A stretch of DNA of 64,000 bases, from assembly GCA_963716865.1 (NCBI GenBank), contig CAVQUF010000002.1:86316-150315 (forward strand). Direction: 5' to 3'. This document shows positions 1 through 64,000 of this stretch, one piece after another (the stretch's first letter is position 1; each line of letters starts with the position of its first letter). Origin of the DNA: an uncultured Actinomycetes bacterium (GTDB lineage Bacteria; Actinomycetota; Thermoleophilia; Gaiellales; Gaiellaceae). Position numbers and translations under genes: made by a program. Below the pieces are notes generated by a model that worked only from the letters and a program-made list of their open reading frames with translations, had not been told where the DNA came from and ran no database searches.

Positions 1-1
1 C

Positions 2-1021
2 ATCACGGTGCAGCTGGTTCTGACGCCGGACTGGCCCGCTGCGGGGATCCCCGATGCGCTCGGCGGAGGTCCGGTGATCGTCCGGAACGGCAAGGCCGTC
101 TACACCGCGGGGGAGGACTTCCTGCCGTCGCAGCTCGCCCCGCGCGACCCGCGCACCGGGATCGGGCAGCGCAAGGACGGCAAGATCGTCATGGTCGCGG
201 TGGACGGGCGGCGCCGTGGCTACAGCGTGGGCCTCACGAACTTCGAGCTCGCCCAGGCGCTCGTCCGTCTCGGCGCCGTCACCGGCTCGGCGCTCGACGC
301 CGGCGGCTCGACCACGATGGCGTTCGACGGCAAGCTCCTGAACCGCCCGTCTGACGCCGGCGGAGAGCGCTCGGTCAAGGAGATGCTCGCGATCATGTAC
401 GCCGGGGTATACGCCGCGCCGCCTGCGTTCCCGGTGATCTCGCCCAACGGAGACGGGACGGCCGAGCGGCAGACGCTCTCGTTCAAGCTCGTCCGCACCT
501 CGACGGTCACCGCCAATCTGATCGACGCCAGCGGCACGAGCGTCTACAGCGTCACGGGCAGCCGCGCGCCCGGGATCTACAAGGTCACCTGGCCGAGCAG
601 CATGACCGCGAAGCGGCAGGCCCAGGAATCGCTCGGGCGCTGGCGCTGGGTCGTGAACGCCACGGACGACCTCGCGCGGCAGTCGTCGGTGGAGCGCTCG
701 TTCTGGGTCAACGACACGCTCGGCTTCCTCGGCGTCGCGCCGCGGTCGGTACGGCTCGGCCCCGGGCGGGCGAACCGCGTCGTCGCCCGCTTCCGGCTTG
801 CGCATCCCGCGCGCGTGATCGGCTCGGTCTGGACGAGCTCGGGCGTGCTCGTGCGCCGGATCGGCGCGGTCAAGATGAAGGCGGGGATGCGGGCCGTGCG
901 CTGGAACGGCCGCTACGCGAGCGGGCACCTCGCCTACCGCGGCAGCTACCTGTTCAAGGTCTATGCGCAGAACGCCTACGGGCCGGTCGAGCTGGCGAAG
1001 TCGTTCGGCGTCCGCCGCTAG
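2..1021 (+). CDS. Phosphodiester glycosidase (NAGPA/DUF2233-type) domain protein with C-terminal FlgD-Ig-like domains; 5' end lies outside the window
   Basis: Track ORF 8..1021 stays open back to nt 2. GIGQRKDGKIVMVAVDGRRRGYSVGLTNFELAQALVRLGAVTGSALDAGGSTTM fits the NAGPA family pattern. ISPNGDGTAE and GSYLFKVYAQNAYG segments resemble FlgD-Ig folds. Confidence 0.6.
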   Translation: MTVQLVLTPDWPAAGIPDALGGGPVIVRNGKAVYTAGEDFLPSQLAPRDPRTGIGQRKDGKIVMVAVDGRRRGYSVGLTNFELAQALVRLGAVTGSALDAGGSTTMAFDGKLLNRPSDAGGERSVKEMLAIMYAGVYAAPPAFPVISPNGDGTAERQTLSFKLVRTSTVTANLIDASGTSVYSVTGSRAPGIYKVTWPSSMTAKRQAQESLGRWRWVVNATDDLARQSSVERSFWVNDTLGFLGVAPRSVRLGPGRANRVVARFRLAHPARVIGSVWTSSGVLVRRIGAVKMKAGMRAVRWNGRYASGHLAYRGSYLFKVYAQNAYGPVELAKSFGVRR

Positions 1022-1031
1022 GGACTAAGAC

Positions 1032-1090
1032 GGCCGCACCGGCAAAGCAGGCACGGCCTCTTTGGTCGGCGTCGCAAGCGAGCGCCTTAG
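1032..1090 (+). repeat. Repeat family B, copy 1 (59-nt structured intergenic repeat)
   Basis: GGCCGCACCGGCAAAGCAGGCACGGCCTCTTTGGTCGGCGTCGCAAGCGAGCGCCTTAG. It is 56/59 identical to 4996..5054 and lies between the stop at 1021 and the GTG at 1108. Confidence 0.8.
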
Positions 1091-1107
1091 GACCGTAGAC
1101 TCGGCGC

Positions 1108-1749
1108 GTGCTCGCGTCGCTGACGGGCTCGATCACCTCGTTCGTCGGAAACCACGGGCTCTACGCGGTGTTCCTGTTGATGGCGATCGACGCCGTCTTC
1201 CCCGCTGCGAGCGAGCTCGTGATGGTCTACGCGGGCGCACTCGCGTCCGGCGCCTTCGCCGGTCAGCACGTGGTGCTGTTCGGGAACGACGTGACAACCC
1301 CGTTCTGGGCGTACGTCGCCGTCTCGCTCGCTGGCACGCTCGGCTACCTGTTCGGATCGGAGGTCGGCTGGGCGATCGGCTGGAAGGGCGGGAGGCCGCT
1401 GGCCGAGCGGCACGGAGGTTGGCTGCACCTCGGCCCCGAGCGGCTCGCGCGTGCCGAGCGCTGGTTCGAGCGCTGGGACGACTGGGCGGTGGCCCTCGGC
1501 CGGATCGTGCCGGTCGTCCGCTCGTTCATCTCCATCCCGGCCGGGATCTTCCGGATGCCGCTCGGCCGCTACACGCTGCTGACGATCCCGGGCTCGGCTC
1601 TGTGGTGCTTCGCCTTCGCCGGGATCGGCTGGGCGCTCGGGGCCAGCTACGAGAGCTTCCACCACGCGTTCGACTTCGTGGACGTCGTGATCGTGGCAGG
1701 AGCCGTTGCGCTCGCGCTGTATCTGGTAGCGCGGCGACGCTCAAACTAG
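1108..1749 (+). CDS. DedA/SNARE-associated family membrane protein
   Basis: 213 aa, multi-TM. VFLLMAIDAVFPAASELVMVYAG and RIVPVVRSFISIPAG segments are typical of DedA proteins. Confidence 0.85.
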   Translation: MLASLTGSITSFVGNHGLYAVFLLMAIDAVFPAASELVMVYAGALASGAFAGQHVVLFGNDVTTPFWAYVAVSLAGTLGYLFGSEVGWAIGWKGGRPLAERHGGWLHLGPERLARAERWFERWDDWAVALGRIVPVVRSFISIPAGIFRMPLGRYTLLTIPGSALWCFAFAGIGWALGASYESFHHAFDFVDVVIVAGAVALALYLVARRRSN

Positions 1750-1924
1750 TGCCCCATCCAGCAACACATACCGGCTTCTGGCCCGCGATCACACGGCGCG
1801 AGATCCCACCCTTGCCCTTGGCAAGGCAGTCAAGCCTTGCCGCGGGCAAGTGCGAACTCCGGCTTGGTGCTCGCAGCCCAGAAACTCAGCTGTGCTCCTG
1901 GACGGGGCACTAGACTCAAGCCCC

Positions 1925-3006
1925 GTGCCCGATTCCATCCCTCTCGTCGACGTCAAGGCGCAGTACGAGCACCTGATTCCCCAGATCCAGGCGCGAATCG
2001 GGGAGGTGCTCGACTCGGGCGTCTTCATCCTCGGGCCGAACGTCAAGGCGTTCGAGGCCGAGGCCGCCGACTACCTCGGAGTGCCCCGGACCGTCGGCGT
2101 CGCGAACGGGACCGACGCGCTCGTGCTCGCGCTCGACGCGCTCGGAATAGGCCCGGAGGACGAGGTGATCTGCCCCGCGTTCACGTTCTACGCGACCGCA
2201 GAGGCGATCGCGCGGCGAGGCGCGACGCCGGTGTTCGCGGACATCGATCCGGTCACGCTCAACCTCGACCCGGAGGACGTCGCCGCGAAGGTCACGTCGA
2301 GAACGAGGGCGCTGATGCCGGTGCACCTGTTCGGTCGGCTGATGCCGCTCACGGCGCTCGAGGAGCTCGGCGTGCCGATCGTCGAGGACGCCGCGCAGGC
2401 CTTCGGGGCCGAGGGCGCCGCGCGCACCGGCGTGCTCTCGACGTTCAGCTTCTTCCCGACCAAGAACCTGTTCGGCCTCGGGGACGGCGGTCTCGTCGCC
2501 GCGAACGACGAGGCGCTCGCGGACCGGATCGCGCTGCTGCGCTTCCACGGCTCGCGCGAGAAGAAGGAGTTCGAGGCGGTCGGCTACAACTCGCGCCTCG
2601 ACGAGCTCCAGGCGGCCGTGCTGCGGCTCTTCCTCGGCGAGCTCGACGGGTGGACGCAGGCCCGGCGCGACGCGGCCGTGCGCTACGAGGAGCTCGGCCT
2701 CGGCTCGCTTTGCGAGCTACCGCCCGACGAGTCCGCGCACGTCTACCACATGTACGTCGTCCGCTCGACCGAGCGGGACCGCCTCGCAGAGGCGCTCGCG
2801 ACGGCCGGGATCGGGCACGCGTCCTACTACGTGACCCCGCTCCACCTCCAGCCGGCGCTTCGCTACCTGGGCTGGAAGGAGGGGTCGCTGCCGGAGACCG
2901 AGCGGGCGTCGCGCGAGAACCTTGCGCTCCCGATGTGGGCCGGCATCCCGGCCGAGACGCAGGAGCGGGTCGTCTCCGTGATCCGCGAGGCCGCGGCGGT
3001 ACGCGC

Positions 3007-3010
<4 letters not shown>
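1925..3010 (+). CDS. DegT/DnrJ/EryC1/StrS-family PLP-dependent sugar aminotransferase
   Basis: ILGPNVKAFEAEAADYLG, VANGTDALVLAL and FSFFPTKNL (PLP lysine context). The track ORF starts at 1850; the GTG at 1925 (VPDSIPLVDVK) fits the family N-terminus better. Confidence 0.9.
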
Positions 3011-4908
<1,898 letters not shown>

Positions 4909-4995
4909 GCCCGTCCGCGTCCAGGGCTAGGGTGGCTTCGCGGCCATCTCACTAGGAGGGCAAGATCGTTCTGCATCCCAAACGGTGCGTCCGAC

Positions 4996-5054
4996 GGTCG
5001 CACCGGCAAAGCCGGCACGACCTCTTTGGTCGGCGTCGCAAGCGAGCGCCTTAG
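4996..5054 (+). repeat. Repeat family B, copy 2
   Basis: GGTCGCACCGGCAAAGCCGGCACGACCTCTTTGGTCGGCGTCGCAAGCGAGCGCCTTAG. Two of the 3 differences from copy 1 are a compensatory pair (GGCCG..CGGCC versus GGTCG..CGACC). Confidence 0.8.
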
Positions 5055-6931
5055 TGGACGCGGGCGCGGGGGCGATTCTCGGCGGGCTGAACCCCGAGCA
5101 ACGCCGGGCGGCGGAGGCCGTGCGCGGCCCCGTCTGCATCCTCGCCGGCGCGGGCTCGGGGAAGACGACCACGATCACGCGGCGGATCGCGTGGCAGGTC
5201 GCGTCGGGCGCGGTTCGCTCACAGGAGATCCTGGCCGTCACGTTCACGGACAAGGCGGCGACCGAGATGCGCGGCCGGCTCGAGCGGCTCGGTGTGGAGG
5301 GGGTCGAGGCGCGGACGTTCCACTCGGCGGCGCTTGCGCAGCTGCGGCGGGCCCGCGGCGAGGGGCCGGGGCGGATCCTCTCGACGAAGGCGCTGCTGCT
5401 GCGCCAGGTCGGGAACACGCTGCCGCGCCCCTATCGCTTCCGGCCCGCGGGCGACCTCGCGACCGAGGTCGAGTGGGCGAAGAACCGCCGCCTGACGCCG
5501 GAGACCTACCGGCGCGGGCTGGGCGGCCACGAGCCTCCGATCCCGGCCGACCTGATGGAGCGCGTCTTCCGCGAGTACGAGCGGCGGAAGGCGGCGGCCG
5601 GGCTCATCGACTTCGAGGACCTGCTCGAGCTCGCGGTGCGGATGTACGAGGAGGACGAGTGGGCGCTGGCCGCGCTGCGAGAGCGCTATCTCGCGTTCAC
5701 CGTGGACGAGTACCAGGACGTGAACCTGCTGCAGCAGTCGCTGCTCGAGCTCTGGCTGGGCGGGAGCGAGGAGATCTGCGCGGTCGGAGACGACTACCAG
5801 TCGATCTACGGGTTCACCGGCGCGTCGCCGGAGTGGCTGCTCGGCCTCGAGCGCCGCTTCCCGAATGCGACGGTCGTGAGGCTCGAGTCCAACTACCGCT
5901 CGTCGCCGGAGGTCCTCGCGCTCGCGAACCGCCTCGTGCCGCGGCTCGGCGGCGCCGAGAAGACGCTGCGGCCGACGCGGCCCTCGGGGGCCGAGCCGGT
6001 CGTCCGCGGATTCGACTCGCCCGAGGACGAGGGCGCGTTCGTGCTCGAGCGGGTCCGGGCTCTCGCCGCCGAGGGCGTTCCGTACGAGGAGATGGCCGTG
6101 CTGATGCGCCTGAACGCGCGCTCTGTCGACTTCGAGGAGCTCTTCGGCGACACGAAGATCCCGTTCCAGGGCTCGGCGCTCCTCTCGCGCGACGGTGCGA
6201 GGCAGCTCCTGAAAGCGCTCCGCGGCAGCTATCGCTTTGAGTTACCGCTGGCCGAGGAGGTGCGGCGCGTCGCACGCGAGCAGGGCATGGCCGATCCCGT
6301 GCCCGACGGCGTGGGCGAGCGCGAGCTCGTGCGCCAGGCCGACCTCGCGCGACTTTGCAAGCTGGCCGAGGAGTTCGACGACGGCTCGCACACGGTCGAG
6401 GAGTGGGTCGAGTGGCTCCGGGCGCGTTTCGACCACGGGGCGCAGGGCGGCGTGCACCTGCTGACGCTCCATCGGGCGAAGGGCCTCGAGTTCGAGGCCG
6501 TTTTCATCCCGCGGGTCGAGGAGAAGGAGCTCCCGTGCAAGCAGGCCATGCGGCTCCCCGGTGCGCTGGCGGAAGAGCGGCGCCTGCTCTACGTCGGGAT
6601 GACCCGGGCGAAGCGGCACCTCGCGCTGACCTGGGCCGGGAAGCCGAGCCGCTTCCTGGCCGAGCTCGGCGTCGAGGCCGCGCCGCCCCCGCGCAAAGAG
6701 CGCGCGGAGGAATCGAGCGACCCGACGTACCTCGCGCTCAAGCGCTGGCGCCGGGAGCGGGCGAAGAACGACGAGATTCCCGCGTACGTCGTCTTCCACA
6801 ATTCGACCCTGGCCGAGATCGCAACGCGGCGGCCAACGACGATCACGGAGCTCGCGTCAGTGCCGGGCGTCGGGCCGACAAAGCTTGAGCGCTACGGTTC
6901 AGAGGTGCTTTCTACCCTCTCCGCTGCGTGA
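5054..6931 (+). CDS. UvrD/PcrA-family ATP-dependent DNA helicase with C-terminal HRDC-like domain
   Basis: AGAGSGKTTT (Walker A), TVDEYQDVN, LLTLHRAKGLEF, LLYVGMTRAK. The C-terminus YVVFHNSTLAEIA...VPGVGPTKLERYG is HRDC-like. Start placed at GTG 5054, right after repeat B (track start 4985); the start is uncertain. Confidence 0.85.
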   Translation: MDAGAGAILGGLNPEQRRAAEAVRGPVCILAGAGSGKTTTITRRIAWQVASGAVRSQEILAVTFTDKAATEMRGRLERLGVEGVEARTFHSAALAQLRRARGEGPGRILSTKALLLRQVGNTLPRPYRFRPAGDLATEVEWAKNRRLTPETYRRGLGGHEPPIPADLMERVFREYERRKAAAGLIDFEDLLELAVRMYEEDEWALAALRERYLAFTVDEYQDVNLLQQSLLELWLGGSEEICAVGDDYQSIYGFTGASPEWLLGLERRFPNATVVRLESNYRSSPEVLALANRLVPRLGGAEKTLRPTRPSGAEPVVRGFDSPEDEGAFVLERVRALAAEGVPYEEMAVLMRLNARSVDFEELFGDTKIPFQGSALLSRDGARQLLKALRGSYRFELPLAEEVRRVAREQGMADPVPDGVGERELVRQADLARLCKLAEEFDDGSHTVEEWVEWLRARFDHGAQGGVHLLTLHRAKGLEFEAVFIPRVEEKELPCKQAMRLPGALAEERRLLYVGMTRAKRHLALTWAGKPSRFLAELGVEAAPPPRKERAEESSDPTYLALKRWRRERAKNDEIPAYVVFHNSTLAEIATRRPTTITELASVPGVGPTKLERYGSEVLSTLSAA

Positions 6932-6944
6932 TGCCAGGTAGCTA

Positions 6945-7073
6945 AGTAACAGACTGTTACTAAGTCGCTCCGACCGAAGTTGCGACGGCGACGAGCGGTC
7001 GAAGCAGCCCTCCGCCAGGAGTGCGCGATTGCGCAGGCGATCGCAGAGATCCTCCAAGTAACAGTCTGTTGCT
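6945..7073. repeat. Repeat family C, doublet 1: AGTAACAGACTGTTACT (6945..6961) and AGTAACAGTCTGTTGCT (7057..7073) flanking a 95-nt GC-rich spacer
   Basis: Read directly. These are AT-rich palindromes in a GC-rich background, in the 155-nt gap between convergent genes ending at 6931 and 7087. Confidence 0.8.
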
Positions 7074-7086
7074 AAGTGCGGTCTGC

Positions 7087-8115
7087 CTAGACCGTTGGAT
7101 CGTCTGGCCGTGACTGGGCGGAGAGCAGGAGGTTCAGCATCAGCGCCGGGTCGCGGCGAACGCGCTCGCCCGGTCCCTCGCGCTTGCGCAGGTCGAGCGC
7201 GCGCGGGTCGGAGAGCGGGATCAAGCGCCCTTCGCGGATCAGCAGCTCGTCCACGCCGCCGAGCCTCCCGCCGTACGTCGTGTAGACCGGCACGCCGAGG
7301 GCGACCGCCTCGCGATTCATCGTCCCGCCGGCCGAGACGACGAGGTCGGCCAGCGCGATCAGGCTCTGGCCGTCGACCGCCCGGTCGGGCACCTGGACGG
7401 AGGGCAGGCGGAGGCCGCGTACGAAGTCGCGCTGCTCCGGCGTGCGCGGCAGGACGATCGCGTGCACCGAGTCGTCGCGGCCGAGGTGGTCGAGCACCTG
7501 CGGGAAGAGCGGGTTCGAGCGGCGGTGGTACAGCGAGACGTCGGGCGGAGTGCGCACGACGACGAGCGTCCTAGCCGGGTCGATCTCGAACTGCGCGAGC
7601 GCCGTCGGGTCGGGCTCGAAGTCGGCGAGGTAGTACTCCTCCTTCAGGCCGGCGTACTGGCGCAGCTTCGGCGGCTTCACGCCGTAACGCTGGAGCCGCT
7701 CGGGCGGGATCGCCTCGGGCACGACCACGCGCGTCGCCGCCCGGCAGCCGAGCTGGTGCTGGAGCCAGGCGAACTCGTAGTCGAACGTGGTCGCGCTCGG
7801 GATCCCGAGCCGCCGCGCGGTGAGGGTCAGCTCGTGCGAGCCGTGCGCGAGCGCGACGTCGAAGCGCCGCCCGCGCGCCCAGCCGCGGAGCGCGTGCATG
7901 CGGGAGCCGAGAGAGCGCGCCTTGCCCAGCCGCGAGCGCCCGCCGTGACGGCCGAGCACGTCCGCCTCGATCCCGTGGAGCTCGAGCAGCTGCACCGTCT
8001 GCGCGTAGTCGCGGGAGGTGACCTCGATCTCCGCGCCGCGCTCGCGGAGTAGCGGGATCAGCGGCCGGAAGACCAGCACGTGGGCCGGCGCGGTGATGTC
8101 GATCCAGACCCTCAG
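7087..8115 (-). CDS. DUF354-family protein (UDP-GlcNAc 2-epimerase-like fold, glycan-locus associated)
   Basis: VWIDITAPAHVLVFRPLIPLLRERGAEIEVTSRDYAQT...GIPSATTFDYEFA matches the DUF354 N-terminal pattern. Family-consistent start is the CTG at 8115, overlapping the upstream stop (CTGA). The track ORF extends to GTG 8205. Confidence 0.65.
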   Translation of the reverse strand: MRVWIDITAPAHVLVFRPLIPLLRERGAEIEVTSRDYAQTVQLLELHGIEADVLGRHGGRSRLGKARSLGSRMHALRGWARGRRFDVALAHGSHELTLTARRLGIPSATTFDYEFAWLQHQLGCRAATRVVVPEAIPPERLQRYGVKPPKLRQYAGLKEEYYLADFEPDPTALAQFEIDPARTLVVVRTPPDVSLYHRRSNPLFPQVLDHLGRDDSVHAIVLPRTPEQRDFVRGLRLPSVQVPDRAVDGQSLIALADLVVSAGGTMNREAVALGVPVYTTYGGRLGGVDELLIREGRLIPLSDPRALDLRKREGPGERVRRDPALMLNLLLSAQSRPDDPTV

Positions 8116-8486
8116 AGCCTCTCCACCACGCGGAAGCGGATGGCGGAGATGAGCGTGTCCGGCTCGATCGTGCGCTCGAAGAACCGCTCGTGCGCCTCGT
8201 GCCACTCCTCCACCGACTCGAAGCCCTCACCCTCGTCCCGCGCGAACTGCAAGTCGACCTCGGACGCCGGGATCACGCGGACCTCCGTCACCTCGACGAT
8301 CGCCCTGGCGACGCCCTCCGCGTCCTCGACCACGAACCGGTCGCCGGCGTCGGGGGTGGGATCGTCCTCGAAGACTCCGTGGAGGCCCGCGGTGGCGGTC
8401 TTCTCGCCAGCGAGCACGGCCTCGACGAGCTGCTGCCGAAGCTCGGTTCCGGGGTAGCCGAGCCCGAACTCGGGCAGATCGCTCAG
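8112..8486 (-). CDS. ASCH (PUA-like) domain protein
   Basis: EGEGFESVEEWHEAHERFF and AVLAGEKTATAG are ASCH-like. The track ORF (8112..8417) lacks the usual N-terminus. The in-frame CTG at 8486 overlaps the asnB stop (CTGA) and restores LSDLPEFGLGYPGTELRQQLVEAVL. Confidence 0.55.
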   Translation of the reverse strand: MSDLPEFGLGYPGTELRQQLVEAVLAGEKTATAGLHGVFEDDPTPDAGDRFVVEDAEGVARAIVEVTEVRVIPASEVDLQFARDEGEGFESVEEWHEAHERFFERTIEPDTLISAIRFRVVERL

Positions 8487-10372
8487 TGGACGAGCGCCTC
8501 CAGGCGCGGTTCGCGCAGCGGCCCCGGCTCCCGCTCGACGTGGCGCTCGTGCCAGAGCGTGAACGAGAGCAGGCCCCAGAGCTGGCGCGAGAGATCCTCC
8601 TCGCCCGCGACGTGCCGGTCGAGCAGGCGCCCGACCGCCTCAGGCCGGAAGAACCCCTGTCTGCGCAGCGTCTCGGCCGAGAGCGTCTCGCGGGCGAACG
8701 GCTCCAGCTCGCCGCGCAGCCAGGCGGCTGCCGGGATCGAGAAGCCGCGCTTCTTGCCGCCGACGATCTCCTTCGGCAGGAGGGGCGCGACGGCCTTGCG
8801 GAGCAGCACCTTCTTGCGGAAGCCCCGCACGCGCTGTTTCGTCGGCAGCGCGAGCGCGAGGTTCGTCACCGCCGGGTCGAGGTAGGGCACGCGGGCCTCG
8901 AGCGAGTGCGCCATCGACGCGCGGTCGGTCTTCACCAGCAGGTCGTCGACGAGGTAGAGCCCGAGGTCGACGTCCTGGAGGCGCGCGAGCAGCTCGGCAT
9001 CCTCGGTCTCCACGAAGCGCGCGCGGTAAAGGTCGACCGGGTCGAAGCCGTGGTCACGGCCCGTGAGCTCCGCGCGGGCCTCGGGCGAGAAGATCTCCTT
9101 CCAGGCGTGATGGCGCTCGAGGGGCGGCAGGTGGGCCGCGCGGACGAAGCGCTTGGCCTTGTAGTCGAAGCTCGCCCGCGCGCTCGAGCTCGGCAGCCGC
9201 TCCACGACCGGCCGCGCCAGGCCGGCGGCCCAGCCGGCCCGGAGCGCGAGCAGGTCGGCGACATACGTGTAGTAGCCGCCGAAGAGCTCGTCGCCGCCCT
9301 CGCCGGAGAGCGCCACCTTCACGTCCTGCGCCGCCAGCTGAGAGACCAGGTAGGTCGGGAGCGCGGACGAGTCCGCGAACGGCTCGTCGAAGGCCTCGGC
9401 GAGCGCCGGCAGGAGCAGCGCGGCATCGGGCCGGAGGACCAGCTCACGATGGAGCGTCCCGTAGCGGTCGGCGACGAGCCGGGCGCCGGCCAGCTCGTCG
9501 AAGGAGCGCTCCTCGAAGCCGATCGAGAACGTGCGCACCGCCTCGGAGCTCTCCTCCGCCGCGAGCGCGGCCAGCGTGGCCGAGTCGACCCCGCCCGAGA
9601 GGAGGACGCCGACGGGGACGTCGGAGACGAGGTGAGCCCGAACGGAGTCGCGCAACCGCGCGCGGAGCTCCTCGATCAGCTCGGCCTCGTCATCGCCGCG
9701 CAGCGCTTCGGCGGCCGCCGGAGCCGGCCGCGCGTAGCGCTCGAGTCTTGTCTTTCCGTTCTCCCAGACCAGCAGATGGCCGGGCGGGAGCTTGCGCGCG
9801 TCGCGGAAGATCGTCAGCGGCGCGGGGATTGAGTTGAACGCGAGGAACGCCTCGAGCGCGTCGAGGTCGATCTCGCCGCGCGGGAGCGCGCGCAGCTCCG
9901 ACGCGAACTCGAGCGCGTCGCCGTTCGACCGGTAGTAGAGCGGCTTGATCCCGTACCGGTCGCGGGCGAGGACGAGGCGCCGCCGCGGCGCGTCCCAGAG
10001 CGCGACGGCGAACATCCCGCGAAGGCGACGCGCGAAGTCGAGCCCTTCCTGCTCGTAGAGGTGGACGAGCACCTCCGTGTCGCCGTGCGAGCGGAAGCCG
10101 TGGCCGGCGCGCTCGAGCTCGGCGCGCAGCTCGCGGTAGTTGTAGAGCTCGCCGTTCTGGACGACGTGGATCGTCGAGTCCTCGTTCGCGAGCGGCTGGT
10201 CGCCGGTCTCGAGGTCGATGATCGCGAGGCGGCGGGCGGCGAGGGCGACGCCTCCGTCTACGAACGAGCCGTCGCTGTCAGGCCCGCGGTGGACGAGCTT
10301 GGCGCTCATCCGCGCCAGCCGTTCGGGGTCGACGGGACCCGCCGAGGAGACGATCCCGCAGATCCCGCACAC
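8483..10372 (-). CDS. asnB: Asparagine synthase (glutamine-hydrolysing) / AsnB-type amidotransferase
   Basis: MCGICG Ntn-cysteine start and PP-loop LLSGGVDSA; 629 aa. Confidence 0.95.
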   Translation of the reverse strand: MCGICGIVSSAGPVDPERLARMSAKLVHRGPDSDGSFVDGGVALAARRLAIIDLETGDQPLANEDSTIHVVQNGELYNYRELRAELERAGHGFRSHGDTEVLVHLYEQEGLDFARRLRGMFAVALWDAPRRRLVLARDRYGIKPLYYRSNGDALEFASELRALPRGEIDLDALEAFLAFNSIPAPLTIFRDARKLPPGHLLVWENGKTRLERYARPAPAAAEALRGDDEAELIEELRARLRDSVRAHLVSDVPVGVLLSGGVDSATLAALAAEESSEAVRTFSIGFEERSFDELAGARLVADRYGTLHRELVLRPDAALLLPALAEAFDEPFADSSALPTYLVSQLAAQDVKVALSGEGGDELFGGYYTYVADLLALRAGWAAGLARPVVERLPSSSARASFDYKAKRFVRAAHLPPLERHHAWKEIFSPEARAELTGRDHGFDPVDLYRARFVETEDAELLARLQDVDLGLYLVDDLLVKTDRASMAHSLEARVPYLDPAVTNLALALPTKQRVRGFRKKVLLRKAVAPLLPKEIVGGKKRGFSIPAAAWLRGELEPFARETLSAETLRRQGFFRPEAVGRLLDRHVAGEEDLSRQLWGLLSFTLWHERHVEREPGPLREPRLEALVH

Positions 10373-10397
10373 GCGCCGGAGTGTAGTGCCCCGTCCG

Positions 10398-11108
10398 CTA
10401 GTCCCCGTGCCCGAAGAGCCCCCGCACCGATTGGGCGAAGACCCTGGCCGCGGTCGCGGTCAGCGTGCGCAGGTATAGCGGCACGGAGCGGTCGGCGATC
10501 CACTCGAGATCGTGGGCCAGCTTCTCGGCCATCGAGGTCTCGTAGCCGCGCCTCACCTGGGCGAACCCGGTCAGACCCGGGCGCACGACGAGACGCTGCC
10601 AGTAGGCCGGCAGCTCCTCCGCGAGCTGCTCGAAGAAACGGGGCCGGATCGGCCGCGGCCCGACGAAGCTCATGTCGCCTCTGAGGACGTTCCAGAGCTG
10701 GGGAAGCTCGTCGAGCTGCGTCGCGCGGAGACGGCGGCCGAGCCGCGTGGTCTCGGCGCGTGTCTTCTCGACGAGCTCTTCGCCGAGAAAGGAGCCGAGG
10801 CGCTCCTCGGCGCCGGGCTCGAGCGTGCGGAACTTCAGCATCTGGAAGATGCGCCCGTCCTTCCCGACCCGGCGGCCGCGGTAGAAGAGGGGCCTGCCGC
10901 TCGTCAGGAGGAGCGCGGCACCGATCACGAGCAGCAGCGGGACCGCGAGCAGCAGGAAGAGCCCGGAGAAGGCGACGTCGAGCAGCCGAAGCTCCAGATC
11001 GACGCGGCGCTTCGGCGAGCCGCTTCCGAGCCCCGCGAAGCGCTCGATGAAGGAATCGCTCGGTCCCGGCTGCGGCGAGGTTTCCGAGCCCGGCTGGGAG
11101 CTGGCCAC
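10398..11108 (-). CDS. Initiating sugar-phosphate transferase (bacterial sugar transferase family, PglC/WbaP C-terminal type), copy 1
   Basis: PLFYRGRRVGKDGRIFQMLKFRTL and DELPQLWNVLRGDMSFVGPRP. Confidence 0.9.
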   Translation of the reverse strand: MASSQPGSETSPQPGPSDSFIERFAGLGSGSPKRRVDLELRLLDVAFSGLFLLLAVPLLLVIGAALLLTSGRPLFYRGRRVGKDGRIFQMLKFRTLEPGAEERLGSFLGEELVEKTRAETTRLGRRLRATQLDELPQLWNVLRGDMSFVGPRPIRPRFFEQLAEELPAYWQRLVVRPGLTGFAQVRRGYETSMAEKLAHDLEWIADRSVPLYLRTLTATAARVFAQSVRGLFGHGD

Positions 11109-11260
11109 CCCGTGATGCTAGAGGGTCGAGGACACGGCGAGACGGCGGTCGGCCCCTTCGTCCTGTACTACGGTTCGCCCGGCCTCCTCCCCGAGGCGAG
11201 CGTATCGGGGAAATGCGCACGCGTGGGTAACGGAATCGTGCCGGAAGTGTGACTGAAGGC

Positions 11261-11275
11261 ATAATCAATCCTTAT
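11261..11275 (+). promoter_or_regulatory. Candidate LysR-type T-N11-A box (ATAATCAATCCTTAT) overlapping the LysR start codon
   Basis: ATAA-N7-TTAT dyad read directly; an AT-rich patch in the divergent 165-nt intergenic region. Confidence 0.3.
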
Positions 11276-12167
11276 GGACACGCGACAGCTCGCAGCGTTC
11301 TGCGCCGTGGTCGAGCGGAAGAGCTTCTCGCAGGCGGCCGAGCGGCTCGGGGTCACGCAGCCGGCGGTGAGCCTCCAGGTCCGCTCGCTCGAGAAGCGGC
11401 TTGGACGCAAGCTGCTCGATCGCTCGGGTCGCAGCGTCGAGCCGACCGAGGCGGGCCTCGCGCTCTACCGCGGCGCCCAGCGCCTGCTCGCCCTCGAAGG
11501 TCAGCTGCTCGAGGAGCTCGAGGCCGGCGAGGAGGGCGAGCTCGGCGGCACGCTCGAGGTCGGCGCGTCCACCGGCCCAGGTAGCACCGTCGTCCCGGTC
11601 CTGCTCTGCGAATTTCAGCGGCAGAACCCCGGTGTCGCGATCTCGCTCTCGATCTCGGACACGCAGACCGTCGTCGAGCGTGTGGCGGACCGCGAGCTCG
11701 AGCTCGGCGTCGTCGGCGCCGCCCGACGGCACCGCGGGGTCGTGTTCGAGCCGCTCTTCCGCGACGAGGTCGTGCTCGCATGCCCGCCGGACCACCGCTT
11801 CGCCGGCCGCACGGTCGGGCTCGACGAGCTGAGGGAGGAGCAGCTGATCGTGATGCAGGAGGGCGCCGGGGTCCGTCAGGTGATCGAGGACGAGCTCCGT
11901 CGCGCCGGCACGAGGCTGCGGGAGCTGGAGCCGCGGCTCGAGCTCGGCCTCCAGGAGTCGGCGCGATCGGCGGTCGTCGCCGGCTACGGGGTGACGTTCA
12001 TCTCACGCGCCGCGATCGAGGCCGATCTCTCGGCGGGCACGCTCGCCGCCGCGCGCGTGAAGGGGCTCGACCCGGCCCGTGAGATCTCGCTCGTCCGGTC
12101 GGCGGGGCGCTCGCCTACCCGTGCGGCGGAGGCCTTCCTGTCCTTCGCCAGGGAGCGGCTCGAGTGA
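11274..12167 (+). CDS. LysR-family transcriptional regulator
   Basis: N-terminal HTH FSQAAERLGVTQPAVSLQVRSLE; 297 aa. Confidence 0.9.
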   Translation: MDTRQLAAFCAVVERKSFSQAAERLGVTQPAVSLQVRSLEKRLGRKLLDRSGRSVEPTEAGLALYRGAQRLLALEGQLLEELEAGEEGELGGTLEVGASTGPGSTVVPVLLCEFQRQNPGVAISLSISDTQTVVERVADRELELGVVGAARRHRGVVFEPLFRDEVVLACPPDHRFAGRTVGLDELREEQLIVMQEGAGVRQVIEDELRRAGTRLRELEPRLELGLQESARSAVVAGYGVTFISRAAIEADLSAGTLAAARVKGLDPAREISLVRSAGRSPTRAAEAFLSFARERLE

Positions 12168-13126
12168 TCGTCCGCTGGGGGCTCGAGGAGCTCCCCGGCC
12201 TGCTCGCGGAAGCCGGGATCGAGCGCCCGTTCCTGATCGCGAGCGACCGCTGGGCGCGCCTCGACCTTCCCGCGGCCGGAAGATGGAACGAGGTTCCGTC
12301 CCACCGGATCGACGACGCGGCCGAGGCGAGCGACGGCTGTGACGGCCTCCTCGTGGTCGGCGGCGGCAGCGCGATCGACCTGACGAAGGCGATCTCGGCC
12401 GCGACCGGCCTCCCGTTCGTTTCGGTGCCGACCACGTACTCGGGCGCCGAGTGGACGACGTCGTTCGGGATCCGCGACCCGGGCCGGCTCATGAGGGGCC
12501 ACGGAAGCGGCGCCCACCCGGCCGGGATCGTCTACGAACCGAAGCTGACCCTCGACCTGCCACGGGGCGTGAGCGGCGGAACGGCAATGAACGCGCTCGC
12601 CCACTGCGCGGAGGCCCTCTACGTCGAGGGCCGCAACCCCGAGGGCGACGAGCATGCGATCGAGGGCGCGAGGCTGATCGGCGAGTCGCTCCCGTCCGTG
12701 CTCGAGGACGGCCACGACCTCGAGGCCCGAACGACGCTCCTGCGTGGGGCGATGCACGCGGGGGCCGCCTTCGGCTCGGCCGGTCTCGGGCTCGCGCATG
12801 CGATGGCGCAGGCGATCGGCGGCCGCTACGGGATCGCGCACGGAGCTGCGAACGCCCTCTGCCTGCCGCCGGCGCTGCGGTTCAACGAGTCGGTCGCCCG
12901 CGAGGAGATCGCGCGCTTCGCCGAGGCTCTCGGCACGGCCGATGCAGCGGCGCGCTGCGAGGAGCTCTCCCGCCTCTCGGGCTTCGAGCGCCTGCGCGAC
13001 CTCGGCGTCCCGGAGGACGAGCTCGACGAGGTGGCCGAGGCGGCCGCCGCCCGTCCGGGCGCGCTCGTCAACCCGCGCCGTGCGAGCCCGGCCGAGATCG
13101 CCGAGCTCCTGCGCAGCATCTGGTAG
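12164..13126 (+). CDS. Iron-containing alcohol dehydrogenase family protein (maleylacetate-reductase-like)
   Basis: VVGGGSAIDLTKAI and the histidine-rich C-terminal half (NALAHCAE, GLAHAMAQ). GTGA overlap with the LysR stop. Confidence 0.8.
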   Translation: MIVRWGLEELPGLLAEAGIERPFLIASDRWARLDLPAAGRWNEVPSHRIDDAAEASDGCDGLLVVGGGSAIDLTKAISAATGLPFVSVPTTYSGAEWTTSFGIRDPGRLMRGHGSGAHPAGIVYEPKLTLDLPRGVSGGTAMNALAHCAEALYVEGRNPEGDEHAIEGARLIGESLPSVLEDGHDLEARTTLLRGAMHAGAAFGSAGLGLAHAMAQAIGGRYGIAHGAANALCLPPALRFNESVAREEIARFAEALGTADAAARCEELSRLSGFERLRDLGVPEDELDEVAEAAAARPGALVNPRRASPAEIAELLRSIW

Positions 13127-13130
13127 CCGA

Positions 13131-13232
13131 GGCGTCGCTTGCGATGCCGGCCTCAGGACGTGCGGGCTCGGCCTGCGCGTCCGTCTGAAATGACCGGTCG
13201 AGCCGATGGCGCTGTTCCGAAACCGTCGCTAG
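13131..13232 (+). repeat. Repeat family A, copy 1 (double hairpin + invariant tail + third hairpin)
   Basis: GGCGTCGCTTGCGATGCC..GACGTGCGGGCTCGGCCTGCGCGTCCGTCTGAAATGACCGGTCGA, then CGATGG..CCGTCG..CTAG. Starts 5 nt after the stop at 13126. Confidence 0.8.
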
Positions 13233-13567
13233 CAGCCGCCGGCCGCGGGCGTACCGCCGGGCCCGGCGAGGTGCGTCAGGTTCGGGCCGCTTCCGCTCTC
13301 CACGCAGTACGAGGAGGCATCGGCCCGCGCGAGCCTCACCCCGAAGCCCTGGAGCGAGGTGCCCGCGTAGGTTCCGTTGAGGGCGTGGAACTCCTCGAGC
13401 GCGACCCCGGCCTGCTGGAATGCGACGGCCGCGGCCGTCTGCTTCGCCCGGTCGATTTCCTGCTGGGCGCTCGCCTGGCTCGGAGAGTGCTGCAGCTGCG
13501 CGTTCATGATGAAGCCCGCCACGCCCAGGGCGACGAGCAGCGAGAGCAGTGAGAGGCCGCGTGCCAC
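13229..13567 (-). CDS. Small membrane-anchored/secreted protein, weakly pilin-like
   Basis: N-terminal hydrophobic helix GLSLLSLLVALGVAGFIM. ALEEFHALNGTYAGTSL resembles type IV pilin alpha-beta loops, and there are two C-terminal Cys. It lacks the canonical G/FTLIE signature. Confidence 0.4.
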   Translation of the reverse strand: MARGLSLLSLLVALGVAGFIMNAQLQHSPSQASAQQEIDRAKQTAAAVAFQQAGVALEEFHALNGTYAGTSLQGFGVRLARADASSYCVESGSGPNLTHLAGPGGTPAAGGC

Positions 13568-13594
13568 CCCGGATAGATCGGCACGTTCTACGCG

Positions 13595-14512
13595 TCACTC
13601 AAGCCGCCGCGCGACGAACGACAGGACCGTCACGCCCAACTCCTCGAGCGTGTAGCCCCTGCTGAACTTCGGCGCCAGAGGCAGCGACCGCAGCTCGACC
13701 AGGCCCTCCTCGCTCGGCCCCGAGGGTTGCTCGGACACGAGCTCGAGCCCGGCCTCGCGCACGAGGCGGAGGTAGTCGGGGGCGCGCAGCCGGTTCTGGA
13801 AGTGGAGCGGCGAGCTGACCAGCCGCCAGCCGCGGTCGGAGAAGCGGAGGAAGTTGTAGCGGGAGAGCGACCGGTCGAAGTACGCGTAGTGGTCCTGGAG
13901 GTCGATCCGGCAGCTGAATACCCCACCCGGTCGCAGGAGCCGCCCGCACTCGGCGAAGATCCGCGCCAGGTCGTCCTCCGGGATGTGCTCGCAGGTGTCC
14001 GTGCTCGACACGAAGTCGATCGACTCCGCCGGGAAACCGGTCGCGCGCGCGTCGCGCGGGGCGAGGTAGGCGATTCCCAGCCGCTCCTCGAGCTCGGCCA
14101 GCGAGGCCACGGGGCCGCCGAGCCGCCGGAGCTCGCGCCCGGCCTCGCGCTCGAGCTCGTCCCAGAGCCGACCGAACACCCCGAGCGACTCGTTCACGAG
14201 CTCGACGCGAGCGCTCGGGCGGATGTCGACGAGCACCTGGCGGCCGACGCCGAGGCACGCGTAGGAAAGCGGGATCGCCAGGTCCCAGCCGGCGCCGAAC
14301 TCGTAGAAGACGGCCTCGCCGCGGGACGTGCCGGGCCCGTGCTCCTCGTAGGCCTGGAGGTGCTGCCGCGCCCGCGAGAACTTGCGACGGAAGGCTGACT
14401 CGCCGGCGGGCAGGCTGTGCGCCACGTGCCGCTGGAAGAGGTAGTTCAGCCGCTCGCCCTCCGGAAGGACGCCGAGCCCGCGCTGGAGCGCCGCTTTCGC
14501 CAGCCATCTCAT
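13595..14512 (-). CDS. Class I SAM-dependent methyltransferase
   Basis: VFYEFGAGWD (motif I-like) and LLRPGGVF; 305 aa. Confidence 0.7.
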   Translation of the reverse strand: MRWLAKAALQRGLGVLPEGERLNYLFQRHVAHSLPAGESAFRRKFSRARQHLQAYEEHGPGTSRGEAVFYEFGAGWDLAIPLSYACLGVGRQVLVDIRPSARVELVNESLGVFGRLWDELEREAGRELRRLGGPVASLAELEERLGIAYLAPRDARATGFPAESIDFVSSTDTCEHIPEDDLARIFAECGRLLRPGGVFSCRIDLQDHYAYFDRSLSRYNFLRFSDRGWRLVSSPLHFQNRLRAPDYLRLVREAGLELVSEQPSGPSEEGLVELRSLPLAPKFSRGYTLEELGVTVLSFVARRLE

Positions 14513-14551
14513 CGGGCGGCGAGCATAGCCGGGACCTGAGAATAAGGTGAA

Positions 14552-14575
14552 CTAATTCCTGTGATTAGGTAGACT
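14552..14575 (+). promoter_or_regulatory. Candidate operator/-10 region for the sulfonate operon (CTAAT-N7-ATTAG dyad plus TAGACT)
   Basis: The only AT-rich patch in the 72-nt divergent gap. TAGACT ends 9 nt before GTG 14585, so a short leader or leaderless transcript is possible. Confidence 0.3.
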
Positions 14576-14584
14576 CCGACCGTC

Positions 14585-15790
14585 GTGGCCGAGCGGCTCA
14601 TATTCGACGTGCTCGTCGTCGGGAGCGGGGCCTCAGGGCTCGCCGCCGCGGTGTCGGCCGAGACGACCGGCGCGCGCGTCGGTCTCGTCACCAAGGGAGC
14701 GTTGCAGTCCTGCAACTCGGCCAAGGCCCAGGGAGGCATCCAGGCGGCGTTCGGCGAGGACGACTCCCCGGAACAGCACGGCGAGGACGTCTGGCAGAGC
14801 TCCCACGAGACCGCCGACCGCCACCTCGTGGAGGTGCTGACCGGCGAGGCGCCGGGCGCGATCCACTGGCTCGAGGAACACGGGGTCGAGTTCACCAGGG
14901 AGAACGGCGGCTACCGGCTCGCCCGCTGCGGTGGCGCGAGCCGCAAGCGCCTGCTCCAGGTCGGCGACCGTACCGGCCACGCGATCACCACCGCCCTCCG
15001 CGACGCGTTCCTCGCCTCGGACGGCGAGGCCCTGCCCAACTGCCCGCTCGTCGCACTCGAGCCCGCCGGGAACGGCTGGCTCGCGACCTGCCGCCGGAAG
15101 AACGGAGAGGACGTCACGATCGACGCGGCCGCCGTCGTGCTCGCCGCCGGCGGGCGCTGCTACCGCGAGGCCGAGGAGCGCCGCGAGCTTTCGACCAACC
15201 ACCCCGGCGCGACCGGCGAGGTGACGCAGATCGCGCTCGACCTCGGCGCCGAGAGCCGCGACCTCGACGCGCTCCAGTACCACCCGAACGGCGGCGCCTG
15301 GCCTCCGACGATGCAGGGCTACTCGATCCCCGAGACCACCCGCGCCTACGGAGCGACGCTCCTCAACGCCGACGGGGACGAGTTCACCGACCCGCTCGGG
15401 CCGCGCGACACGGTCTCGCAGGCGATCTTCGACGAGGTGGAGGGCGGGCGCGGAGTCGAGACGCCCGACGGCCGCCCCGCGGTCCTGCTCGACACGACCC
15501 GGATCGCCCAGGGCGACGCCGAGATCTCGCTTCCCTACATGCTGCGCCGTTACCGTTCCGCCGGAATCGACCCGCTCGGGCAGGCGATCCTGACCTACCC
15601 CGTCCTCCACTACCAGAACGGCGGCCTCGTCATCGACGAGCGCTCGGAGACGACCCTCGAGGGCCTGTTCGCGTGCGGCGAGATCGCCGGCGGCACACAC
15701 GGGCGCAACCGGATGATGGGGAACAGCCTGCTCGAGTGCACCGTCTTCGGACGCCGGGCAGGCGCAGCCGCCGCGGAGAAGGCGGCGTGA
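14585..15790 (+). CDS. FAD-binding oxidoreductase, fumarate reductase/succinate dehydrogenase/L-aspartate oxidase flavoprotein family, short form (no C-terminal helical domain)
   Basis: DVLVVGSGASGLAAA, AKAQGGI, LQYHPNG, GLFACGEIAGGTHGRNRMMGNSLLECTVFGRRAG; 401 aa. Confidence 0.8.
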   Translation: MAERLIFDVLVVGSGASGLAAAVSAETTGARVGLVTKGALQSCNSAKAQGGIQAAFGEDDSPEQHGEDVWQSSHETADRHLVEVLTGEAPGAIHWLEEHGVEFTRENGGYRLARCGGASRKRLLQVGDRTGHAITTALRDAFLASDGEALPNCPLVALEPAGNGWLATCRRKNGEDVTIDAAAVVLAAGGRCYREAEERRELSTNHPGATGEVTQIALDLGAESRDLDALQYHPNGGAWPPTMQGYSIPETTRAYGATLLNADGDEFTDPLGPRDTVSQAIFDEVEGGRGVETPDGRPAVLLDTTRIAQGDAEISLPYMLRRYRSAGIDPLGQAILTYPVLHYQNGGLVIDERSETTLEGLFACGEIAGGTHGRNRMMGNSLLECTVFGRRAGAAAAEKAA

Positions 15791-15861
15791 GACGCCGCTT
15801 GCGGTGTCGACATCAGGCCGGACGGGCTTTGCTCGCCCGGCCGTCTGAAATGACCGGTCGA
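15791..15861 (+). repeat. Repeat family A, copy 2
   Basis: GACGCCGCTTGCGGTGTC..GGCCGGACGGGCTTTGCTCGCCCGGCCGTCTGAAATGACCGGTCGA, immediately after the stop at 15790. Confidence 0.8.
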
Positions 15862-15887
15862 TGCGCCTGTCGTCAGGAGAAGGCCGC

Positions 15888-16784
15888 ATGAGTCTGGTAG
15901 TGACCGACCTGCGCCAGGCCGTCGAGGACGCGGCTGCCTACCTCTACGTCTGGGCGCTGAAGGACATCCCGCAGGACCTGCGCGACGCGCTCGTGGCGGC
16001 CAGGGACCGCGAAACCTCGACGCCGGGCAAGCGCGTACTGGAGACGATCGTCCGCAACGTCGAGATCGCGGACGACCGCGAGAACCTCGTCTGCCAGGAC
16101 ACGGGGATCGCGGTCTACATGTGCCGTGTCGGAGAAGGCTTCCCGCTCCACCCGGTCCGGATCTACGAGGCGCTCAAGGCCGGCACCGAGCGCGCGACGA
16201 TCGAGCACCCGCTTCGCTCGAACGCCGTCCACACGATCACCCGGGAGAACACCGGGCCGAACACGGGCTACCGGCTCCCGATCGTGCACTGGGAGTTCGT
16301 GCCCGACTGGGACGGCCTCGACGTCAAGTGCGTGCCGAAGGGCTCGGGCTCGGAGAACATGAGCTTCCTGAAGATGTGCGTCCCCGCCGACGGCGTGAAG
16401 GGGATCAAGCAGTTCGTGCTCGAGTCGATCGTCGACGCGGGCGGCAAGCCGTGCCCGCCCGGGATCGTCGGCGTCGGCATCGGCGGCTCGGCCGACTACG
16501 CGATGTACCTCGCCAAGGAGGCGATCGCGCGCCCCATCGGAACCCGCAACCCCGACCCGCACGTGGCGCAGCTCGAGGACGAGCTCTACGGGCTGCTGAA
16601 CGAGACCGGCATCGGGCCGATGGGGCTCGGCGGCGACGTCACCGTCCTCAACTGCCACATAGAGCACGCCGACACGCACATGACCCTGAACCCCGTGGCC
16701 GTCAACTACCAGTGCTGGGCGGCGCGCCGCGCGAGCGCGCATATCGCCGCCGACGGCACGATCGACTACGACCGGGAGGCCTGA
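15888..16784 (+). CDS. Fe-S type hydro-lyase, tartrate/fumarate subfamily, alpha subunit (class I fumarase / TtdA-like)
   Basis: VCQDTGIAVYM, VPKGSGSENMS, GVGIGGSAD. ATG 15888 is preceded by AGGAGAAGG; the track ORF starts at 15861, inside the repeat. Confidence 0.85.
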   Translation: MSLVVTDLRQAVEDAAAYLYVWALKDIPQDLRDALVAARDRETSTPGKRVLETIVRNVEIADDRENLVCQDTGIAVYMCRVGEGFPLHPVRIYEALKAGTERATIEHPLRSNAVHTITRENTGPNTGYRLPIVHWEFVPDWDGLDVKCVPKGSGSENMSFLKMCVPADGVKGIKQFVLESIVDAGGKPCPPGIVGVGIGGSADYAMYLAKEAIARPIGTRNPDPHVAQLEDELYGLLNETGIGPMGLGGDVTVLNCHIEHADTHMTLNPVAVNYQCWAARRASAHIAADGTIDYDREA

Positions 16785-16790
16785 GGTGCT

Positions 16791-16889
16791 TAGTAACAGT
16801 CTGTTACTAGCGGTGTCCCGGGCCTCCAGCGGCCAAGACCCACGGAGATGCGGGAGCTTTCAGGCTCCAAGTAACAGACTGTTACTTGG
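16791..16889. repeat. Repeat family C, doublet 2: TAGTAACAGTCTGTTACTA (16791..16809) and CCAAGTAACAGACTGTTACTTGG (16867..16889), 57-nt spacer
   Basis: Read directly. Lies between the hydro-lyase alpha stop (16784) and the beta start (16904). The second palindrome abuts the GGAGGGGGA ribosome-binding site. Confidence 0.8.
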
Positions 16890-16903
16890 AGGGGGAGACC
16901 TCG

Positions 16904-17488
16904 ATGGCTAGGCACGAAGTGACCTTCCCGGTTACCGACGAGGCCGAGATCCTCAAGCTGCGCGCCGGCGACGAGGTCGTCGTCCAGGGTCACATCATCG
17001 GGATCCGCGACCGCACGCAGATCCGGATCTTCGACGAGGGCGTCGAGCCGCCGATGGACCTCCGCGGCGCGTTCCTGCTCCATACCGCTCCGGGCGTGCG
17101 CAAGGTCGGCGACAAGTACGAGCCTGTCTGCATCGGCACGACCACGAGCGCGCGGATGGTGCGCTTCACCGAGCCGCTCGGTGCGCAGTACGGCGTGCGC
17201 GCGATCTGCGGCAAGGGCGGTTTCCCCGACGAGGCGATCGAGCCCATGCAACGGCACGGGATGGTCTACTTCGCGATCGTCGGCGGGGCCGCGGCACTCG
17301 AGACGACGCAGATCGAGGAGATCGAGGAGGTCGCCTGGGAGGAGCTCATGCCCGAGTGCCTCTGGAAGTTCCGCGTGAAGGACTTCGGTCCGCTCACGGT
17401 CGGCATCGACGCGCACGGCAACTCGCTCTACCACGACGTGCAGGAGGCCGCACACAAGAAGCTGGAGGAGCTCTATGCCAAGCTTTGA
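16904..17488 (+). CDS. Fe-S type hydro-lyase, tartrate/fumarate subfamily, beta subunit (FumA C-terminal / TtdB-like)
   Basis: GHIIGIRDRTQIRIF, IGTTTSARM, ICGKGG. The ATG at 16904 follows a GGAGGGGGA SD; the track ORF starts at TTG 16886. Confidence 0.85.
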   Translation: MARHEVTFPVTDEAEILKLRAGDEVVVQGHIIGIRDRTQIRIFDEGVEPPMDLRGAFLLHTAPGVRKVGDKYEPVCIGTTTSARMVRFTEPLGAQYGVRAICGKGGFPDEAIEPMQRHGMVYFAIVGGAAALETTQIEEIEEVAWEELMPECLWKFRVKDFGPLTVGIDAHGNSLYHDVQEAAHKKLEELYAKL

Positions 17489-18263
17489 CGGATTCCTCGA
17501 CCTGCCCCCTCGCCCCGGGAAGCCGCGCACCGAGGGCCTGACCCACGTCATCGACAAGGGCCTCAACCTGCGCGAGATCGAGGGTCTCTTCGACACCGCC
17601 GGCCAGTACGTGGACATCGTCAAGCTCGGCTGGGGCACCTCGTACGTCACCAACAACCTCGAGAAGAAGATCGCGCTCTACCGGTCGTTCGAGACGCCCG
17701 TCGTCTGCGGCGGCACGCTCTTCGAGGTCGTCTACGCGCGCGGCAAGCTCGACGAGTTCCGGCGCTGGTTGGTCGACCAGCGCTTCTCGCACGTCGAGAT
17801 CTCGGACGGCACGCTCGAGATCCCGCGCGAGCGCAAGCTCGAGCTGATCGCCGACTTCGCGAGCGACTTCACCGTCCTCTCGGAGGTCGGCTCGAAGGAC
17901 GAGGAGATCGTGTTTGCCCCGTACCAGTGGGTCGAGTGGATCAAGGAGGAGCTCGAGGCGGGTGCCTGGAAGGTGATCACGGAGGGGCGCGAGGGCGGCA
18001 CCGCGGGTATCTACCGGCCGACCGGAGAGATGCGCACGGGGCTCGTGGACGAGATCGTCCACGAGGTCGAGCTCGGGGACCTGATCTTCGAGGCGCCGAC
18101 GAAATCGAGCCAGGCCTGGTTCGTCAAGCAGTTCGGTCCCAACGTGAACCTCGGGAACATCCCGCCCGAGGAGGTCATCCCGCTCGAGACGCTGCGCCTC
18201 GGCCTGCGCGGCGACACGCTGAAGGAGGTCTTGCTCGATGGCGAGCGCGCCCCCTCTGCCTGA
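17475..18263 (+). CDS. comA: (2R)-phospho-3-sulfolactate synthase (ComA family)
   Basis: LTHVIDKGL, VDIVKLGWGTSYV, FSHVEISDGTL; 262 aa. 14-nt overlap with the upstream gene. Confidence 0.85.
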   Translation: MPSFDGFLDLPPRPGKPRTEGLTHVIDKGLNLREIEGLFDTAGQYVDIVKLGWGTSYVTNNLEKKIALYRSFETPVVCGGTLFEVVYARGKLDEFRRWLVDQRFSHVEISDGTLEIPRERKLELIADFASDFTVLSEVGSKDEEIVFAPYQWVEWIKEELEAGAWKVITEGREGGTAGIYRPTGEMRTGLVDEIVHEVELGDLIFEAPTKSSQAWFVKQFGPNVNLGNIPPEEVIPLETLRLGLRGDTLKEVLLDGERAPSA

Positions 18264-18939
18264 GCTCGACTTCGAGTCGATGAGCGCGGAGGAGGTCCTC
18301 CGCTGGGGGCACGCCGAGTTCGGCGACCGCCTCTGCCTGACGTGCTCCTGGCAGAAGCAGTCGTCGGTGCTCGTGCACATGGTGGCCGAGCTCGGCCTCG
18401 ACCTTCCGGTGATCGAGCTCGACACGCACCTGTTCTTCCGCGAGAGCTACGAGACGCGCGACCGGCTCGTCGAGCGCTACGGCATCCGCCTGCTTCCGCC
18501 GCCCGAGCTGATCACCGTCGCCGAGCAGCACCGGCAGGAGGGCCCGAACCTCTGGGAGACCGACCCCGACCGCTGCTGCCACATCCGCAAGGTCGAGCCG
18601 CTCCTGAAGGCGCTCCAGCCCTACGACGCCTGGATCTCCGGGATCCGGCGCGACCAGGCGCCGAGCCGGTCTGCGACGCCGAAGGTGCAGTGGTCGGAGC
18701 GCTACGACGTCTGGAAGGTCCACCCGCTGGCCGACTGGGACGAGAAGCGCGTCTGGGCCTACATCACCGTGAACGAGATTCCGTACAACCCGCTCCACGA
18801 CGTCGGCTTCCGCTCGATCGGGTGCATTCCGTGCACGCGTCCGACGAGTCCTGAGGAAGAGGAGCGCGCAGGCCGCTGGGCCGGCTCCGACAAGCTCGAA
18901 TGTGGCATCCACCTCGACACTCCCGTAGGAGGGACATGA
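18238..18939 (+). CDS. cysH: Adenylyl-/phosphoadenylyl-sulfate reductase (CysH), Fe-S-cluster type
   Basis: SGIRRDQ and ECGIH catalytic motif, plus the CC (DRCCHIRK) and CxxC (GCIPC) cysteines that bind the 4Fe-4S cluster in APS-type enzymes. Confidence 0.9.
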   Translation: MASAPPLPELDFESMSAEEVLRWGHAEFGDRLCLTCSWQKQSSVLVHMVAELGLDLPVIELDTHLFFRESYETRDRLVERYGIRLLPPPELITVAEQHRQEGPNLWETDPDRCCHIRKVEPLLKALQPYDAWISGIRRDQAPSRSATPKVQWSERYDVWKVHPLADWDEKRVWAYITVNEIPYNPLHDVGFRSIGCIPCTRPTSPEEEERAGRWAGSDKLECGIHLDTPVGGT

Positions 18940-19535
18940 CCGATCACATCCACGCCGCCGAGCACCCCGAGTCCGATCGGACTCGGTCCGGCGGCTTCAC
19001 GCTCTGGTTCACCGGGCTCTCCGGTGCCGGCAAGACCACGATCGCGCACATCGTCGGGCCCGAGCTCGACCGGCGCGGCCTCGTCGTCGAGTACCTCGAC
19101 GGCGACACGGTGCGGACGCACCTCTCGAAGGGGCTCGGCTTCTCGAAGGAGGACCGCGACACGCACATCGAGCGCGTCGGCTGGGTCGCGTCGCGCCTGA
19201 CCCGCCAGGGCGGCGCCGTCATCACCGCGGCGATCTCGCCGTACGAGGAGACTCGAAGCAAGGCCAGGGCGATGATCGAGGACGTCGGCACCTTCGTCGA
19301 GGTCTACGTGAAGGCGTCGGTCGAGGAGTGCGCGACGCGCGACGTCAAGGGCCTGTACGAGAAGGCCTTCCGGGGCGAGATCAAGGAGTTCACCGGCGTG
19401 AGCGACCCCTACGAGGAGCCGTCGAGCCCGGAGCTGGTGGTCGACACGGAGCTGCTCAGCGCGGAGGAGAGCGCCGCGCTCGTCGTGGCGAGGCTCGAGG
19501 AGCTCGGACTCATTCGGGCCGAGGTGCCGGCGTGA
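18936..19535 (+). CDS. cysC: Adenylyl-sulfate kinase
   Basis: P-loop FTGLSGAGKTTIA. ATGA overlap with the cysH stop; the track ORF starts at 18900. Confidence 0.9.
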   Translation: MTDHIHAAEHPESDRTRSGGFTLWFTGLSGAGKTTIAHIVGPELDRRGLVVEYLDGDTVRTHLSKGLGFSKEDRDTHIERVGWVASRLTRQGGAVITAAISPYEETRSKARAMIEDVGTFVEVYVKASVEECATRDVKGLYEKAFRGEIKEFTGVSDPYEEPSSPELVVDTELLSAEESAALVVARLEELGLIRAEVPA

Positions 19536-20677
19536 CGCTGCTCGACGCACAGCCTCTGATCGCGCCGCACGGCGGGAGGCTCGTCGACCGGACCGGGCCG
19601 CGCCCGGACGCGGTCAAGCGGCTCGAGCAGATCCCGCTCACCTCGCGCGAGCTCTCCGACCTGGACATGCTCGCGAGCGGCGCGCTCTCGCCGCTGGAGG
19701 GCTTCATGGGCCGCCACGACTACGAGCGCGTGGTCGAGGAGATGCGGCTCGAGCGCGGGCTGCCGTGGGCGCTGCCGGTCTGCCTCGCGGTCGACCTGCC
19801 GCCGCAGGGTGACGAGGTCGCGCTGACGGACCAGAGCGGCCGCGCTCTCGCCGTGCTCGAGGTGGACGAGGTCTACGAGTACGACCGGGAACGCGAGGCG
19901 GAGCGCTGCTTCCGCACGACCGACGAGGCGCATCCGGGGGTTGCGCGCCTCTACGCGCAGAAGCCGTTCTACCTCGGAGGGCGCGTGACGGTCTTCGAGC
20001 GGCTCGAGGCTCCGTTCCCGGAGCTGGCGCTCGACCCGATCGAGACCCGGCGCGTGTTCGCCGAGCGGAGCTGGCGCCGCGTGGTCGGGTTCCAGACCCG
20101 CAACCCGATCCACCGCGCGCACGAGTACCTGACGAAGGGCGCGCTCGAGACCGTGGACGGGCTCCTGATCCACCCGCTCGTCGGCGAGACGAAGTCGGAC
20201 GACGTGCCGGTTGCGACGCGTGTCGAGTGCTACCGCGTCCTGGTGGACAACTACTACCCCGCCGACCGCGTGGTCGTCTCCGCGTTCCCCGCGGCGATGC
20301 GCTACGCAGGCCCGCGCGAGGCGATCTGGCACGCGATCTGCCGCAAGAACTACGGCTGCTCGCACTTCATCGTCGGCCGCGACCACGCGGGCGTGGGCGA
20401 CTACTACGGGACCTACGACGCGCAGGAGATCTTCGACGAGTTCGAGCCGCACGAGCTCGACATCGAGCCGATGTTCTTCGAGCACGCGTTCTACTGCCGC
20501 GTCTGCGGGCAGATGGCGACGCCGAAGACCTGCCCGCACGGCGGCGACGACCACGTCTTCCTCTCGGGCACGAAGGTGCGTGAGCTGCTCGCGGCCGGCG
20601 AGCTGCCGCCCGAGGAGTTCTCACGGCCCGAGGTGGCGGAGGTGCTGATCGAGAGCTACCGCGGCGTGCGCTCCTAG
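19532..20677 (+). CDS. sat: Sulfate adenylyltransferase (ATP sulfurylase)
   Basis: GFQTRNPIHRAHE and VGRDHAGVG motifs. GTGA overlap with the cysC stop; the upstream part of track ORF 19328.. overlaps cysC out of frame. Confidence 0.9.
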   Translation: MTLLDAQPLIAPHGGRLVDRTGPRPDAVKRLEQIPLTSRELSDLDMLASGALSPLEGFMGRHDYERVVEEMRLERGLPWALPVCLAVDLPPQGDEVALTDQSGRALAVLEVDEVYEYDREREAERCFRTTDEAHPGVARLYAQKPFYLGGRVTVFERLEAPFPELALDPIETRRVFAERSWRRVVGFQTRNPIHRAHEYLTKGALETVDGLLIHPLVGETKSDDVPVATRVECYRVLVDNYYPADRVVVSAFPAAMRYAGPREAIWHAICRKNYGCSHFIVGRDHAGVGDYYGTYDAQEIFDEFEPHELDIEPMFFEHAFYCRVCGQMATPKTCPHGGDDHVFLSGTKVRELLAAGELPPEEFSRPEVAEVLIESYRGVRS

Positions 20678-20683
20678 CCTCAT

Positions 20684-20846
20684 GGAGGGCTTGACGAAAC
20701 ATCGGCTGAGCCGCCGGGCCGCGCTGCTCGCCCCGATGCTGCGTCCTCAGTCGCGCACGTACCTTCCCGGTACGCACGCTCCCTGCGTCCTTGCGTCGGA
20801 ACGAGCATCGCACCCCGGCGACGAGCGACGTTCCGCCAAGCCCTCC
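20684..20846 (+). promoter_or_regulatory. Candidate structured leader: 10-nt inverted repeat GGAGGGCTTG (20684..20693) / CAAGCCCTCC (20837..20846) closing the whole sat-tauE spacer
   Basis: Perfect complementarity read directly. The 3' arm ends 2 nt before the GTG at 20849. Internal hairpin CGTACC-TTCCC-GGTACG. Confidence 0.35.
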
Positions 20847-20848
20847 CG

Positions 20849-21748
20849 GTGACCTGGCAGTTCACCCTCAGCGGCTTCCTGATCGGCGCCCTCGTCGGGA
20901 TGACCGGGATGGGCGGGGGCTCGCTACTGACGCCGATCCTGGTCATCTTCTTCGGCTTCAAGCCGACGCTCGCGGTCGGCACGGACATCCTCCACGGCGC
21001 GATCTTCAAGAGCTTCGGCGCGGTCCGGCACCGGCGTCTGGGCACGGTCCACGCGCGCCTGACCTTCTGGATGTTCCTGGGCTCGGGGCCTATGTCGCTG
21101 CTGGGCGTCGCCGTGGCGACCTGGCTCTCGCACCACTCGGGGAGCGCCGAGTCGATCGAGGCCTACGCCGTCGGCGTGGCTCTCGTGATCGGCGGGGCCG
21201 GTCTCGTGGCGAAGACGTTCGTCAAGGTCGGCGTCCAGCCCGACGATGCGCCGTTCCTGCTCGAGCGGCGTGACCGTCTGATCGCGTTCACGCTCGGGGC
21301 GGTCTGCGGCTTCGTCGTCGGCCTGACCTCGGTCGGCAGCGGCACGTTCTTCGGGCTCGTGATGGTGATGGTCTTCCCGCTCACGCTGCCGAAGATCGTC
21401 GGCACAGACATCTTCCACGCCGCCGCGCTGTTGTGGGTGGCCGGGTTCGGGCACCTCGTCGCGGGGAATGTCGACCTGCGGACGATGGCCTGGCTCCTGA
21501 CCGGATCGATCCCGGGCGTGCTGCTCACGAGCCACTTCACGCTGAAGCTTCCCGACCGGGCCCTGCGCCTCGGCCTCGCCTGCGTCCTGATGCTGAGCGG
21601 GATCAAGCTGATCGACTTCGAGGGCGCGACCTACGTGATCGCCTTCGGCGCGGCCGTCGCGTTCCTCGGTTTCGCGTTCTGGGCCCTCGTCGCCTGGATC
21701 GGCCGCAGGTCTCATCCTGAGATCGCGTCTAGAACGGGAAGCGGATAG
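20849..21748 (+). CDS. TauE/SafE-family anion (sulfite/organosulfonate) exporter
   Basis: GMTGMGGGSLLTPILV near the N-terminus and a duplicated 4-TM architecture; 299 aa. Confidence 0.85.
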   Translation: MTWQFTLSGFLIGALVGMTGMGGGSLLTPILVIFFGFKPTLAVGTDILHGAIFKSFGAVRHRRLGTVHARLTFWMFLGSGPMSLLGVAVATWLSHHSGSAESIEAYAVGVALVIGGAGLVAKTFVKVGVQPDDAPFLLERRDRLIAFTLGAVCGFVVGLTSVGSGTFFGLVMVMVFPLTLPKIVGTDIFHAAALLWVAGFGHLVAGNVDLRTMAWLLTGSIPGVLLTSHFTLKLPDRALRLGLACVLMLSGIKLIDFEGATYVIAFGAAVAFLGFAFWALVAWIGRRSHPEIASRTGSG

Positions 21749-21762
21749 CCAAACGAGACTGA

Positions 21763-21861
21763 GGCGCCGCTTGCGGCGCCGTCCTCAGGACGCGCGGGCT
21801 TACCCGCGCGTCCGTCTGAAATGACCGGTCGAACCGGTGGACGTCTGGGAAACCGGACTAG
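21763..21861 (+). repeat. Repeat family A, copy 3 (best-formed copy)
   Basis: GGCGCCGCTTGCGGCGCC GTCCTCAG GACGCGCGGG-CTTA-CCCGCGCGTC CGTCTGAAATGACCGGTCGA, then CCGGT..ACCGG..CTAG. Confidence 0.85.
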
Positions 21862-21874
21862 GATCCAGCGGGCG

Positions 21875-22768
21875 ATGCGGCTTGTCTGGGTCAGCTTCGA
21901 CGTGATGGGCCGCGACTGCCTGGCAGCCGCCGCCGACGCGGGTGCGGAGGTTGCCGCGGTCGTGACCCTGCCCGGACCGATCGATCGGGACCGTTCCGGC
22001 CAGTGCTCGTTCGACGAGATCGCCGAACGGCTCGGCGCGCGCCTGATCGAGACGGCCGACATCAACTCGCCGCAGACGGTCGGCGCGGTGCGCGAGACCG
22101 ACCCGGACATGATCTTCGTCGTCGGCTGGTCGCAGCTCGTGCTGGACGAGTTCATTGGCATCCCGCGGCACGGCGTCTTCGGGATGCACCCGACGCTGCT
22201 CCCGAGGCACCGCGGCCGCGCCGCGATCCCGTGGGCGATCCTGAGCGGGCTCGCGACGACCGGCGTGACGTTGTTCGAGATCGCCGACGGCACGGCCGAC
22301 TCCGGGCCGATCGTCGGCCAGGTCGAGGTCCCGCTCGCCCACGACGAGACCGCGGCGACGCTCTACGAGAAGGTCACGGAGGCGCATGTCGAGCTGGTGC
22401 GCCGGTTCGTGCCGCAGCTCCTGGACGGGACCGCGCCGCGGGTCCCTCAGGACACACGCCGCGCGAGTGCGTGGCCGAAGCGGACCCCGTCGGACGGGAT
22501 CATCGACTGGGAGACGCGCGCCTCGTACCTCCACGACTGGGTGCGCGCCCAGACGAGGCCGTATCCGGGCGCGTTCACGTTTCTCGACGACGCGAAGGTG
22601 GTCGTCTGGCGGGCGCGGCCGGTCGAGCTCGAAAAGGAAGCGCCGGCGGGGACGGTCGTCGGCCGGGACGGGGAGGACGCGATCGTGGCCTGCGGTGACG
22701 GCGGGCTCGTGCTGGAGGAGGTGGAGGGCGTGGCCGAGCCGCTGCCCGTCGGCGCCCGGCTCGGATGA
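21875..22768 (+). CDS. Formyltransferase (Fmt/ArnA-N-like; probable sugar N-formyltransferase)
   Basis: FGMHPTLLPRHRGRAAIPWAI (HxSLLPxxRG-type) and a C-terminal Fmt-like domain. ATG 21875; the track ORF starts inside repeat A. Confidence 0.85.
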   Translation: MRLVWVSFDVMGRDCLAAAADAGAEVAAVVTLPGPIDRDRSGQCSFDEIAERLGARLIETADINSPQTVGAVRETDPDMIFVVGWSQLVLDEFIGIPRHGVFGMHPTLLPRHRGRAAIPWAILSGLATTGVTLFEIADGTADSGPIVGQVEVPLAHDETAATLYEKVTEAHVELVRRFVPQLLDGTAPRVPQDTRRASAWPKRTPSDGIIDWETRASYLHDWVRAQTRPYPGAFTFLDDAKVVVWRARPVELEKEAPAGTVVGRDGEDAIVACGDGGLVLEEVEGVAEPLPVGARLG

Positions 22769-23436
22769 ACGTCCTCGTCTTCGCGGCGCACCCGGACGAC
22801 GAGGTGCTCGGGATGGGCGGCACGCTCTGCCTACACGCGGCCGAGCGGGGAGACGACGTGCGGGTCGTCTGCGTGACCGACGGCAGCTCGACGCAGTACC
22901 CGGGCGACCCGAAGGCGCGCGAGCAGAAGAACGACGAGGCGAAGCGGGCCGCGGCCGTGCTCGGCGTGACCGACTACGTCCACCTCGACCTGCCGGACAT
23001 GCGGCTCGACACGCTGCCGCACGTCGAGATCAACCGCGTGGTCGAGGAGCACGTCGGCGAGGTCGGGCCGGCGGTCGTCTACACCGCCCACCCCGACGTG
23101 AACCACGATCACCGCGCGCTGTTCGACTCGGTGGCCGTCGCCACGCGGCCGACGCCGGGGCAGCCGGTTCGGCGAGTGCTCACCTACGCGCCGACCTCGA
23201 GCACCGAGTGGACTCCCGCTGCGACGAACTGGTTCGTCCCGAACTGGTTCGTGGACGTGACGGCGACGCTCGAGCGCAAGCTCGAGGCCTTCGCCTGCTT
23301 CGAGACCGAGCGGCGCGACTACCCCCATCCCCGCAGCGACCGCGCGCTCCGGGCGCATGCCGAGTTCTACGGCGCGAGCGTCGGCTGCGAGTACGCCGAG
23401 CCCTTCGTCCTCGTCCGGAATGTCGAGCCGTCCTGA
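22765..23436 (+). CDS. PIG-L/LmbE-family N-acetylglucosaminyl deacetylase
   Basis: VLVFAAHPDDEVLGMGGT; ATGA overlap upstream. Confidence 0.9.
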   Translation: MNVLVFAAHPDDEVLGMGGTLCLHAAERGDDVRVVCVTDGSSTQYPGDPKAREQKNDEAKRAAAVLGVTDYVHLDLPDMRLDTLPHVEINRVVEEHVGEVGPAVVYTAHPDVNHDHRALFDSVAVATRPTPGQPVRRVLTYAPTSSTEWTPAATNWFVPNWFVDVTATLERKLEAFACFETERRDYPHPRSDRALRAHAEFYGASVGCEYAEPFVLVRNVEPS

Positions 23437-24364
23437 CCGCCTGCGCGCCGCGCGCGTGCTGGTGGCCGTCGTCCTGACCGGGCTGCTCGGCGGAACCGCC
23501 GCCGCGTTCGCGCTCACGGAGCAGCTGAAGCTCGAGCGCAGCCCCGTCTTCCGCACGCACGTCGGGAAGCTGCTCGGGCCGAACTGCCGCTGCCGGCTCC
23601 GGCAGATCCCGATCGACTTCGTGCTGCGCAAGCCGGACCGCCTGACCGTCGTGATCGTCGACTCGGGCGATCACGAGGTTCGGACGCTCCTCCGCTCGAT
23701 CCGACGGCCCAAGGGCCTCCAGCAGCTCACGTGGAACGGGCGCGACAACGCCGGGCAGGTCGTGCCTGCGGGCACGTACAAGCCGCGGATCCACCTGGCA
23801 CGGGAGCACCGGACGATCCTGATGCCGAACCCGATCACGGTCGATCCGACGGCGCCGCGGATCACGAGCGCGTTCCTGACGCCGGACGTCTTCTCGCCGG
23901 ACGGGGACGGCAGGCGCGACATCGTCTACGTCCACTACCGGGCGACCGAGCCGGTCCGGGCGATCCTGTACGCGAATGGCCGGCAGCGGGTCATGCTCCG
24001 ACGCTACGCGGACAGCGGGGTCGCACGCTGGCGCGGGACGGGCCTTCCGGCCGGGCGGTACCGGCTGACCCTGCGCACCGTGGACATCGCCGGCAACCTC
24101 TCGGCTCCGGTCTCGCTGGGAACGGTCCGGATCCGGTTCATCTCGGTGCGCCCGCACGTCCTGCACGCCCTTCCTCGCGCGCGCATCGGCTTCAAGGTCG
24201 TGACCGACGCGAGGGAATTCAGGTGGCGCCTGGGGCACAGCGGCGGCCGGTCGCGCCCCGGGCTGCTGGTGCTGTCTGCCCCCGTGCCCGGCCGCTACCG
24301 GCTGGTCGTGACCGCGAACGGCCACTCGGCGCAGGCGATCCTGTTCGTGGCGGCGGCCGGATGA
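23420..24364 (+). CDS. Membrane-anchored protein with FlgD-Ig-like domains
   Basis: N-terminal TM VLVAVVLTGLLGG. FSPDGDGRRD...GRYRLTLRTVDIAGN is an FlgD-Ig-type pattern. ATG 23420 (track ORF 23357). Confidence 0.6.
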   Translation: MSSRPDRLRAARVLVAVVLTGLLGGTAAAFALTEQLKLERSPVFRTHVGKLLGPNCRCRLRQIPIDFVLRKPDRLTVVIVDSGDHEVRTLLRSIRRPKGLQQLTWNGRDNAGQVVPAGTYKPRIHLAREHRTILMPNPITVDPTAPRITSAFLTPDVFSPDGDGRRDIVYVHYRATEPVRAILYANGRQRVMLRRYADSGVARWRGTGLPAGRYRLTLRTVDIAGNLSAPVSLGTVRIRFISVRPHVLHALPRARIGFKVVTDAREFRWRLGHSGGRSRPGLLVLSAPVPGRYRLVVTANGHSAQAILFVAAAG

Positions 24365-25956
24365 GCTCCGAGCTCGCGCGGATCGCCGGGCCGCTCGGGG
24401 CGGCCGGGCTTGCGGCGCTCATGCTCGCGTCCGGGCGCACCTACCGGCTTGCCGGGCTCGCTGCCTGGGCAGCAGGCGTCGGCGCGCTCGCCGCCTACCT
24501 CGCGCCCTCGGGCCACACGGCGCTCCTCGGCGCCGCGGGGATCCTCGGGCTCGCGCTCGCGGCCGGAGGCGCCTGGCTGCTCGTCCGGTGGCCGTGGCTC
24601 CTGGCCCTGGCCGTCCTCGCGTGCGTTCCGGCCCGGATCCCGGTCTCGGTCGGCTCCACGCAGGCGAACCTGCTCGTGCCGCTCTACGGCTTCGTCGCGG
24701 CCGCCGCGCTGGCGCTCGCCTGGGAACTCGTCAAAGGAGAAGATCGGCAGCGCGAGCTCGGCCCGCTCGCGCTGCCGCTCGCCGCGTTCGTCGGCTGGAG
24801 CGGACTCACGCTCGCGTGGGCCGACGACATCCGCCAGGGCTCGATCGAGCTGCTGTTCTTCTTCCTCCCGTTCGGCCTGCTCGCGGTCTCGCTTTCACGG
24901 CTGAGCTGGGACCGGCGCTGGGCACGGGTCCTCTACGGGGAGCTGATCCTGATGGCGCTCGTGTTCGCGGTCGTCGGCGTCGAGCAGTGGATCAACCGCG
25001 ACATCTTCTGGAACCCCAAGCTGCTCGTCGGGAACATCTACGCGCCGTTCTACCGGGTCAACTCGGTCTTCTGGGACCCGTCGATCTACGGGCGCTTCCT
25101 CGTCGTCGCGATCCTCGCGAGCCTCGTCATCGCGCTCTTCTCCCGGTCGCCGCGAGCCGTGATCGCCGCGGTGGTCGCTATCGGAGCGACGTGGGTCGGG
25201 CTGCTCTTCTCGTTCTCGCAGTCGAGCTTCATCGCGCTGATCGCCGGCGTGATCGTGGCGGCGGTGTTCGCCTGGCGGTGGCGGGCGCTCCTGCTGGTGG
25301 CCCTCGCCGCGGCGGTCTTCCTCGTCGCGGCCGCGGCCGCGCCGAACGTCCGCCACGCGATCACCCACCACGCCAGCGGCGGCCTGAACCGCGTGACGAG
25401 CGGACGCTCGAAGCTCGTCTCGAACGGCATCAAGATCGCCGAGCATCACCCCGTGGCCGGCGTCGGGATCGGCGGCTTCAGGCACGCCTACGCGAAGCAG
25501 GTTGGCCTCCGCGGCAAGGAGCCGGCCGCGGCCGCCTCGCACAACACGCCGATCACGGTCGCCGCCGAGACGGGCGTGCCCGGCCTGCTGCTGCTCGGCT
25601 GGGTGCTCGTCGCCGGCTTCCTCTTCACGTTCCGCCGCGCGGGGCACGACCTCGCGGGCATGGCCGCGCTGGTCTTCGGGCTCGTCCTCGTCTCGATCGG
25701 GGTCCACAGCCTCTTCTACAACGCGTTCTTCGAGGATCCGACCGTCTGGGCCGCGCTCGGCCTGGCCGCCGTCGTCTCGAGGCAGCCGCGGGCCCCGCGG
25801 AAGCAGTCCTCAGCGGGCGGCCGTGACGAGCGCCCGCAACCGCCGCAGCTCGACCGGGAGGTAGAAGCCGAGCGGGAGCAGGACCAGCGGGTAGACGGCC
25901 GCCAGGGCGACCGCGCCCGCGAGCGGGACGTGGAGCGCCTTCCCGAGCGCGGTTAG
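24361..25956 (+). CDS. O-antigen ligase/polymerase family (Wzy_C-like) membrane protein, copy 1
   Basis: Polytopic. LFSFSQSSFIAL and SHNTPITVAAETGVPG motifs. ATGA overlap upstream. The last ~147 nt overlap the convergent wzx-like gene. Confidence 0.8.
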   Translation: MSSELARIAGPLGAAGLAALMLASGRTYRLAGLAAWAAGVGALAAYLAPSGHTALLGAAGILGLALAAGGAWLLVRWPWLLALAVLACVPARIPVSVGSTQANLLVPLYGFVAAAALALAWELVKGEDRQRELGPLALPLAAFVGWSGLTLAWADDIRQGSIELLFFFLPFGLLAVSLSRLSWDRRWARVLYGELILMALVFAVVGVEQWINRDIFWNPKLLVGNIYAPFYRVNSVFWDPSIYGRFLVVAILASLVIALFSRSPRAVIAAVVAIGATWVGLLFSFSQSSFIALIAGVIVAAVFAWRWRALLLVALAAAVFLVAAAAAPNVRHAITHHASGGLNRVTSGRSKLVSNGIKIAEHHPVAGVGIGGFRHAYAKQVGLRGKEPAAAASHNTPITVAAETGVPGLLLLGWVLVAGFLFTFRRAGHDLAGMAALVFGLVLVSIGVHSLFYNAFFEDPTVWAALGLAAVVSRQPRAPRKQSSAGGRDERPQPPQLDREVEAEREQDQRVDGRQGDRARERDVERLPERG

Positions 25957-27246
25957 CCCGACGGCCACCCCGACCGCGAGCACGATCCGGCGCCACTGGT
26001 AGCCGACGTGGAACACCTGCTGGGCGCGCACGGTCATGCCGAGGAACATGACGGTGTAGGCGACGAGGGTCGCCGCCGCGGCGCCCATCATCCCGTAGGG
26101 CGGGATCAGCACGAGGCAGAGCCCGATGTCCACGGCCGCGCCGATGCCGGTCACGACCCAGTTGAACTGCGTCTGCTTCGCCCGGCCGATCCCGATCGAC
26201 ATCACGTTGAAGGCGATGAAGGCCGTGCCTCCGTACACGAGCAGCGGCACGACCTGAGACGCGCCGTAGAAGCGCGGCCCGGTCAGCGCGCGGACGATCC
26301 AGGGCGAGAGCAGCGAGAGGGCCAGCGACGCCCAGCAGCAGATGTAGACGACGTACGTCAGGACGAAGGCGTACGTGCGCTTCGCCTCGGAGTCGTCCTC
26401 GATCGAGTACGCGAAGGCCGGCCAGGCGGTCCGGAGCGCGATCAGGAGCAGCAGCAATGCGCTCGAGACGCGCACGCCGACCGAGTAGAGGCCGACCTCC
26501 GCGGCGTTCTTCATCCGGAGCAGGAGGAAACGGTCGGCGAAGTCGATCGCCCAGAGCGCGAGCCCGGAGGGAACGAGCGGGAGGCCGAAGCGCTGCATCT
26601 GCCGGAAGAGCGGCCGGTCGAACTCGAGCCCGAGCTGGAAGCGCCGATAGGCCAGCAGCGCGAGGTAGACGAGGAGCGTGCCGGTGAAGTTGCCGACGAT
26701 CACGCCGACCGCGCCCTTGTGGAGGACGGCGACGAGCTCGATCGTCGCGCCGACCGTGACCACGACGTTCACGAGCGTCGCCGCGACGTACGCGACCGAC
26801 CGCTCCTCGACGCGGAAGAGCGACGTCAGCTGCTCGTAGTTCATCTGCGCCCAGACGAGCACGAAGGCGGCGCGCACGAGGTTCGCCTGCGACGACGTCG
26901 AGAAGAGCCAGTCCGAGATCTGCGGCGCGAACGCGGAGCCGAGCGCGAGCGCGAGGGTCGCCATCCCCATCGTGAACCAGAAGGAGGTGCGGACGACGCG
27001 GATGCGCCCGCGCTCGTCGGGGGCGTCGAAGTAGAAGCGGAAGAACGCCATCGAGATCCCGGCGCGGAAGACGATCACGAGCACGACCGAGAGCGCGATC
27101 AGCGTGTCCACGCGCCCGAGCTCCGTCCGCGTCAGGTAGCGCGTGACGACCGGCAGGAGGAAGAGCCCGATCAGCCGCGCGACGATCGCGCCCAGCCCGT
27201 AGATGGCCGAGTGCTTGCCGAGTCGCCAGAGCTGCGTTCCTAGCAC
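25810..27246 (-). CDS. Wzx-type polysaccharide flippase (MOP superfamily)
   Basis: About 12-14 TM helices from LWRLGKHSAIYGLGAIVARLIGLFLLPVVTRYL onward. GTG at 27246; the upstream part of track ORF 25810..28119 is antisense to the epimerase. Confidence 0.85.
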   Translation of the reverse strand: MLGTQLWRLGKHSAIYGLGAIVARLIGLFLLPVVTRYLTRTELGRVDTLIALSVVLVIVFRAGISMAFFRFYFDAPDERGRIRVVRTSFWFTMGMATLALALGSAFAPQISDWLFSTSSQANLVRAAFVLVWAQMNYEQLTSLFRVEERSVAYVAATLVNVVVTVGATIELVAVLHKGAVGVIVGNFTGTLLVYLALLAYRRFQLGLEFDRPLFRQMQRFGLPLVPSGLALWAIDFADRFLLLRMKNAAEVGLYSVGVRVSSALLLLLIALRTAWPAFAYSIEDDSEAKRTYAFVLTYVVYICCWASLALSLLSPWIVRALTGPRFYGASQVVPLLVYGGTAFIAFNVMSIGIGRAKQTQFNWVVTGIGAAVDIGLCLVLIPPYGMMGAAAATLVAYTVMFLGMTVRAQQVFHVGYQWRRIVLAVGVAVGLTALGKALHVPLAGAVALAAVYPLVLLPLGFYLPVELRRLRALVTAAR

Positions 27247-27288
27247 GCCTAGAGTTTGCTGGATTGAGGCGCCGGTACACTCCCGCGC

Positions 27289-28272
27289 GTGTCTCTGAGC
27301 GGGAAAACGATCCTGATGACGGGCGGCGCGGGGTTCATCGGCACCTCCCTCGCGCGGCGCCTGGTCGGGGAGAACGAGATCGTCATCCTCGACAACCTGC
27401 ACCGCGACTCGCTCACCGGGACCGAGCTCGCCGAGCACGCGAACCTGCGCTTCGTCCAGGGAGACGTGCTCGACCTTCCGCTCATGCAGGAACTGTCCGC
27501 GGACGCGACCCACGTCGTCCACATGGCGGCGATCGCGGGCGTCGACAAGGTGCTCGAGAGCCGTGTGCGCACGATGCGCGTCAACCTGATCGGCACCTAC
27601 AACGTGCTCGAGGCGGCGCACGAGGCGGGGACGATCGAGCGACTGGTCGACTTCTCGACCAGCGAGGTCTTCGGCACGCACGCCTACAAGGTCGAGGAGA
27701 CGCATGTCACGTCGCAGGGCTCGGTCGGCGAGGCTCGCTGGACGTACGCGGTCTCGAAGCTCGCCGGCGAGTACCTCGCGCATTCCTACTTCGACGAGTT
27801 CGGCCTGCCGGCCGTGTCGGTGCGGCCGTTCAACGTCTACGGCCCGGGACAGGTCGGCAGCGGCGCGATCCACCACTTCACCGTGCGCGCGATCGCGGGT
27901 GACGAGCTCGTCATCCACGGCGACGGCTCGCAGATCCGCGCCTGGTGCTACGTGGACGACGTGGTCGAGGCGCTGCTCGTGATCCTCGAGAGCGACGAGG
28001 CCGTCGGGCAGGTCTTCAACATCGGGAACCCGCGCTCCGTCGTCACGGTGTTCGACCTGGCAGCCAGGATTCGCCGGCTCGCCGGGTCGGAGTCCGAGAT
28101 CGTCTTCAAGCCGCTCCACTACACCGACGTCGAGATGCGGATCCCGAACGTGGACAAGGCCCGCAAGCTGCTCGGCTGGGAGCCGAAGATCGACCTCGAC
28201 GAGGGCCTCGCGCGCACGATCGGGTGGTACCGCGAGCGGCGGCCCGTGCAGAGCCTGGCTCCTTCCGCGTGA
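27289..28272 (+). CDS. NAD-dependent epimerase/dehydratase (extended SDR)
   Basis: ILMTGGAGFIGTSL and YAVSKLAGE (YxxxK). Confidence 0.9.
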   Translation: MSLSGKTILMTGGAGFIGTSLARRLVGENEIVILDNLHRDSLTGTELAEHANLRFVQGDVLDLPLMQELSADATHVVHMAAIAGVDKVLESRVRTMRVNLIGTYNVLEAAHEAGTIERLVDFSTSEVFGTHAYKVEETHVTSQGSVGEARWTYAVSKLAGEYLAHSYFDEFGLPAVSVRPFNVYGPGQVGSGAIHHFTVRAIAGDELVIHGDGSQIRAWCYVDDVVEALLVILESDEAVGQVFNIGNPRSVVTVFDLAARIRRLAGSESEIVFKPLHYTDVEMRIPNVDKARKLLGWEPKIDLDEGLARTIGWYRERRPVQSLAPSA

Positions 28273-29852
28273 AACTCGCGCTCGTCGCGGCGGCGGCGGC
28301 GGCGGTCGTGGTCGGGGTTCCTGGCGCAGGGGCGCAGGGGAAGCCGGCTCTCCGGCTCGTGGGCTTCGGCCCGGCCGTGATCAGCCCGAACGGCAACGGG
28401 ATCAACGACGCCGTGCACCTGCGCGTGCGCGCGCCGGCAGGCTCGGTGCTCGGGCTGCGCGCGTACTTCTGGGGCGGGCGGCTCCACGGCTGGCACCGGA
28501 TCCGGACCGGCGTCACCGAGACCGCCGCCGCGAGCGGCACGACGACGCTGACCTGGGACGGGACCAACACCCTCGCCGGCCGCGAGGTCGGCGACGGAAC
28601 CTACTTAGTAACAGTCTGTTACAAGGATCCGGGGCACAGGCTGCCGCCGGTGATCCCGCCGGCGCAGCAGCGGCCGGGGGCCGCCGAGGAGACGGTCACG
28701 AACCCGCCGTGGCACTTCTCCGGGTGCCTGAAGGAGCCGCGCGCCCTGCGGGTCGAGCGGCTCGCGGCATACGTGGACTCGACCTCGAGCTTCGGGCCGG
28801 GACAGCGCCCTCCGCTCGTGGTCTCGGCCGACGGCGGCCGGGCGCGCGTGCGGCTGGAGCAGGACTGCTCGGGCCGGGACTTCCCCGCCGGGCGGCTGCC
28901 GCGCGGGCTCCGCTCGGGCCTCTACCACTACATCGCGACCGATCCTGCCGGCGACGAGTTCGAGGCGCCGCTCGTCGTCCGCAACGGTCGCTTTCCGGTC
29001 GACGACCCGCCTGCGCACACGGCGCTGCTCGTCTGGCCGTACCTGACCTGGCGCGCGTACAGCGCCTACGACGCCGACCTGAACGGGATCCCCGACACGT
29101 GGTACCAGTGGTGGCGGCAGCGGCGCGTCTCGTTCGTCGGGCCGCTGCTGCAGCGCGGGGAAGAGGACGACCACGAGGCCGCGGCGCCGTTCGAGCGCTG
29201 GGCCTGCGCGCGCAACGTGCGCGTCCAGAGCGTCACGGACGTCGAGCTCCGGCACATCCCGTTGTCGGCCCTTCGACGCTACGCCGCGGTCGTCTACCCG
29301 GGGCACAGCGAGTACTACCAGCCCGGGACCTACAACCTGCTCCGCCGCTACCGCAACGGCGGCGGGCACCTCTTCATCCTGCAGGCGAACCCGTTCTACC
29401 GGCCGGTGCGGATCGACCGGCGGCACAACGCGATGATCCTGCTCGACTTCGACGCGCGCAGCGCCCGCCGCTCCGACTTCGCGCTCGCGGGGGTCGGCTA
29501 CGACGGCTGCTGCTTCCCGCGCTCGCGGGCCGCGCCGTACGTCGCGGCGACCGGCCGTGACTACGCGCGCGTGCGCTGGCTCTTCCGCGGCACGGGGATC
29601 GGCCCTGGTGACAGCTTCGGCTACGCAGGCTCCGAGAGCGACAGGATCGACCCGGCGTGGACGCCGCGAGACCACGTGGTCGCGGCCGAGGCGATCATGC
29701 CCGGCAAGTTCGGCGTGATCAACGCCGCGCTCGTCTGGTCGCGGGCCGGCCGGGGAGAGGTCCTCTCGACCGGCAACTACGACTTCCTGCGCATGGGCAG
29801 GGGCCTGACCTGGAAGCTGCTCGACAACGTGTGGCGCAAGTTCGTCGGCTAG
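28269..29852 (+). CDS. Secreted protein: signal peptide + FlgD-Ig-like domain + domain resembling the N,N-dimethylformamidase beta-subunit-like (DUF6605-type) fold
   Basis: VKLALVAAAAAAVVVGVPGAGAQG signal, ISPNGNGINDAV, then LLVWPYLTWRAYSAYD, YPGHSEYY, GGGHLFILQANPFY. GTGA overlap upstream. Confidence 0.55.
   Translation: MKLALVAAAAAAVVVGVPGAGAQGKPALRLVGFGPAVISPNGNGINDAVHLRVRAPAGSVLGLRAYFWGGRLHGWHRIRTGVTETAAASGTTTLTWDGTNTLAGREVGDGTYLVTVCYKDPGHRLPPVIPPAQQRPGAAEETVTNPPWHFSGCLKEPRALRVERLAAYVDSTSSFGPGQRPPLVVSADGGRARVRLEQDCSGRDFPAGRLPRGLRSGLYHYIATDPAGDEFEAPLVVRNGRFPVDDPPAHTALLVWPYLTWRAYSAYDADLNGIPDTWYQWWRQRRVSFVGPLLQRGEEDDHEAAAPFERWACARNVRVQSVTDVELRHIPLSALRRYAAVVYPGHSEYYQPGTYNLLRRYRNGGGHLFILQANPFYRPVRIDRRHNAMILLDFDARSARRSDFALAGVGYDGCCFPRSRAAPYVAATGRDYARVRWLFRGTGIGPGDSFGYAGSESDRIDPAWTPRDHVVAAEAIMPGKFGVINAALVWSRAGRGEVLSTGNYDFLRMGRGLTWKLLDNVWRKFVG
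28605..28624. repeat. Repeat family C, solo copy inside a CDS (TTAGTAACAGTCTGTTACAA)
   Basis: Read directly. Encodes LVTVCY with codons TTA GTA ACA GTC TGT TAC, which are visibly atypical for this GC-rich gene. Confidence 0.75.
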
Positions 29853-31294
29853 CCCTCTGCGCCGCCTGCGCGCTGCTGCTGGCCGGGTGCGGGCACTCGT
29901 CGACGCCCAAACCCCCTCACGGCGGGCCGACGCTCCGGCTCGCGCTTCCGGCCCTGCCGAACACGGTCGATCCGGCCAAGGCGGCTGACCTGCCGTCCCT
30001 CAACATCGCGCACGAGATCTACGCGGGCCTGACCCGGTTCTCCGGGCGAGGCGTCGTGCCCGACCTGGCCGACTCGTGGGCGCGGAGCGAGGGCGGCCTC
30101 GTCTGGACGTTCCAGCTGCGCAAGGGCCTGCGCTGGAGCGACGACCGGCCGATCCGGGCCCAGGACTTCCGGGCGGCCTGGCTGCACGCGCTCGACCCGT
30201 CGACGCGCTCGGCGTACGCGCAGGCGGAGATGGGGAACATCCGCGGCGCCCGCCGCTACCACGCGACCGGCCAGGGCGAGGTCGGCGTCGAGGCTGTGGA
30301 CGACCGCACGCTGCGCGTGACCCTGGAGCACCCGGTGCCGTGGCTCGACCAGCAGGTCGCCTGGCCCGTGTTCTTCCCGCGACCGCCGGCTGCGGGCGCG
30401 TACAGCGGGCCGTTCCGGCTAATCGACGAGCCCAGCGGGCACCCGGTGCTCGAGCGGAACTTCAACTACTGGAACGCGGCCGCCGTGAAGCCGAGCCGCC
30501 TCATCCTGACGACCGCGACGAAGGGAGCCGACGCGATCCTCCCGCGCAACGTCGCGCCGCCCGGCTTCCACTGGGTCCAGACGGCCGCGGCGCCCAGCGG
30601 CTGGCGGGAGCTGCCGACGCTCGCCAGAGGGCTGCTCTGGCTCGTGACGCGCGGGACGCCGCTGGCCGACCCGAACGCGCGGGCGTTCGTCTACCGCTCG
30701 GTGCTCCAGATCGACCCGCGGCCCGGGCCGCTCGTCCCCCCGGCGATGCCGGGAGCCGCGACGGTCAACGCGGGCAGCCCGAGGCTGCGCGACTTCTCGA
30801 CCGCGCCGCCGGCGACGCTCACGCTCGCCTATACCCGGCAGGACGTGGAAGGCACGCAGCTCGCGAACCGGATCCGCACTCGGCTCGGCCAGGAGGGCGT
30901 GGAGGTGAGCCTGAAGGCCGTCCCCACGCTCTCACAGCTCGTCCGCCTCGCCGGCCCGCCCGCCCAGCCGGGGATCGACCTGGTGCTCCTCGGCTGGAGC
31001 TCCGAGTACTTCGACGCCTACAACCTGCTCGACCTGTTCCCGTGCGGGAGCGCGTTCAACGTCGCGCGGTGGTGCGATCCGTCCTACGACCGGCTGATGC
31101 GCCGCGCGGTCCGCACGCTCGACGACCGGTCGCGCTGGCGGCTCGAACGGAGGCTCGCCGCCATGGTCGAGGACGCGGTGCCGGCGGTTCCGCTCTACTC
31201 GCCGAAGGAGCACGTCCTCCTGAACCACGGCGTGGTCGGGTTCCGCTGGTCGCCGATCGGCTTCTACGAGCTGATGGGCATGACCCGCTCGTAG
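29831..31294 (+). CDS. ABC-transporter substrate-binding lipoprotein, family 5 (peptide/nickel/oligosaccharide type)
   Basis: Lipobox LLLAGC; LVWTFQLRKGLRWSDDRPIRAQDF. GTG 29831 (track ORF 29657). Confidence 0.8.
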   Translation: MAQVRRLALCAACALLLAGCGHSSTPKPPHGGPTLRLALPALPNTVDPAKAADLPSLNIAHEIYAGLTRFSGRGVVPDLADSWARSEGGLVWTFQLRKGLRWSDDRPIRAQDFRAAWLHALDPSTRSAYAQAEMGNIRGARRYHATGQGEVGVEAVDDRTLRVTLEHPVPWLDQQVAWPVFFPRPPAAGAYSGPFRLIDEPSGHPVLERNFNYWNAAAVKPSRLILTTATKGADAILPRNVAPPGFHWVQTAAAPSGWRELPTLARGLLWLVTRGTPLADPNARAFVYRSVLQIDPRPGPLVPPAMPGAATVNAGSPRLRDFSTAPPATLTLAYTRQDVEGTQLANRIRTRLGQEGVEVSLKAVPTLSQLVRLAGPPAQPGIDLVLLGWSSEYFDAYNLLDLFPCGSAFNVARWCDPSYDRLMRRAVRTLDDRSRWRLERRLAAMVEDAVPAVPLYSPKEHVLLNHGVVGFRWSPIGFYELMGMTRS

Positions 31295-32250
31295 ATGCCG
31301 AGCACCTGCCGCGCGACCGTCGTGTGGGCATGCACGCGCTCGACGTACTCACGGCTCTGGCGGCCGAGCTCCGGGAGCGACCCGCGCACGTCGATCAGCC
31401 CGGCGAGCACGTCCTCGAGATCCGACTCGCTCGACCGCACGAGCGGCAGCTCGACCCCGAACGCCTCCTCCGTCTCGGCGGCCGCCTCCTCGTCGAGGTG
31501 GACGACGACCGGCTTCGCGAGCGCCATCGACTCGATCGCGAGCATCCCGTACCAGCCGACCCGGAGCTGGTCGACGACCACGTCGGCCGCCGTGTAGCGG
31601 AGACGCGCCTCGCGGTTCGGGACGCCCTCGATCAGGTCGAGCTCGATCGGCGCCCCGCGCGCCCGTAGCGACTCGACCGCCGCGAGCACGGTGTCGGTCC
31701 CCTTGACCGCGCGCTTGCTCGGCGCGTGCGCGACGCGGAGCATGTCGCCGGGCTCCGTCGGCGCCGGCTCCCAGTCGGCGAGGACGATCGCAGGCGGGAC
31801 GACGTCGTAGTCCGGCCAGGGCCCACGCGGCGCGAGGCGCCGCGTGAGGAAGCTTCCGACGATCACCGCCCCGGCCCGGTGCAGGTAGCGCACCTCGGAG
31901 GCCGCCCGCCCGCGCAGGTCGGAGCCCCACGACTGGAACACGATCCCCTTGTGCATGAGCCGGAGGGCCGGCAGGTTCAGCCTCCGCGGCAAGAGCGTCA
32001 GGCCCGCGTGGAAGTGGAAGACATCGAAACGCGGAGCGGCCCACGCGAACGCGCGCAGCTGCTTGGGGAGGTTGAACGGCACGCTCGAGACGCGGCTCGT
32101 GTCCCGCAGCTCGAGGTTCACGTCGAAGCCGCGCTCGAACGGTCGCTCGTTGAAGACGAGCAGCGTGCTCTCGACTCCGAGCTCCCGCAGGCCCTGCGAG
32201 ATCGCGCCGGGGCCGCCGGCGACGTTGATGGGCGCGTGAAGGACTCTCAA
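31264..32250 (-). CDS. Glycosyltransferase, GT1-fold (GT4-like)
   Basis: LRVLHAPINVAGGPGAISQGL and the C-terminal GWYGMLAIESMALAKPVV. TTG start at 32250 overlaps the upstream stop (TTGA). Confidence 0.65.
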   Translation of the reverse strand: MRVLHAPINVAGGPGAISQGLRELGVESTLLVFNERPFERGFDVNLELRDTSRVSSVPFNLPKQLRAFAWAAPRFDVFHFHAGLTLLPRRLNLPALRLMHKGIVFQSWGSDLRGRAASEVRYLHRAGAVIVGSFLTRRLAPRGPWPDYDVVPPAIVLADWEPAPTEPGDMLRVAHAPSKRAVKGTDTVLAAVESLRARGAPIELDLIEGVPNREARLRYTAADVVVDQLRVGWYGMLAIESMALAKPVVVHLDEEAAAETEEAFGVELPLVRSSESDLEDVLAGLIDVRGSLPELGRQSREYVERVHAHTTVARQVLGIYERVMPISS

Positions 32251-33465
32251 GCCAATGCGCGCGCAGCGTCGATCTCGACGTCCAGCGCCTGGAGCGCCCG
32301 CTCCGTGAGGGCGTCGAGCTCCGCCTCGTCCGGCGCGGTCAGCAGGAGGTAGCCCAGCCGCTCGGCGCCGGACACGAGCGGCGGTAGCACCATGCCCTCG
32401 CGCCAGTAGAAGCCGGCCTCGTGCACGCCCTCGAGCGCGAGCGCAGGCGTTGCATCGAGCCGCACGATGCGGCCCGGAGGCGCGACGACGAAACGGACCT
32501 GCCCGCACGGCGCGACGGCCTCGCCCGGCTCGAGCGCGTCGCGCGTCAGCTCTCCGAGCGACCAGAGCACGTTCGCCTGGATCGCGTCGAAGCCGGTGAC
32601 GAGCTCGGCCAGCTCCGCATCCTTGCCGCCGCCGAGCCTGGCGCCGACCTCGATCACCCACGGCCGCCCGTCCTCGAGCCGCAGCTGGACGTACGACGGG
32701 CCGGTCTCGATCCCGACCGCGCGGCTGGCGCGGTGCGCGAGCTCGAACAGCTCGCGCTCCTGCTCGGCCGTGAGGCCCGAGGGGTAGCGGTGAGCCGTGC
32801 AGACCCCGAGCGGCGGCGGCGGGTGCAGGAGCCGCTGGGTGACGCTCATCGGGAAGTACTCGTCCTCGAGCAGGAAGCCGTTGACGGTCAGCTCCTCGCC
32901 CTCGACGTAGCGCTCGAGCACGACCGCGCCGGTGCGGGAAGCCGCGAGCGCCCGCTCGAAGGCCGGCTCGAGCTCGCCCTCCGTGCGCACCTCGCTCACG
33001 CCGCGCTGCCCGGAGCCGTCGACCGGCTTGAGGACTGCGGGCAGGCCGAGATCGCTCGCGGCAAGGGTGGCATCATCGGGGCTGCCGACCTCGCGGCCGC
33101 CGGGCGAGGCGACCCCGGCCGCCTCGAACGCAGCTCGCATCCTCCGCTTGTCGGCGACCGTCTCCGCGGTCCGCACGGAGAGCCCGGGGAGCCCGAGGCG
33201 CTCGTGCGAGCCGCGCGGTCGGGAGCACGGCCAGGTCGGAGCCCATCGTCGCGACCGCGACCGGCTCGATCCCGAGCTCGCCCAGGTCGGCGAGGACGCC
33301 GTCGACGTCGGTGAAGCTCCGGACGACCGGGTAGTCGGCCTCGGCGAGGAGCGGGGCGGTCGCGGCTCCGTCGACCACGCACACCTCGTGCCCGAGCGCG
33401 CGGGCGCGCTCCAGGAGCCCGAGCTGGGACCTCGAGCCTCCCGAGAGGACGAACGCCTTGGGCAC
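32247..33465 (-). pseudogene. ATP-grasp ligase (paralogue of 40938..42053) interrupted by a frameshift near 33203..33212
   Basis: N-terminal part VPKAFVLSGGSRSQLGLLERARALG...VAVATMGSDLAVLPTARLA is in one frame (track 33073..33465). HERLGLPGLSVRTAETVADKRRM...LKPVDGSGQRGV...VIEVGARLGGG is in the next. Span is 1219 nt = 3n+1. Confidence 0.7.
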
Positions 33466-33466
33466 G

Positions 33467-34330
33467 TCAGGCCGCCGGCGCGGATCGCCACGACTCGAGC
33501 AGCATGCGCAGGCCGTCCTCGAGGCCGACCTCGGCCCGCCAGCCGAGGGCGCGCAGGCGCTCGACGCTGATCGTCGGCGCGACCCGACCGGGCGGCGGCT
33601 CGACCTCGTCGATCAGCTCCTGCGGCGCTCCGGCCAGGTCGCAGGCGATGCGCGCGGCGTCCGTCATCGCGATCGGGTCGGCGTCGGAGCCGACGTTGAA
33701 CACGCCTTCCGCATCGGCCTCGAGCACGAGGCGGATCGCCCGCGCGGCGTCGCCGATCCAGCACCACGTGCGCATCTCTCCACGGTAGGCCGGGATTCGC
33801 TCGCGGCATGCGGCCTGCCAGAGCATGCTCGGGAGCGCGCCCTTCCCCTGTCCCGGCTCGAGCCCGGGCCCGTACGGGTTCGCGAGGCGGACGACGACGA
33901 GCCCGTCCGGCGCGTAGAGCTCGGCCGTCTGCTCTCCCCAGCGCTTCGTCAACCCGTAGAGGCTCTCCGGGGCCGGGGGCGTCTCCTCGTCGGCGAACGC
34001 GGCGACCCCGTAGACGTCCGCGGTCGAGACGTAGGCGATCCTGGCGCCGTGGGCGGCGCACGCGCGCGCGACCATCAGCGTCCCGAGCACGTTCGAGCGC
34101 AGGGCCAGGAGCGGCTCCTCGTCACAGCGCACCACCCCGATCCGGGCCGCGGCGTGCACGACCACGTCGGGCTTCGCCTCGGCCACCGCGCGCTCCGCGA
34201 CTCCGTCCTCGGCGAGGTCGCCGCTGCGACGCTCGAGCGCATGGACCTCGTAAGCTCGATCGCCGTGACGGAGCTCCTCCACGACGGCCCGCCCGACGAA
34301 GCCCGAGGCTCCCGTGACCAGCACTCTCAT
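33467..34330 (-). CDS. NAD-dependent epimerase/dehydratase (SDR)
   Basis: MRVLVTGASGFVGRAVV and SLYGLTKRW (YxxxK). This is the C-terminal 287 aa of track ORF 33467..34870. Confidence 0.85.
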   Translation of the reverse strand: MRVLVTGASGFVGRAVVEELRHGDRAYEVHALERRSGDLAEDGVAERAVAEAKPDVVVHAAARIGVVRCDEEPLLALRSNVLGTLMVARACAAHGARIAYVSTADVYGVAAFADEETPPAPESLYGLTKRWGEQTAELYAPDGLVVVRLANPYGPGLEPGQGKGALPSMLWQAACRERIPAYRGEMRTWCWIGDAARAIRLVLEADAEGVFNVGSDADPIAMTDAARIACDLAGAPQELIDEVEPPPGRVAPTISVERLRALGWRAEVGLEDGLRMLLESWRSAPAA

Positions 34331-34843
34331 CGCGGGCGAGTCTACTGGCGCTCCTGTCTGCTCCTGGCGGCGGCGCTGCTGCTCGCAGGCTGCCACGGCT
34401 CGAAACGGGCGAGCCCGGAGCCGAAGCCCGGCCCACGGTTGTCCTTCCGGGCGCTCGACGCGCAACACCAGCGGCTCGTGGCGAGCTACGAGCCGGTCAG
34501 CCGCGCGCTCACCGCCTACGAGCTCGCGTACCGCGACTGGCGCAACGGCCGCCTCGGCACCCCGGCGCTGGTCGCGCGCATGACCTCCTTCCGGGCCGTG
34601 GTCGCCAGCGCGCTCGGGCGCCTGCGGCGAGACCCGGCAACCGGGGCGACCGCGGACGGGAAGCGCCTGCTCGTGGCCGCGCTCGCGGCCCGTCGCCGCG
34701 CGCTCCTGGCCGCCCCCGGAAGCGAGCCGTACCGGGAGGAGTGGAACCGCTCGGTGGTGGACGCGCGGAGAGGGTTGACCCTGCTCCAGAACATCCGCGA
34801 CCGGGCCAGGCTGATCCCGCTCCCGGAGGACTCGGTCAGCTAG
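34265..34843 (+). CDS. Putative lipoprotein, unknown function (start uncertain)
   Basis: Lipobox LLLAGC within track ORF 33458..34843, followed by a helical, Arg/Ala-rich body. The nearest in-frame canonical start is GTG 34265. Confidence 0.4.
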   Translation: MTELLHDGPPDEARGSRDQHSHRGRVYWRSCLLLAAALLLAGCHGSKRASPEPKPGPRLSFRALDAQHQRLVASYEPVSRALTAYELAYRDWRNGRLGTPALVARMTSFRAVVASALGRLRRDPATGATADGKRLLVAALAARRRALLAAPGSEPYREEWNRSVVDARRGLTLLQNIRDRARLIPLPEDSVS

Positions 34844-34845
34844 AG

Positions 34846-34864
34846 CCCGACGGTCGTCGTCGGG
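34846..34864 (+). terminator. Stem-loop CCCGACG-GTCGT-CGTCGGG after the lipoprotein gene
   Basis: Perfect 7-bp GC stem starting 3 nt after the stop; no U tract (I-shaped type). Confidence 0.4.
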
Positions 34865-34887
34865 TGACAAGCACGCTGGCCCAGCCC
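34861..34887 (+). repeat. Repeat family D, copy 0 (short variant, left edge of lower-GC insert)
   Basis: CGGGTGACAAGCACGCTGGCCCAGCCC. Confidence 0.6.
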
Positions 34888-34921
34888 AGTGCTACGAGTG
34901 CTGGCGGGCTAGGCTGAGTTG

Positions 34922-35490
34922 GTGGTGGGGTCGGGGTACACGATTAAGGCTCTCGATGAGTCGAGCTGGGATGCGTTCGCCAGGCTGGTCGAGGCGAATA
35001 ACGGCGTCTTCGGGGTTGTTGGTGCATGGGCTTTCATCCGGATGACAGCCGCGACCCGGCGTTGAACCGGGAACGCAAGCTCGCACGGGTGCGGGCAGGC
35101 AGGGCACATGCGGCCCTTGTGTTCGATCGCGAGGACTGTGTGGGTTGGTGCCAGTTCGGGGCGCCGGACGAGGTGCCGAAGATCAAGAACCGCGCTGCCT
35201 ACGAGAAGAGCCTCACGACCTTGCCGGACTGGCGGATCGCCTGCAACTTCGTCGGCAAGGGGCACCGGCGCAAGGGCGTCGCCACGGCGGCGCTCGCCGG
35301 GGCGCTCGATCTGATCGCCTCTCTCGGAGGCGGCAAGGTAGAGGGCTATCCCGAGGGCGCGGGTTCGGTTCCTGCCGGCTTCCTCTTCAACGGCGCCCTG
35401 TCGACCTACGAAAAGCTGGGATTCGTCCGCGACCGCCGGATCGGCAAGCACCGCTGGGTCGTCACCAAAGTCGTCGAGCCAACGTCGTAG
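34922..35490 (+). pseudogene. GNAT-family N-acetyltransferase interrupted by a 1-nt frameshift in a G run (35012..35015)
   Basis: YTIKALDESSWDAFARLVEANNGVFG is in one frame. (G)CWCMGFHPDDSRD...KGHRRKGVATAAL (track 35026..35490) is in the -1 frame. Span is 569 nt = 3n-1. Confidence 0.7.
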
Positions 35491-35508
35491 GCGACCTCGC
35501 GACGCTCA

Positions 35509-35537
35509 GGGGTCATTCCGGAACACTGGCCCAATCC
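35509..35537 (+). repeat. Repeat family D, copy 1
   Basis: GGGGTCATTCCGGAACACTGGCCCAATCC, 19 nt after the GNAT stop. Confidence 0.75.
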
Positions 35538-35701
35538 ACGCTCGCCACCCTCGACACATCAAGAGGTCCGGCGCATCAGTGGGGCGACCTCAGCCGAGGG
35601 TCCCCGTCCCGGCAGCACCCTGTCGTCCAGATCAGGCGAGGCGCTTGACAGAGGTTACGATCGACGATTCGCAACGACCCGCGCTACACGGAGGTGGTCG
35701 G

Positions 35702-36340
35702 ATGAACGACAACCCGAAGTGGCAGGTCGCGCGCCTCGACAAGATCGAGCGGCGCGACAGAAGTATCCCGGTGCGCGAGCACCTCGGGATCCACGCATTC
35801 GGAATCAACGCCTACACGCCCGGCGAGGACGGCACGCTGATCAACGAGCACGACGAGTCCGGGTCGGGCCAGGAGGAGCTGTACATCGTGCTCGACGGGA
35901 AGGCGACCTTCGAGGTCGACGGCGAGACGGTCGACGCGCCCGCAGGGACATTCGTGTTCGTCCCGCCGGAATCACGGCGGAAGGCGACCGGGGACGGAAC
36001 CGTCCTCGCCCTCGGCGCGACACCCGGCGAGGCGTACCAGGCGCTCGACTGGGGTGAGGCGTGGCCGCTCCACAGCGAGTCGATGACCGCCTACGGCGAG
36101 CAGCGCTACGCTGACGCGCTCGACGCGGTCCGCCGTGGCCTCGAACGCTTCCCGGATCAGCCGGGCCTCAATTACAACTACGCGTGCTTCGCAACGCTCG
36201 CGGGCGAGACCGGCGACGAGACGTTCGCCCACCTCCGACGGTCCGTCGAGCTGTTCCCGCCGTTCCGCGAGCAGGCGCGAGCGGACGATGACCTCGCCGC
36301 CGTACGCGACGACCCGCGGTTCGAGGAGGCTCTTCGCTGA
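35702..36340 (+). CDS. Cupin-domain protein with helical (TPR-like) C-terminal extension
   Basis: EELYIVLDGKATFEVDGETVDAPAGTFVFVPP is cupin_2-like. ATG 35702 (track ORF 35579). Confidence 0.7.
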   Translation: MNDNPKWQVARLDKIERRDRSIPVREHLGIHAFGINAYTPGEDGTLINEHDESGSGQEELYIVLDGKATFEVDGETVDAPAGTFVFVPPESRRKATGDGTVLALGATPGEAYQALDWGEAWPLHSESMTAYGEQRYADALDAVRRGLERFPDQPGLNYNYACFATLAGETGDETFAHLRRSVELFPPFREQARADDDLAAVRDDPRFEEALR

Positions 36341-36345
36341 GCGCG

Positions 36346-36368
36346 CAGCTCTCGACCTCGAAGAGCTG
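36346..36368 (+). terminator. Stem-loop CAGCTCT-CGACCTCGA-AGAGCTG after the cupin gene
   Basis: Read directly; starts 6 nt after the stop, no U tract. Confidence 0.4.
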
Positions 36369-36402
36369 AGACTAAGGTCCGCCCACTTGCGGGATGTCCG
36401 TC

Positions 36403-36427
36403 GGGTGACATTCCCGAGCACCGCCCC
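36403..36427 (+). repeat. Repeat family D, copy 2
   Basis: GGGTGACATTCCCGAGCACCGCCCC. Confidence 0.7.
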
Positions 36428-36664
36428 ATGCAGATGTATTGACGTTCGGCTGAGTACCGATACTTGAGCGCGGTGAACCTCATTCCCCTCGCGCTGACCT
36501 TCAACGAGGGAGGCGGTCGCACCTACGCAACGGTCGTGGGCGATCGTCTCGACGCGCATCGCGTCGGTGCAGTGAGCCTCGTGATTGGGTTGGCTGGGAT
36601 CGCCGCCGCAATCGCACTTGCGCGGCGCGAGCGCCTGCGCTCCTGAACGTTCTCAACCGCGCTC

Positions 36665-36694
36665 GGGTTACATCCCCGAACACTGGTCCAAGCC
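36665..36694 (+). repeat. Repeat family D, copy 3
   Basis: GGGTTACATCCCCGAACACTGGTCCAAGCC, just before the 3' end of the minus-strand hydrolase gene. Confidence 0.75.
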
Positions 36695-36702
36695 TTTAGT
36701 GC

Positions 36703-37593
36703 CTATGCCGCGGAGGCGAAGAAGTCGATAAGCAGTTGGTTGACGCGTTCAGCCTCGTCGTGATGGACCCAGTGCGACGCGTCGGGCAGGCGCTCGACGC
36801 GGTCGAGGTTGGGTACGTCGTCGCGGTCGGGCTCGGCGAGTTCGGAGCCGAGGTAGGAATCGCGCTCCCCCCAGATCACCAGTGTCGGCGCCGAAATCGG
36901 ACGAAGCTTCGCTGCGGCTTCCTTCTGGGACTGTCGTACCGAGGCGCGGTAGTAGTTGATCATCCCCGACGCTGCTCCTGGTTGCGACCACGCCTCGACG
37001 TAGCGTTCGATTTCCTGCGGCGTGTAAGGCGGGTTCGCGTCCTGCAGGAAGTGTCGGAAGAAGTGCCAGTCTCTGGCGTGCACGACCTCCTCGGGCAGTC
37101 CCGGTGTCGCAAAGAAGAAGAAGTACCAGGACTTCCGGAGCTGGCTCGGGTGGTGCAGTCCCTCCTGGAGCCGCCGCGGATGGGCCGCGTTGAGGATGGC
37201 GAGTCGGTCGACCACCTCGGGGTGGTTCATCGCGGTGGTCCAGGCGATGCTTCCGCCCCAGTCGTGACCGACCAACAGCGCGGACTCGGCACCGAGTTCT
37301 CCGATGAGGCCGCGGATGTCGGCGGCGAGCAGGTCGACGGCGTAGTCCTCGAAGTCCTCTGGCTTCGATGACAGGTTGTAGCCACGCGTATCGGGCGCGA
37401 CGACCCGAAAACCCGCCGCCGCGAGCGGCTCGATCTGTAGCCGCCAACCGAACCAGAACTCCGGGAAGCCGTGCAGCAGAACGATCAGCGGCCCGTCACC
37501 GGCCTCGACGTAATGCAAGCTCTGATCGCCGACCTCGGCATAACCCTCCCGTAGCTCGATCCCGACGTCAGGGAGCAGGCTAGTGGTGGTCAT
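36703..37593 (-). CDS. Alpha/beta hydrolase (epoxide hydrolase / haloalkane dehalogenase-like)
   Basis: LLHGFPEFWFGWR and VGHDWGGSIAW. Confidence 0.9.
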   Translation of the reverse strand: MTTTSLLPDVGIELREGYAEVGDQSLHYVEAGDGPLIVLLHGFPEFWFGWRLQIEPLAAAGFRVVAPDTRGYNLSSKPEDFEDYAVDLLAADIRGLIGELGAESALLVGHDWGGSIAWTTAMNHPEVVDRLAILNAAHPRRLQEGLHHPSQLRKSWYFFFFATPGLPEEVVHARDWHFFRHFLQDANPPYTPQEIERYVEAWSQPGAASGMINYYRASVRQSQKEAAAKLRPISAPTLVIWGERDSYLGSELAEPDRDDVPNLDRVERLPDASHWVHHDEAERVNQLLIDFFASAA

Positions 37594-37700
37594 GAGGACC
37601 TCCGTGGGTAGGTGGATTCGGTTGCGAGACTACGCCTGCCGGTTTGCATACGCAACAACCGTCAGCAGAGCGCCGCGAGACGCACTCGCCCAAGGCGGTC

Positions 37701-37726
37701 TGGTGACATTCCCGAACACTGGCGCA
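37701..37726 (+). repeat. Repeat family D, copy 4
   Basis: TGGTGACATTCCCGAACACTGGCGCA. Confidence 0.75.
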
Positions 37727-37769
37727 GAGGAGGGTTCCGCGCCTGCTGCAGCAGTTGGGTTCACGGGTC

Positions 37770-37798
37770 TTGACAAGGTTGTGAGTGAGTGCTAACTT
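37770..37798 (+). promoter_or_regulatory. Sigma-70-like promoter TTGACA-N17-TAACTT with embedded TetR-type operator; likely leaderless tetR transcript
   Basis: Hexamers read directly. The -10 ends 6 nt before ATG 37805. The spacer GTGAGTGAGTGCTAACTTCC recurs at 38376..38395. Confidence 0.5.
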
Positions 37799-37804
37799 CC
37801 GTCA

Positions 37805-38353
37805 ATGGTCGCCACGGAACGGAAGACGGCAGAGCAGCGGCGCGAGGAGATTCTCGTCGTCGCGATGGAGGAGTTCGGCGAGCACGGGCTGCACGGGACG
37901 TCGACGGACACGATCGCCCGCAGGGCCGGCGTCTCGCAGCCGTATCTCTTCCGGCTCTTCGGCACCAAGAAGGCGCTCTACCTCGAGAGCGTCCGCCGCT
38001 GCTTTCGGGAGACGCTCGAGCTCTTCCAGGAGGCCTCGGTCGGCAAGACCGGGGAGGAGTCGCTGAAGTCGATCGGCACCGCGTACCGCGGGCTGCTCGA
38101 GAACCGGACGCGGCTGCGCGCCCAGATGCAGGCGTACGCCGACTGCGACGACCCCGACGTGCGCGAGGTCGTTCGCGAGGGCTTCGGTGCGCTCGTCGAC
38201 TACGTCGAGCGCGTCTCCGGCGCCGATGGGAAGCGCGTCCGCGACTTCTTCGCCTTCGGGATGCTGCTGAACGTCTTTGCGTCGATGGATCTGCTCGACC
38301 ATCCGGGACCGTGGGCCAAGCGGCTCCTGGACTCGTGCCTCGAGGAGGAGTAA
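37805..38353 (+). CDS. TetR/AcrR-family transcriptional regulator
   Basis: HTH TSTDTIARRAGVSQPYLFRLFGTK. Confidence 0.9.
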   Translation: MVATERKTAEQRREEILVVAMEEFGEHGLHGTSTDTIARRAGVSQPYLFRLFGTKKALYLESVRRCFRETLELFQEASVGKTGEESLKSIGTAYRGLLENRTRLRAQMQAYADCDDPDVREVVREGFGALVDYVERVSGADGKRVRDFFAFGMLLNVFASMDLLDHPGPWAKRLLDSCLEEE

Positions 38354-38375
38354 GGCGCATTTTTTTCGCGCTGAA

Positions 38376-38395
38376 GTAAGTGAGTGGTAACTACC
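38376..38395 (+). promoter_or_regulatory. Second copy of the operator-like motif (GTAAGTGAGTGGTAACTACC) directly upstream of the MFS gene
   Basis: 17/20 identical to 37781..37800; imperfect dyad AGTnAGnnCTnACT. Confidence 0.45.
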
Positions 38396-38396
38396 A

Positions 38397-39827
38397 ATGA
38401 AGGAGGCGAAGATGAACACCCGCAGCACCACGATCTGGACATTCGCGATTACCTCGGTGGCGCTCTTCATGACGACGCTCGACAACCTCGTCGTGACGAC
38501 GGCGCTGCCGGTCATCCGCGTGCAGCTCCACGCGGGCCTCAGCGGGCTCGAGTGGACGGTGAACGCCTACACGCTCACCTTCGCGGTGCTGCTGATCACG
38601 GGCGCCGCACTCGGCGACCGCTTCGGCCGGCGCAAGATGTTCGTCGCCGGCCTCGGAATCTTCACGTTGGCCTCGGCCGCGGCCGCGCTCGCGCCCTCGA
38701 TCGAGGTGCTGATCGCTGCCCGCGCGCTGCAGGGCTTCGGCGGGGCGATCGTGCTGCCGCTGACACTCACCATCCTGAGCGCGGCATTCCCGGCCGAGCG
38801 CCGCGGGCTCGTGCTCGGCGCGTGGGGCGGGATCAGCGGCCTCGCGGTCGCGCTCGGCCCGCTCGTCGGCGGCGCCGTCGTCGAGGGCATCTCGTGGCAG
38901 TGGATCTTCTGGCTCAACGTCCCGATCGGGCTCGTCCTGATCCCGCTCGCGGCGCTGCGGCTGAAGGAGAGCCGCGGCCCGAACAGCTCGCTCGACCTCC
39001 CGGGCGTCGTCCTGGCGAGCGCCGGCCTCTTCGGGATCGTGTGGGGCCTCGTGCGCGGGAACCAGGTCGGCTGGACGAGCCCCGAGATCGTGCTCGCGCT
39101 CTCCGCGGGAGCGATGGTGCTCGGCCTGTTCGTGCTCTGGGAGACCCGCGCCAAGGCGCCGATGCTGCCGCTGCGGTTCTTCCGCAACCGGACGTTCTCG
39201 GCGGCCAACGCAGCCTCGCTGCTGATGTTCTTCGGGATGTTCGGGTCGATCTTCCTCCTGGCGCAGTTCTTCCAGACGGTGCAGGGCTACTCGCCGCTCC
39301 AGGCCGGGCTGCGGATCCTGCCGTGGACGGCGATGCCGATCCTCGTCGCGCCGCTCGCCGGCGCGCTCTCCGACCGGATCGGAGGCCGGCCGCTGCTGGT
39401 GGTCGGGCTCGCGCTCCAGGCCGTGGGGCTCGCCTGGATCGCGCTCGTCTCGACGCCGACGACCCCGTACTCGGAGCTCGTCGTGCCGTTCGTGCTCTCC
39501 GGGATCGGGATGGCGATGTACTTCGCGCCGGTCGCGAACGTCGTCCTCTCCTCCGTGCGGCCCGAGGAGGAGGGCCAGGCATCGGGCGCCAACAACGCGA
39601 TCCGCGAGCTCGGCGGCGTGTTCGGCGTGGCGGTGCTCGCCTCGGTCTTCGCCCACTACGGCGGGTACGGAACGGGCACGACCTTCGTAGACGGCCTGAC
39701 GCCGGCGATCTACGTCGGCGCCGCGATCGTCGCGCTGGGCTCGGTCATCGCCCTCGGCGTCTCACGCGGCCGCCGTCCGCAGGTCGAGCCCCAGCAGGAG
39801 TACGAGCCCCTGGCGGAGGCTGCGTAG
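38397..39827 (+). CDS. MFS transporter, DHA2 (14-TM, EmrB/QacA-like) drug:proton antiporter
   Basis: LGDRFGRRKMF motif and about 14 hydrophobic segments. The alternative ATG 38412 is preceded by GAAGGAGG. Confidence 0.9.
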   Translation: MKEAKMNTRSTTIWTFAITSVALFMTTLDNLVVTTALPVIRVQLHAGLSGLEWTVNAYTLTFAVLLITGAALGDRFGRRKMFVAGLGIFTLASAAAALAPSIEVLIAARALQGFGGAIVLPLTLTILSAAFPAERRGLVLGAWGGISGLAVALGPLVGGAVVEGISWQWIFWLNVPIGLVLIPLAALRLKESRGPNSSLDLPGVVLASAGLFGIVWGLVRGNQVGWTSPEIVLALSAGAMVLGLFVLWETRAKAPMLPLRFFRNRTFSAANAASLLMFFGMFGSIFLLAQFFQTVQGYSPLQAGLRILPWTAMPILVAPLAGALSDRIGGRPLLVVGLALQAVGLAWIALVSTPTTPYSELVVPFVLSGIGMAMYFAPVANVVLSSVRPEEEGQASGANNAIRELGGVFGVAVLASVFAHYGGYGTGTTFVDGLTPAIYVGAAIVALGSVIALGVSRGRRPQVEPQQEYEPLAEAA

Positions 39828-39844
39828 AGGAGGAAAGCCGTCTT

Positions 39845-40711
39845 CTAGCCCGACTGCAGGAGGGCGTAGCCCTCCCGCAGGAACGGCGTTCGGTCGACGA
39901 GGGCGCGGATCTCCTCCGAGGGGTGCGCGCCCTCCTCGGTCACCACGAGGTCGATCAGCTCCGGCGGGGTGAGGTCGAGCTCGGCGGCGTTCAGTCCGGG
40001 TGCCTTGGAGGCCTCGATCGGGGCGAGCTTGATGATCTCGCAGGCGACGATCGTCGGCACGCTCTCGGCGGCGGCCGCCTCGGCGAGCTCTCGCGTCCCG
40101 GCCTTGTTGCAGAGCGTGCCGCAGCGGAACACGGTGTCGGCGCCGACGAGCAGGAGCGAGGCCCACCGCAGCTCGGCCGGCGCGTCGTCGTCCTCGACGA
40201 GCTCGACGTCTAGCCCTTCGGCGCGGAGGTCGGCGGCGAACGCGCGCCCCTCGTCCTGAGGCGACGACGCGGTGCAGATCACGCGCTCGGGCGGGGTGTG
40301 CACCAGCGCCTCGCGAACGGTCGCCGAGGCGGAGTGCGTCAGCACCACAGCCTCCGTGAGGCGGTCCTGGAGCTGGATGGCGATCGAGGCCGCGGCGCGG
40401 CGGCGGCCCTCGATCAGCCCCTCGGCCTCCTCGCCGACTAGCTGACGCAGCTGATCCGGCTCGAGCTGAACGTGCCGCTGGGCCGCGGCGAGCAGCCGGC
40501 CGACTGCGCCGGCGACCGCGCCGACGCCCGGGCGGCTTCCCGCGAGCTCGCGTCCGGCGGCGACGAGATTCGCAAGCAGCTCCTCGCCGGTGGCGGCGTC
40601 CGCCTCCGCAACGTCGACCAGCGCCTCGACCGCCCGGCGCGCCATCCAGCTCGCGCCGTGGCGGCGGTCGAGCCGAAGCTCCTCGACCCGCTCCCCCAGG
40701 ATCGTGGCCAC
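39845..40711 (-). CDS. eIF-2B alpha/beta/delta-like family protein (sugar-phosphate isomerase-like)
   Basis: VLTHSASATV, LVGADTVFRCGTLCNKAGT, VPTIVACEIIKL. GTG 40711 is preferred; the track extension to 40831 is Cys/Arg-rich and contains repeat D5. Confidence 0.7.
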   Translation of the reverse strand: MATILGERVEELRLDRRHGASWMARRAVEALVDVAEADAATGEELLANLVAAGRELAGSRPGVGAVAGAVGRLLAAAQRHVQLEPDQLRQLVGEEAEGLIEGRRRAAASIAIQLQDRLTEAVVLTHSASATVREALVHTPPERVICTASSPQDEGRAFAADLRAEGLDVELVEDDDAPAELRWASLLLVGADTVFRCGTLCNKAGTRELAEAAAAESVPTIVACEIIKLAPIEASKAPGLNAAELDLTPPELIDLVVTEEGAHPSEEIRALVDRTPFLREGYALLQSG

Positions 40712-40758
40712 GGCGACATTGTCGCAGATGGCGCGTGAGCGGCACCGTCGCGTGCGAT

Positions 40759-40779
40759 CGTGACAATGCACGGTGCCCC
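40759..40779 (+). repeat. Repeat family D, copy 5 (short variant, right edge of lower-GC insert; weakest copy)
   Basis: CGTGACAATGCACGGTGCCCC. About 17/20 plus one indel versus copy 0 (GTGACAAGCACGCTGGCCC). Confidence 0.45.
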
Positions 40780-40937
40780 TTCCAGTGATGATGCTCAGGT
40801 TCTCGGTCGGTAGCACCAAGCCGCAGGCCACACTCGGCCGCGGCGCAGGCTGGTTGCCTGCGCGAGGCCGAGGGTGGGCTGTGGCGCAGCGTGATAGCGG
40901 GCGAGAGACGGGCGCTCATTGCTGGGAGGGGCACTAG

Positions 40938-42053
40938 ATGGAGCGTCTGCTCGTCCTGGGCGCCGGCGCAGGCCAGCTCGGCCTGCTCGCGGCAGCGCGT
41001 GAGCGCGGCCTGTTCGTGATCGCGGTCGACCGCGACGCGGGCGCGCCGGGCTTCCGCTACGCCGACCGGCGGGCGATCGTCTCCGTCGACGACGAGCCCG
41101 CTCTCGAGCGCCTGGCCGAGGCCGAGCGGATCGACGGAGTGGCCGCGCCGGGGGCCGACTGGCCGGTGGGCCCCGCCGCCCGCATCGCGGCAAGGCTCGG
41201 CGTGCCCCATCCGATCTCGCCCGAGACGGCGCTGCTCTCGACCTCGAAGCTGCGCCAGCGCGAGCGCTTCGCCGAGGTGGGCGTGCCGCAGACGGGCTGG
41301 AAGGTGGTCACGCGCGCGGACGAGGTGGTCGGCGTGCCGTGCCTCGTGCGAGCGCCGGACCGGCACGGCCGCCGGGCCCGCGCGCTCGTGCGCTCCTCGC
41401 GGGAGCTGCGCGCCGCGGTCAAGACGGCGCTGCGCGCCTCCCGGATCGGGCTCTGCCTCGTCGAGGAGCTGGCCGAGGAGCCCGTGGTCACCGTCAGCGC
41501 CTTCTCCAGGGCCGGTGTCTTCCACGCGCTGACCGTGGCCGACCGCGCTCCCCTGACGCACGTCTGGGAGAGCGAGCACGCGGACGCGGCGGTGGCGCTC
41601 GCGCGGCAGGCCGCTGATGCCCTCGAAATCCAGGACGGCGCGTCCGTCACCCAGCTGCGCATCGGTCCCGACGGGCCGCGTGTGCAGGGAGTCTCGGCGC
41701 GGACCGGCGGCGGCCACGAGGCGGAGCTCTGCCGGGCTGCGCTCGGCGTCGACCTGAACGGTCTCGCGCTGGCGGCCGCGCTCGGCGAGCCGATCTCGGA
41801 GCGGCGCCTGCGGCCTCGCCGCCGCGTCGGCGGTGCCTGCGTGCTCTTCCTCAGCGGCGCGGGCGAGGCCGAGGGCCTCGCGGAGGCGGAAGCCGCGCCG
41901 GGGATCGAATGGGTCCGCGTCTACGGCTGCGGGTCGGACCGCGCCGGTGCCGTGCTCGCAACGGGCGAGAGCCGTGCCCAGGCTCTCGAGCGGGCGACGC
42001 GGGCGGCCGAATGCGTACGCTTCCGCGCGGCCGATGCCCAGGCGCTCGCCTAG
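40938..42053 (+). CDS. ATP-grasp domain ligase (type 1; paralogue of the frameshifted 32247..33465)
   Basis: MERLLVLGAGAGQLGLLAAARERG pre-ATP-grasp start, like 33465 downward; 371 aa. Confidence 0.8.
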   Translation: MERLLVLGAGAGQLGLLAAARERGLFVIAVDRDAGAPGFRYADRRAIVSVDDEPALERLAEAERIDGVAAPGADWPVGPAARIAARLGVPHPISPETALLSTSKLRQRERFAEVGVPQTGWKVVTRADEVVGVPCLVRAPDRHGRRARALVRSSRELRAAVKTALRASRIGLCLVEELAEEPVVTVSAFSRAGVFHALTVADRAPLTHVWESEHADAAVALARQAADALEIQDGASVTQLRIGPDGPRVQGVSARTGGGHEAELCRAALGVDLNGLALAAALGEPISERRLRPRRRVGGACVLFLSGAGEAEGLAEAEAAPGIEWVRVYGCGSDRAGAVLATGESRAQALERATRAAECVRFRAADAQALA

Positions 42054-43037
42054 ATGAACAAACGGACCCGGATCCTCGCGACGCTCGTCGTCACCGGTCT
42101 CTGCACCGCGTACATCCTCTGGAAGATCAACATCCACCAGACGCTGCACGTGATCGCGAATGCGAACTACGCCTACTTCTTCGCCGCGTTCGCGATCATG
42201 GCGCTCTCCGTCTGGCCGATGGCCTGGCGCTGGGGGCGGCTGCTGCGGGTGCGTGGGATTCACGACCGGCTGGGCTGGCTGGTGCGCGCGTACTTCGTCG
42301 CCTACACGGCGGGGCAGGTGCTCCCGACGGCCGTCGGCGGCGACGCCGTCCGGATTTACGAGACCGCGCGCCGGCACGAGGGCCAGGGAGGCCCGGTCGC
42401 GGCGTCCGTGCTGCTCGAGCGTGCGCTCGGCGGCGCAGCGACGCTCGCCCTGGCGGCGGTCGGGTTCGCGCTGGCGGTCGGCCGCTACCCGGTCGGCCCC
42501 TACCTCTGGATCGAGCTGTTCTTCGTCCTCGCGACGATCGTCCTCGCGGTGGCGCTCTTCTCCCGGCGCGCGCGGCCGCTGCTCGCCCGGACCGCCCCGC
42601 TCCTACGGAAGGTCTGGCTCGAGCGCCCGATACGCGCCGCATACGAGGGGCTGCACTCGTACCGCGATCACCCCGACCTCCTGGCCGGCGTCTTCGTGCT
42701 CACCCTCGCCGTGCAGTCCGTGCGCGTGCTGGCGATCTGGTGCGCCGGGAAGGCGGTCGGCGTCGAGCTCTCCCCGAGGCCGTACTACGTGATGGGGCCG
42801 CTGCTGTTCCTCGTCCTGCTCGTGCCGTTCTCGATCAACGGGATCGCCGTGCGCGAGTCGTTCTTCGTCAGCTTCCTCGGGAGGCTCGGCGTCGATGCCG
42901 ACAAGGCCTTCGCGACCGGATTCATCTTCTTCATGGTCACGATCGCCCTGGCGCTTCCGGGCGCGATCCTGCTCGGCTGGCAGGCACTGCGCGGCCTCTT
43001 CGCCCCGAACGATGCCCCGCAGTTACCACGCAGCTAG
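42054..43037 (+). CDS. Flippase-like membrane protein (lysylphosphatidylglycerol synthase TM-region / UPF0104 family)
   Basis: About 8 TM. AGQVLPTAVGGDAVRIYETARRH is the family signature. The ATG immediately follows the upstream stop. Confidence 0.8.
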   Translation: MNKRTRILATLVVTGLCTAYILWKINIHQTLHVIANANYAYFFAAFAIMALSVWPMAWRWGRLLRVRGIHDRLGWLVRAYFVAYTAGQVLPTAVGGDAVRIYETARRHEGQGGPVAASVLLERALGGAATLALAAVGFALAVGRYPVGPYLWIELFFVLATIVLAVALFSRRARPLLARTAPLLRKVWLERPIRAAYEGLHSYRDHPDLLAGVFVLTLAVQSVRVLAIWCAGKAVGVELSPRPYYVMGPLLFLVLLVPFSINGIAVRESFFVSFLGRLGVDADKAFATGFIFFMVTIALALPGAILLGWQALRGLFAPNDAPQLPRS

Positions 43038-43038
43038 C

Positions 43039-43968
43039 GTGTCCGCGGCCTCGCCCGAGGATCGCGTGGAGCGCGCAGTCTCGGTCGTGGTCGTGACCTA
43101 CGACGGGCTCCCGTGGGTCGAGCGCTGCCTCGAGAGCGTGAGCGGCTACGAGACGATCGTCGTCGACAACGGCTCGACGGACGGGACGATCGAGCTGGTT
43201 CGGGAGCGCTTCCCTGACGCGCGCCTGCTCGAGCAGGCGAACAAGGGCCTCGGCGCGGGCTCCAACGTCGGCATGCGAATCGCGGCCGGCGACTACTTCC
43301 TGCTGCTGAACTCCGACGCGTGGGCGGTCGGCGATGCGGTCGAGAGGCTCACGGCGTTCGCCGAGGAGCATCCCGAGGCGGCGGTCGTCGGCCCGCGGCT
43401 CCTCAACCCGGACGGCTCGCTGCAGCCGTCGGTTCGCGGCTTCCCGACGCTCTGGCGGCTGGCGACCGAGTACTTCTTCCTGCGCAAGCTCGCACCGAGG
43501 TCACGGGCGCTGAACGCGTTCTACGGCTCCCGCTTCGCGCACGACGAGGTGCGCGAGGCCGAGTTCCTGATGGGCGCCTGCCTCCTCGTCCGCCGGCAGG
43601 CCGCCGATACCGTAGGGCTCTTCGACGAGGACTTCTTCATGTTCAGCGAGGAGACGGACTGGTGCTACCGCTTCCGGCAGGCCGGCTGGAGCGTGCTCTT
43701 CACCCCGGAAGCGGAGTTCGTCCACGTGGGGGGTGCGACGACGGCGCGTAACTGGGGGCCGATGTACCGGGAGCAGCTTCGCGGGCACCTTCGCTTCATG
43801 GCGAAGCACCACGGGCTGCGTGAGGCGGAGCGGGCCCGGCGGCTGCTGCTCGCGTCGATGCGGCTGCGGTCGGTCGTCTTCCGCGGCGAGCGGCGCGCGG
43901 CGTCCGCAGAGGCGGCCCGGTGGCTCTCGGGCTCGACCGTGCCCGAGCTGCTGGAGCCGTCCGGGTGA
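43039..43968 (+). CDS. Glycosyltransferase family 2 (rhamnosyltransferase-like)
   Basis: VSVVVVTYDG, VVDNGSTDGT, LLNSDA, FFMFSEETDWCYR. GTG 43039 (track ORF 42895). Confidence 0.9.
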   Translation: MSAASPEDRVERAVSVVVVTYDGLPWVERCLESVSGYETIVVDNGSTDGTIELVRERFPDARLLEQANKGLGAGSNVGMRIAAGDYFLLLNSDAWAVGDAVERLTAFAEEHPEAAVVGPRLLNPDGSLQPSVRGFPTLWRLATEYFFLRKLAPRSRALNAFYGSRFAHDEVREAEFLMGACLLVRRQAADTVGLFDEDFFMFSEETDWCYRFRQAGWSVLFTPEAEFVHVGGATTARNWGPMYREQLRGHLRFMAKHHGLREAERARRLLLASMRLRSVVFRGERRAASAEAARWLSGSTVPELLEPSG

Positions 43969-45074
43969 CCTCCGCGGCACGCCCCACGGCGCTCGTGGTC
44001 GACGTCGGCTGGGTGAACGGGCTCGCCGCGATCCGCTCGCTCGGCCGTGCGGGCGTGCCCGTGCTCGCGCTCGACCACCGGCCGAGCGCGCTCGGCTTCC
44101 GCTCGCGCTACGCGAAGCCCGTGCTCTGCCCGGACCCGCAGGACGAGGAGGCGTTCGTCTCGTTCGTGGAGGGGCTCGGGGAGGCGCTCAACGCGCCCGC
44201 ACCCGTCTTCGCGACGCACGACGAGCCGCTGAACGCGATCGCCCGCGCGGCCGGGCGGCTCGGCGACCGGTTCCTGTACCCGTTCCCGCCCTGGGAGGTC
44301 CTGGCGCGGATCCAGGACAAGCGCGAGCAGCTCGCGGCGGCGGAGAGGGCCGGGATCGCGGTCCCGCGGACGGAGGCTCCGAGCTCGGCCGCGGAGGCGC
44401 GCGCGGCCGCGGACGGGCTCGGCTACCCGGTCCTGGTCAAGCCGTCCTCGACGGAGGGCTTCAAGCGCCGGTTCGGGCGCCAGGCGTTCCGGTGCGAGAC
44501 CGGCACGGAGGTCGAGCGCGCATTCGGCGAGGCCGAGCACTACGGGCCGCTCGTCCAGGAGCTCATCCCGGGCGCCGACGGGACGCTCTTCACGCTAGGC
44601 AGCTACCTCGCCGCCGACGGCGAGGCGCTCGGGCTCTTCTGCGGGCGCAAGCTGCGCCAGACGCCGCCCGGCGTCGGCACCTGTCGCGTGGGGGAGGCGG
44701 TCTGGGCCGAGGACGTCGTCGAGCAGGGGCTGCGGCTCCTGCTCGAGGTCGGGCACACGGGGCTGTCGCAGGTCGAGTTCAAGCGCGACCCGCGTGACGG
44801 GGTGCTGCGGCTGATGGAGATCAACCCGCGGCTGTGGCAGTGGCACGGGCTCGCGACGGCATGTGGCGTGGACCTGCCGCGGATCGCCTACGAGGACCTC
44901 ACCGGCGAGCGGCCGGCTCGGGCCTCGATGAACGGGAAGCGCCGCCGCTGGGCGATCACACTGCAAGCCGGCGAGCGCCCGGCCCTGCAGCGGCCGCCGT
45001 ACGTCGACGCGGTCTTCGCCGTCGACGACCCCAAGCCCGCTCTCGTCCAGGCGACCCGGTTGCTGCGGAGATGA
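43965..45074 (+). CDS. ATP-grasp carboxylate-amine ligase (type 2; D-aspartate-ligase-like)
   Basis: GLAAIRSLGRAGVPV, GYPVLVKPSSTEGFKRRFG, LVQELIPG, EFKRDPRDGVLRLMEINPRLW. GTGA overlap upstream. Confidence 0.85.
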   Translation: MTSAARPTALVVDVGWVNGLAAIRSLGRAGVPVLALDHRPSALGFRSRYAKPVLCPDPQDEEAFVSFVEGLGEALNAPAPVFATHDEPLNAIARAAGRLGDRFLYPFPPWEVLARIQDKREQLAAAERAGIAVPRTEAPSSAAEARAAADGLGYPVLVKPSSTEGFKRRFGRQAFRCETGTEVERAFGEAEHYGPLVQELIPGADGTLFTLGSYLAADGEALGLFCGRKLRQTPPGVGTCRVGEAVWAEDVVEQGLRLLLEVGHTGLSQVEFKRDPRDGVLRLMEINPRLWQWHGLATACGVDLPRIAYEDLTGERPARASMNGKRRRWAITLQAGERPALQRPPYVDAVFAVDDPKPALVQATRLLRR

Positions 45075-47116
45075 CATCGGTGACCGCCGACCTCCGCCTG
45101 GAGCTCGAGCCTCGCGCGCTGCCGCTCGCCTGGCTCGCGGCGCCCGTCCTGCTGGGTCTCTCGCACCTGCTGCCCGCGACGGGCGTCGGCCTCGCCGTCC
45201 GGCTCGCAGCAGCGACCCTCTGCCTCCTCGTCCCCGGCACGATCGTGGCGCGCGCGCTCGGGCTCAGCGGCCTCGCGCCCGCGTTCACGTGGAGCCTCGG
45301 GACGCTCGCCGTCGGGATGATGGTCATGTTCGCCGTGCACGGGTCGATCTGGCTCGCGCTCGGCGTGATGGTCGGCGTGAGCGCCTGCGCGGTGCCGTTC
45401 GCACTGCGAAGGCCGCCGCCGGGCATCGCGGCCTGGAGCCTGGCCATCCTCGGGCTCGGGGTCGTGGCCGGGATCGCGCTCTGGTGGGTCGCGGCCTTCG
45501 GCGGCGACTCCTTCTTCCACCTCGCCCGCGTGCGCAAGCTCGTCGACTTCCACTCGATCTCGCTGCGGAGCCTCGACGAGTACAAGGACGGCGGGTTGCA
45601 CCCCGGCTACGCGTTCCCGCTCTGGCACGGCTTCCTCGCGCTCGTCTCCAAGCTCGCAGGGGTGGATCCCACCCAGGTGGTGCTGCACGGGCCGACGGTG
45701 CTGATGCCGCTCTCGTTCCTGCTCACCTACGAGTCGGGGGTCGCGCTCTTCCGCTCGCACTGGGCCGGGCTCTCGACGCTGCTCGCCTCGTTCGCGCTGC
45801 TCGGCCTCGCTCCCGGCCACGGAGGCTCGTACGTCTCCCTGGCGCTCGCCGCCAACGCGAGCAGGATGCTCGTGCTGCCCGCGCTGCTCGCGCTCGTGTT
45901 CCTCTATGTGCGCTCGCCGTCCTGGCAGCTGCTCGTCTCGGTCGCCGCCGCCGCCGGTGCGATGAGCCTGATCCACCCCCCGCACTCGGCGCTCGTCCTG
46001 ATCCTGCTGGCCGGGTTCCTCGTCGTCCGCCTGCTGCTGGCCCGGGAGGACGTCGCGTCGATCGCTGCGGCGCTCGCGGCCGTCGCGATTCCGACGGCGG
46101 CGGTTGCCGTCTGGCTGCTGCCGATCGTCCGCGAGACGGTCGCGCACAACCCGGGCCCGGGCGAGGTGCACCGGGCGTTCGCGAACTACCGCCACGAGCT
46201 GGACGTCTTCGGGCTGCACAGCTACCGCCTCAAGCCGGACGTCTTCGGGCGCGGGGGAGCCGTCGCGGTTGCCACGCTTGCGCTGCTGCCGTTCGCGATC
46301 CTGGCGCGGCGCCGGCTCTGGGCGTCGTTCGTCCTCGGCGGGATGCTCGCCGCGTTCGCGGTCACGCTCCTCGCGTTCGTCTTCCCGCACCTGGCGGACG
46401 CCCTCTCGATCTCCCAGGCGCGCCGACTCGCCGGATTCTCCCCGAAGGCCTTCGCCCTTGCGGGCGCGGCGCTCGTCCTGGCCGGCCTCCTGCGCTGGGC
46501 GGTGCTCCCGGTCGCGCTGGCCTCGGGGATCGTGCTCCAGTGGCTCGTCCCCGGCGACTTTGGCCGGCCGTTCGGGCACGGGCACAGCGGCCCCGCCTGG
46601 CTGACGTGGTTCGCGTTCATCGCCGCCGGCGCCGCGGTGGTCTTCGGCGTGCTCGGCGACCGGCTTCTGCCCCGGCTCGAGCGGGACGGCCCGCTGGCCG
46701 CCGCGGCCGTGGCCCTGTTCGTGCTCCCGGTCGCCGTGCACGGCTACGCCAACTGGAGCAGACCGGCGAGCGCTCGGCCGCCGCTGTCGCCGGCGCTGGT
46801 GCGCGCGCTCGGCGAGCGTCTGCCGCAGGGGGCGGTCGTCTTCACCGACCAGCTGACGGGCTACGAGCTCGGCGCCTTCCTGCCCGTCTACGTCAACTCC
46901 ACGCCGCCGATTCACAGCAGCGACACGCGCGCGAACCACCCCGCCCTCCGCGTCCGCGACGAGCAGCGCTTCTTCCGCAACGGCGGCCCGCTCTCGATGC
47001 TGCGCCGCTACGGCGCCGGCTGGCTGCTCGTCGACCGCACCCGCGTCCTCCACACGCGCTTCAACCTGCCGCGGGTCTACGCGGATGGGCGATACGTTCT
47101 GTACCGAATGCGATGA
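45071..47116 (+). CDS. Large polytopic membrane protein, unknown family (possibly GT-C-like)
   Basis: 681 aa with at least 12 hydrophobic segments by eye and a soluble tail RRYGAGWLLVDRTRV...YADGRYVLYRM. ATGA overlaps at both ends. Confidence 0.55.
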   Translation: MTSVTADLRLELEPRALPLAWLAAPVLLGLSHLLPATGVGLAVRLAAATLCLLVPGTIVARALGLSGLAPAFTWSLGTLAVGMMVMFAVHGSIWLALGVMVGVSACAVPFALRRPPPGIAAWSLAILGLGVVAGIALWWVAAFGGDSFFHLARVRKLVDFHSISLRSLDEYKDGGLHPGYAFPLWHGFLALVSKLAGVDPTQVVLHGPTVLMPLSFLLTYESGVALFRSHWAGLSTLLASFALLGLAPGHGGSYVSLALAANASRMLVLPALLALVFLYVRSPSWQLLVSVAAAAGAMSLIHPPHSALVLILLAGFLVVRLLLAREDVASIAAALAAVAIPTAAVAVWLLPIVRETVAHNPGPGEVHRAFANYRHELDVFGLHSYRLKPDVFGRGGAVAVATLALLPFAILARRRLWASFVLGGMLAAFAVTLLAFVFPHLADALSISQARRLAGFSPKAFALAGAALVLAGLLRWAVLPVALASGIVLQWLVPGDFGRPFGHGHSGPAWLTWFAFIAAGAAVVFGVLGDRLLPRLERDGPLAAAAVALFVLPVAVHGYANWSRPASARPPLSPALVRALGERLPQGAVVFTDQLTGYELGAFLPVYVNSTPPIHSSDTRANHPALRVRDEQRFFRNGGPLSMLRRYGAGWLLVDRTRVLHTRFNLPRVYADGRYVLYRMR

Positions 47117-48363
47117 AAGTCCTGCTCGTGACGATGTACTTCCCGCCGGCGGGCGGGGGCGGCGTGCAGCGTCCGCTGAAGATGGCCACGCACCTGCCGG
47201 CGCTCGGGATCGAGACGCACGTGCTCGCGCCCGACGATCCGAAGTGGCTCCACCGCGACGACGAGCTGCGCCCGCCGACGCAGGCCTTCGTCCACCGCGC
47301 CCGCTACCTCGGCCCGCGCGCGCGGCTGCCCTCGGAGGAGATGCATGGCCTCACGGGGACCGACCTGCTGCTCGCGCAGGCGAAGCTCGCCTACCGGCGC
47401 GTGCTGCTTCCCGACGCAAGCGTGACGTGGCTCCCGACCGCCGTGCCGGCCGCGGTCCGGATCGTCAAGGACGAGGGCATCGACGCCGTGATCACGACGA
47501 GCCCGCCGAACTCGATGAACATGATCGGCGCCGCGGTCAAGCGCATCGCCGGGATCCCGTGGGTGGCCGACCTACGCGACGCCGTGCTCGCGAACGCCGA
47601 CCGCCGCTTCGACCGGACGGCCGTGCGCGTGAAGGAAAAGGCGCTGGAGCGGGTCGTCCGCCTCGTCGCCGGCTCCGCCGACGCGGTCGTGGCCGTCTCG
47701 GAGCCGATCGCCGACGAGGTGCGGGCCTTCGCACCGGCCGGGCCGGTGCGCGTGATCCCGAACGGCTGCGACTTCGACGACTTCGCCGGCCTCGAGTACC
47801 GCAGGGGCGACCGCTTTCGCATCACCCACACCGGCAGCTTCTTCGGCCAGCGGGATCCGCGCCCGTTCCTGAGCGCGCTCGCCGAATCGGGTCTCGACGA
47901 CGCCGTGGCGCGCTTCGCGGGCGACTTCCGCGCCGCCGACCGCGAATGGGTGGACACGCTCGGCCTCGGCGATCGCCTCGAGCTGCTCTCCTACCTTCCG
48001 CACCGGGAGGCGCTCGAGCTCCAGCGCGACTCCGAGGCGAACCTCCTCCTGCTGCCGGAGGCGGCCGGGCGAGGGAAGGTCGTTCCCTCCGGGAAGATCT
48101 TCGAGTACCTCGCCGCCGAGCGGCCGATCCTCGCGGCGGTGCCTCCGGACGGAGCGGCCGCCGACCTCGTGCGCGAGACGGGCGCGGGGATCGTCGTCGC
48201 GCCGGACGACGAGCGCGGGCTGCGCGAGGCGCTGCAGGGCCTTCACGCGCGCTGGCGGGCGGGAAAGCTCTCCGACGCCTACCTCTCACCCGAGCAGCGG
48301 AAGCGGCTCTCGCGGGAGACCCGCGTCGAGGAGCTGGCCGACGTGCTCTGGAGCCTGCAGTGA
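47113..48363 (+). CDS. Glycosyltransferase family 4 (GT1 fold)
   Basis: MKVLLVTMYFPPAGGGGVQR start and GKIFEYLAAERPILA. Confidence 0.85.
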   Translation: MKVLLVTMYFPPAGGGGVQRPLKMATHLPALGIETHVLAPDDPKWLHRDDELRPPTQAFVHRARYLGPRARLPSEEMHGLTGTDLLLAQAKLAYRRVLLPDASVTWLPTAVPAAVRIVKDEGIDAVITTSPPNSMNMIGAAVKRIAGIPWVADLRDAVLANADRRFDRTAVRVKEKALERVVRLVAGSADAVVAVSEPIADEVRAFAPAGPVRVIPNGCDFDDFAGLEYRRGDRFRITHTGSFFGQRDPRPFLSALAESGLDDAVARFAGDFRAADREWVDTLGLGDRLELLSYLPHREALELQRDSEANLLLLPEAAGRGKVVPSGKIFEYLAAERPILAAVPPDGAAADLVRETGAGIVVAPDDERGLREALQGLHARWRAGKLSDAYLSPEQRKRLSRETRVEELADVLWSLQ

Positions 48364-48401
48364 CACGTCCACGCACGGCCCGGCCCAGGCTGCCCCAAAA
48401 A

Positions 48402-48472
48402 GGCGCCGCTTGCGGCGCCGTTCCCAGGAGGCGCGGGCTTTGCCCGTGCGTCCGTCTGAAATGACCGGTCGA
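48402..48472 (+). repeat. Repeat family A, copy 4
   Basis: GGCGCCGCTTGCGGCGCC GTTCCCAG GAGGCGCGGGC-TTT-GCCCGTGCGTC CGTCTGAAATGACCGGTCGA. Confidence 0.8.
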
Positions 48473-48552
48473 GGCGCGGTTCACCAGAGCCGCGAAAGCG
48501 CATTGGTTTCTTTTTCTTCCTCGCGGCCGTCTTCTGCGCGAGCTTCGAGAAA

Positions 48553-49803
48553 GTGCAGTGGAACGTGGCCGGGTCCGTGTTCCTCGCCGACCTGACAGCG
48601 CTCGGCTTCCTCGGCTCGTTCGCGCTCGACCGTCTCGGCTCGTCGCGCGGCGTCGGACGGGTGCCGCGGACCGCGGCCGTGCTGCTCGTGTTCCTCGGCG
48701 CGTTCCTGCTCGTCTACCTGATCGGCTTCTTCAACCTCGAGACGAGCCAGGCGCTGAGCCAGTTCGGCAAGGGGATCGTCAAGTGGCTGATCCACTTCGC
48801 GTTCCTGATCGTCGGCGTCATCTATCTGACCGGGCGCTCGGCGCGGTACTTCTGGCGCACGCTCGCGTGGTTCCTGGGCGGGATCGCCGCCAACGCCGCC
48901 TACGGGATCCTGCAGCTTGCCTCGGCCCAGGCCGGCCACAACCTCGACTCGGTGTTCCTCGTGCCGCTGACGCGAGGCGCCAGCCAGATCAACGTCTACG
49001 GCGCGGTCAACGGCACGAACGTGTACCGGCCGAACGCGCTGACGGGCGACCCGAACCACCTCGGGATCATGCTGCTGATGCCGATCCTGATCCTGACGCC
49101 GATCTACCTGCGGCTCGGGCGGGGACACCGGCTCCGGCGCTGGCTCGCGGCCCTGATCGCGTTCCTGCTGATCGTCGAGCTCGCGACGCTCTCGCGCAGC
49201 GGGCTGCTCGGGCTGACGGTCGGCGCCTTCGTCCTGCTGATTCCGTACCGGCATCTGCTCTTCTCGCGCCTCGCGATCCTTCCGCTCATGCTCGTCGTGA
49301 TCCCGGTCGCCTACGAGGTCTACCGCCGGCGGCACTTCTTCGACGTCGTGATCCGCTCGCGGCTCTCGCGCGGGACCGGGACGAACACGCACCTCGACGT
49401 CTACGCCTTCGTCCCGAAGATCCTGCACGTGCACCCGTTCTTCGGCCTCGGCTTCAACAACTTCTCGGTCTACTACGAGTTCGTCACCGGCAAGACGAAC
49501 TGGGGGCCGCACTCGTACTACGTGGCGCTGCTCGTCGAGGGCGGGCTCGTCGGGACCGCGCTTTTTGCGGTCTTTCTCTGGTTCCTGTTCACGAAGCTCG
49601 CGGCGGCGCGGCGGCTCGGGCGCGCGCTCTCGGCCGCCCACGACCCCCTGGCGGCACGTGTGCGGCCGCTGGCGTGGGGGATGACCGCGGCGCTCGTCGG
49701 GACGATGGCCGCGAACGTCTTCTACCTGACGATGTCGTTCCTCTACTTCTACGTCTTCGTGATGCTCGCGCTCGTGACACCGGCGGTCTTCTCGAAGCGG
49801 TGA
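48553..49803 (+). CDS. O-antigen ligase/polymerase family (Wzy_C-like) membrane protein, copy 2
   Basis: VELATLSRSGLLGL and GPHSYYVALLVEGGLVG motifs. The frame is open from 48460 and encodes a further TM-like IGFFFFLAAVF with no canonical start. Confidence 0.8.
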   Translation: MQWNVAGSVFLADLTALGFLGSFALDRLGSSRGVGRVPRTAAVLLVFLGAFLLVYLIGFFNLETSQALSQFGKGIVKWLIHFAFLIVGVIYLTGRSARYFWRTLAWFLGGIAANAAYGILQLASAQAGHNLDSVFLVPLTRGASQINVYGAVNGTNVYRPNALTGDPNHLGIMLLMPILILTPIYLRLGRGHRLRRWLAALIAFLLIVELATLSRSGLLGLTVGAFVLLIPYRHLLFSRLAILPLMLVVIPVAYEVYRRRHFFDVVIRSRLSRGTGTNTHLDVYAFVPKILHVHPFFGLGFNNFSVYYEFVTGKTNWGPHSYYVALLVEGGLVGTALFAVFLWFLFTKLAAARRLGRALSAAHDPLAARVRPLAWGMTAALVGTMAANVFYLTMSFLYFYVFVMLALVTPAVFSKR

Positions 49804-50840
49804 AGCTCCTGGTGCTGACGACGTCGTACCCGCGCTACGAGGGCGACCCGACCGTGAACTTCCTCGGCGAGGCGGTGGCGCAGCTGCGCGGGCGCGGGGT
49901 CGACGTGGACGTCGTCTCGCCGGCGACGTTCCCGCACTACGGGATCGCGTACGGCTCGGGCATCGTCGGCAACCTGCGGCGTGACCCCTGGAGGGCGGCG
50001 ATGCTGCCGGCGATGTTCTGGAACTTCCGGCGGGCGGCCGGGAAGCTGGCGCCCGAGGCCGACCTGATCCACGCGCACTGGCTTCCGAGCGGGGCAGTCG
50101 CGGCGACCTGCGGGCGGCCGTTCGTCGTCCAGCTCTGGGGCACCGACGTCGAGCTCGCCAGGAAGGCGAAGCCGCTTGCCCGTGAGGTGCTGCGGCGGGC
50201 GCGGCTGACGATCTGCCCGTCGAACGCGCTGGCGACCGCGGCGCGCGAGCTGGGGGCGCGCGAGGTGCGCGTGATCCCGAGCGGCGTGGAGATCCCGGCC
50301 GAGGTGGCCGAGGAGGCCGAGCCGCCGGAGGTGCTCTTCGCGGGGCGGCTTTCGCGCGAGAAGGGCATCCTCGAGCTCGTGGAGGCTGCGAACGGGATGA
50401 AGCTGGTGGTGGCAGGCGACGGGCCGCTGCGCGACTCGGTGCCCGGCGCGCTCGGGTTCGTCCCGCACGACGAGCTCGGCCCGCTGTACGAGCGGGCGGC
50501 GGTCGTCGCGTGCCCGTCCCACCGCGAGGGGTTCGGCGTCGTCTGCGCGGAGGCGATGGCCTATGGGCGGCCGGTGGTCGCGGGCGCGGTCGGCGGGCTC
50601 CTCGACCTGGTCGTGGACGGTGAGACCGGGGTGCTCGTACCGCCGCGCGACGTGCGGGCGCTGCGGGCGGCCCTGGAGCGCCTGCTCGGCGACCGGGAGC
50701 TGCGGGAGCGGCTCGGCGCAGCGGCCCGAGAGCGGATCAAGGAGCGCTTCGCCTGGCCGGCGGTGACCGACGCGACGCTCGCGGCCTACGAACGTGCGCT
50801 CGCGGACGCGTCCGAAGCCCCCTCGAAGCCGAAGAGGTGA
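49800..50840 (+). CDS. Glycosyltransferase family 4
   Basis: FAGRLSREKGI and REGFGVVCAEAMAYGRPVVAGAVGGL (E-x7-E region). GTGA overlap upstream. Confidence 0.9.
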   Translation: MKLLVLTTSYPRYEGDPTVNFLGEAVAQLRGRGVDVDVVSPATFPHYGIAYGSGIVGNLRRDPWRAAMLPAMFWNFRRAAGKLAPEADLIHAHWLPSGAVAATCGRPFVVQLWGTDVELARKAKPLAREVLRRARLTICPSNALATAARELGAREVRVIPSGVEIPAEVAEEAEPPEVLFAGRLSREKGILELVEAANGMKLVVAGDGPLRDSVPGALGFVPHDELGPLYERAAVVACPSHREGFGVVCAEAMAYGRPVVAGAVGGLLDLVVDGETGVLVPPRDVRALRAALERLLGDRELRERLGAAARERIKERFAWPAVTDATLAAYERALADASEAPSKPKR

Positions 50841-52021
50841 CGGCTACAGTGACCGGCAGGGTGACTGACACGTTCGAGGCTCGCGACCGGCCCGTCGTCG
50901 TCTTCGGTCTACTCTGGGCCGGGCTGTCGTTCGCGCGCAGTCTCGGCCGCGCCGGTGTTCCGGTCACCGGCATCACGATGCACCCGCACGAGTTCGGGGC
51001 TCGCTCTCACTACCTGCGCGAGGTGCGGCGCGCCTCGGGCGACGCGGCCGTCCTCGCGGACCTGCGCGCGGCTGCAGACGGCAAGCGTCCACTCCTGCTT
51101 CCTGAGCGCGACGACCACGTCGAGCTCGTGCTGAGGCACTGGTCCGAGGTGACCGCGCTCTACGACCTGCCGATGCCGCCTGATCCCGAGGTCGCCCGCC
51201 GGCTGCGCCGCAAGTCCACCTTGCCGGAGGAGGCCGCGCGCGCCGGAGTCCTGACGCCGCCAACCGTGGCCGCCGACTCGGAGGAGACGTTGCGCTCACT
51301 CGAGCTGCGGCCTCCGTTCCTGCTGAAGCCGGTCGAGGGACAGCACTTTGGCGGCTCGTTCGGCGAGAAAGTCCTCGTCGCCGAGACGGCAGACGTCCTC
51401 GTCGGTCTGTGGCGGGAGGCTCGCAGGCGCGGTTTCGACACCGTCGTGCAGGAGCTCGTCCCGGAGGCGCACGAGAAGATCTGGTCGCTGTTCACGTATA
51501 TCGGCCGTAGCGGCCGGCCGCTGGCAACCGTGACGGGTGTCAAGGTGCGCCAGGGGCCGATCTACTTCGGCACGAGCGCCGTTTTTCGCACGTCTCCCGA
51601 GCCTCGCGTCCGCGAGCTCGGGCTGCGGCTGCTCGAGACCGCCGGCTACCGGGGCTTCGGTCACGTCGAGTTCGCCCACGACCATCGCGACGGAGAGTTC
51701 AAGCTCCTCGAGGTCAACACTCGTGTGCCGATGTGGGGTGGAGTGGCAATGAGCCGTTACCTCGATATGGCTCGGATCGCCTACGACGACCTCTGCGGAC
51801 GGCCGGAGCCCGAGCCTCGTGACTTCGGCGACGAGGTGTCGTGGAGCTTCCTGGCCAAGGATCTGTGGGTCTCGCTGGCGATGGCACGCCGGCGCGAGCT
51901 CACGCCGCGCGAGTTCCTCGGCCCGTACCTGCACCGCAAGAAGGTTCGCGCCGTGTTCGCCGCCGACGATCCGTTGCCGGCGCTCGCAGTGCTTCCCTAC
52001 CTCGGCACGAAGCTCGCGTAG
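50837..52021 (+). CDS. ATP-grasp carboxylate-amine ligase (type 2; paralogue of 43965..45074)
   Basis: GLSFARSLGRAGVPV, PFLLKPVEGQHFGGSFG, VVQELVPE, EFAHDHRDGEFKLLEVNTRV. Confidence 0.85.
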   Translation: MTATVTGRVTDTFEARDRPVVVFGLLWAGLSFARSLGRAGVPVTGITMHPHEFGARSHYLREVRRASGDAAVLADLRAAADGKRPLLLPERDDHVELVLRHWSEVTALYDLPMPPDPEVARRLRRKSTLPEEAARAGVLTPPTVAADSEETLRSLELRPPFLLKPVEGQHFGGSFGEKVLVAETADVLVGLWREARRRGFDTVVQELVPEAHEKIWSLFTYIGRSGRPLATVTGVKVRQGPIYFGTSAVFRTSPEPRVRELGLRLLETAGYRGFGHVEFAHDHRDGEFKLLEVNTRVPMWGGVAMSRYLDMARIAYDDLCGRPEPEPRDFGDEVSWSFLAKDLWVSLAMARRRELTPREFLGPYLHRKKVRAVFAADDPLPALAVLPYLGTKLA

Positions 52022-52030
52022 CCTCTCGCC

Positions 52031-53163
52031 ATGCGAGTCGCCCTGCTCGATCCGCCGAGCTTCACCGCGCCGTACGACCATGCCCTCGCGTCCGCCCTCG
52101 CCCGGCGTGGACACGACGTGACGCTGCTCGCCTCGCCGTTCACGCACGGCGAGATCCCGGCGCCGGACGGCTACCGGCGCGAGGAGGTGTTCCTGTCGTT
52201 CTCGTCCCGGCTCTCCCGCCTGGCGCCTCGGTCTCGCGTCCGACTGGTCCTAAAGGGGCTCGACTACGGCCGAGCGCCGTCCGGCTCGTCCGGCGGATCG
52301 AAGGACTGCGGCCGGACATCGTGCACGTGCAATGGCTCGGCGTGCCGCGCTACGACATCGTCTGGCTTCGCCGCGTAACGGCGCGCTTCCCGACGGTTCT
52401 GACGGCACACGATGTCGTCCCCCGCCTCGAGCGCAACGCACGAGCGTGGCGCGAGGCGCTCGCGCGTGTAGACCGCGTCGTCGTCCAGTCGCAACGCGCC
52501 GTGGATCGGCTGGCCGAGCTCGGCGTCGAGCGCTCGCATCTCGTGCGCATCCAGCACCCGGTCTTCCCGGGACCCGCCGAGCAGCCGTCACCGCCGGCCG
52601 GCTCGACACTCCTCTTCTTCGGCCTGATCCGGGAGCACAAGGGGCTCGACGTCCTGGTGCGCGCGCTGCCCGCGGTCGCCGCGAGCGTCCCGGATGTGCG
52701 CCTCATCGTCGCCGGAGACCCGCTTGACTCAGTCGAGCCCGCGCAGCGCCTGGCGAGCGACCTGGGCGTGGCGGAGCGCATCGAGTGGCGGCTCCGCTTC
52801 CTTGGCGAGCACGAGATAACCGCTGTCATGGGGGAGGCTACCCTTGTCGTCTTGCCCTACCGCAAGATCGACTCGTCCGGCGTGCTGGCGACCGCGCTCG
52901 GCTACGGCCGCCCCGCGGTCGTGACCGACGTCGGCGGGCTCCCCGACGCGATCCGTGAGTTCGGCGCAGGCCGCATCGTGCCGGTCGAGGACGCCGCAGC
53001 GCTCGCCGACGCCTGCGCCGATCTTCTCTCCGACCGAACAGCGCTGGCCGAGGCTTTCCGCGGTACCGGGGCCGCACGCCGCTCCCTGACCTGGGACAGG
53101 GCTGCGGCCGCGCACGAGGCCGTGTACGAGGAGGCCGTCGGCGCCAGGAGCGGCGTGGCGTGA
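52031..53163 (+). pseudogene. Glycosyltransferase family 4 interrupted by a frameshift near 52250..52285
   Basis: MRVALLDPPSFTAPYDHALASALARRGHDVTLL...LKGLDYG (track 52031..52378), then PSAVRLVRRIEGLRPDIVHVQW...FFGLIREHKG...GYGRPAVVTDVGGL in the -1 frame (track 51841..53163). Span is 1133 nt = 3n-1. Confidence 0.7.
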
Positions 53164-53810
53164 GCGTCCAGGCGGTCGCCAAGGAAGTCCTCGATCGGCT
53201 GGTTGCCGCCGTCGGGCTGGTAACGCTCTCGCTCGTCTTCGCCGGGATCGCGCTCTGGATCCGCCTCGAGTCAGGCGGCCCGGTCATCTTCCGGCAGCCG
53301 CGCGTCGGCAAGGACGGCCGCGTGTTCTCGATGCTCAAGTTCCGGACGATGGTTCCGGACGCTGTCGAGCTCGGCTGCGAGCTGGCGCTGAGCGAGGATC
53401 CGTTCGCCGTCCTGCCGGAAGACCCGCGGATCACCCGGTGCGGCCGCTTCCTCCGGCGGACGAGTCTCGACGAGCTGCCTCAGCTGTGGAACGTCCTGCG
53501 CGGCGAGATGAGCCTCGTCGGCCCCAGGCCCGATCTCGTCGAGCAGGCGGCGAACTACGCCCCTGCCGATCGCCGCCGCCTAGCCGTGAAGCCCGGAATC
53601 ACCGGCTGGGCCCAGGTGCACGGCCGCGACGAGATTCCTTGGGAGGAGCGCTTCCGGCTGGACGCCTGGTACGTCGACAACTGGTCGCTCGGCCTCGACG
53701 CACGGATCCTCCTCCGCACCTTCGCGCAGCTCGGGCGCCCCGAGCCGATCCCCGTCGAGGACAAGCTCAACATCGAGCGGGCGCGGGCAGCGCGGCGAGG
53801 CGGCGAGTGA
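53160..53810 (+). CDS. Initiating sugar-phosphate transferase (PglC/WbaP C-terminal type), copy 2
   Basis: VIFRQPRVGKDGRVFSMLKFRTM and DELPQLWNVLRGEMSLVGPRP. GTGA overlap upstream. Confidence 0.9.
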   Translation: MSVQAVAKEVLDRLVAAVGLVTLSLVFAGIALWIRLESGGPVIFRQPRVGKDGRVFSMLKFRTMVPDAVELGCELALSEDPFAVLPEDPRITRCGRFLRRTSLDELPQLWNVLRGEMSLVGPRPDLVEQAANYAPADRRRLAVKPGITGWAQVHGRDEIPWEERFRLDAWYVDNWSLGLDARILLRTFAQLGRPEPIPVEDKLNIERARAARRGGE

Positions 53811-54751
53811 GAGAGGTCGAGCCGGCCGGCTGGGACGACCTGCTGGAGGAGCTGGGCCTCGGGGACGCGTACTTCCGCCGGGCATACGTCGAGAGCTCAT
53901 GCGTGCTCGAGCCGGGCCGGCCACTCCTGCTGGAGCACGAGGGCACCGTCTTCGCGGCGATCGAGCGCGAGGAGCCCCTCGACCTAGTGACTCCGTACGG
54001 CTACGGCGGCCCGATCGGCGGAGACGCGGCCGCGTTCTGGCCGGCGTACGAGGCGTGGTGCGGCGAACGGGGCGTGGTGAGTACATTCATCCGTTTCCAC
54101 CCTCTGTACGAGAACCACCGCCGAGCGCCGATCCGAGTCGAGTCGCTGGCGCCGACGGTCGGCTGGCGGCTTGGCGCGGAGGACCTGCTCGCGGGCATCC
54201 ACTGGAAGCACCGCAACAACGTCCGCAAGGCAGAGGCGGCGGGTGTGGCCGTCAGGGCGGAGGAGGGGCTGGGCGACTTCGTCCCACTGTACGAGAAGAC
54301 CATGCGGCGCGCCGGCGCCTCGCCCTTCTACTTCTTTGCCGGCGCCTACTGGCAGGCGCTCGAGCGGCTGGGCGACGGCCTCGTACGCTTCGACGCTCTG
54401 GTCGGAGACGAGCTGGTGGCAAGCGCGCTTTGCCTCGCCTCGCCACCGTGGCTCCACTACCACCTCGGCGGGACGGCCGAGGCTGGCCGTGCGACCGGCG
54501 CCACGACGTTCCTGCTCCTGGAGGCCGCGCGCTGGGCGCGGGAGCGAGGGTACGAGCGCTTCCACCTCGGCGGCGGCATCGGCGGGCAGCAAGACTCGCT
54601 GCACCACTTCAAGAGCCGCTTCGATCCCGAGGGGCTGCTCGAATTGGCGATCGGAAAAGCCGTCCACGACGAGGACGCCTACCGCGAGCTGGCCGGCCCC
54701 GGCGCGGGCCTTGACGGGTTCTTCCCCGCCTACCGGGCTCCGGCAGGCTGA
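53807..54751 (+). CDS. FemAB-like / GNAT-fold (Acetyltransf_6-type) transferase
   Basis: PWLHYHLGGT, ERGYERFHLGGG, LHHFKSRF. GTGA overlap upstream (track ORF 53438). Confidence 0.7.
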   Translation: MREVEPAGWDDLLEELGLGDAYFRRAYVESSCVLEPGRPLLLEHEGTVFAAIEREEPLDLVTPYGYGGPIGGDAAAFWPAYEAWCGERGVVSTFIRFHPLYENHRRAPIRVESLAPTVGWRLGAEDLLAGIHWKHRNNVRKAEAAGVAVRAEEGLGDFVPLYEKTMRRAGASPFYFFAGAYWQALERLGDGLVRFDALVGDELVASALCLASPPWLHYHLGGTAEAGRATGATTFLLLEAARWARERGYERFHLGGGIGGQQDSLHHFKSRFDPEGLLELAIGKAVHDEDAYRELAGPGAGLDGFFPAYRAPAG

Positions 54752-55809
54752 GGCTGCCAGCCGAAGATCTCCAGCCGCGCCGTGTCGAGGTCGACGGGCA
54801 AGGGGCGCGCGCCTCCGCCTCCGCCGCGGGCGACGTACACGGCCGCCGTCGAGGACGAGGCGAACGCGAGGTAGCGGCCGTTCGAGGACCACGCGAGCGA
54901 GTCGGCCGGCGCGGGTAGGTCGGCGGTGCGCTGGACTCCCCTGGGGTACAGGAAGCCGATCGCGCTGCCCCGGCCGTAGACCACCGTCCCGTCGCGCAGG
55001 AACTGGGCGTCGTGCACGAAGCCGAGACCGCGTTCCTTTTTCGCCGTCCAGAGGTAGGTCGGGTGCGAGAGCAGCGCGCCCGAGGACTCGTACAGGATCC
55101 GGCCGCCGGGGCCCCACTGGATGCGTTCCCCGGAGCCGCCGGTCCCGAGCGACCGGACCTGGCCGCCCGACACAGGGACGGCCAGCAGCGTGAGCTCGGC
55201 GATCGGGTAGTCGAGCCCGGGGGCGAAGGCGAGCAGGCGGCCGTTCGGCGACCAGGCCAGCCCGTCCGCGTGCCGGACGACGAGCTGGGGGCTGCCGCCG
55301 GTGGCCGGGACGACGTACAGGTAGTTGTCGCTCTCGCGCCGTCGGGAGAGGAAGGCCACCTGCTTGCCGTCCGGGGACCACCGCGCGCCGAACTCGTCGC
55401 GGTCCTTCGTCGGCGTCAGATCGAGTGGCGGGCCGCCTCCGGCCGGGAAGCTCAGGACGTCGTCGCTTCTGCGCCGGCGGGCGGTCACGAGGACGTGCGT
55501 CCCGTCGGGCGACCACTCCGGCTGCTCGAGCGGGTCGACACCGCGGGCCAGCAGGCGGGCGGCCCCGCTCGCGGCGTTCACCACGTAGAGCCTGGCGGTG
55601 GAACCGGTCGCGACCGTGGCCAGGAAGGATCCACTGACCTGCACCGGAGGCCCGACCTGCGTCAGCGTGGTCGTCGTCTGCGCCTTGGTGATGCCGCTCG
55701 GCTGCGTCGCGGTGGACGCCGTCCGCGCCTGGGTCGGCGAGGTCGTGCCCGAGTCGCAACCCGCAGCGAGCACGACGACCAGCGCGACGAAGAGGGCCTG
55801 TCGAGCCAT
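54730..55809 (-). CDS. TolB-like beta-propeller lipoprotein (PD40/WD40-like repeats)
   Basis: Lipobox VVLAAGC. Repeated WSPDG/WSPNG blades (EWSPDGTHVL, ARWSPDGKQVAFLS, LAWSPNGRLLAFA, LAWSSNGRYLAFA). The upstream part of track ORF 54730..57105 is antisense to the GT2. Confidence 0.8.
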   Translation of the reverse strand: MARQALFVALVVVLAAGCDSGTTSPTQARTASTATQPSGITKAQTTTTLTQVGPPVQVSGSFLATVATGSTARLYVVNAASGAARLLARGVDPLEQPEWSPDGTHVLVTARRRRSDDVLSFPAGGGPPLDLTPTKDRDEFGARWSPDGKQVAFLSRRRESDNYLYVVPATGGSPQLVVRHADGLAWSPNGRLLAFAPGLDYPIAELTLLAVPVSGGQVRSLGTGGSGERIQWGPGGRILYESSGALLSHPTYLWTAKKERGLGFVHDAQFLRDGTVVYGRGSAIGFLYPRGVQRTADLPAPADSLAWSSNGRYLAFASSSTAAVYVARGGGGGARPLPVDLDTARLEIFGWQPQPAGAR

Positions 55810-55872
55810 CGTGGCCGCGACCCTACCGCGCTTGTCGGAGGATTGGCGGCGATCCTCTAGTACCGTGAACCC

Positions 55873-56985
55873 GTGATCCTGAAGGCGCTTTTCTGGGGCA
55901 GCCTGGGCGGGCTCGCATGGACGCACGTCGGCTACCCGCTCGCCGCGGCCGGCCTGCGACGGGTGCGCGGGCGCGAGATCGCGAAGGCCGACATCACGCC
56001 GAGCGTCACGCTGATCGTCCCCGCTCACGACGAGGAGGACGTGATCGGCCCGCGGGTCGAGAACCTGCTGGAGCTCGACTACCCGCAGGAGAAGCTCGAG
56101 CTCGTCGTCGCCTCGGACGGCTCGACCGACCGCACGGACGAGATCGTCGCCGCGCACGACGGCCGCGTGCGCCTCCTGCAGTGCGAGCGCGCCGGGAAGC
56201 TGCCGTCGATGAACCGCGCCGTGCGAGAGACCGAGAGCGAGATCGTCGCGTTCGGAGACGCGAACGCGACCTGGGCGCCCGACGCCCTGCGCAAGCTCGT
56301 TCGCAGCTTCGCCGACCCCGACGTCGCCTACGTCTGCGGCCAGGTGCGCTTCCAGCGGCAGGACGGCACGAACAAGGAAGGCCTCTACTGGCGCTACGAG
56401 CTGTGGCTGCGGGAGAGCGAGTCGGGCCTCGGCTCGATCACCGGCGGCAACGGCGCGATCTACGCGGTCCGGCGCTCGGACTACGTCGAGTGGCCGTTCG
56501 GGCACGACCTCGGCTTCCCGGCCCTGATGGTGCAGCGCGGCCGCCGCGCCGTCTACGAGCCCCAGGCGCTCGCGTTCGAGAAGCCCTCGCGCGACATCGA
56601 GGACGAGTACCGGCGCAAGGTGCGGATGCTGCCCTGGTCGTGGCGGCACCTGTTCGAGGCCGGAAGCATGCGCGGCGTCCCGCCGCTCTACCTCGCGGAG
56701 CTCGTCTCCCACCGCGTCCTCCGCTACGCGAGCGGCTTCCTCCACCTGGCGCTGCTGACGACGAGCGCCGCGCTCGCGCGCGAGGGGCTGGTGTACCAGG
56801 CGGCGCTCGCCGCCCAGGCCGGGTGGCTCGCGCTCGCCGCGGCCGGGAAGCTGCGCCTGAAGGTCCCGGGCGCGGGAATCGCCTACTACTACCTGCTGAT
56901 GAGCTGGGCGACGGTCGTCGCGCTGGGCCGCTACCTGCGCGAGGGCGCCCCGCTCATGTGGGAGAAAGCGGAGGGAACGCGCTAG
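55873..56985 (+). CDS. Glycosyltransferase family 2 (membrane-associated, synthase-like)
   Basis: VTLIVPAHDEEDVI, VASDGSTDRT, FGDANA, GGNGAIYAVRR, plus C-terminal TM segments. Confidence 0.9.
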   Translation: MILKALFWGSLGGLAWTHVGYPLAAAGLRRVRGREIAKADITPSVTLIVPAHDEEDVIGPRVENLLELDYPQEKLELVVASDGSTDRTDEIVAAHDGRVRLLQCERAGKLPSMNRAVRETESEIVAFGDANATWAPDALRKLVRSFADPDVAYVCGQVRFQRQDGTNKEGLYWRYELWLRESESGLGSITGGNGAIYAVRRSDYVEWPFGHDLGFPALMVQRGRRAVYEPQALAFEKPSRDIEDEYRRKVRMLPWSWRHLFEAGSMRGVPPLYLAELVSHRVLRYASGFLHLALLTTSAALAREGLVYQAALAAQAGWLALAAAGKLRLKVPGAGIAYYYLLMSWATVVALGRYLREGAPLMWEKAEGTR

Positions 56986-57027
56986 CGCCGGCGAAGCAGC
57001 CGCAAGGACGTCTAGCCTGCCGTAGTT

Positions 57028-58440
57028 GTGCGTCGCCTCGGGGTCAGAGTGCTCGTCGTGCTGCCGCTGCTCGGTCTCGTGGCCGCCTGCGGCGAGAGCA
57101 AGCACGCGGATCCGCAGCTGCCGAAGAAAGCGGCTCCGGCCGTCCTGCGCCCGCCGGCCGTTCAGAAGCCGCGGCCCTCGTACGTCCGCGTCTTCGTGTT
57201 CGACGGAGACCTCGGCACGCCGGTCAGGGGCGCGCTCGTCCGCGTCATGGGCCGCCCCGGGCGAACCGACCGGATCGGGAAGGCGCGCATCCTGCTACCG
57301 CACCGGGGCCGGCTGCTGGTCACCGTGGGCAAGCGCGGGTACGACCGCTACCGCCAGCGGCTCAACTTCGTCAACCGCCCGCTGGTCGGCGTCCGCGTCT
57401 ACCAGCAGAAGCTGCAGTGGACGATGTACGGCGCCACCCCGCAACGGGCGCAGGCGCATCCGTACATCCGCGTCCGCCCGCCGTTCAGGACGGTCTGGAG
57501 CCGCGCGGCTGGCGCCCTGCTCGAGTTCCCGGCCGTCGTTGACGACGGGGTCGCGTTCGTCTCGAACTACAAGGGCAGCGTCCGCGCCTACCTGATGCGC
57601 AGCGGCGCGACAGTCTGGCGCCGGGACATCGGTGGGATGATGGCGGCGTCGCCTGCGGTCTACGGCCGCGAGCTGGTCGTACACGGAATGGACGGGTACG
57701 TCTGGGTGCTGAACCGCTACAACGGGCGCGTGCTCTGGCACTACGCGGCCGGCTCGCCGATCGAGTCCTCGCCGCTGGTGGTGAACGGCATCAACTACTT
57801 TGGCGACTGGGGCGGGACCGTCACAGCGCTCGACCTGCGCACGCACCGGGTGCGCTGGACTTACCGCTCCGGCTACAAGATCACCTCCAGCGCCTCCTTC
57901 TCGAACGGGACGGTCTACATCGGCGACTACGGCGGGCGGCTGCTGGCGCTGCGCGCCGGCAACGGGCAGCTCGGCTGGTCGGCCAGCGTCAACGGCCGGA
58001 TCTACGGGACACCTGCGGTGGCGGGCGGCCGCGTCTTCGTGTCGTCGTCCACCGGCGGCTCGCTGACGGCGTTCTCGACCAGCGGCGGGCGGCTGTGGTC
58101 GCTGACCACGGACTCATACGTCTACTCGTCTCCGGCCGTCTGGAACGGCCGGGTCTACATCGGCTCCTACAACGGCGTCTTCTACTGCCTCGCGGCCAAG
58201 AGCGGGGCTGCGCTGTGGCACTTCTCGACCGCGGGGGCGATCGGGGGGGCGCCGACGATCGTCGACGGGATCGCGTACTTCAGCAACAGGCAGCACCGGA
58301 TCTACGGCGTGAGCGCGCTCACCGGCAGGCAGGTGTTTCGCTTTCGCGACGGGGCCTTCGTGCCCGTCTCCGGGAACGGGCGACTTCTGCTCCTGCACGG
58401 GTTCTCGCGGCTCTACGCGGTCGAGCCCCGGCGCAGATGA
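57028..58440 (+). CDS. PQQ-like (BamB-type) beta-propeller lipoprotein with an N-terminal carboxypeptidase-regulatory-like domain
   Basis: Lipobox LVAAC and six or more repeats of the type YVWVLNRYNGRVLWHY / VFYCLAAKSGAALWHF. Confidence 0.8.
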   Translation: MRRLGVRVLVVLPLLGLVAACGESKHADPQLPKKAAPAVLRPPAVQKPRPSYVRVFVFDGDLGTPVRGALVRVMGRPGRTDRIGKARILLPHRGRLLVTVGKRGYDRYRQRLNFVNRPLVGVRVYQQKLQWTMYGATPQRAQAHPYIRVRPPFRTVWSRAAGALLEFPAVVDDGVAFVSNYKGSVRAYLMRSGATVWRRDIGGMMAASPAVYGRELVVHGMDGYVWVLNRYNGRVLWHYAAGSPIESSPLVVNGINYFGDWGGTVTALDLRTHRVRWTYRSGYKITSSASFSNGTVYIGDYGGRLLALRAGNGQLGWSASVNGRIYGTPAVAGGRVFVSSSTGGSLTAFSTSGGRLWSLTTDSYVYSSPAVWNGRVYIGSYNGVFYCLAAKSGAALWHFSTAGAIGGAPTIVDGIAYFSNRQHRIYGVSALTGRQVFRFRDGAFVPVSGNGRLLLLHGFSRLYAVEPRRR

Positions 58441-59690
58441 AGAAGCTCCTGCTCGGCGTGGCAGCGGCCCTTGCGCTCGTCCTCGCCGGCCTGGTCTCCT
58501 ACGGGCTCTACCGCAAGCACCAGGGCCAGGACGTCCGCGGCTCCTCGTCGGTCGAGTTCGTCACGACGCAGGCGAAGCAGCCGGCCAAGCCGGCGAACAA
58601 GTTCGTCTGGCCCATGTACCGCTTCGACCCGTCGCGCGAGGCTGCGCCCGAGGGGATTCTCCGGACGGTCCGTCCGCCCTACCGGTCGGAGTGGTACTTC
58701 GGCGCGCGCGCCCTCGTCGAGTTCCCGCCCGCGATCGCCCACGCGCGTCTCTACGTGTCCAATGCGAACGGGGCCGTCTTCGCGCTGGACACGGCTCTGA
58801 GAGGGGCGATCTGGCGTTTCCAGACCGCGCGCTGCAGCGCGGCCACCCCGGCGGTCGCCGGGCACACCGTCTTCATGTCCTTCCTCAACAAGCCGCCCTG
58901 CAACGCCACGCGCTCGGGGCTCGACGGCCAGGTCGTGGCGCTCGACGCCGACACGGGAAAGGTCCGCTGGCGCGTGTCGATGGGCCCGACGGAGTCGTCG
59001 CCGCTCGTCGTGGGCGGACTCGTCTACGTGGGCGACTGGCGAGGGAGGGTCTACGCGCTCAGCACGAGGACGGGACGAACGGTCTGGGCCTACCAGACCG
59101 GCGACAAGGTCAAGGACGGGGTCGCGTACGCGGGCGGTCGCGTCTACTTCGGCTCCTACGACCACCACGTCTACGCGCTGACGGCACGGACTGGGCGCCT
59201 CGTGTGGAAGGCGTCGGCCCAGGAACGGCTCGGCCCGCGTGGCACGTTCTACTCAACGCCCGCAGTCGCCTACGGCCGCGTCTACATCGGCGCGACCGAC
59301 CACAAGGTCTACTCGTTCGGAGCGACGAGCGGCAAGCTGCGCTGGTCGCACGGGACCGGCGGCTACGTCTATGGCTCGCCCGCCGTGTGGCGGCGGCGCG
59401 TCTTCGTCGGCTCCTACGACGGCACGTTCTACTGCTTCGACGCCGCCACGGGAGAAATCCGCTGGAGCTTCAAGGCGAACGGGCCGATCTCCGGCTCGGC
59501 GGTCGTGATCAACGGGTTCGTGTACTTCTCCACTCTCAGCGGCCGCACGTACGCGCTCGACGCGAAGACCGGCAAGCCGGTCTGGTACTTCCGGCGCGGC
59601 AAGTACGCGGGGGTCGTCTCCGACGGCAAGCAGCTCTTCCTCGTTGGCTATGCGCGCGTCTTCGCCCTCGCGCCGCGAGGCCGTAGGTAG
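58437..59690 (+). CDS. PQQ-like beta-propeller protein, membrane-anchored (paralogue of the preceding gene)
   Basis: N-terminal TM LLLGVAAALALVLAGLV. Repeats VYALSTRTGRTVWAY and FYCFDAATGEIRWSF. ATGA overlap upstream. Confidence 0.8.
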   Translation: MKKLLLGVAAALALVLAGLVSYGLYRKHQGQDVRGSSSVEFVTTQAKQPAKPANKFVWPMYRFDPSREAAPEGILRTVRPPYRSEWYFGARALVEFPPAIAHARLYVSNANGAVFALDTALRGAIWRFQTARCSAATPAVAGHTVFMSFLNKPPCNATRSGLDGQVVALDADTGKVRWRVSMGPTESSPLVVGGLVYVGDWRGRVYALSTRTGRTVWAYQTGDKVKDGVAYAGGRVYFGSYDHHVYALTARTGRLVWKASAQERLGPRGTFYSTPAVAYGRVYIGATDHKVYSFGATSGKLRWSHGTGGYVYGSPAVWRRRVFVGSYDGTFYCFDAATGEIRWSFKANGPISGSAVVINGFVYFSTLSGRTYALDAKTGKPVWYFRRGKYAGVVSDGKQLFLVGYARVFALAPRGRR

Positions 59691-59703
59691 AGTCGCGCCG
59701 GCG

Positions 59704-60546
59704 ATGAGCACCTCGACGGAACCCCGCCCGGCCGAGCAGCAGCCGTCGGACCCGGACGCCGAGCGCGAGGTCGACCTCCACCGCTACTGGAACGCGCTCC
59801 TGCTGCGCTGGTGGCTCCCGGCCGCAGGCCTCGTGGGCGGGATCGTGGTCGGGCTGCTCGTCTCGATCGGCGGCAGCCAGGTGTACACGGCGAAGTCGAC
59901 CGTCTACCTCGGGCAGCCGCTCTCGCCGACGGGCGCGGTGATCCTTCAGAGCGACGCCACCAACCCGTCCACGGTCCCTCAGATCATCCACAGCGAGGCA
60001 GCGCTCCGGCAGGCGGCCCGCGCGGCGGGGATGCCGGTCTCCAAGCTCCGCGGCAACGTCACCTCGCGCCCGGTCTCCGGCGCGCTGACGAAGCTCGGCC
60101 AGACGCCGCTCGTGCTGATCACCGTTACCGGGAGCGCGCCGCGCCAGACACAGGTCGCGACGAACAAGCTCGCCCAGATCGTCATTGCCCAGACGTCGAC
60201 GTACGTGACGCAGCTGGTCGCGAGCCTCAACAGCCAGATCGACGGCTACACGCAATCGCTGGCAGCCATCGACCGCGCGTCGAGCGGGCTCTCGCCGACC
60301 GACAGGCTGATCGCCTCGATCCAGCGCGCCCAGATCGTCGATCAGCTGACCACCGCCAAGCAGCAGCTCGCGGTGGTGCAGGCGGTCATGAAGGGCAAGC
60401 AGGAGACCTTCGCCGTCGCGACCAAGACGACCGCGCGCAGCCGCCGCAACACCGTGATCGTGGCGGCCCTGATCGGGCTCCTGCTCGGGATCTTCGCCGC
60501 GCTCCTGTGGGAGCCTGTGGCCCGGGTCGTCCGCCGGAACGCATAA
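59704..60546 (+). CDS. Wzz-like polysaccharide co-polymerase / chain-length determinant (no kinase domain)
   Basis: A TM at each end (WWLPAAGLVGGIVVGLLV; VIVAALIGLLLGIFAAL) around a helical Gln/Ala-rich periplasmic-type domain. ATG 59704. Confidence 0.65.
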   Translation: MSTSTEPRPAEQQPSDPDAEREVDLHRYWNALLLRWWLPAAGLVGGIVVGLLVSIGGSQVYTAKSTVYLGQPLSPTGAVILQSDATNPSTVPQIIHSEAALRQAARAAGMPVSKLRGNVTSRPVSGALTKLGQTPLVLITVTGSAPRQTQVATNKLAQIVIAQTSTYVTQLVASLNSQIDGYTQSLAAIDRASSGLSPTDRLIASIQRAQIVDQLTTAKQQLAVVQAVMKGKQETFAVATKTTARSRRNTVIVAALIGLLLGIFAALLWEPVARVVRRNA

Positions 60547-60555
60547 CCTCGGGCG

Positions 60556-61524
60556 GTGCTGGACGGCAAGCGGGTGGCCGTCGTCGTGCCCGCGCACGAC
60601 GAAGAGAAGCTGATCGCGGAGACGATCCGCAGCATTCCCTACTTCGTGGATCGCATCTACGTGGTCGACGACGCCTCGCGCGACGACACGGTCGCCCTGG
60701 CCCGCGCCCTCGACGACGAGCGGGTCGAGGTGATCGAGCACGAGCGCAACCTCGGCGTGGGCGCCGCGATCGTCACCGGCTACCGGCGCGCGCTCGAGGA
60801 GCGGATGGACGCCACCGCGGTGATGGCCGCGGACGCGCAGATGGACCCGGCCGACCTGGAGACGCTCATGCGCCCGGTCGCGCTCGGCGAGGTCGACTAC
60901 GCGAAGGCGAACCGGCTCTTCACCGGCCAGGCCTGGGAGGTGATCCCGCGGTACCGCTACCTGGGGAACGCGCTGCTGAGCCTGTTCACGAAGATCGCCT
61001 CGGGGTACTGGCACGTCGCCGACTCGCAGTCGGGCTACACGGCGGTCTCGCTCGAGTACCTCGAGCTGCTCGACCTCCACCGGCTGTACCCACGCTACGG
61101 CTTCCCGAACGACATGCTCGTCCACCTCAACGTCTGGAACGCGCGCGTGCGCGACTACCCGTCACGGCCGATCTACGGCGTGGGCGAGCGCTCCGGGATC
61201 AGGCTGCGCAAGGTCGTGCCCTCGATCTCCTGGCTTTTGTTCAAGGCCTTCTGGTGGCGCATGTGGCAGAAGTACGTGATCCGGGACTTCCACCCGCTCG
61301 TCTTCTTCTACGTGCTCGGCATCGTCATGCTCGGGCTCGGGCTGGGACTCGGGATCGCGGAGGTGGTTCTGCGCAGCCTCGGGAACCCCATTACCGCCGC
61401 GAGTGTCGTCCTGGTCGCGCTCCTGCTGATCTTCGGCCTGCAGTTCTCGCTCTTCGCGATGTGGTTCGACATGGAGTCGAACCGCGACCTCGGCGGCCGC
61501 GGGCGGCGCCACACCGACCGCTAG
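60556..61524 (+). CDS. Glycosyltransferase family 2 (polyprenyl-phosphate glycosyltransferase-like, C-terminal TMs)
   Basis: VAVVVPAHDEEKLI, YVVDDASRDDT, plus two C-terminal TM helices. Confidence 0.9.
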   Translation: MLDGKRVAVVVPAHDEEKLIAETIRSIPYFVDRIYVVDDASRDDTVALARALDDERVEVIEHERNLGVGAAIVTGYRRALEERMDATAVMAADAQMDPADLETLMRPVALGEVDYAKANRLFTGQAWEVIPRYRYLGNALLSLFTKIASGYWHVADSQSGYTAVSLEYLELLDLHRLYPRYGFPNDMLVHLNVWNARVRDYPSRPIYGVGERSGIRLRKVVPSISWLLFKAFWWRMWQKYVIRDFHPLVFFYVLGIVMLGLGLGLGIAEVVLRSLGNPITAASVVLVALLLIFGLQFSLFAMWFDMESNRDLGGRGRRHTDR

Positions 61525-62693
61525 TCGAGTACCGGGATGCTCCGGGCGGCGCACATCTCCTTGAGGATCTGCGGCCAGACGGCGACGCTCACCTCACCCA
61601 GGTGGGCCTTGCGAAGCAGGAGCATCATCGTGCGCGACTGGCCGATCCCGGCGCCGATCGAGAGCGGGATCTCGTCGCGCAGGATCGCCTGGTGGTACGG
61701 GAGCTCGAGGAAGTCGAGCTGGCCGGAGAGCTCGAGTTGCCTCACGAGGGACTCCTTGGTCACCCGGATCCCGCCCGACATCAGCTCGTGGCGTCGGCGC
61801 GTGACCGGGTTCCAGACGAGGATGTCGCCGTTCAGCCCGTGCATCGGGCGCCCGTCGGCCGAGACCGTCTCGGTCGACCAGTCGTCGTAGTCGGCGGCGC
61901 GAAGCTCGTGCGGGTAGCCGTCGGCGAGCGGCCAGCCGATCCCGTAGATGAAGATCGCCGGGTGCTCCTGGAGGATCTGCGTCTCGCGCTGCTTGCGTGG
62001 GAGGTCGGGGTACGCGGCGAGGATGTCCTCCGCGTGCAGGAACTCGAGCTCGCTCGGGAGCTCCGGATAGCGCGGGTCGGCGAGCGTCGGGCAGCGCTCG
62101 CGGAGGAACGAGTCGGCCTCCTTCAGCACCCTCCAGATCGCGCGCACGGTCTCGGTCAGGTAGCCGAGCGTGCGGTCATCGGCCGCGATCGCGCGCTCCC
62201 AGTCCCACTGATCGACGTAGGCGGAGTGGTCGTGGTCGAGGAAGTAGTCCTTGCGTACCGCGCGCATGTCGGTGAGCAGGCCCTCGCCGCGGCCCATCCC
62301 GAACTGGCGCAGGGCCATCCGCTTCCACTTCGTCGCCGCCTGGACGACCTCCGCGTCGAGCGGGTGCGCCTCCCGGTCGTTCGAGATGTGGAATTGGACC
62401 GGCGTCCGTGAGCCGTCGCGGTCGAGATAGTCGTTGACGCCGCTGGCCGCGTCGACGATCAGCGGCACCTGCACCATCGTGAGATTCAGCTCCTCGCAGA
62501 GCCGGTCCTCGATCAGTCGCTTTGCCGCGTAGAGCGCCTGCATCGTCTCCCTCGGCTCGAGCAGGGGCCGGTAGTCGGCCGGCAGGACTCGCTCGAGCTT
62601 GGCGTAGTCGCCGATGCCAGGGCCGGCGAGGTCGGCTTCCTTGGGGGAGATGCCCACGGCCCGATGCTGCTCGACCGACCGGGGGCGGAGCAT
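61521..62693 (-). CDS. asnA: Aspartate--ammonia ligase (AsnA, class II aaRS-like)
   Basis: YVDQWDWER, DYDDWS, LNGDILVWNPV and GIGQSR all align to E. coli AsnA as I recall it. There is an N-terminal extension of about 50 aa, and the start is uncertain. Confidence 0.85.
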   Translation of the reverse strand: MLRPRSVEQHRAVGISPKEADLAGPGIGDYAKLERVLPADYRPLLEPRETMQALYAAKRLIEDRLCEELNLTMVQVPLIVDAASGVNDYLDRDGSRTPVQFHISNDREAHPLDAEVVQAATKWKRMALRQFGMGRGEGLLTDMRAVRKDYFLDHDHSAYVDQWDWERAIAADDRTLGYLTETVRAIWRVLKEADSFLRERCPTLADPRYPELPSELEFLHAEDILAAYPDLPRKQRETQILQEHPAIFIYGIGWPLADGYPHELRAADYDDWSTETVSADGRPMHGLNGDILVWNPVTRRRHELMSGGIRVTKESLVRQLELSGQLDFLELPYHQAILRDEIPLSIGAGIGQSRTMMLLLRKAHLGEVSVAVWPQILKEMCAARSIPVLD

Positions 62694-62765
62694 CCGTGCA
62701 ACTGCTGATCCCCGTTCGGGGAACTACGTGCCGTCGGTCGCACCGACTAGCGGCATGATGGACTC

Positions 62766-63884
62766 GTGCACGCGACCTTCTCCCTCGGCCGGATCGCCGG
62801 CGTCGAGATCGGCGTCAACTGGAGCTGGGCGATCGTCTTCGCCCTGATCGTCTGGTCGCTCGCTTCCGCGGTCTTCCCCACCCAGAACCCCGGCTACTCG
62901 AACGGCGCGTACCTCGCGATGGCCCTCGTGGCGGCGTTCATGTTCTTCGCCTCGCTGCTCCTGCACGAGCTCGGGCACGCCGTCCAGGCGCGCCGCGAGG
63001 GGGTCGGGATCGAGGGCATCACGCTGTGGCTCTTTGGCGGCGTCGCACGGCTCAAGGGCGACCTGCCGAGCGCGGGCGCGGAGTTCCGGATCGCGATCGC
63101 GGGGCCGCTCGTGACCCTCGTGCTCGGAGCGGCGTTCGTGGCGGTCGCCGCGCTGGCCGGGCTCCCCGCGCCGGCCGACGGGGTCGCGGCCTGGCTGGGG
63201 TACATCAACCTCTTCCTGCTCGCCTTCAACCTGATCCCGGCGCTTCCCCTGGACGGCGGGCGCGTGCTGCGCGCGGCGCTCTGGGGGGCGAAGCACGACT
63301 TCCACTGGGCGACCGTGATCGCGGCGGACATCGGCCGGGCCTTCGGCTTCCTGATGATCGCGGGTGGACTGCTGCTGCTGATCGTCCAGGGCACCTTCAG
63401 CGGCGCCTGGCTCGCGTTCCTCGGCTGGTTCCTCCTCGGCGCCGCGGGGGCGGAGGCCCGCTACCTCGCCGTCCGGGAGGCGCTCGCCGGCCTGAAGGTC
63501 GGGCAGTTGATGATCCCCGATCCGGTGACGGCGGATCCCGAGCAGACGCTCGGGGAGTTCATGGACGAAGTCGCCGGAGTCGCCCGCTTCACCGCCTATC
63601 CGGTCGTGCGCCACGGCGAGGCCCTTGGTGCGCTCCCGCTGCGGCGCGTCCTTGAGACACCTCGCAGCGAGTGGGACGAGCGCCACGTCGGGGAGTGCAT
63701 GCTCTCCCTGGACGAGGTTCCCGTACTGCGCGCCGACGACGACGCCCTGCAAGGGTTCGCCGAGCTGGCCGAGAACGATCTGCACCGCGCACTGGTGGTC
63801 GAGAACGGACACCTCGCGGGGTTCGTCTCGATCACCGATGTGGCCCGGCTGTTGGCCGCGCCGCGCGTGCGGGCTGGACGCTAG
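62766..63884 (+). CDS. Site-2 protease family (M50) zinc metalloprotease with C-terminal CBS pair
   Basis: HELGH, NLIPALPLDGGR, and C-terminal CBS-like repeats. Confidence 0.85.
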   Translation: MHATFSLGRIAGVEIGVNWSWAIVFALIVWSLASAVFPTQNPGYSNGAYLAMALVAAFMFFASLLLHELGHAVQARREGVGIEGITLWLFGGVARLKGDLPSAGAEFRIAIAGPLVTLVLGAAFVAVAALAGLPAPADGVAAWLGYINLFLLAFNLIPALPLDGGRVLRAALWGAKHDFHWATVIAADIGRAFGFLMIAGGLLLLIVQGTFSGAWLAFLGWFLLGAAGAEARYLAVREALAGLKVGQLMIPDPVTADPEQTLGEFMDEVAGVARFTAYPVVRHGEALGALPLRRVLETPRSEWDERHVGECMLSLDEVPVLRADDDALQGFAELAENDLHRALVVENGHLAGFVSITDVARLLAAPRVRAGR

Positions 63885-64000
63885 AGACCGCTAGCGCTCG
63901 GAACGCACTTCGAGGCGGAGGACGCGGCGGCCGCCCTGCTCCTGCGCGCGGATCGCCTTGGCGGCGGCCGCTGCGAGGTCGCGGCCCTCGACGTCCAGCT

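Follow-up and report, generated by a model that had tools for sequence, protein, structure and literature searches.

The DNA analysed here, a 64-kb window from a Gaiellaceae genome (Thermoleophilia), is best explained as carrying a LysR-controlled organosulfonate biosynthesis operon that is specific to Thermoleophilia. Very likely the pathway is sulfonate biosynthesis initiated by ComA and including a dedicated flavoprotein step, and the C3 sulfonate is probably modified by the fumarase-like and fumarate-reductase-like enzymes of the operon. A branch leading from sulfolactate via sulfoacrylate to 3-sulfopropionate is plausible, and we propose it tentatively. The pairing of fumarase-like and fumarate-reductase-like enzymes after ComA occurs in no described sulfonate pathway, and the operon is conserved across the Gaiellaceae, which are abundant soil bacteria.

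Gene content and sulfite supply

An ORF check of the window, combined with Pfam and NCBIfam profile searches with curated cut-offs, gave eight ORFs at 14585-21748, all on the plus strand, in the order flavoprotein, FumA, FumB, ComA, CysH, CysC, Sat and TauE/TSUP permease. The first-pass annotation had thus described the eight same-strand genes, their coordinates and their families correctly, and the profiles suggested for ComA (PF02679, 2.8e-88), Fumerase (2.7e-91), Fumerase_C (2.1e-29) and FAD_binding_2 (1.4e-64) were all matched. Its reading of the FumB-to-Sat junctions (16904-20677) as overlaps was exact, as seen directly in the sequence: FumB and ComA overlap by 14 nt and ComA and CysH by 26 nt, and ATGA and GTGA are common to the CysH/CysC and CysC/Sat junctions, respectively. 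The 70-nt gap between the flavoprotein and FumA genes contains a repeated hairpin element, that of ~120 nt between FumA and FumB contains a MITE-like insert, and Sat is separated from TauE by 171 nt.

The conserved unit is larger than these eight genes, since two upstream members had been overlooked. At its head lies a LysR-family regulator (11274..12167, plus strand; Pfam HTH_1 and LysR_substrate), which shares 54% identity with the LysR found directly 5' of flavoprotein-ComA in M. marina and, among NCBIfam models, comes nearest to the selenium-metabolism-associated LysR, scoring 246.8 bits where 250 is the cut-off. It overlaps by 4 nt with a gene for a short iron-type alcohol/aldehyde dehydrogenase of 320 aa (Fe-ADH; 12164..13126, plus strand; Pfam ADH_Fe_C / Fe-ADH), which falls far below all NCBIfam equivalog cut-offs, the nearest being 4-hydroxybutyrate dehydrogenase, ErcA-like and lactaldehyde reductase. 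Nor is the operon self-contained, as had been stated, because neither a phosphosulfolactate phosphatase or phosphate-lyase nor an electron donor for a reductase is encoded in the window.

Homology shows a line from sulfate to phosphosulfolactate, as first annotated, in which Sat, CysC and the Fe-S-type CysH would convert sulfate to sulfite and ComA would join sulfite to C3 of phosphoenolpyruvate, giving (2R)-phospho-3-sulfolactate. All four genes are on the plus strand. The ATP sulfurylase Sat (19532..20677; PUA_2 and ATP-sulfurylase; NF003166, 530.8 bits against 387), the APS kinase CysC (18936..19535; APS_kinase, 4.2e-61; TIGR00455, 209.8 bits against 138.7) and the thioredoxin-dependent (P)APS reductase CysH (18238..18939; PAPS_reduct, 1.2e-47; NF002537, 251 bits against 154) pass their NCBIfam cut-offs, and the CysH translation reads CC...CxxC...ECGIH. 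The (2R)-phospho-3-sulfolactate synthase ComA (17475..18263) most resembles the sulfolactate-type enzyme of Bacillus, the structurally solved YitD of B. subtilis (1U83; 51% identity, 220 bits), and is ~40% identical to M. jannaschii ComA (1QWG). A Pfam scan of the ~60 GC3-supported ORFs over the whole window found no ComB, ComC, ComDE or Lyase_1/XcbC-type protein, in line with the earlier view that neither described CoM route is encoded here.

Conservation in Gaiellaceae and Miltoncostaeaceae

ComA has 435 confirmed matches in GTDB representatives and is 81-96% identical across 80 Gaiellaceae species, whose loci we surveyed, taking for each gene only the loci with enough flank. The flavoprotein was present in 67/67 loci, FumA in 69/70, FumB in 72/74, CysH in 70/78, CysC in 64/72 and TauE in 60/65; Sat was found in 35 of 66, with CysD/CysN-like genes in its place in the remainder. 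In eight loci that have no CysH or Sat in the operon, TauE follows directly 3' of ComA. LysR was found in 52 Gaiellaceae loci and Fe-ADH in 44, the spacing between the two being -4 nt in 90% of the loci with Fe-ADH. The translational coupling extends through the family, with median spacings of -14 nt (FumB/ComA) and -26 nt (ComA/CysH), and FumB-to-ComA spacing is zero or below in 97% of the loci. The linkage of the operon genes is far beyond chance, and what the first-pass annotation had seen around ComA in a single genome is conserved in related genomes, not absent from them.

The sister family Miltoncostaeaceae has only LysR-flavoprotein-ComA(-Sat) in all 17 loci (M. marina and 16 more), with no hydro-lyase, CysH, CysC or TauE in any of them; Fe-ADH is absent from the family as well. 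Here flavoprotein and ComA genes overlap by 4 nt and Sat mostly lies 3' of ComA, while in five loci of Miltoncostaeaceae type Sat is missing beside flavoprotein-ComA. In the Gaiellales genome L043, too, ComA is directly coupled to an orthologous flavoprotein and the hydro-lyase is missing. One MAG carries a ComA-Sat fusion, which may be an assembly frameshift.

Taken together, comparative genomics shows that the constant partners of ComA are one dedicated short FrdA/NadB-type flavoprotein and the LysR regulator, which heads the unit in both families. Regulator, flavoprotein and ComA therefore form the invariant core, to which Gaiellaceae added the hydro-lyase: this family placed a two-subunit class-I Fe-S hydro-lyase between flavoprotein and ComA, and further gained CysH, CysC, the TSUP permease and the Fe-type dehydrogenase. 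It follows that a dehydratase-then-reductase chain is not the entire logic of the core. The flavoprotein clade linked to ComA occurs in Thermoleophilia only, and no ComA lies in the neighbourhood of remoter homologues (32-45% identity).

The flavoprotein and the Fe-S hydro-lyase

The FrdA/SdhA/NadB-type FAD flavoprotein (14585..15790, plus strand) has 401 aa and consists of the FAD-binding and capping domains only. Its AF2 model (pLDDT 92.7) matched E. coli FrdA with a Foldseek TMq of 0.91, covering ~400 of 577 residues. The His/Arg/His/Arg substrate residues that bind and protonate fumarate are retained, whereas Glu121, the amino-group ligand of NadB, is replaced by Cys and the active-site-loop Thr that binds the distal carboxylate by Pro. 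Identity with an ordinary L-aspartate oxidase NadB or FrdA was rejected on account of these two exchanges, the missing C-terminal domain, the lack of a covalent-FAD His and scores below every NadB/Frd/Sdh/Tfr equivalog cut-off in NCBIfam, and the first-pass annotation was right to set the protein apart from the oxidase. The residues kept and lost would fit a C=C/C-C redox enzyme acting on a substrate with an altered distal anionic group. At the FrdA-Glu49/SdhA-Gln50 position the protein has Gln, which we take to be the residue of the oxidising enzymes SdhA and NadB.

The hydro-lyase alpha subunit FumA (15861..16784, start 15888 also possible; plus strand) is of the class-I [4Fe-4S] type, passes the fumarate hydratase equivalog NF004885 (310 bits against 276), is ~50% identical to the M. 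jannaschii fumarase alpha subunit 7XKY_A and keeps CQDTG and three Cys ligands. The beta subunit FumB (16904..17488, alternative TTG start 16886; plus strand) keeps the RD, TTSARM and GKGG motifs relative to 7XKY_B, but passes the generic TIGR00723 model only and no equivalog (154.7 bits against 269), and so appears unusually divergent for a housekeeping fumarase. Beta is the subunit that binds the distal carboxylate; alpha passes its own cut-off while beta reaches 57% of its own. All known fumarase active-site residues are retained and alpha scores as a fumarase, so that, contrary to the earlier proposal of a sulfonate dehydratase, the enzyme may be a plain fumarase.

Possible fates of phosphosulfolactate

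In the 3-sulfopropionate branch, phosphosulfolactate would first lose its phosphate to give (2R)-sulfolactate, configured like L-malate; the hydro-lyase would dehydrate this to sulfoacrylate, and the flavoprotein would reduce the C=C bond to yield 3-sulfopropionate. Both enzymes would keep their canonical chemistry on a sulfonate isostere of malate or fumarate. Sulfoacrylate is a proven bacterial product of phosphosulfolactate (PMC9457059), and a ComA homologue has been predicted, not demonstrated, as the source of a sulfonated acyl group, 2-sulfoacetyl, in an actinomycete natural product (PMC9136965). Our literature searches found no natural role of 3-sulfopropionate as a biosynthetic end product. 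Against this branch count the phosphatase or phosphate-lyase and electron donor missing from the window, the fumarase residues kept by the hydro-lyase, a sequence that proves no sulfonate substrate, and the flavoprotein Gln shared with oxidising SdhA and NadB. The chain, first inferred from the single locus, is plausible and is the reading that we prefer for this window; in Miltoncostaeaceae and L043, where flavoprotein-ComA occurs without a hydro-lyase, sulfoacrylate would need an unlinked enzyme or the flavoprotein itself.

In a possible, though less likely, alternative the flavoprotein would oxidise the ComA product, as a dehydrogenase or oxidase that replaces ComB and ComC and yields sulfopyruvate. 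Either phosphosulfolactate would be desaturated at C2-C3 to 3-sulfo-phosphoenolpyruvate, with loss of phosphate giving sulfopyruvate, or (R)-sulfolactate would be oxidised as NadB oxidises L-aspartate; succinate dehydrogenase likewise oxidises malate to enol-oxaloacetate. NadB uses fumarate as electron acceptor, and the Gaiellaceae hydro-lyase could supply fumarate in this role, or hydrate the enol phosphate and release phosphate; its likeness to a true fumarase speaks for this alternative. This route accounts for the two-gene core no less well than the 3-sulfopropionate chain does, since flavoprotein and ComA occur there without phosphatase, dehydratase or reductant and an oxidising stand-alone flavoprotein, as the Gln suggests, needs no partner. 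In the ComA pathway known from archaea, moreover, sulfopyruvate is the hub, and it could lead to cysteate, taurine or C2 sulfonates; a group-II PLP decarboxylase lies among the glycan genes adjoining one Miltoncostaeaceae locus (L084), but neither ComDE nor an aminotransferase or decarboxylase shows consistent linkage in the surveyed loci. We know of no FrdA-family enzyme acting on a 2-phospho-ester, an aerobe that has a TCA cycle would hardly be expected to dedicate a fumarase to acceptor supply, and the divergence of FumB argues against a housekeeping role.

Chance juxtaposition is unlikely. Both enzymes would then belong to central metabolism, the hydro-lyase as the housekeeping fumarase of the cell and the flavoprotein as a soluble fumarate reductase or an aspartate-oxidase-like enzyme; sulfonate chemistry would be left to Sat, CysC, CysH and ComA alone, which would make phosphosulfolactate and from it sulfolactate, as happens in Bacillus spores. 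The FumA score and residues and the closeness of ComA to YitD would agree, and no class-II fumarase is seen within the 64-kb window; yet flavoprotein and ComA are coupled in 67/67 and 17/17 loci from two orders, the hydro-lyase sits between them with a 14-nt FumB/ComA overlap in 97% of loci, a sulfur-type LysR would be an unusual regulator for a housekeeping TCA enzyme, and the flavoprotein has, besides its altered residues and lost domain, no Fe-S partner and no nadA/nadC context. We consider it improbable, too, that the operon scavenges sulfur under starvation control, importing a C3 sulfonate through TSUP, converting 3-sulfopropionate via sulfoacrylate to sulfolactate and freeing sulfite by reverse ComA, to join sulfate-derived sulfite for cysteine synthesis. 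LysR regulators are common in sulfur acquisition, sulfite is the meeting point of all parts, TSUP stands for toluene-sulfonate uptake permease in a family of unpredictable transport direction, and an oxidative direction suits a stand-alone flavoprotein. Reverse ComA, however, would have to start from phosphosulfolactate while a sulfolactate kinase is missing, the known sulfolactate desulfonation enzymes are SuyAB and CuyA, Miltoncostaeaceae have neither permease nor hydratase, and the window scans found no linked sulfite reductase. Least probable of all is an AprA-like APS reductase, which would make Sat, flavoprotein and ComA a complete sulfate-to-phosphosulfolactate line in Miltoncostaeaceae. 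The flavoprotein and AprA share a superfamily, and the minimal operon without CysH and the possible ComA-Sat fusion would suit this; but FrdA, SdhA and NadB dominate both the sequence and the Foldseek matches, with no AprA structure among the sequence matches at E<=1e-10 or among the best 50 from Foldseek, there is no AprB-like partner, CysH shares the operon in most Gaiellaceae loci, and five loci lack Sat.

For the organosulfonate biosynthesis operon that we prefer, the TauE/SafE (TSUP) family anion permease (20849..21748, plus strand; PF01925, 4.7e-38) may bring sulfate or sulfite in or take the product out. The exporter label first given to it is unsafe because the TSUP family covers sulfite/sulfonate exporters as well as a sulfate importer, CysZ of C. 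glutamicum (PMC5840216), and TauE could import instead of export. The envelope glycan whose genes lie on either side may carry the product as an anionic substituent. A functional link of this kind, suggested from the start, is unproven, but the glycan context itself is confirmed, since DegT, a PglF-like dehydratase, DUF354, AsnB, two Bac_transf, two Wzy_C, a flippase, PIG-L, a formyltransferase, several glycosyltransferases and ATP-grasp ligases are encoded in the window, and the glycan genes are conserved neighbours of the operon.

Gene content and predicted enzymes of the operon

The window, which has a G+C content of 71%, matches the 204-kb ENA metagenome contig ERZ25039502:contig_72670. 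Its open reading frames were called by third-position GC, and about 60 of them were scanned with Pfam. The eight same-strand genes recognized in the first-pass annotation proved to be real reading frames of the families claimed, all on the plus strand. Pfam identified a 401-aa FAD_binding_2 flavoprotein (14585-15790) at the 5' end and TauE (20849-21748) at the 3' end. Pfam together with NCBIfam identified the genes between them: the Fumerase (FumA, 15861-16784) and Fumerase_C (FumB, 16904-17488) subunits of a class-I [4Fe-4S] hydro-lyase, ComA (17475-18263), the PAPS_reduct protein CysH (18238-18939), the APS kinase CysC (18936-19535) and Sat, with PUA_2 and ATP-sulfurylase domains (19532-20677). 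The junction overlaps of 14 nt, 26 nt, ATGA and GTGA were confirmed exactly from the sequence. Overlooked in the earlier gene list were a LysR regulator (11274-12167, plus strand) and a short Fe-type dehydrogenase (Fe-ADH; 12164-13126, plus strand), which overlap by 4 nt and are separated from the operon by a small ORF and a methyltransferase gene on the opposite strand. The automatic gene calls made on this high-GC contig cannot be relied on around 8483-12167: the public annotation (locus L001) splits an intact 629-aa AsnB-type amidotransferase ORF (8483-10372, minus strand) in two, and it places two minus-strand hypotheticals where third-position GC and Pfam give Bac_transf (10398-11108, minus strand) and the LysR gene. 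A consensus scan of the window for sigma-70 promoters and terminators was uninformative in DNA of this composition.

Among the approximately 60 ORFs, Pfam detected no ComB, ComC or ComDE, no Lyase_1 protein, class-II fumarase or sulfite reductase, and none of XcbC/XcbD (Lyase_1), XcbE (PLP) and XcbA, in agreement with the earlier statement that the window holds neither the Com enzymes nor an XcbC-type lyase. The ComB/ComC/ComDE and Xcb genes were also absent from the gene clusters common to at least two of 80 related Gaiellaceae loci. There is no Fer2/Fer4 gene within the operon, and neither operon nor window encodes a phosphatase, a phosphate-lyase or a reductant.

ComA matched PF02679 over profile positions 2-243 of 243 (295.9 bits, cut-off 25.2). 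It was compared with two solved structures that carry their depositors' own enzyme name, and scored 219.7 bits with 1U83 (B. subtilis YitD, ~51% identity over 245 aa) and 162 bits with 1QWG (M. jannaschii ComA, ~40% identity); the blocks VEISDG, EVGSK, EGRExG, FEAP and ETLRxGLRxDT are common to all three. The equivalog TIGR03849 was missed (246 bits, cut-off 280), a profile built on archaeal ComA, and the window protein is nearer to the bacterial YitD type. Annotated proteins of Gaiellaceae MAGs are 86-96% identical to it, which places the host in Gaiellaceae (Thermoleophilia, Actinomycetota). Both the identity of ComA and the integrity of its conserved blocks were thereby borne out, and on homology its reaction is taken as PEP + sulfite to (2R)-phosphosulfolactate. 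The identities given to Sat (NF003166, 530.8 bits, cut-off 387), CysC (TIGR00455, 209.8 bits, cut-off 138.7) and CysH (NF002537, 251.1 bits, cut-off 154) also held, all lying above the curated NCBIfam scores. Since the CysH translation carries a CC...CxxC Fe-S signature and ECGIH, we regard it as an APS-reductase-type enzyme, and CysC may therefore also serve PAPS-dependent sulfation. A supply line from sulfate via APS, possibly PAPS, and sulfite to phosphosulfolactate is shown by homology of these predicted enzymes.

The hydro-lyase resembles class-I fumarate hydratases (FH) and L-tartrate dehydratases in both subunits. FumA is ~50% identical to the M. jannaschii fumarase alpha subunit (7XKY_A), relative to which it keeps VCQDTG, GKPCPP and QCWA, that is, CQDTG and the three Cys ligands, and it scores above the fumarate-hydratase equivalog NF004885 (310 bits, cut-off 276). 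FumB is ~40% identical to the M. jannaschii FH beta subunit (PDB 7XKY); its residues for the distal carboxylate (RD, TTSARM, GKGG) are kept when compared with 7XKY_B and with L. major FH (5L2R), and the sole nearby change is IGPTT to IGTTT. FumB reached 154.7 bits against NF004708, which is 57% of the cut-off of 269, and 149.7 bits against TtdB NF006082 (cut-off 264). By sequence alone, a fumarase and a sulfolactate dehydratase are indistinguishable here. TauE is a clear PF01925 member (131.6 bits, cut-off 32.6), so the family assigned to it earlier stands, but the label of exporter is insecure: the TSUP family comprises sulfite/sulfonate exporters as well as CysZ, a sulfate importer of C. glutamicum, and sequence is no guide to the function of a member (PMC5840216).

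The predicted model of the flavoprotein (pLDDT 92.7) superimposed on E. coli FrdA by Foldseek with a TMq of 0.91, over the FAD and capping domains only (~400 of 577 residues). Like NadB, FrdA, SdhA and TfrA it has the FAD-binding and capping fold and the substrate-binding and catalytic His/Arg/His/Arg set: QYHPN, GPRD, LHYQNGG and GRNRM align with NadB H244, R290, H351 and R386 and with their FrdA equivalents, with no variation at these positions in A1 or A3. Unlike those proteins, it lacks the C-terminal domain, an Fe-S or membrane partner and nadA/nadC neighbours. The chain stops at NadB residue ~403 of 540, and the C-terminal helical domain is missing. NadB Glu121, which we take to be the ligand of the amino group and a residue whose mutation abolishes aspartate oxidation, is replaced by Cys (ARCGGAS vs TREGGHS in E. 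coli), and this RCGG motif is limited to the Thermoleophilia orthologues. The Thr of the active-site loop (FrdA T244, just ahead of Glu245; NadB T259) is Pro (IPETTR vs LVTEGVR in Sdh and LLTEALR in NadB), the covalent-FAD His is Asn (SCNSAKAQGG vs KAHTVMAEGG), and Gln occupies the FrdA-E49/SdhA-Q50 position. The score against the NadB equivalog TIGR00551 was 241 bits (cut-off 452.75), and every other NCBIfam equivalog cut-off was missed as well. Because of these residue losses, the missing domain and the failed cut-offs, the flavoprotein is neither an ordinary L-aspartate oxidase nor a complex-II subunit. It does keep what is needed for redox chemistry at C2-C3 of a substrate that bears two anionic groups.

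Conservation of the module and its surroundings in Thermoleophilia

A ComA scan over one genome per GTDB species gave 435 confirmed matches, and the best 80 were taken, all from Gaiellaceae/Gaiellales MAGs with a ComA 81-96% identical to the window copy. These 80 loci were searched by tblastn with the window proteins, and genes were counted only where the locus had enough flank. The linkage of ComA to the redox and hydro-lyase genes, for which a neighbourhood survey had been proposed, was confirmed: the flavoprotein was present in all 67 eligible loci, FumA in 69/70 and FumB in 72/74, followed by CysH (70/78), CysC (64/72) and TauE (60/65). Sat was found in 35 of 66, and CysD/CysN-like genes take its position in the loci without it. 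The spacing is also conserved, with a median FumB-ComA gap of -14 nt (0 or below in 97% of loci), a median ComA-CysH gap of -26 nt and a LysR-Fe-ADH gap of -4 nt in 90%. Eight loci have flavoprotein-FumA-FumB-ComA-TauE, with CysH and Sat missing from between, and in a single locus (L043) the flavoprotein lies immediately 5' of ComA and the hydro-lyase is missing. The Gaiellaceae consensus map reads [AsnB< Bac_transf<] LysR> FeADH> ... flavoprotein> FumA> FumB> ComA> in its 5' part and [CysH CysC Sat|CysDN] TauE> FlgD_ig-protein> Wzy_C-protein> PIG-L-like in its 3' part.

A profile search for the flavoprotein across 1.84 billion representative proteins, carried out exhaustively, gave full-length relatives in Gaiellales (75% identity) and in P0123 (57%), after which no match exceeded 45%. 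The relatives at 57% belong to Miltoncostaeaceae, among them the cultured Miltoncostaea marina. This species and two MAGs have the order LysR> flavoprotein> ComA> Sat, with a flavoprotein-ComA overlap of 4 nt, and these four proteins share 54-62% identity with their window counterparts and are therefore orthologues; the hydro-lyase, CysH, CysC, TauE and Fe-ADH are absent at all three loci. A metagenome scan added 14 loci of this type. The flavoprotein directly precedes ComA in 17/17, and Sat is missing in five. From the gene sets that the two families share, the invariant class-level unit is LysR, flavoprotein and ComA, usually with Sat, and the hydro-lyase, CysH/CysC, the permease and Fe-ADH are Gaiellaceae additions. 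Comparative genomics thus shows that the step after ComA belongs to the flavoprotein. More distant homologues (32-45% identity) had no ComA or sulfur genes nearby in the contexts fetched, neither in the Clostridia-type genomes at 45% (L085, L086) nor in eleven metagenome loci at 32-41%; with no ComA context outside Thermoleophilia, the broader family of short flavoproteins therefore offers no functional clue.

Two further features were seen in the Miltoncostaeaceae. Wherever enough downstream sequence was fetched, a protein of ~660 aa follows flavoprotein-ComA(-Sat) on the 3' side (L082 13231-15240, L083 13265-15247, L084 13256-15229 and 11 further loci); it has an apparent N-terminal signal peptide and only a weak GH42-like match, and no homologue was found in the window or in the Gaiellaceae loci. 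In one MAG, ComA and Sat are called as a single 659-aa fusion (L083 11221-13200), which we set aside as evidence because its relatives show a 4-nt overlap of ComA and Sat and an assembly frameshift is possible.

The operon lies in a large envelope-glycan region with genes for DegT, a PglF-like dehydratase, DUF354, AsnB, two Bac_transf and two Wzy_C proteins, a flippase, a formyltransferase, PIG-L, glycosyltransferases, ATP-grasp ligases and AsnA. As the map is conserved in Gaiellaceae, glycan genes are stable neighbours throughout the family, and NAGPA, DegT, DUF354 and PglF-like genes occur 5-10 kb upstream in both orders. The arrangement of the window with formyltransferase and PIG-L genes 3' of TauE was seen in only 10/80 related loci. 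A PF13469 sulfotransferase stands beside TauE/CysC, ~1-5 kb downstream of ComA, in 12 Gaiellaceae loci (L017, L029, L040, L045, L046, L048, L054, L060, L067, L071, L074 and L080), and none was found in the window; these neighbours imply that the APS kinase of those loci may feed PAPS-dependent sulfation besides sulfite production. An actinomycete ComA homologue in the misNOPQ cassette of misaugamycin-B is predicted to supply a 2-sulfoacetyl N-acyl group, an isostere of the dicarboxylic acyl group malonyl (PMC9136965). This is a precedent for sulfonated acyl decoration, although the window differs in having no ACP or CoA ligase, other partner enzymes and an envelope-glycan setting. By analogy with it, and given the synteny in two orders and the sulfotransferase neighbours, the product of the operon may decorate the envelope glycan.

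Tandem PQQ-like/BamB-like beta-propeller proteins are encoded at 57028-58440 and 58437-59690. In 22 Gaiellaceae loci, homologues (cluster c436) stand close to the Wzy_C-like gene that lies downstream of the operon, and in 18 loci TauE is adjoined by a DUF4395 membrane protein.

Candidate reactions downstream of ComA

In the leading model for the window, that of the first-pass annotation, the hydro-lyase would dehydrate (2R)-sulfolactate, which has the L-malate configuration, to sulfoacrylate, and the FRD-like flavoprotein would reduce this to 3-sulfopropionate; we adopt it tentatively, at somewhat under an even chance. Both steps would need just the exchange of a carboxylate for a sulfonate at the distal group, and the parts of the proteins that diverge are those binding that group (FumB and the loop Thr). 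Sulfoacrylate is moreover a proven bacterial product of phosphosulfolactate (PMC9457059). Its weak points are that no phosphatase, phosphate-lyase or reductant is encoded and that the Miltoncostaeaceae and L043 do without the hydro-lyase. The two-gene core is accounted for, with no unlinked enzymes needed, if the NadB/SdhA-like flavoprotein, standing alone, instead works as an oxidising enzyme that makes 3-sulfo-PEP from phosphosulfolactate or sulfopyruvate from sulfolactate, and so stands in for ComB and ComC; the hydro-lyase would then supply fumarate as acceptor or hydrate the enol phosphate. This oxidative route is the main rival, and we give it a chance only somewhat lower than that of the leading model.

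That the hydro-lyase is a housekeeping fumarase merely juxtaposed with ComA is improbable. Set beside the known class-I enzymes, it differs in a FumB that misses every equivalog cut-off and in genes that are translationally coupled inside a sulfite/ComA operon governed by a LysR regulator. Still less credence is given to a sulfonate-scavenging operon that runs in reverse. Least credible of all is a flavoprotein that acts as an AprA-like APS reductase, since neither the sequence search nor the fold comparison listed an AprA among its matches, and the operon has its own CysH.

ComA-initiated sulfonate synthesis is known from two coenzyme M routes and from spore sulfolactate, and has been proposed for one antibiotic side chain. 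With the archaeal pathway (ComA, ComB, ComC, ComDE) and with Bacillus YitD/YitC the operon shares a sulfite-fed phosphosulfolactate synthase as first step. In contrast to both, ComB, ComC and ComDE are absent from the window and ~100 related loci, the flavoprotein is invariably coupled, the Gaiellaceae add an Fe-S hydro-lyase, and the sulfate-activation genes lie inside the operon. Xanthobacter autotrophicus XcbA-E is similar in that ComA (XcbB) is followed by C2-C3 chemistry on phosphosulfolactate; there sulfoacrylate is a proven intermediate, and an enzyme that bears the name of fumarase has a sulfonate as substrate (PMC9457059). XcbC/XcbD are of the aspartase/fumarase class II (Lyase_1), whereas the window enzyme is a class-I [4Fe-4S] hydro-lyase of unrelated fold, and XcbD, XcbE (PLP), XcbA ([2Fe-2S]), the thiolation step and the alkene/epoxide metabolism context are all missing. 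The module has only ComA in common with the archaeal, Bacillus, Xcb and misaugamycin systems, none of which uses a class-I Fe-S hydro-lyase or an FrdA-type flavoprotein. No description of the operon was found in the literature searched; the entry reaction is known, and novelty lies in the enzymes that follow it, in the regulation and in the lineage.

Gaiellaceae are among the commonest uncultured soil Actinobacteria, and much soil sulfur is carbon-bonded sulfonate with poorly defined biological sources. If constitutive in this family, a sulfonate pathway would bear directly on those sources. It is conceivable, though we would put it well short of an even chance, that Thermoleophilia have a third, hitherto undescribed route for phosphosulfolactate, in which the truncated flavoprotein (and in Gaiellaceae the hydro-lyase) would act on C3 sulfonates rather than C4 dicarboxylates, that its product (3-sulfopropionate, or one derived from sulfopyruvate/cysteate) would be an anionic, phosphorus-free substituent of the envelope glycan, and that soils would owe carbon-bonded sulfur primarily to this lineage, one of the most abundant among their Actinobacteria. 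If so, two well-studied families, the class-I fumarases and the complex-II-type flavoproteins, would gain their first members specific for sulfonates, and the route would illustrate how ComB and ComC can be bypassed. The core is just two enzymes, and Gaiella occulta and Miltoncostaea marina are cultured relatives.

Repeats and inserts around the operon

An intergenic repeat of ~75 nt has four plus-strand copies, at 13128-13201, 15788-15861, 21759-21832 and 48399-48472. Copies 1-3 lie just 3' of the Fe-ADH, flavoprotein and TauE stops, and copy 4 precedes the second Wzy_C gene. Every copy contains two G+C-rich hairpins that differ between copies by compensatory base changes. The tail, CCGTCTGAAATGACCGGTCGA, is invariant and is found exactly only in this contig and in 3/85 other fetched loci, the close relatives L004, L005 and L010. 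Rfam gave no match in the window at the gathering threshold; possible identities of the repeat are a small RNA, a terminator/attenuator and a REP-like element. The palindromic terminus GTAACAGNCTGTTAC bounds MITE-like inserts at 16785-16903 and 6938-7080 and occurs singly at 28608-28622. The inserts are predicted to fold very stably, with energies of -54.8 kcal/mol (z -3.6) and -74.5 kcal/mol (z -7.4). The insert at 16785-16903 occupies the 120-nt gap between FumA and FumB, genes that abut or overlap in related genomes (median -1 nt).

Follow-up and report, generated by a model that had tools for sequence, protein, structure and literature searches.

The four hairpin-bearing copies that lie in the window (the whole 64,000-nucleotide stretch of DNA analyzed here) are members of a dispersed repeat family and not a local regulatory motif. 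This mobile repeat family of the Gaiellaceae, which was previously undescribed, comprises three subfamilies, one of which sits at junctions between overlapping genes in the manner of MIRUs. We consider it probable that the family consists of non-autonomous mobile DNA repeats that settle next to stops, include MIRU-like units (subfamily B), and spread through a single-stranded intermediate with the help of an enzyme acting in trans. The earlier note on this DNA had described the four copies without the MIRU-like junction subfamily, its mini-ORF, or the placement at stop codons.

To our knowledge, the mechanism that moves MIRU-type repeats has awaited an explanation since 1997. The family described here provides material for that question in the form of hundreds of copies, near-complete long-read genomes, and many pairs of filled and empty sites. 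Its three subfamilies share one core but carry different 3' modules, and the apparently strand-specific fold of that core narrows the range of possible mechanisms. Gaiellaceae are among the most abundant lineages in soil, and the repeats are usable as strain markers.

Anatomy and distribution of the repeat family

The exact 21-mer noticed originally occurs in the window at positions 13181, 15841, 21812, and 48452, always on the plus strand, whereas 100 shuffles of the sequence give an expectation of 0 matches. The four copies start 5, 1, 15, and 39 nt past the stop of a plus-strand gene, in agreement with the 1 to 40 nt given in the earlier note, and their cores score 89.5–92.1 bits with a covariance model (CM). 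Two shorter units lie on the minus strand. The features of the window are as follows.

1025..1090, minus strand: short subfamily C unit, CTAA followed by GGCGCTCGCTTGCGACGCC..CCGTCT and then TAG; CM 34.8 bits
4991..5054, minus strand: short subfamily C unit composed of hairpin 1, hairpin 2, and CCGTC..; CM 41.1 bits
13129..13232, plus strand: copy 1, subfamily A, ending in GAAACCGTCGCTAG; CM 91.8 bits; between convergent genes, 2 nt past the TAG stop of an Fe-ADH-like gene
15791..15891, plus strand: copy 2, subfamily B, 101 nt, with filled and empty orthologous sites; at the stop/start overlap of an FAD flavoprotein gene and a fumarase-type hydro-lyase gene
15787..15891, plus strand: predicted mini-ORF of copy 2, 34 codons plus stop; translation VRRRLRCRHQAGRALLARPSEMTGRCACRQEKAA
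21761..21861, plus strand: copy 3, complete subfamily A unit with ACTGA as left flank and ACTAG as end; CM 90.8 bits
21763..21780, plus strand: hairpin 1 of copy 3, 7-bp stem GGCGCCG/CGGCGCC with a CTTG tetraloop
21788..21813, plus strand: hairpin 2 of copy 3, GC-rich 12-bp stem whose two outermost pairs include the start (first two bases) of the "tail"
21812..21832, plus strand: conserved box of copy 3, CCGTCTGAAATGACCGGTCGA, which contains the palindrome GACCGGTC
21849..21861, plus strand: right terminus of subfamily A in copy 3, GAAACCGGACTAG, a second CCGTCT-like end plus CTAG
48400..48474, plus strand: copy 4, core of a decayed junction-type copy; CM 89.5 bits; between glycosyltransferase and Wzy-like genes

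All units share a common core that begins with the left end (C)YRA followed by GGC and continues through hairpin 1 (CTTG loop), a TCAGG linker, and hairpin 2 to CCGTCT; an A occupies position -1 of the left end in 55 of 60 copies. Subfamily C units (~62 nt) stop at CCGTCT before TAA or TAG and often form head-to-tail arrays in which neighboring units share that triplet. Subfamily A units (~103 nt), represented by copies 1 and 3 of the window, extend the core with the box GAAATGACCGGTCGA and a variable stretch, and end in a second CCGTCTCTAG, with CCGTCTC before TAG (written ..GAAACCGTCTCTAG). CTAG is found 25–32 nt past the box in 15 of 60 A copies, compared with about 1 expected. The GAAACCG..CTAG that the earlier note saw in both copies 1 and 3 is the right terminus of subfamily A, and its boundary in copy 3 is set by empty orthologous sites. 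In subfamily B, to which copy 2 belongs, the core and box are followed by ..CCGTCAGGAGGT-N6-RTGA.

The ends of the basic unit form short inverted repeats, CTAAGGCG on the left and, on the right, the reverse complement CTAAGACG, with 7 of 8 positions in agreement. The units have stop-like triplets on either side, and the boundary fits a duplication of the triplet and an insertion 3' of TRR by a unit that itself ends in TRR equally well. Head-to-tail arrays contain up to five units with periods of ~62 and ~103 nt, and in mosaic copies the hairpin module is inverted or the hairpin 2 loop contains another unit. Arrays of five long units or three to four short units lie in the window's genome (G000) at C4:299112-299630, C3:537778-538041, and C5:451673-451851, with periods of 102–103 nt for long and 54–64 nt for short units; these are likely variable-number loci that could serve as strain markers. 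Two composites of the same genome (C5:288584-288785 and C3:235487-235681) show, respectively, a reversed short unit within the hairpin 2 loop of a long unit and a hairpin module inverted relative to the box. Copies reduced to the tail were considered as possible ends of a larger element. This idea was discarded, as ordinary genes lie nearby and orthologous sites show 5'-deleted remnants.

The family is found throughout the window's genome, a 3.0-Mb assembly of five contigs with 70% G+C. The genome-wide search for the 21-mer proposed in the earlier note, which allowed up to two mismatches, returned 72 copies (37 on the forward and 35 on the reverse strand), while the reversed control returned 0. 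An nhmmer profile built from box copies detects 146 copies on both strands. The distribution is high-copy and extragenic, with only ten of the 146 inside gene calls that are a crude, GC3-based approximation. Two stretches of the assembly, C1:510938-519005 and C3:1-8072, are 99.7% identical over 8 kb, and other stretches of C1 and C3 are 88–93% identical; this looks like overlapping contig ends or a strain variant that was collapsed, with the result that the counts include a few copies twice (e.g., C1:518852 and C3:7920).

By exact match, 22 of the 25 genomes examined from the genus contain the box, and all 16 sister-family genomes lack it. Of 37 genera sampled across the order, 8 contain diverged relatives according to the covariance model of the 75-nt core; nearly all of these belong to Gaiellaceae, and the distribution is patchy. 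An exact-match scan of public genomes found the box in uncultured soil Gaiellaceae/Gaiellales, all of them MAGs, and annotated plasmid and phage collections contained no match to the repeat. A known family, for which a scan of Rfam had been suggested, did not emerge: Rfam 15 gave 0 matches in the window at the gathering score and noise only at permissive thresholds, where the top match reached 20.6 bits against a gathering score of 113. Our literature search for repeats in Gaiella or Gaiellaceae found no paper.

Mobility and placement beside stop-like triplets

Comparison of orthologous sites shows that the family is mobile, with units gained and lost. Copy 2 is filled in G000, G014, G001, G023, and G017; most other members of the genus have an empty site at which the neighboring genes overlap (GGAGAGGGCTGCATGA joined to GCG). 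The site of copy 3 is empty in the nearest relatives G001, G014, and G005. The empty site of G005 reads ..CCAAACGAGACTAG joined to GATCC.., and the filled site of the window reads ..CCAAACGAGACTGA, then GGCGCC...GGGAAACCGGACTAG, then GATCC...; G023 retains only a 5'-truncated remnant at this position. At the NTGA junction of copy 4, intact B-type copies are present in G063 and G017, the site is empty in G015, G001, and G060, and the element is decayed or truncated in the window, G023, and G014, the last of which carries a 5'-deleted remnant. When elements at 118 loci of other species were compared with the window's genome, 75 flank pairs were recovered, many of them empty in the window's genome; dozens of these sites thus add to the filled and empty alleles of copies 2, 3, and 4.

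A feature of the copy 2 site, a 17-nt overlap of BLAST matches, resembled a target duplication of ~16 nt. We rejected this interpretation because the SD-N6-RTGA end is kept among independent B copies and hence belongs to the element. The targets themselves tend to resemble the right end of the element that occupies them. For B units this is SD-N-RTGA and for A units AAAC..CTAG; in arrays, the end of a further unit takes this role.

Downstream of copy 4 (window 48474-48560), the Wzy-like gene of G023 begins at an ATGA directly past the element, where the ATG of the window reads ACC. The window's Wzy-like gene must either start further downstream (GTG near 48553) or have had its start disturbed by decay of the element.

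Units insert beside the stop-like trinucleotides TAA, TAG, or TGA and end in another. Left junctions were scored on nhmmer-defined copies. For about 40 of the 70 copies co-oriented with the gene on their left, hairpin 1 starts 1 nt past the stop of that gene. A stop-like flank accompanies 51 of the 70 co-oriented copies compared with 15 of the 54 opposed ones (p=7e-7), and next to co-oriented copies this triplet is very often the upstream gene's stop codon. Insertion beside TAA, TAG, or TGA together with selection against intragenic insertions would lead to this placement.

Fold, strand, and candidate routes of spread

The two hairpins with preserved pairing that the earlier note read from four copies are borne out across the family. 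We tested a defined structure against 60 distinct cores of 75 nt taken from the window's genome and other species. Under this structure, 94.9% of cells are paired compared with 30–46% when the partners are slid, and none of 500 shuffles reaches any of the observed pairing measures. Both partners have changed in thirteen pairs. Hairpin 1 (columns 3-9 with 14-20 of alignment A2) contributes 4 of its 7 pairs, with 97.1% of cells paired, and hairpin 2 (columns 28-39 with 43-54) contributes 9 of its 12, with 94.9% paired. The outer pairs of hairpin 2 are formed by the first two bases of what had been termed an invariant tail, and covariation links columns 29 and 53. A possible extension of this hairpin by TCA/TGA is conserved and displays no covariation. 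The tail is indeed invariant within the window, but genome-wide several of its positions vary and its first two bases belong to the stem. A third covarying hairpin, proposed for copies 1 and 3, did not hold up as a feature of the family: the extensions fold at -9.3 kcal/mol compared with -8.6 for shuffled sequences (p=0.08), and no common fold is predicted across copies.

The fold carries a strong strand signature. G.T pairs outnumber A.C pairs 185:21 overall (89:7 in the window's genome and 96:14 in other species), although part of this excess could be inherited from a few founder copies and the counts could therefore represent fewer independent events. This asymmetry points to selection of the fold on one strand, which is what an RNA or a single-stranded DNA form would show. 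The earlier proposal of an RNA or single-stranded DNA structure combined with a sequence-specific site, as opposed to a generic terminator, is supported by the covarying one-strand fold and the conserved box. The ratio is 29:3 for copies opposed to both neighboring genes and 31:2 for co-oriented copies; the same excess in both settings argues against structure in the mRNA at the site of residence and for a strand-specific form that exists during propagation.

These ratios bear directly on the view that the repeat is a cis-acting RNA module (a terminator, mRNA stabilizer, processing site, or 3'-UTR small RNA) that was selected by the host and spread by its usefulness. Stable covarying hairpins with G.U pairs would be expected of such a module, as would the frequent position of hairpin 1 directly past a stop codon and the 28 copies that lie between convergent genes. 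However, copies opposed to both neighbors are nearly as common as co-oriented ones (40 compared with 50) and have an equally strand-specific fold, and neither hairpin is followed by a T-run. The module is also at odds with the tandem arrays, the nesting of copies, the recent gains in individual species, and the failure of any Rfam family to reach threshold. We judge this explanation very improbable. Two suggestions of the earlier note, a 3'-UTR small RNA and a protein-bound terminator module, are likewise unsupported, given that copies occur in every orientation to genes, form head-to-tail arrays, nest within each other, and differ in presence at orthologous sites. Individual copies may have acquired a secondary, exapted role.

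A top-strand-specific fold is a property that the repeats share with elements moved by HUH enzymes, and they could accordingly be REP/REPIN elements mobilized by a RAYT (a Y1 HUH transposase) or PATEs derived from IS200/IS605. REP, BIME, and REPIN sequences comprise hundreds of extragenic hairpin repeats per genome, occur in clusters and mosaics, and show compensatory changes. The Gaiellaceae family has the same high copy number outside genes, the same clusters and mosaics, and a structure maintained by compensatory changes; it also inserts beside a fixed short motif and ends in a similar one. With PATEs and IS91-type rolling-circle (HUH) elements, it has in common strand-specific hairpins, insertion at a short motif without long duplication, a target that resembles the end of the element, and tandem head-to-tail products. 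Y1 genes are present in 43 of 48 genomes of the genus (0–5 per genome).

The distribution of these Y1 genes does not follow that of the repeats. Their number does not track repeat copy number, G056 carries copies without a Y1 gene, G002, G013, and G020 have Y1 genes without box copies, and an element lies within 1.5 kb of just 1 of 31 Y1 loci of the genus. The search for a RAYT gene elsewhere in the window's genome, as the earlier note had advised, yielded a single Y1 (RAYT-like) gene (L031:1300-2100, G000 C4:650690-651310). On each side of this gene lies a copy of another palindrome, GGCCGTGTCCGAGGGACAGTCCCTCGGACACGGCC (GGGACAGTCCC core), for which the genome has about 13 loci; the gene and its palindrome look like a second, classical REP/RAYT system. 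Furthermore, a hallmark of REP/RAYT systems is an imperfect palindrome of 20–40 nt with a GTAG-type head, often arranged as inverted doublets, whereas the Gaiellaceae unit is a double hairpin with a non-palindromic box, has no GTAG-type head, forms head-to-tail arrays, and in one subfamily contains a predicted translated frame. Orientation shows no bias with respect to gene strand, and relative to GC skew (12:9 compared with 25:28, p=0.6) it gives no indication of a replication-strand bias, in a genome whose skew is weak and limits the power of this comparison. The target also differs from that of PATEs and IS91-type elements in being a stop-like triplet, and neither a linked Y1 nor an IS91-type Y2 gene was detected, the Y2 search (PF04986) having returned no match with controls equally silent. 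The earlier suggestion of a REP/RAYT-type element therefore stands with regard to a REP-like, genome-wide repeat but not with regard to the RAYT, and we regard mobilization by such an enzyme as quite unlikely.

The main rival to our reading is a classical MITE moved by a DDE transposase, either an IS5/Harbinger-like one that duplicates TNA or an IS630-like one that duplicates the TA of CTAG, with hairpins that are incidental or were selected later. The bacterial MITEs Correia, RUP, and Nezha resemble the Gaiellaceae repeats in that they are non-autonomous, measure 60–150 nt, have short inverted ends and TA- or TNA-like flanks, and are polymorphic for presence or absence. In the Gaiellaceae repeats, this view would account for the stop-like trinucleotides at both ends, the inverted ends (CTAAGGCG and the reverse complement CTAAGACG), and the enrichment of CTAG at the right end. 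It also draws on an IS5-type element with CTAG-flanked inverted repeats (GAGGGTTTGGCGSAAAA) in one member of the genus (G056, L210:200-2530). However, that element, which carries the sole PF01609 transposase of this single-contig genome, has ends unrelated to the repeat family. PF01609 (IS4/IS5) is absent from the five high-copy genomes G000, G016, G023, G005, and G147, and PF13358 (IS630) from all eight genomes tested. No multi-copy IS exists in the window's genome, whose long repeats are contig overlaps and paralogues only. Neither a parent IS nor, among the families searched, a matching transposase was found. The inverted ends span only about 8 nt, whereas the conserved features are internal hairpins that covary and are strand-specific in any context; cut-and-paste transposition of double-stranded DNA requires neither property. 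We consider a DDE-type MITE improbable.

Among the families searched with responsive controls or clear outcome (Y1, PF01609, and PF13358), no mobilizing enzyme was found. In the reading we favor, the hairpins and conserved box would be what the mobilizing machinery recognizes, and the element would spread via a single-stranded, top-strand-specific intermediate processed by an enzyme that acts in trans. This intermediate would integrate beside sequences resembling the 3' end of the element, which would explain the head-to-tail arrays. A joint reading goes further and has an undescribed mover integrate a top-strand copy (DNA, or RNA copied back) of both these units and MIRU-like high-GC repeats. 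Integration would then occur next to stop codons or mimics of the element's own 3' end, the enzyme would be neither of the RAYT/IS200 type nor of the IS5/IS630 type, and the box GAAATGACCGGTCGA would be its recognition site. We think it unlikely that this wider reading is correct.

Subfamily B at gene junctions and its likeness to MIRUs

B units occupy former RTGA stop/start overlaps, and their frame, SD, and new RTGA rebuild both overlaps. The empty B sites are RTGA overlaps; about 328 such overlaps, as defined by crude gene calls, are still unoccupied in the window's genome. In this genome, all 21 copies with an RTGA left junction contain an intact 34-codon frame that ends in RTGA and is accompanied by an SD. 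The stop of the frame lies exactly 30 nt past the box and overlaps an SD-preceded RTG start; the 101-nt insert corresponds to 3n+2, and the consensus of the frame is M/V-RRRLRR..PSE[LM]TGR... Of 21 TGAGAC-type copies from other species, 15 carry the same frame, and one more is an in-frame +3 variant. The mini-ORF of copy 2 exemplifies this arrangement: it begins with a GTG that shares bases with the upstream TGA (GTGA) and closes with a TGA that does so with the downstream ATG (ATGA at 15888), and an SD, GGAGAAGG, lies 6 nt upstream of the latter overlap.

MIRUs (Supply et al. 1997, summarized in PMC12548453) are short dispersed repeats of Actinomycetota that are apparently mobile and have no known transposase. 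According to the summary in PMC12548453, they insert at gene starts or operon junctions, contain an internal ORF whose 4-nt overlap with the downstream gene couples the two, and can form tandem arrays. The Gaiellaceae family is likewise dispersed and apparently mobile with tandem arrays, and subfamily B, whose 101-nt units have RTGA on either end of a 34-codon frame, matches the MIRU layout closely. The likeness claimed here is one of design only, and the lineage, Gaiellales, is a different one. Moreover, one of the three Gaiellaceae subfamilies is adapted to junctions whereas the others are intergenic in any orientation, and the Gaiellaceae units have two covarying strand-specific hairpins and a 21-nt box, neither of which appears in the account of MIRUs in PMC12548453.

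By their design, B units would relay ribosomes to the downstream gene, as proposed for MIRUs, in which case insertion into an operon would cost little. Judged by its sequence, the junction subfamily would constitute a natural "bicistronic relay" cassette composed of a stop, hairpin, mini-ORF, SD, and start, and, if the relay holds, a selfish element able to enter operons at little cost.

The repeats can also be expected to confuse gene calling through false starts, as well as operon prediction and motif discovery in Gaiellaceae. In the window, the listed ORF start of the hydro-lyase alpha gene, ATG 15861, is formed with the last base of the repeat box, and the conserved start is ATG 15888 behind the SD. 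Automatic annotation thus probably adds nine false codons to this gene.

Follow-up and report, generated by a model that had tools for sequence, protein, structure and literature searches.

What has split the glycan locus of a soil actinobacterium of the family Gaiellaceae (class Thermoleophilia), and how did the intruding genes come to be there? The question is raised by a stretch of 64,000 nucleotides (hereafter, the window), for which the original prediction had described a lower-GC insert of 5.9 kb (34861-40779), made of accessory genes and of copies of a repeat. The analysis points, with a probability of about 0.7, to a mobile array of four cassettes undergoing conservative site-specific recombination at CCCA|GG, through a putative recombinase acting in trans.

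The limits of the insert were defined by comparison with related loci, all the comparison genomes being MAGs. In the relative L163 (85% nucleotide identity), homology is lost at window position 34845 and is back at 37770, where the sequence shared with the relatives reads CTTGACAAGG…; L163 lacks the array of the window and holds different content at the corresponding locus, and it is collinear with 37770-40768 at 85-87% identity. The loci of L164, L165, and L167 are empty: the stop of the lipoprotein-like gene is followed, after at most 4 nt, by the TetR promoter/operator with nothing between (in L164 and L165, about 40 nt run to the TetR start). Since the locus of the relatives is either empty or occupied by other genes, the insert corresponds to 34846–37769 (2.9 kb) and not to 5.9 kb. 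It is flanked by the conserved lipoprotein-like gene and by the TetR-MFS pair. The TetR, MFS, and IF-2B genes, originally counted as cargo, are syntenic in the relatives; they are ancestral, conserved neighbours and lie outside the insert. The features are as follows:

34846-37769, plus strand: whole insert, i.e., the cassette array as defined by comparison with relatives
34861-34893, plus strand: Site 0, degenerate, lacking 6 nt internally; crossover after 34883
34884-35533, plus strand: Cassette 1, GNAT acetyltransferase, ORF 34921-35490 (Pfam Acetyltransf_1; GC 0.661)
35504-35545, plus strand: Site 1 (PWM 49.2 bits, nhmmer); crossover after 35533
35534-36428, plus strand: Cassette 2, cupin + TPR-like protein, 35702-36340 (Pfam Cupin_2; GC 0.682)
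36399-36440, plus strand: Site 2 (PWM 27.9 bits, nhmmer); crossover after 36428
36429-36690, plus strand: Cassette 3, short, its 60-aa ORF (36464-36646) being doubtful (weak coding signal)
36661-36702, plus strand: Site 3 (PWM 29.6 bits, nhmmer); crossover after 36690
36691-37726, minus strand: Cassette 4, alpha/beta hydrolase, 36703-37593 (Pfam Abhydrolase_1, 6.8e-32; GC 0.647)
37697-37738, plus strand: Site 4 (PWM 45.1 bits, nhmmer); crossover after 37726
37727-37769, plus strand: right-hand remnant, made of the right half of Site 4 and of 30 further nt, part of the insert on comparison with relatives

The right-hand remnant is missing from the three empty loci. These also carry no copy of the site, which counts against the proposed system.

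Four strong copies of the repeat, all intergenic and on the same strand, are embedded in the insert (pattern coordinates 35509, 36404, 36666, and 37702, within the 42-nt windows of Sites 1-4). When up to three mismatches are allowed, the four matches compare with 0.00 expected from 100 shuffles, and the nhmmer E-values range from 4e-11 to 3e-5, which bears out the four full-length copies initially reported. Two shorter copies had been placed at the edges, and the left one is retained. This copy (Site 0) reads GTCGGGTGACA, a gap of 6 missing nt, and AGCACGCTGGCCCAG or, with the crossover marked, GGGTGACA^AGCACGCTGGCCCA|G. It was missed by the ungapped matrix (-11 bits), its crossover-proximal half was found by nhmmer at 34873-34893 (E=0.066), and it matches Site 2 identically on both sides of the gap; it represents the exact left junction of the GNAT cassette. 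The putative sixth copy at 40759 was rejected: it scores -20 bits, has no nhmmer match, and lies in the DNA collinear with L163, a relative lacking the array of the window.

The gene identities originally proposed were confirmed by Pfam. The GC content of the insert is indeed lower (0.63-0.68 in the cassettes vs 0.74-0.77 in the flanking glycan genes). The GNAT ORF is frameshifted near 35012, as had been suspected, by a 1-nt deletion in a G-run that becomes apparent against two intact homologues. Cassette 1 is 94% identical at the nucleotide level to positions 5248-5911 of L147; Site 0 marks the left end of this homology, the junctions fall at …CCCA|, and the flanks differ on both sides. Homologues of Cassette 2 are present in L059 and L128 (83-87% amino acid identity), and the 60-aa ORF of Cassette 3 has neither a Pfam match nor a homologue among the fetched loci. 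The gene of Cassette 4 is oriented opposite to the sites. The sole difference from a 99%-identical strain (L162) is a 149-nt deletion (window 36356-36504), which removes Site 2 and part of Cassette 3 and is not site-specific; hence, this comparison gives no sign of recent site-specific activity in the lineage.

The site is by no means restricted to this genome. When one genome per species was scanned (at least 120 blocks listed), the ~40-nt site (GCTCAGGGGWCATTCCSGAACACTGGCCCA|GGCGAG…) turned up in no fewer than 95 species-level Thermoleophilia MAGs, each with one or more matrix matches, and nearly all the listed blocks come from Gaiellaceae, Thermoleophilia, or Solirubrobacterales MAGs. The listed loci contain at least 374 copies scoring 20 bits or more, the arrays reaching 11 copies per 8 kb, and neighbouring sites share the same strand in 255 out of 258 pairs (3 discordant). 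The units have a median length of 631 bp, and most of them consist of one ORF tightly bounded by sites; the cargo includes GNAT, cupin, methyltransferase, glyoxalase, YCII, SDR, and hydrolase genes. As for their orientation, 95 ORFs (43%) lie on the strand of the sites and 120 (57%) on the opposite one (21 vs 47 for the most confident ORF calls), a mixture that an expression platform would not show. Each genome harbors many dispersed mini-arrays rather than a single platform. Distant blocks on the same contig, even hundreds of kb apart, agree in strand in 4/4 cases, and the GC skew splits the loci 74 vs 42, a small bias suggesting a weak contig-scale strand polarity. No real match to the site was found in the plasmid collection. 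The idea of a repeat-delimited array of accessory cassettes, handled by a site-specific system, is therefore strongly supported and extends to the whole lineage.

Single cassettes shuffle between genomes. Eight cassette families recur across different arrays with different neighbours, and homologous cassettes are found in different genomes, again with differing neighbours. Pairs of sites sharing homology do so upstream only in 30 cases, downstream only in 15, and on both sides in 1 (breakpoint statistics, n=45 pairs). The variable site positions 0-27 follow the upstream DNA and positions 30-58 the downstream DNA; in particular, positions 4, 7, 9, 16, and 21 follow the upstream cassette at values of 0.77-0.93 vs 0.43-0.64 at random. 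The switch of homology is sharp and falls between site positions 27 and 30 (CCCA|GG), indicating a fixed crossover and thus site-specific recombination.

The architecture of the site can be read along the same lines. Each cassette ends with 30 conserved nt, …GCTCAGGGGWCATTCCSGAACACTGGCCCA, and starts with GGCGAG(n)GTCCT…, so that two abutting cassettes rebuild the ~40-bp site. This contains an imperfect dyad, GAACACTGGCC-CA-GGCGAGnGTCC, with the crossover at its centre: among the centres from -10 to +70, the best one is 28.5, coinciding with the crossover and giving 5.4 complementary pairs vs a mean of 3.1-3.3 (sd 0.53). A dyad core with a central, fixed crossover is what a simple-site system of a serine or tyrosine recombinase displays. 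For the left 17 nt (TCAGGGGT-C-ATTCCGGA), a role as accessory binding element is possible. The DNA folds no better than shuffled sequences in any sub-region of the 250 sites analysed (mean z from -0.27 to +0.17), so that there is no hairpin, nor does the site exhibit Watson-Crick covariation. No R''/R' cores exist, and the crossover (CCCA|GGCGAG) bears no GTTRRRY; nor was any inverted-repeat family reported.

The recombinase was searched for around the sites. The tblastn search with IntI1 and XerD queries gave no match in the 64-kb window, and with the same queries tyrosine recombinases were detected in only 6 out of the 120 listed loci. All six are phage-type integrases (Phage_int_SAM_3 or Phage_int_M N-termini), mutually 25-33% identical, one of them adjoining a tRNA. 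No serine recombinase, Y1 transposase, HUH gene, or TnpA was detected in the ~0.9 Mb around the sites. Overall, neither the window nor the 120 listed loci (~0.9 Mb) show a recombinase linked to the arrays; the statement that the window lacks a nearby integrase and canonical attC cores holds.

Might these data be explained without any dedicated recombinase? The site could be an intergenic repeat of a generic kind (REP, MITE, or regulatory box) that plays no part in gene mobility, the array of the window being coincidental. Its shortness, its intergenic location, and its many copies in each genome agree with this; however, it is not a palindrome, lacks both terminal inverted repeats and target duplications, is conserved across bacterial families, unlike REPs, and is clustered, marking the exact limits of the DNA that differs between genomes, and the units carry genes. 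The recurrence of the cassettes, the fixed breakpoint, and the locus comparison largely refute this reading, to which we give hardly any credence. Alternatively, the 30-nt block might act as a homology patch, or be a regulatory/terminator element, with RecA-dependent swaps occurring after DNA uptake. In length, the block is close to the minimum that homologous recombination requires, no recombinase was identified around the sites, and the only strain-level difference is an ordinary deletion. Nevertheless, the breakpoints are not spread over the block, the element does not form a terminator-like hairpin, and the site keeps one strand regardless of gene orientation, which makes this possibility quite improbable.

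Two further explanations invoke a known type of enzyme. According to the former, the array is the remnant of a true integron (CALIN), with atypical attC sites folding as single strands and an IntI-type integrase elsewhere in the genome. It is known that GNAT, glyoxalase, and cupin genes are typical cargo of chromosomal integron cassettes, and the anatomy of the arrays fits, both in cassette size and in such cargo; as in attC, most of the conserved site is at the cassette 3' end, with the crossover near the right edge, and the weak strand polarity along contigs is also in keeping with it. CALINs without a nearby integrase do exist (PMC9024848), even though genome surveys have disclosed no complete integrons in Actinobacteria, where they are essentially missing (PMC9024848). 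Against it, the site neither folds nor covaries and has no GTTRRRY, what is conserved across families is its sequence, while in attC it is the structure, the ORFs are not co-oriented, and no IntI was found in the window or in the listed loci. We regard it as very improbable, and the likeness to integrons or CALINs originally noticed does not amount to membership, given the lack of hairpin and covariation, the mixed ORFs, and the dispersed mini-arrays. According to the latter, non-autonomous units would be moved by an HUH enzyme (IS200/IS605, IS91, or Helitron type), which nicks after …CCCA and inserts beside an existing end. This would explain the same-strand tandem rows (255:3 among the listed loci), and it agrees with the single sharp breakpoint, the strong conservation on the 5' side only, the orientation shared over hundreds of kb, and the small GC-skew bias; moreover, the transposase may be unlinked to the units. 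However, HUH enzymes normally recognise hairpins, and neither cassette end shows a hairpin signal; no Y1 or HUH gene was detected in the 0.9 Mb around the sites, and a dyad centred on the breakpoint better suits a double-stranded dimer site. We consider this explanation unlikely.

Under the preferred reading, i.e., site-specific recombination in trans, each cassette would comprise a single small accessory gene, facing either way and presumably transcribed from a promoter of its own. Cassettes would be exchanged singly by conservative recombination at the fixed CCCA|GG, probably through circular intermediates; the layout of the site is that of a simple, double-stranded core on which a serine or tyrosine recombinase would act, putatively encoded away from the arrays.

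It is known that attC sites are imperfect palindromes of 57-141 nt, which fold as single strands and bear R'' (RYYYAAC) and R' (GTTRRRY), with the crossover at G|TT, and that a complete integron has intI, a tyrosine recombinase gene distinguished by an IntI-specific insertion, beside its array, the co-oriented cassette ORFs being expressed from the platform promoter Pc. The arrays resemble sedentary chromosomal integrons and CALINs in lining up small accessory cassettes, which are low in GC, mostly of a single gene, and similar in cargo families, in the 3' end of each cassette bearing most of the recombination site, in the sites being all on one strand, and in cassettes shuffling singly between arrays and genomes. 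They differ from integrons in the ~40-bp simple-dyad site, conserved in sequence, with no folded hairpin or R''/R' cores, in the lack of an adjacent integrase, attI, or Pc promoter, in ORFs facing either way, in the many mini-arrays dispersed in each genome, and in the host, since Actinomycetota (Thermoleophilia) have no known native integrons. The pdif modules of Acinetobacter plasmids (XerC/XerD; 28-bp core sites) and IMEX at dif also consist of gene modules between short double-stranded core sites, with an unlinked recombinase acting in trans and successive integrations leading to tandem rows. However, pdif sites alternate in orientation, whereas the cassette sites all face the same way (255/258), the arrays are chromosomal at many positions rather than at the terminus or on plasmids, and the sequence does not resemble dif (XerC arm - 6 bp - XerD arm), lacking its ATAA-N6-TTAT core. 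The res sites of serine resolvases/invertases share the dyad core, an invariant non-palindromic central dinucleotide (here CA, at the mapped crossover), and, on one side alone, a second element resembling a dyad; but they resolve cointegrates and do not bound arrays of unrelated genes, and the arrays have no linked resolvase gene. A res-type assignment would be tentative.

No earlier description of this cassette system was found in the literature, and it looks like a counterpart of the integron not previously described. We lean, by a small measure, towards the idea that Thermoleophilia possess their own gene-capture system parallel to integrons, but made of other parts: a double-stranded ~40-bp dyad site, self-expressing cassettes of either orientation, dozens of scattered mini-arrays per chromosome, and an unlinked, non-IntI recombinase. 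The textbook example of cassette-by-cassette gene capture is the integron, and an independent system in Gaiellales/Solirubrobacterales would show that the cassette strategy has evolved, or diversified, beyond IntI/attC. Thermoleophilia are abundant in soil, and these hosts are among its commonest bacteria, mostly uncultured; the site offers a sequence handle for cataloguing their hidden accessory pool, which includes acetyltransferases, cupins, glyoxalases, beta-lactamase-like enzymes, and efflux pumps. The system also points to a site-specific recombinase of a new kind, whose compact site of ~40 bp would make it a possible tool, and in genome annotation it accounts for small low-GC islands interrupting conserved loci, such as the glycan cluster described here.

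The sequence GGTGACATTCCCGAACACTGG, searched with up to three mismatches, occurs exactly four times in the 64-kb window, always on the + strand (35509, 36404, 36666 and 37702), against an expectation of 0.00 from 100 shuffles. A repeat finder recovered the same four copies as a 35-nt family, and a 42-nt weight matrix retrieved only these four in the window, with scores of 49.2, 27.9, 29.6 and 45.1 bits. Once aligned with 80 nt of flanking DNA, they share a conserved stretch of about 33 nt only, the flanks being unrelated. These copies (sites 1 to 4), together with a degenerate one at 34861, delimit four gene cassettes. The GC content of the window dips to 0.65-0.67 only at 35-38 kb, and no Rfam family reached the gathering score in the window. 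The genes named for this region by the original prediction agree with those found by the Pfam search:

33467-34330, minus strand: epimerase (Pfam)
35026-35490: GNAT, cassette 1 (Pfam)
35702-36340: cupin with a TPR-like tail, cassette 2 (Pfam)
between sites 2 and 3: 60-aa ORF, cassette 3 (no Pfam family)
36703-37593, minus strand: alpha/beta hydrolase, cassette 4 (Pfam)
right of the array: TetR, MFS, IF-2B-like and ATP-grasp/LAL_C2 proteins (Pfam)

An exact-protein look-up of the alpha/beta hydrolase returned no record. The corresponding loci of relatives (L162 to L167) were obtained as contigs carrying homologues of the lipoprotein-like gene at 34340-34843, which belongs to no Pfam family and has 309 homologues, assigned to Gaiellaceae wherever named. 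L162, 99.2% identical over window positions 24477-44975, harbors the same array with an intact GNAT gene; it lacks window 36356-36504, an ordinary, not site-specific, deletion of 149 nt (at L162 11878-11880) that removed site 2 together with the beginning of the 60-aa ORF, suggesting that the latter is not a functional gene. In L163 (85% identical), homology stops at 34845 and returns at 37770, with DUF998, cupin and ADH genes in between, where no site scores; a gene embedded in the array of another locus (L123) shares 79% identity with this ADH. In the more distant L164, L165 and L167, the site is absent and the TetR operator/promoter begins no more than 4 nt after the stop codon of the lipoprotein-like gene (in L164 and L165, about 40 nt separate this stop from the TetR start), and in L166, likewise a more distant relative, both TetR and MFS are missing. 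These homology limits and empty loci place the insert at 34846-37769, shorter than the 34861-40779 originally proposed; the TetR-MFS-IF-2B genes are ancestral. The insertion point is a hotspot of variable content, and the first insertion used no recognisable pre-existing site. The variable region of L163 opens straight after the stop of the lipoprotein-like gene with AGGCGAGAGG, resembling a right half-site, and a core-only look-alike, CCTGGACA|GGCGACGAG, lies at its right edge (L163 12770-12790 and 10609-10625); minimal sites without the left 20 nt may exist, below the reach of the weight matrix.

The surrounding glycan locus (window 24000-46000) is conserved across Gaiellaceae (L162 to L167) and contains two paralogous ATP-grasp/epimerase modules, along with genes for Wzy_C, a Polysacc_synt flippase, epimerases, DMFA2_C, an SBP_bac_5 protein, ATP-grasp/LAL_C2 ligases, LPG_synthase_TM and glycosyltransferases. 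Upstream of both TetR (37770-37800) and MFS (38372-38393) lies a duplicated box, GTGAGTGAGTGCTAACTT / AAGTGAGTGGTAACTAC; its first copy is kept in L163, L164 and L167, and it is probably the TetR operator, unrelated to the cassette site.

The two edge copies that had been proposed to bound the insert fared differently. The left one (34861) is a decayed site forming the left junction of cassette 1: it reads GTCGGGTGACA–AGCAC-GCTGGCCCA|G and matches site 2 exactly on either side of a 6-nt gap, and its crossover-proximal half was found by nhmmer at 34873-34893 (E=0.066). The GNAT unit that starts there (34871-35534) is 94% identical to positions 5248-5911 of L147, a different species-level MAG in which both flanks differ, and its junctions are …CGCGCA|CCCAGTGC and …CACTGGCCCAA|. 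The right one (40759) is retrieved neither by the weight matrix nor by nhmmer, and the DNA there is collinear with that of the relatives. Compared with L147 and the 99%-identical L162, the GNAT gene has lost one nucleotide from a G-run (GGGGG to GGGG) at about 35012 and is thereby frameshifted; it may be a real pseudogene, or the loss may be a homopolymer error of long-read assembly.

Scanning one genome per species for GKNWCATYCCSGAACACTGG retrieved at least 120 blocks, almost all from MAGs of Gaiellaceae, Thermoleophilia or Solirubrobacterales, many of those listed having two to four matches on the same strand; four of the 120 listed blocks are chance pattern matches in unrelated phyla. The family consensus, GCTCAGGGGWCATTCCSGAACACTGGCCCAGGCGAG(s)GTCCT (from 159 exact-pattern instances), is highly informative across about 36 nt and tails off afterwards. 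With the 42-nt weight matrix, at least 374 copies score 20 bits or more, in at least 95 species-level assemblies, the copy numbers per genome being lower bounds. Among the matches listed, the densest arrays have 11 copies per 8 kb, and neighbouring copies, spaced 94-3000 nt apart, lie on the same strand in 255 cases and on opposite strands in three. The comparison genomes are all MAGs, many of them long-read, with contigs ranging from hundreds of kb to over 1 Mb; a 40-nt repeat is too short to cause chimeric joins at k=141. Viral contigs, scanned with a looser pattern, gave single chance-level matches only, and plasmid and phage collections only partial matches at chance level. Two strong sites (47 bits each) are located on a 4.3-kb contig labelled Pseudonocardiales (L156, JAVHVL010000586.1); either this contig is mis-binned or the system extends beyond Thermoleophilia.

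Genes were called on codon usage, with training on the Pfam-supported genes of the window, since orientation counts from longest ORFs are unreliable in high-GC DNA. Most intervals between sites contain one ORF of 90-300 aa, with sites within tens of nucleotides of its ends; the median unit is 631 bp (interquartile range 480-1035). The ORF lies on the same strand as the site in 95 cases and on the opposite one in 120, and in both classes the larger gap is at its 5' end, in keeping with cassettes that bring expression signals of their own. The commonest Pfam families among 150 cassette ORFs are GNAT (9), Cupin_2 (8), SAM methyltransferases (6), Glyoxalase (5), PD40 (4) and YCII (4), followed by SDR, alpha/beta hydrolase, Peptidase_S51, Beta-lactamase, SnoaL, GFA and MFS. 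The nearest flanking genes have a similar Pfam content, and thus many arrays probably run on with sites too decayed to score.

The cassettes move one at a time via a fixed point. BLASTN between loci disclosed many segments of 80-99% identity that terminate within sites, and when the arrays are cut at position 30 of the site model, eight cassette families turn up in different arrays and beside different neighbours; as an example, families C5 and C3 are adjacent in L101, C3 is alone in L043, and C5 lies beside C4 in L074. Among pairs from different loci drawn from 354 sites, homology is upstream-only in 30, downstream-only in 15 and on both sides in one. In the upstream-only pairs, positions 0, 1, 4, 7, 9, 16 and 21 match at 0.67-0.93 (random pairs 0.39-0.64) and position 27 at 0.73 (random 0.56), with positions 30-58 at the random level; the downstream-only pairs show the reverse, positions 30-58 matching at 0.5-0.87 (random 0.27-0.51). 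These opposite patterns place the switch of homology between positions 27 and 30, …CTGGCC(CA)|GGCGAG…, the same point obtained from an earlier set of eight full-length pairs. Crossovers scattered through the conserved block, the pattern of homologous recombination, were not seen among the site pairs compared. A circular cassette intermediate would carry the head-to-tail junction …CACTGGCCCA-GGCGAG….

Over all sites, the best dyad centre between -10 and +70 is 28.5, with 5.4 complementary pairs of 11-12 (background 3.1-3.3, sd 0.53); the dyad, GAACACTGGCC-CA-GGCGAGnGTCC, is centred on the mapped crossover, with another dyad-like element, TCAGGGGT-C-ATTCCGGA, on its left side. Such a layout suggests a simple double-stranded core site, whose nearly invariant, non-palindromic central CA is reminiscent of serine recombinase sites; alternatively, a tyrosine recombinase might act on it with the 6-bp spacer CCCAGG. 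The strongest covariation links positions 9 and 16 (A…C versus T…G; mutual information 0.35) and is not Watson-Crick; it separates two site subtypes, …GGGTCATTCCGGAAC… and …GGTGACATTCCCGAAC…, which travel with their cassettes, are both present within single arrays, that of the window included, and may stem from two donor lineages or from two specificities of the recombinase.

Other identities for the repeat were rejected. As an attC site, it should fold into a hairpin; however, DNA folding energies of six sub-regions of 250 sites and an upstream control were no lower than those of shuffled sequences (mean z -0.27 to +0.17), the covariation is of the wrong kind and GTTRRRY is absent at the crossover. 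A REP or MITE is contradicted by the lack of a palindrome and of terminal repeats. A dif/Xer reading was set aside on sequence and crossover position, the site being unlike the dif consensus sequences. A promoter, ECF-sigma-type or other (GGAAC-N16-GTC), would have its "spacer" as the most conserved part, and the strand of the motif is kept regardless of gene orientation.

As originally noted for the integrase, no recombinase was found in the 64-kb window. Concerning the other arrays, all-against-all BLAST clustering of the neighbouring genes gave cargo types only (the largest in 12 of the 120 listed loci), and the top Pfam families of the 150 nearest flanking genes include no recombinase. tBLASTn with resolvase, Hin, phiC31 integrase and IS608/ISDra2 TnpA as queries retrieved nothing in the listed loci, and neither resolvases or invertases nor large serine recombinases or Y1 transposases were detected near the sites. 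Tyrosine recombinases, searched with IntI1 and XerD queries, occur in six of the 120 listed loci; all are phage-type enzymes that diverge from one another, one of them located beside a tRNA-Lys. No systematic association of arrays with tRNA genes was observed. In L106 (2797-4150), a tRNA-Lys is directly followed by a phage-type integrase 2 kb from the array, an ordinary tRNA-targeting integrative element that is there by chance. Either the arrays must rely on a recombinase supplied in trans, or the system is now inactive in some lineages.

Arrays lying 130-300 kb apart on the same contig agree in site orientation in four of four comparisons (CAVUQB010000005.1, with L098, L154 and L108; CAVWZB010000002.1, with L072 and L113; CAWEJU010000015.1, with L084 and L117), and 74 of 116 loci have a negative GC skew when read in the site orientation, with 42 the other way (p=0.004). 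This may be a weak sign of replichore polarity, the array of the window having the opposite one, and such hints leave room for a single-strand mechanism.

In its workings the system resembles a sedentary integron or CALIN, but it differs from an integron in three defining features, i.e., IntI, attC structure and co-oriented cassettes. A survey with IntegronFinder 2.0 reported zero complete integrons in Actinobacteria (PMC9024848). In the full-text literature outside subscription journals, no prior description was found of the motif or of cassette or integron-like systems in Gaiellales, Thermoleophilia or Actinomycetota. The system is assigned here to site-specific gene-cassette arrays, a known kind in a new form, with a substantial chance of standing as a categorically separate system once its recombinase is known.
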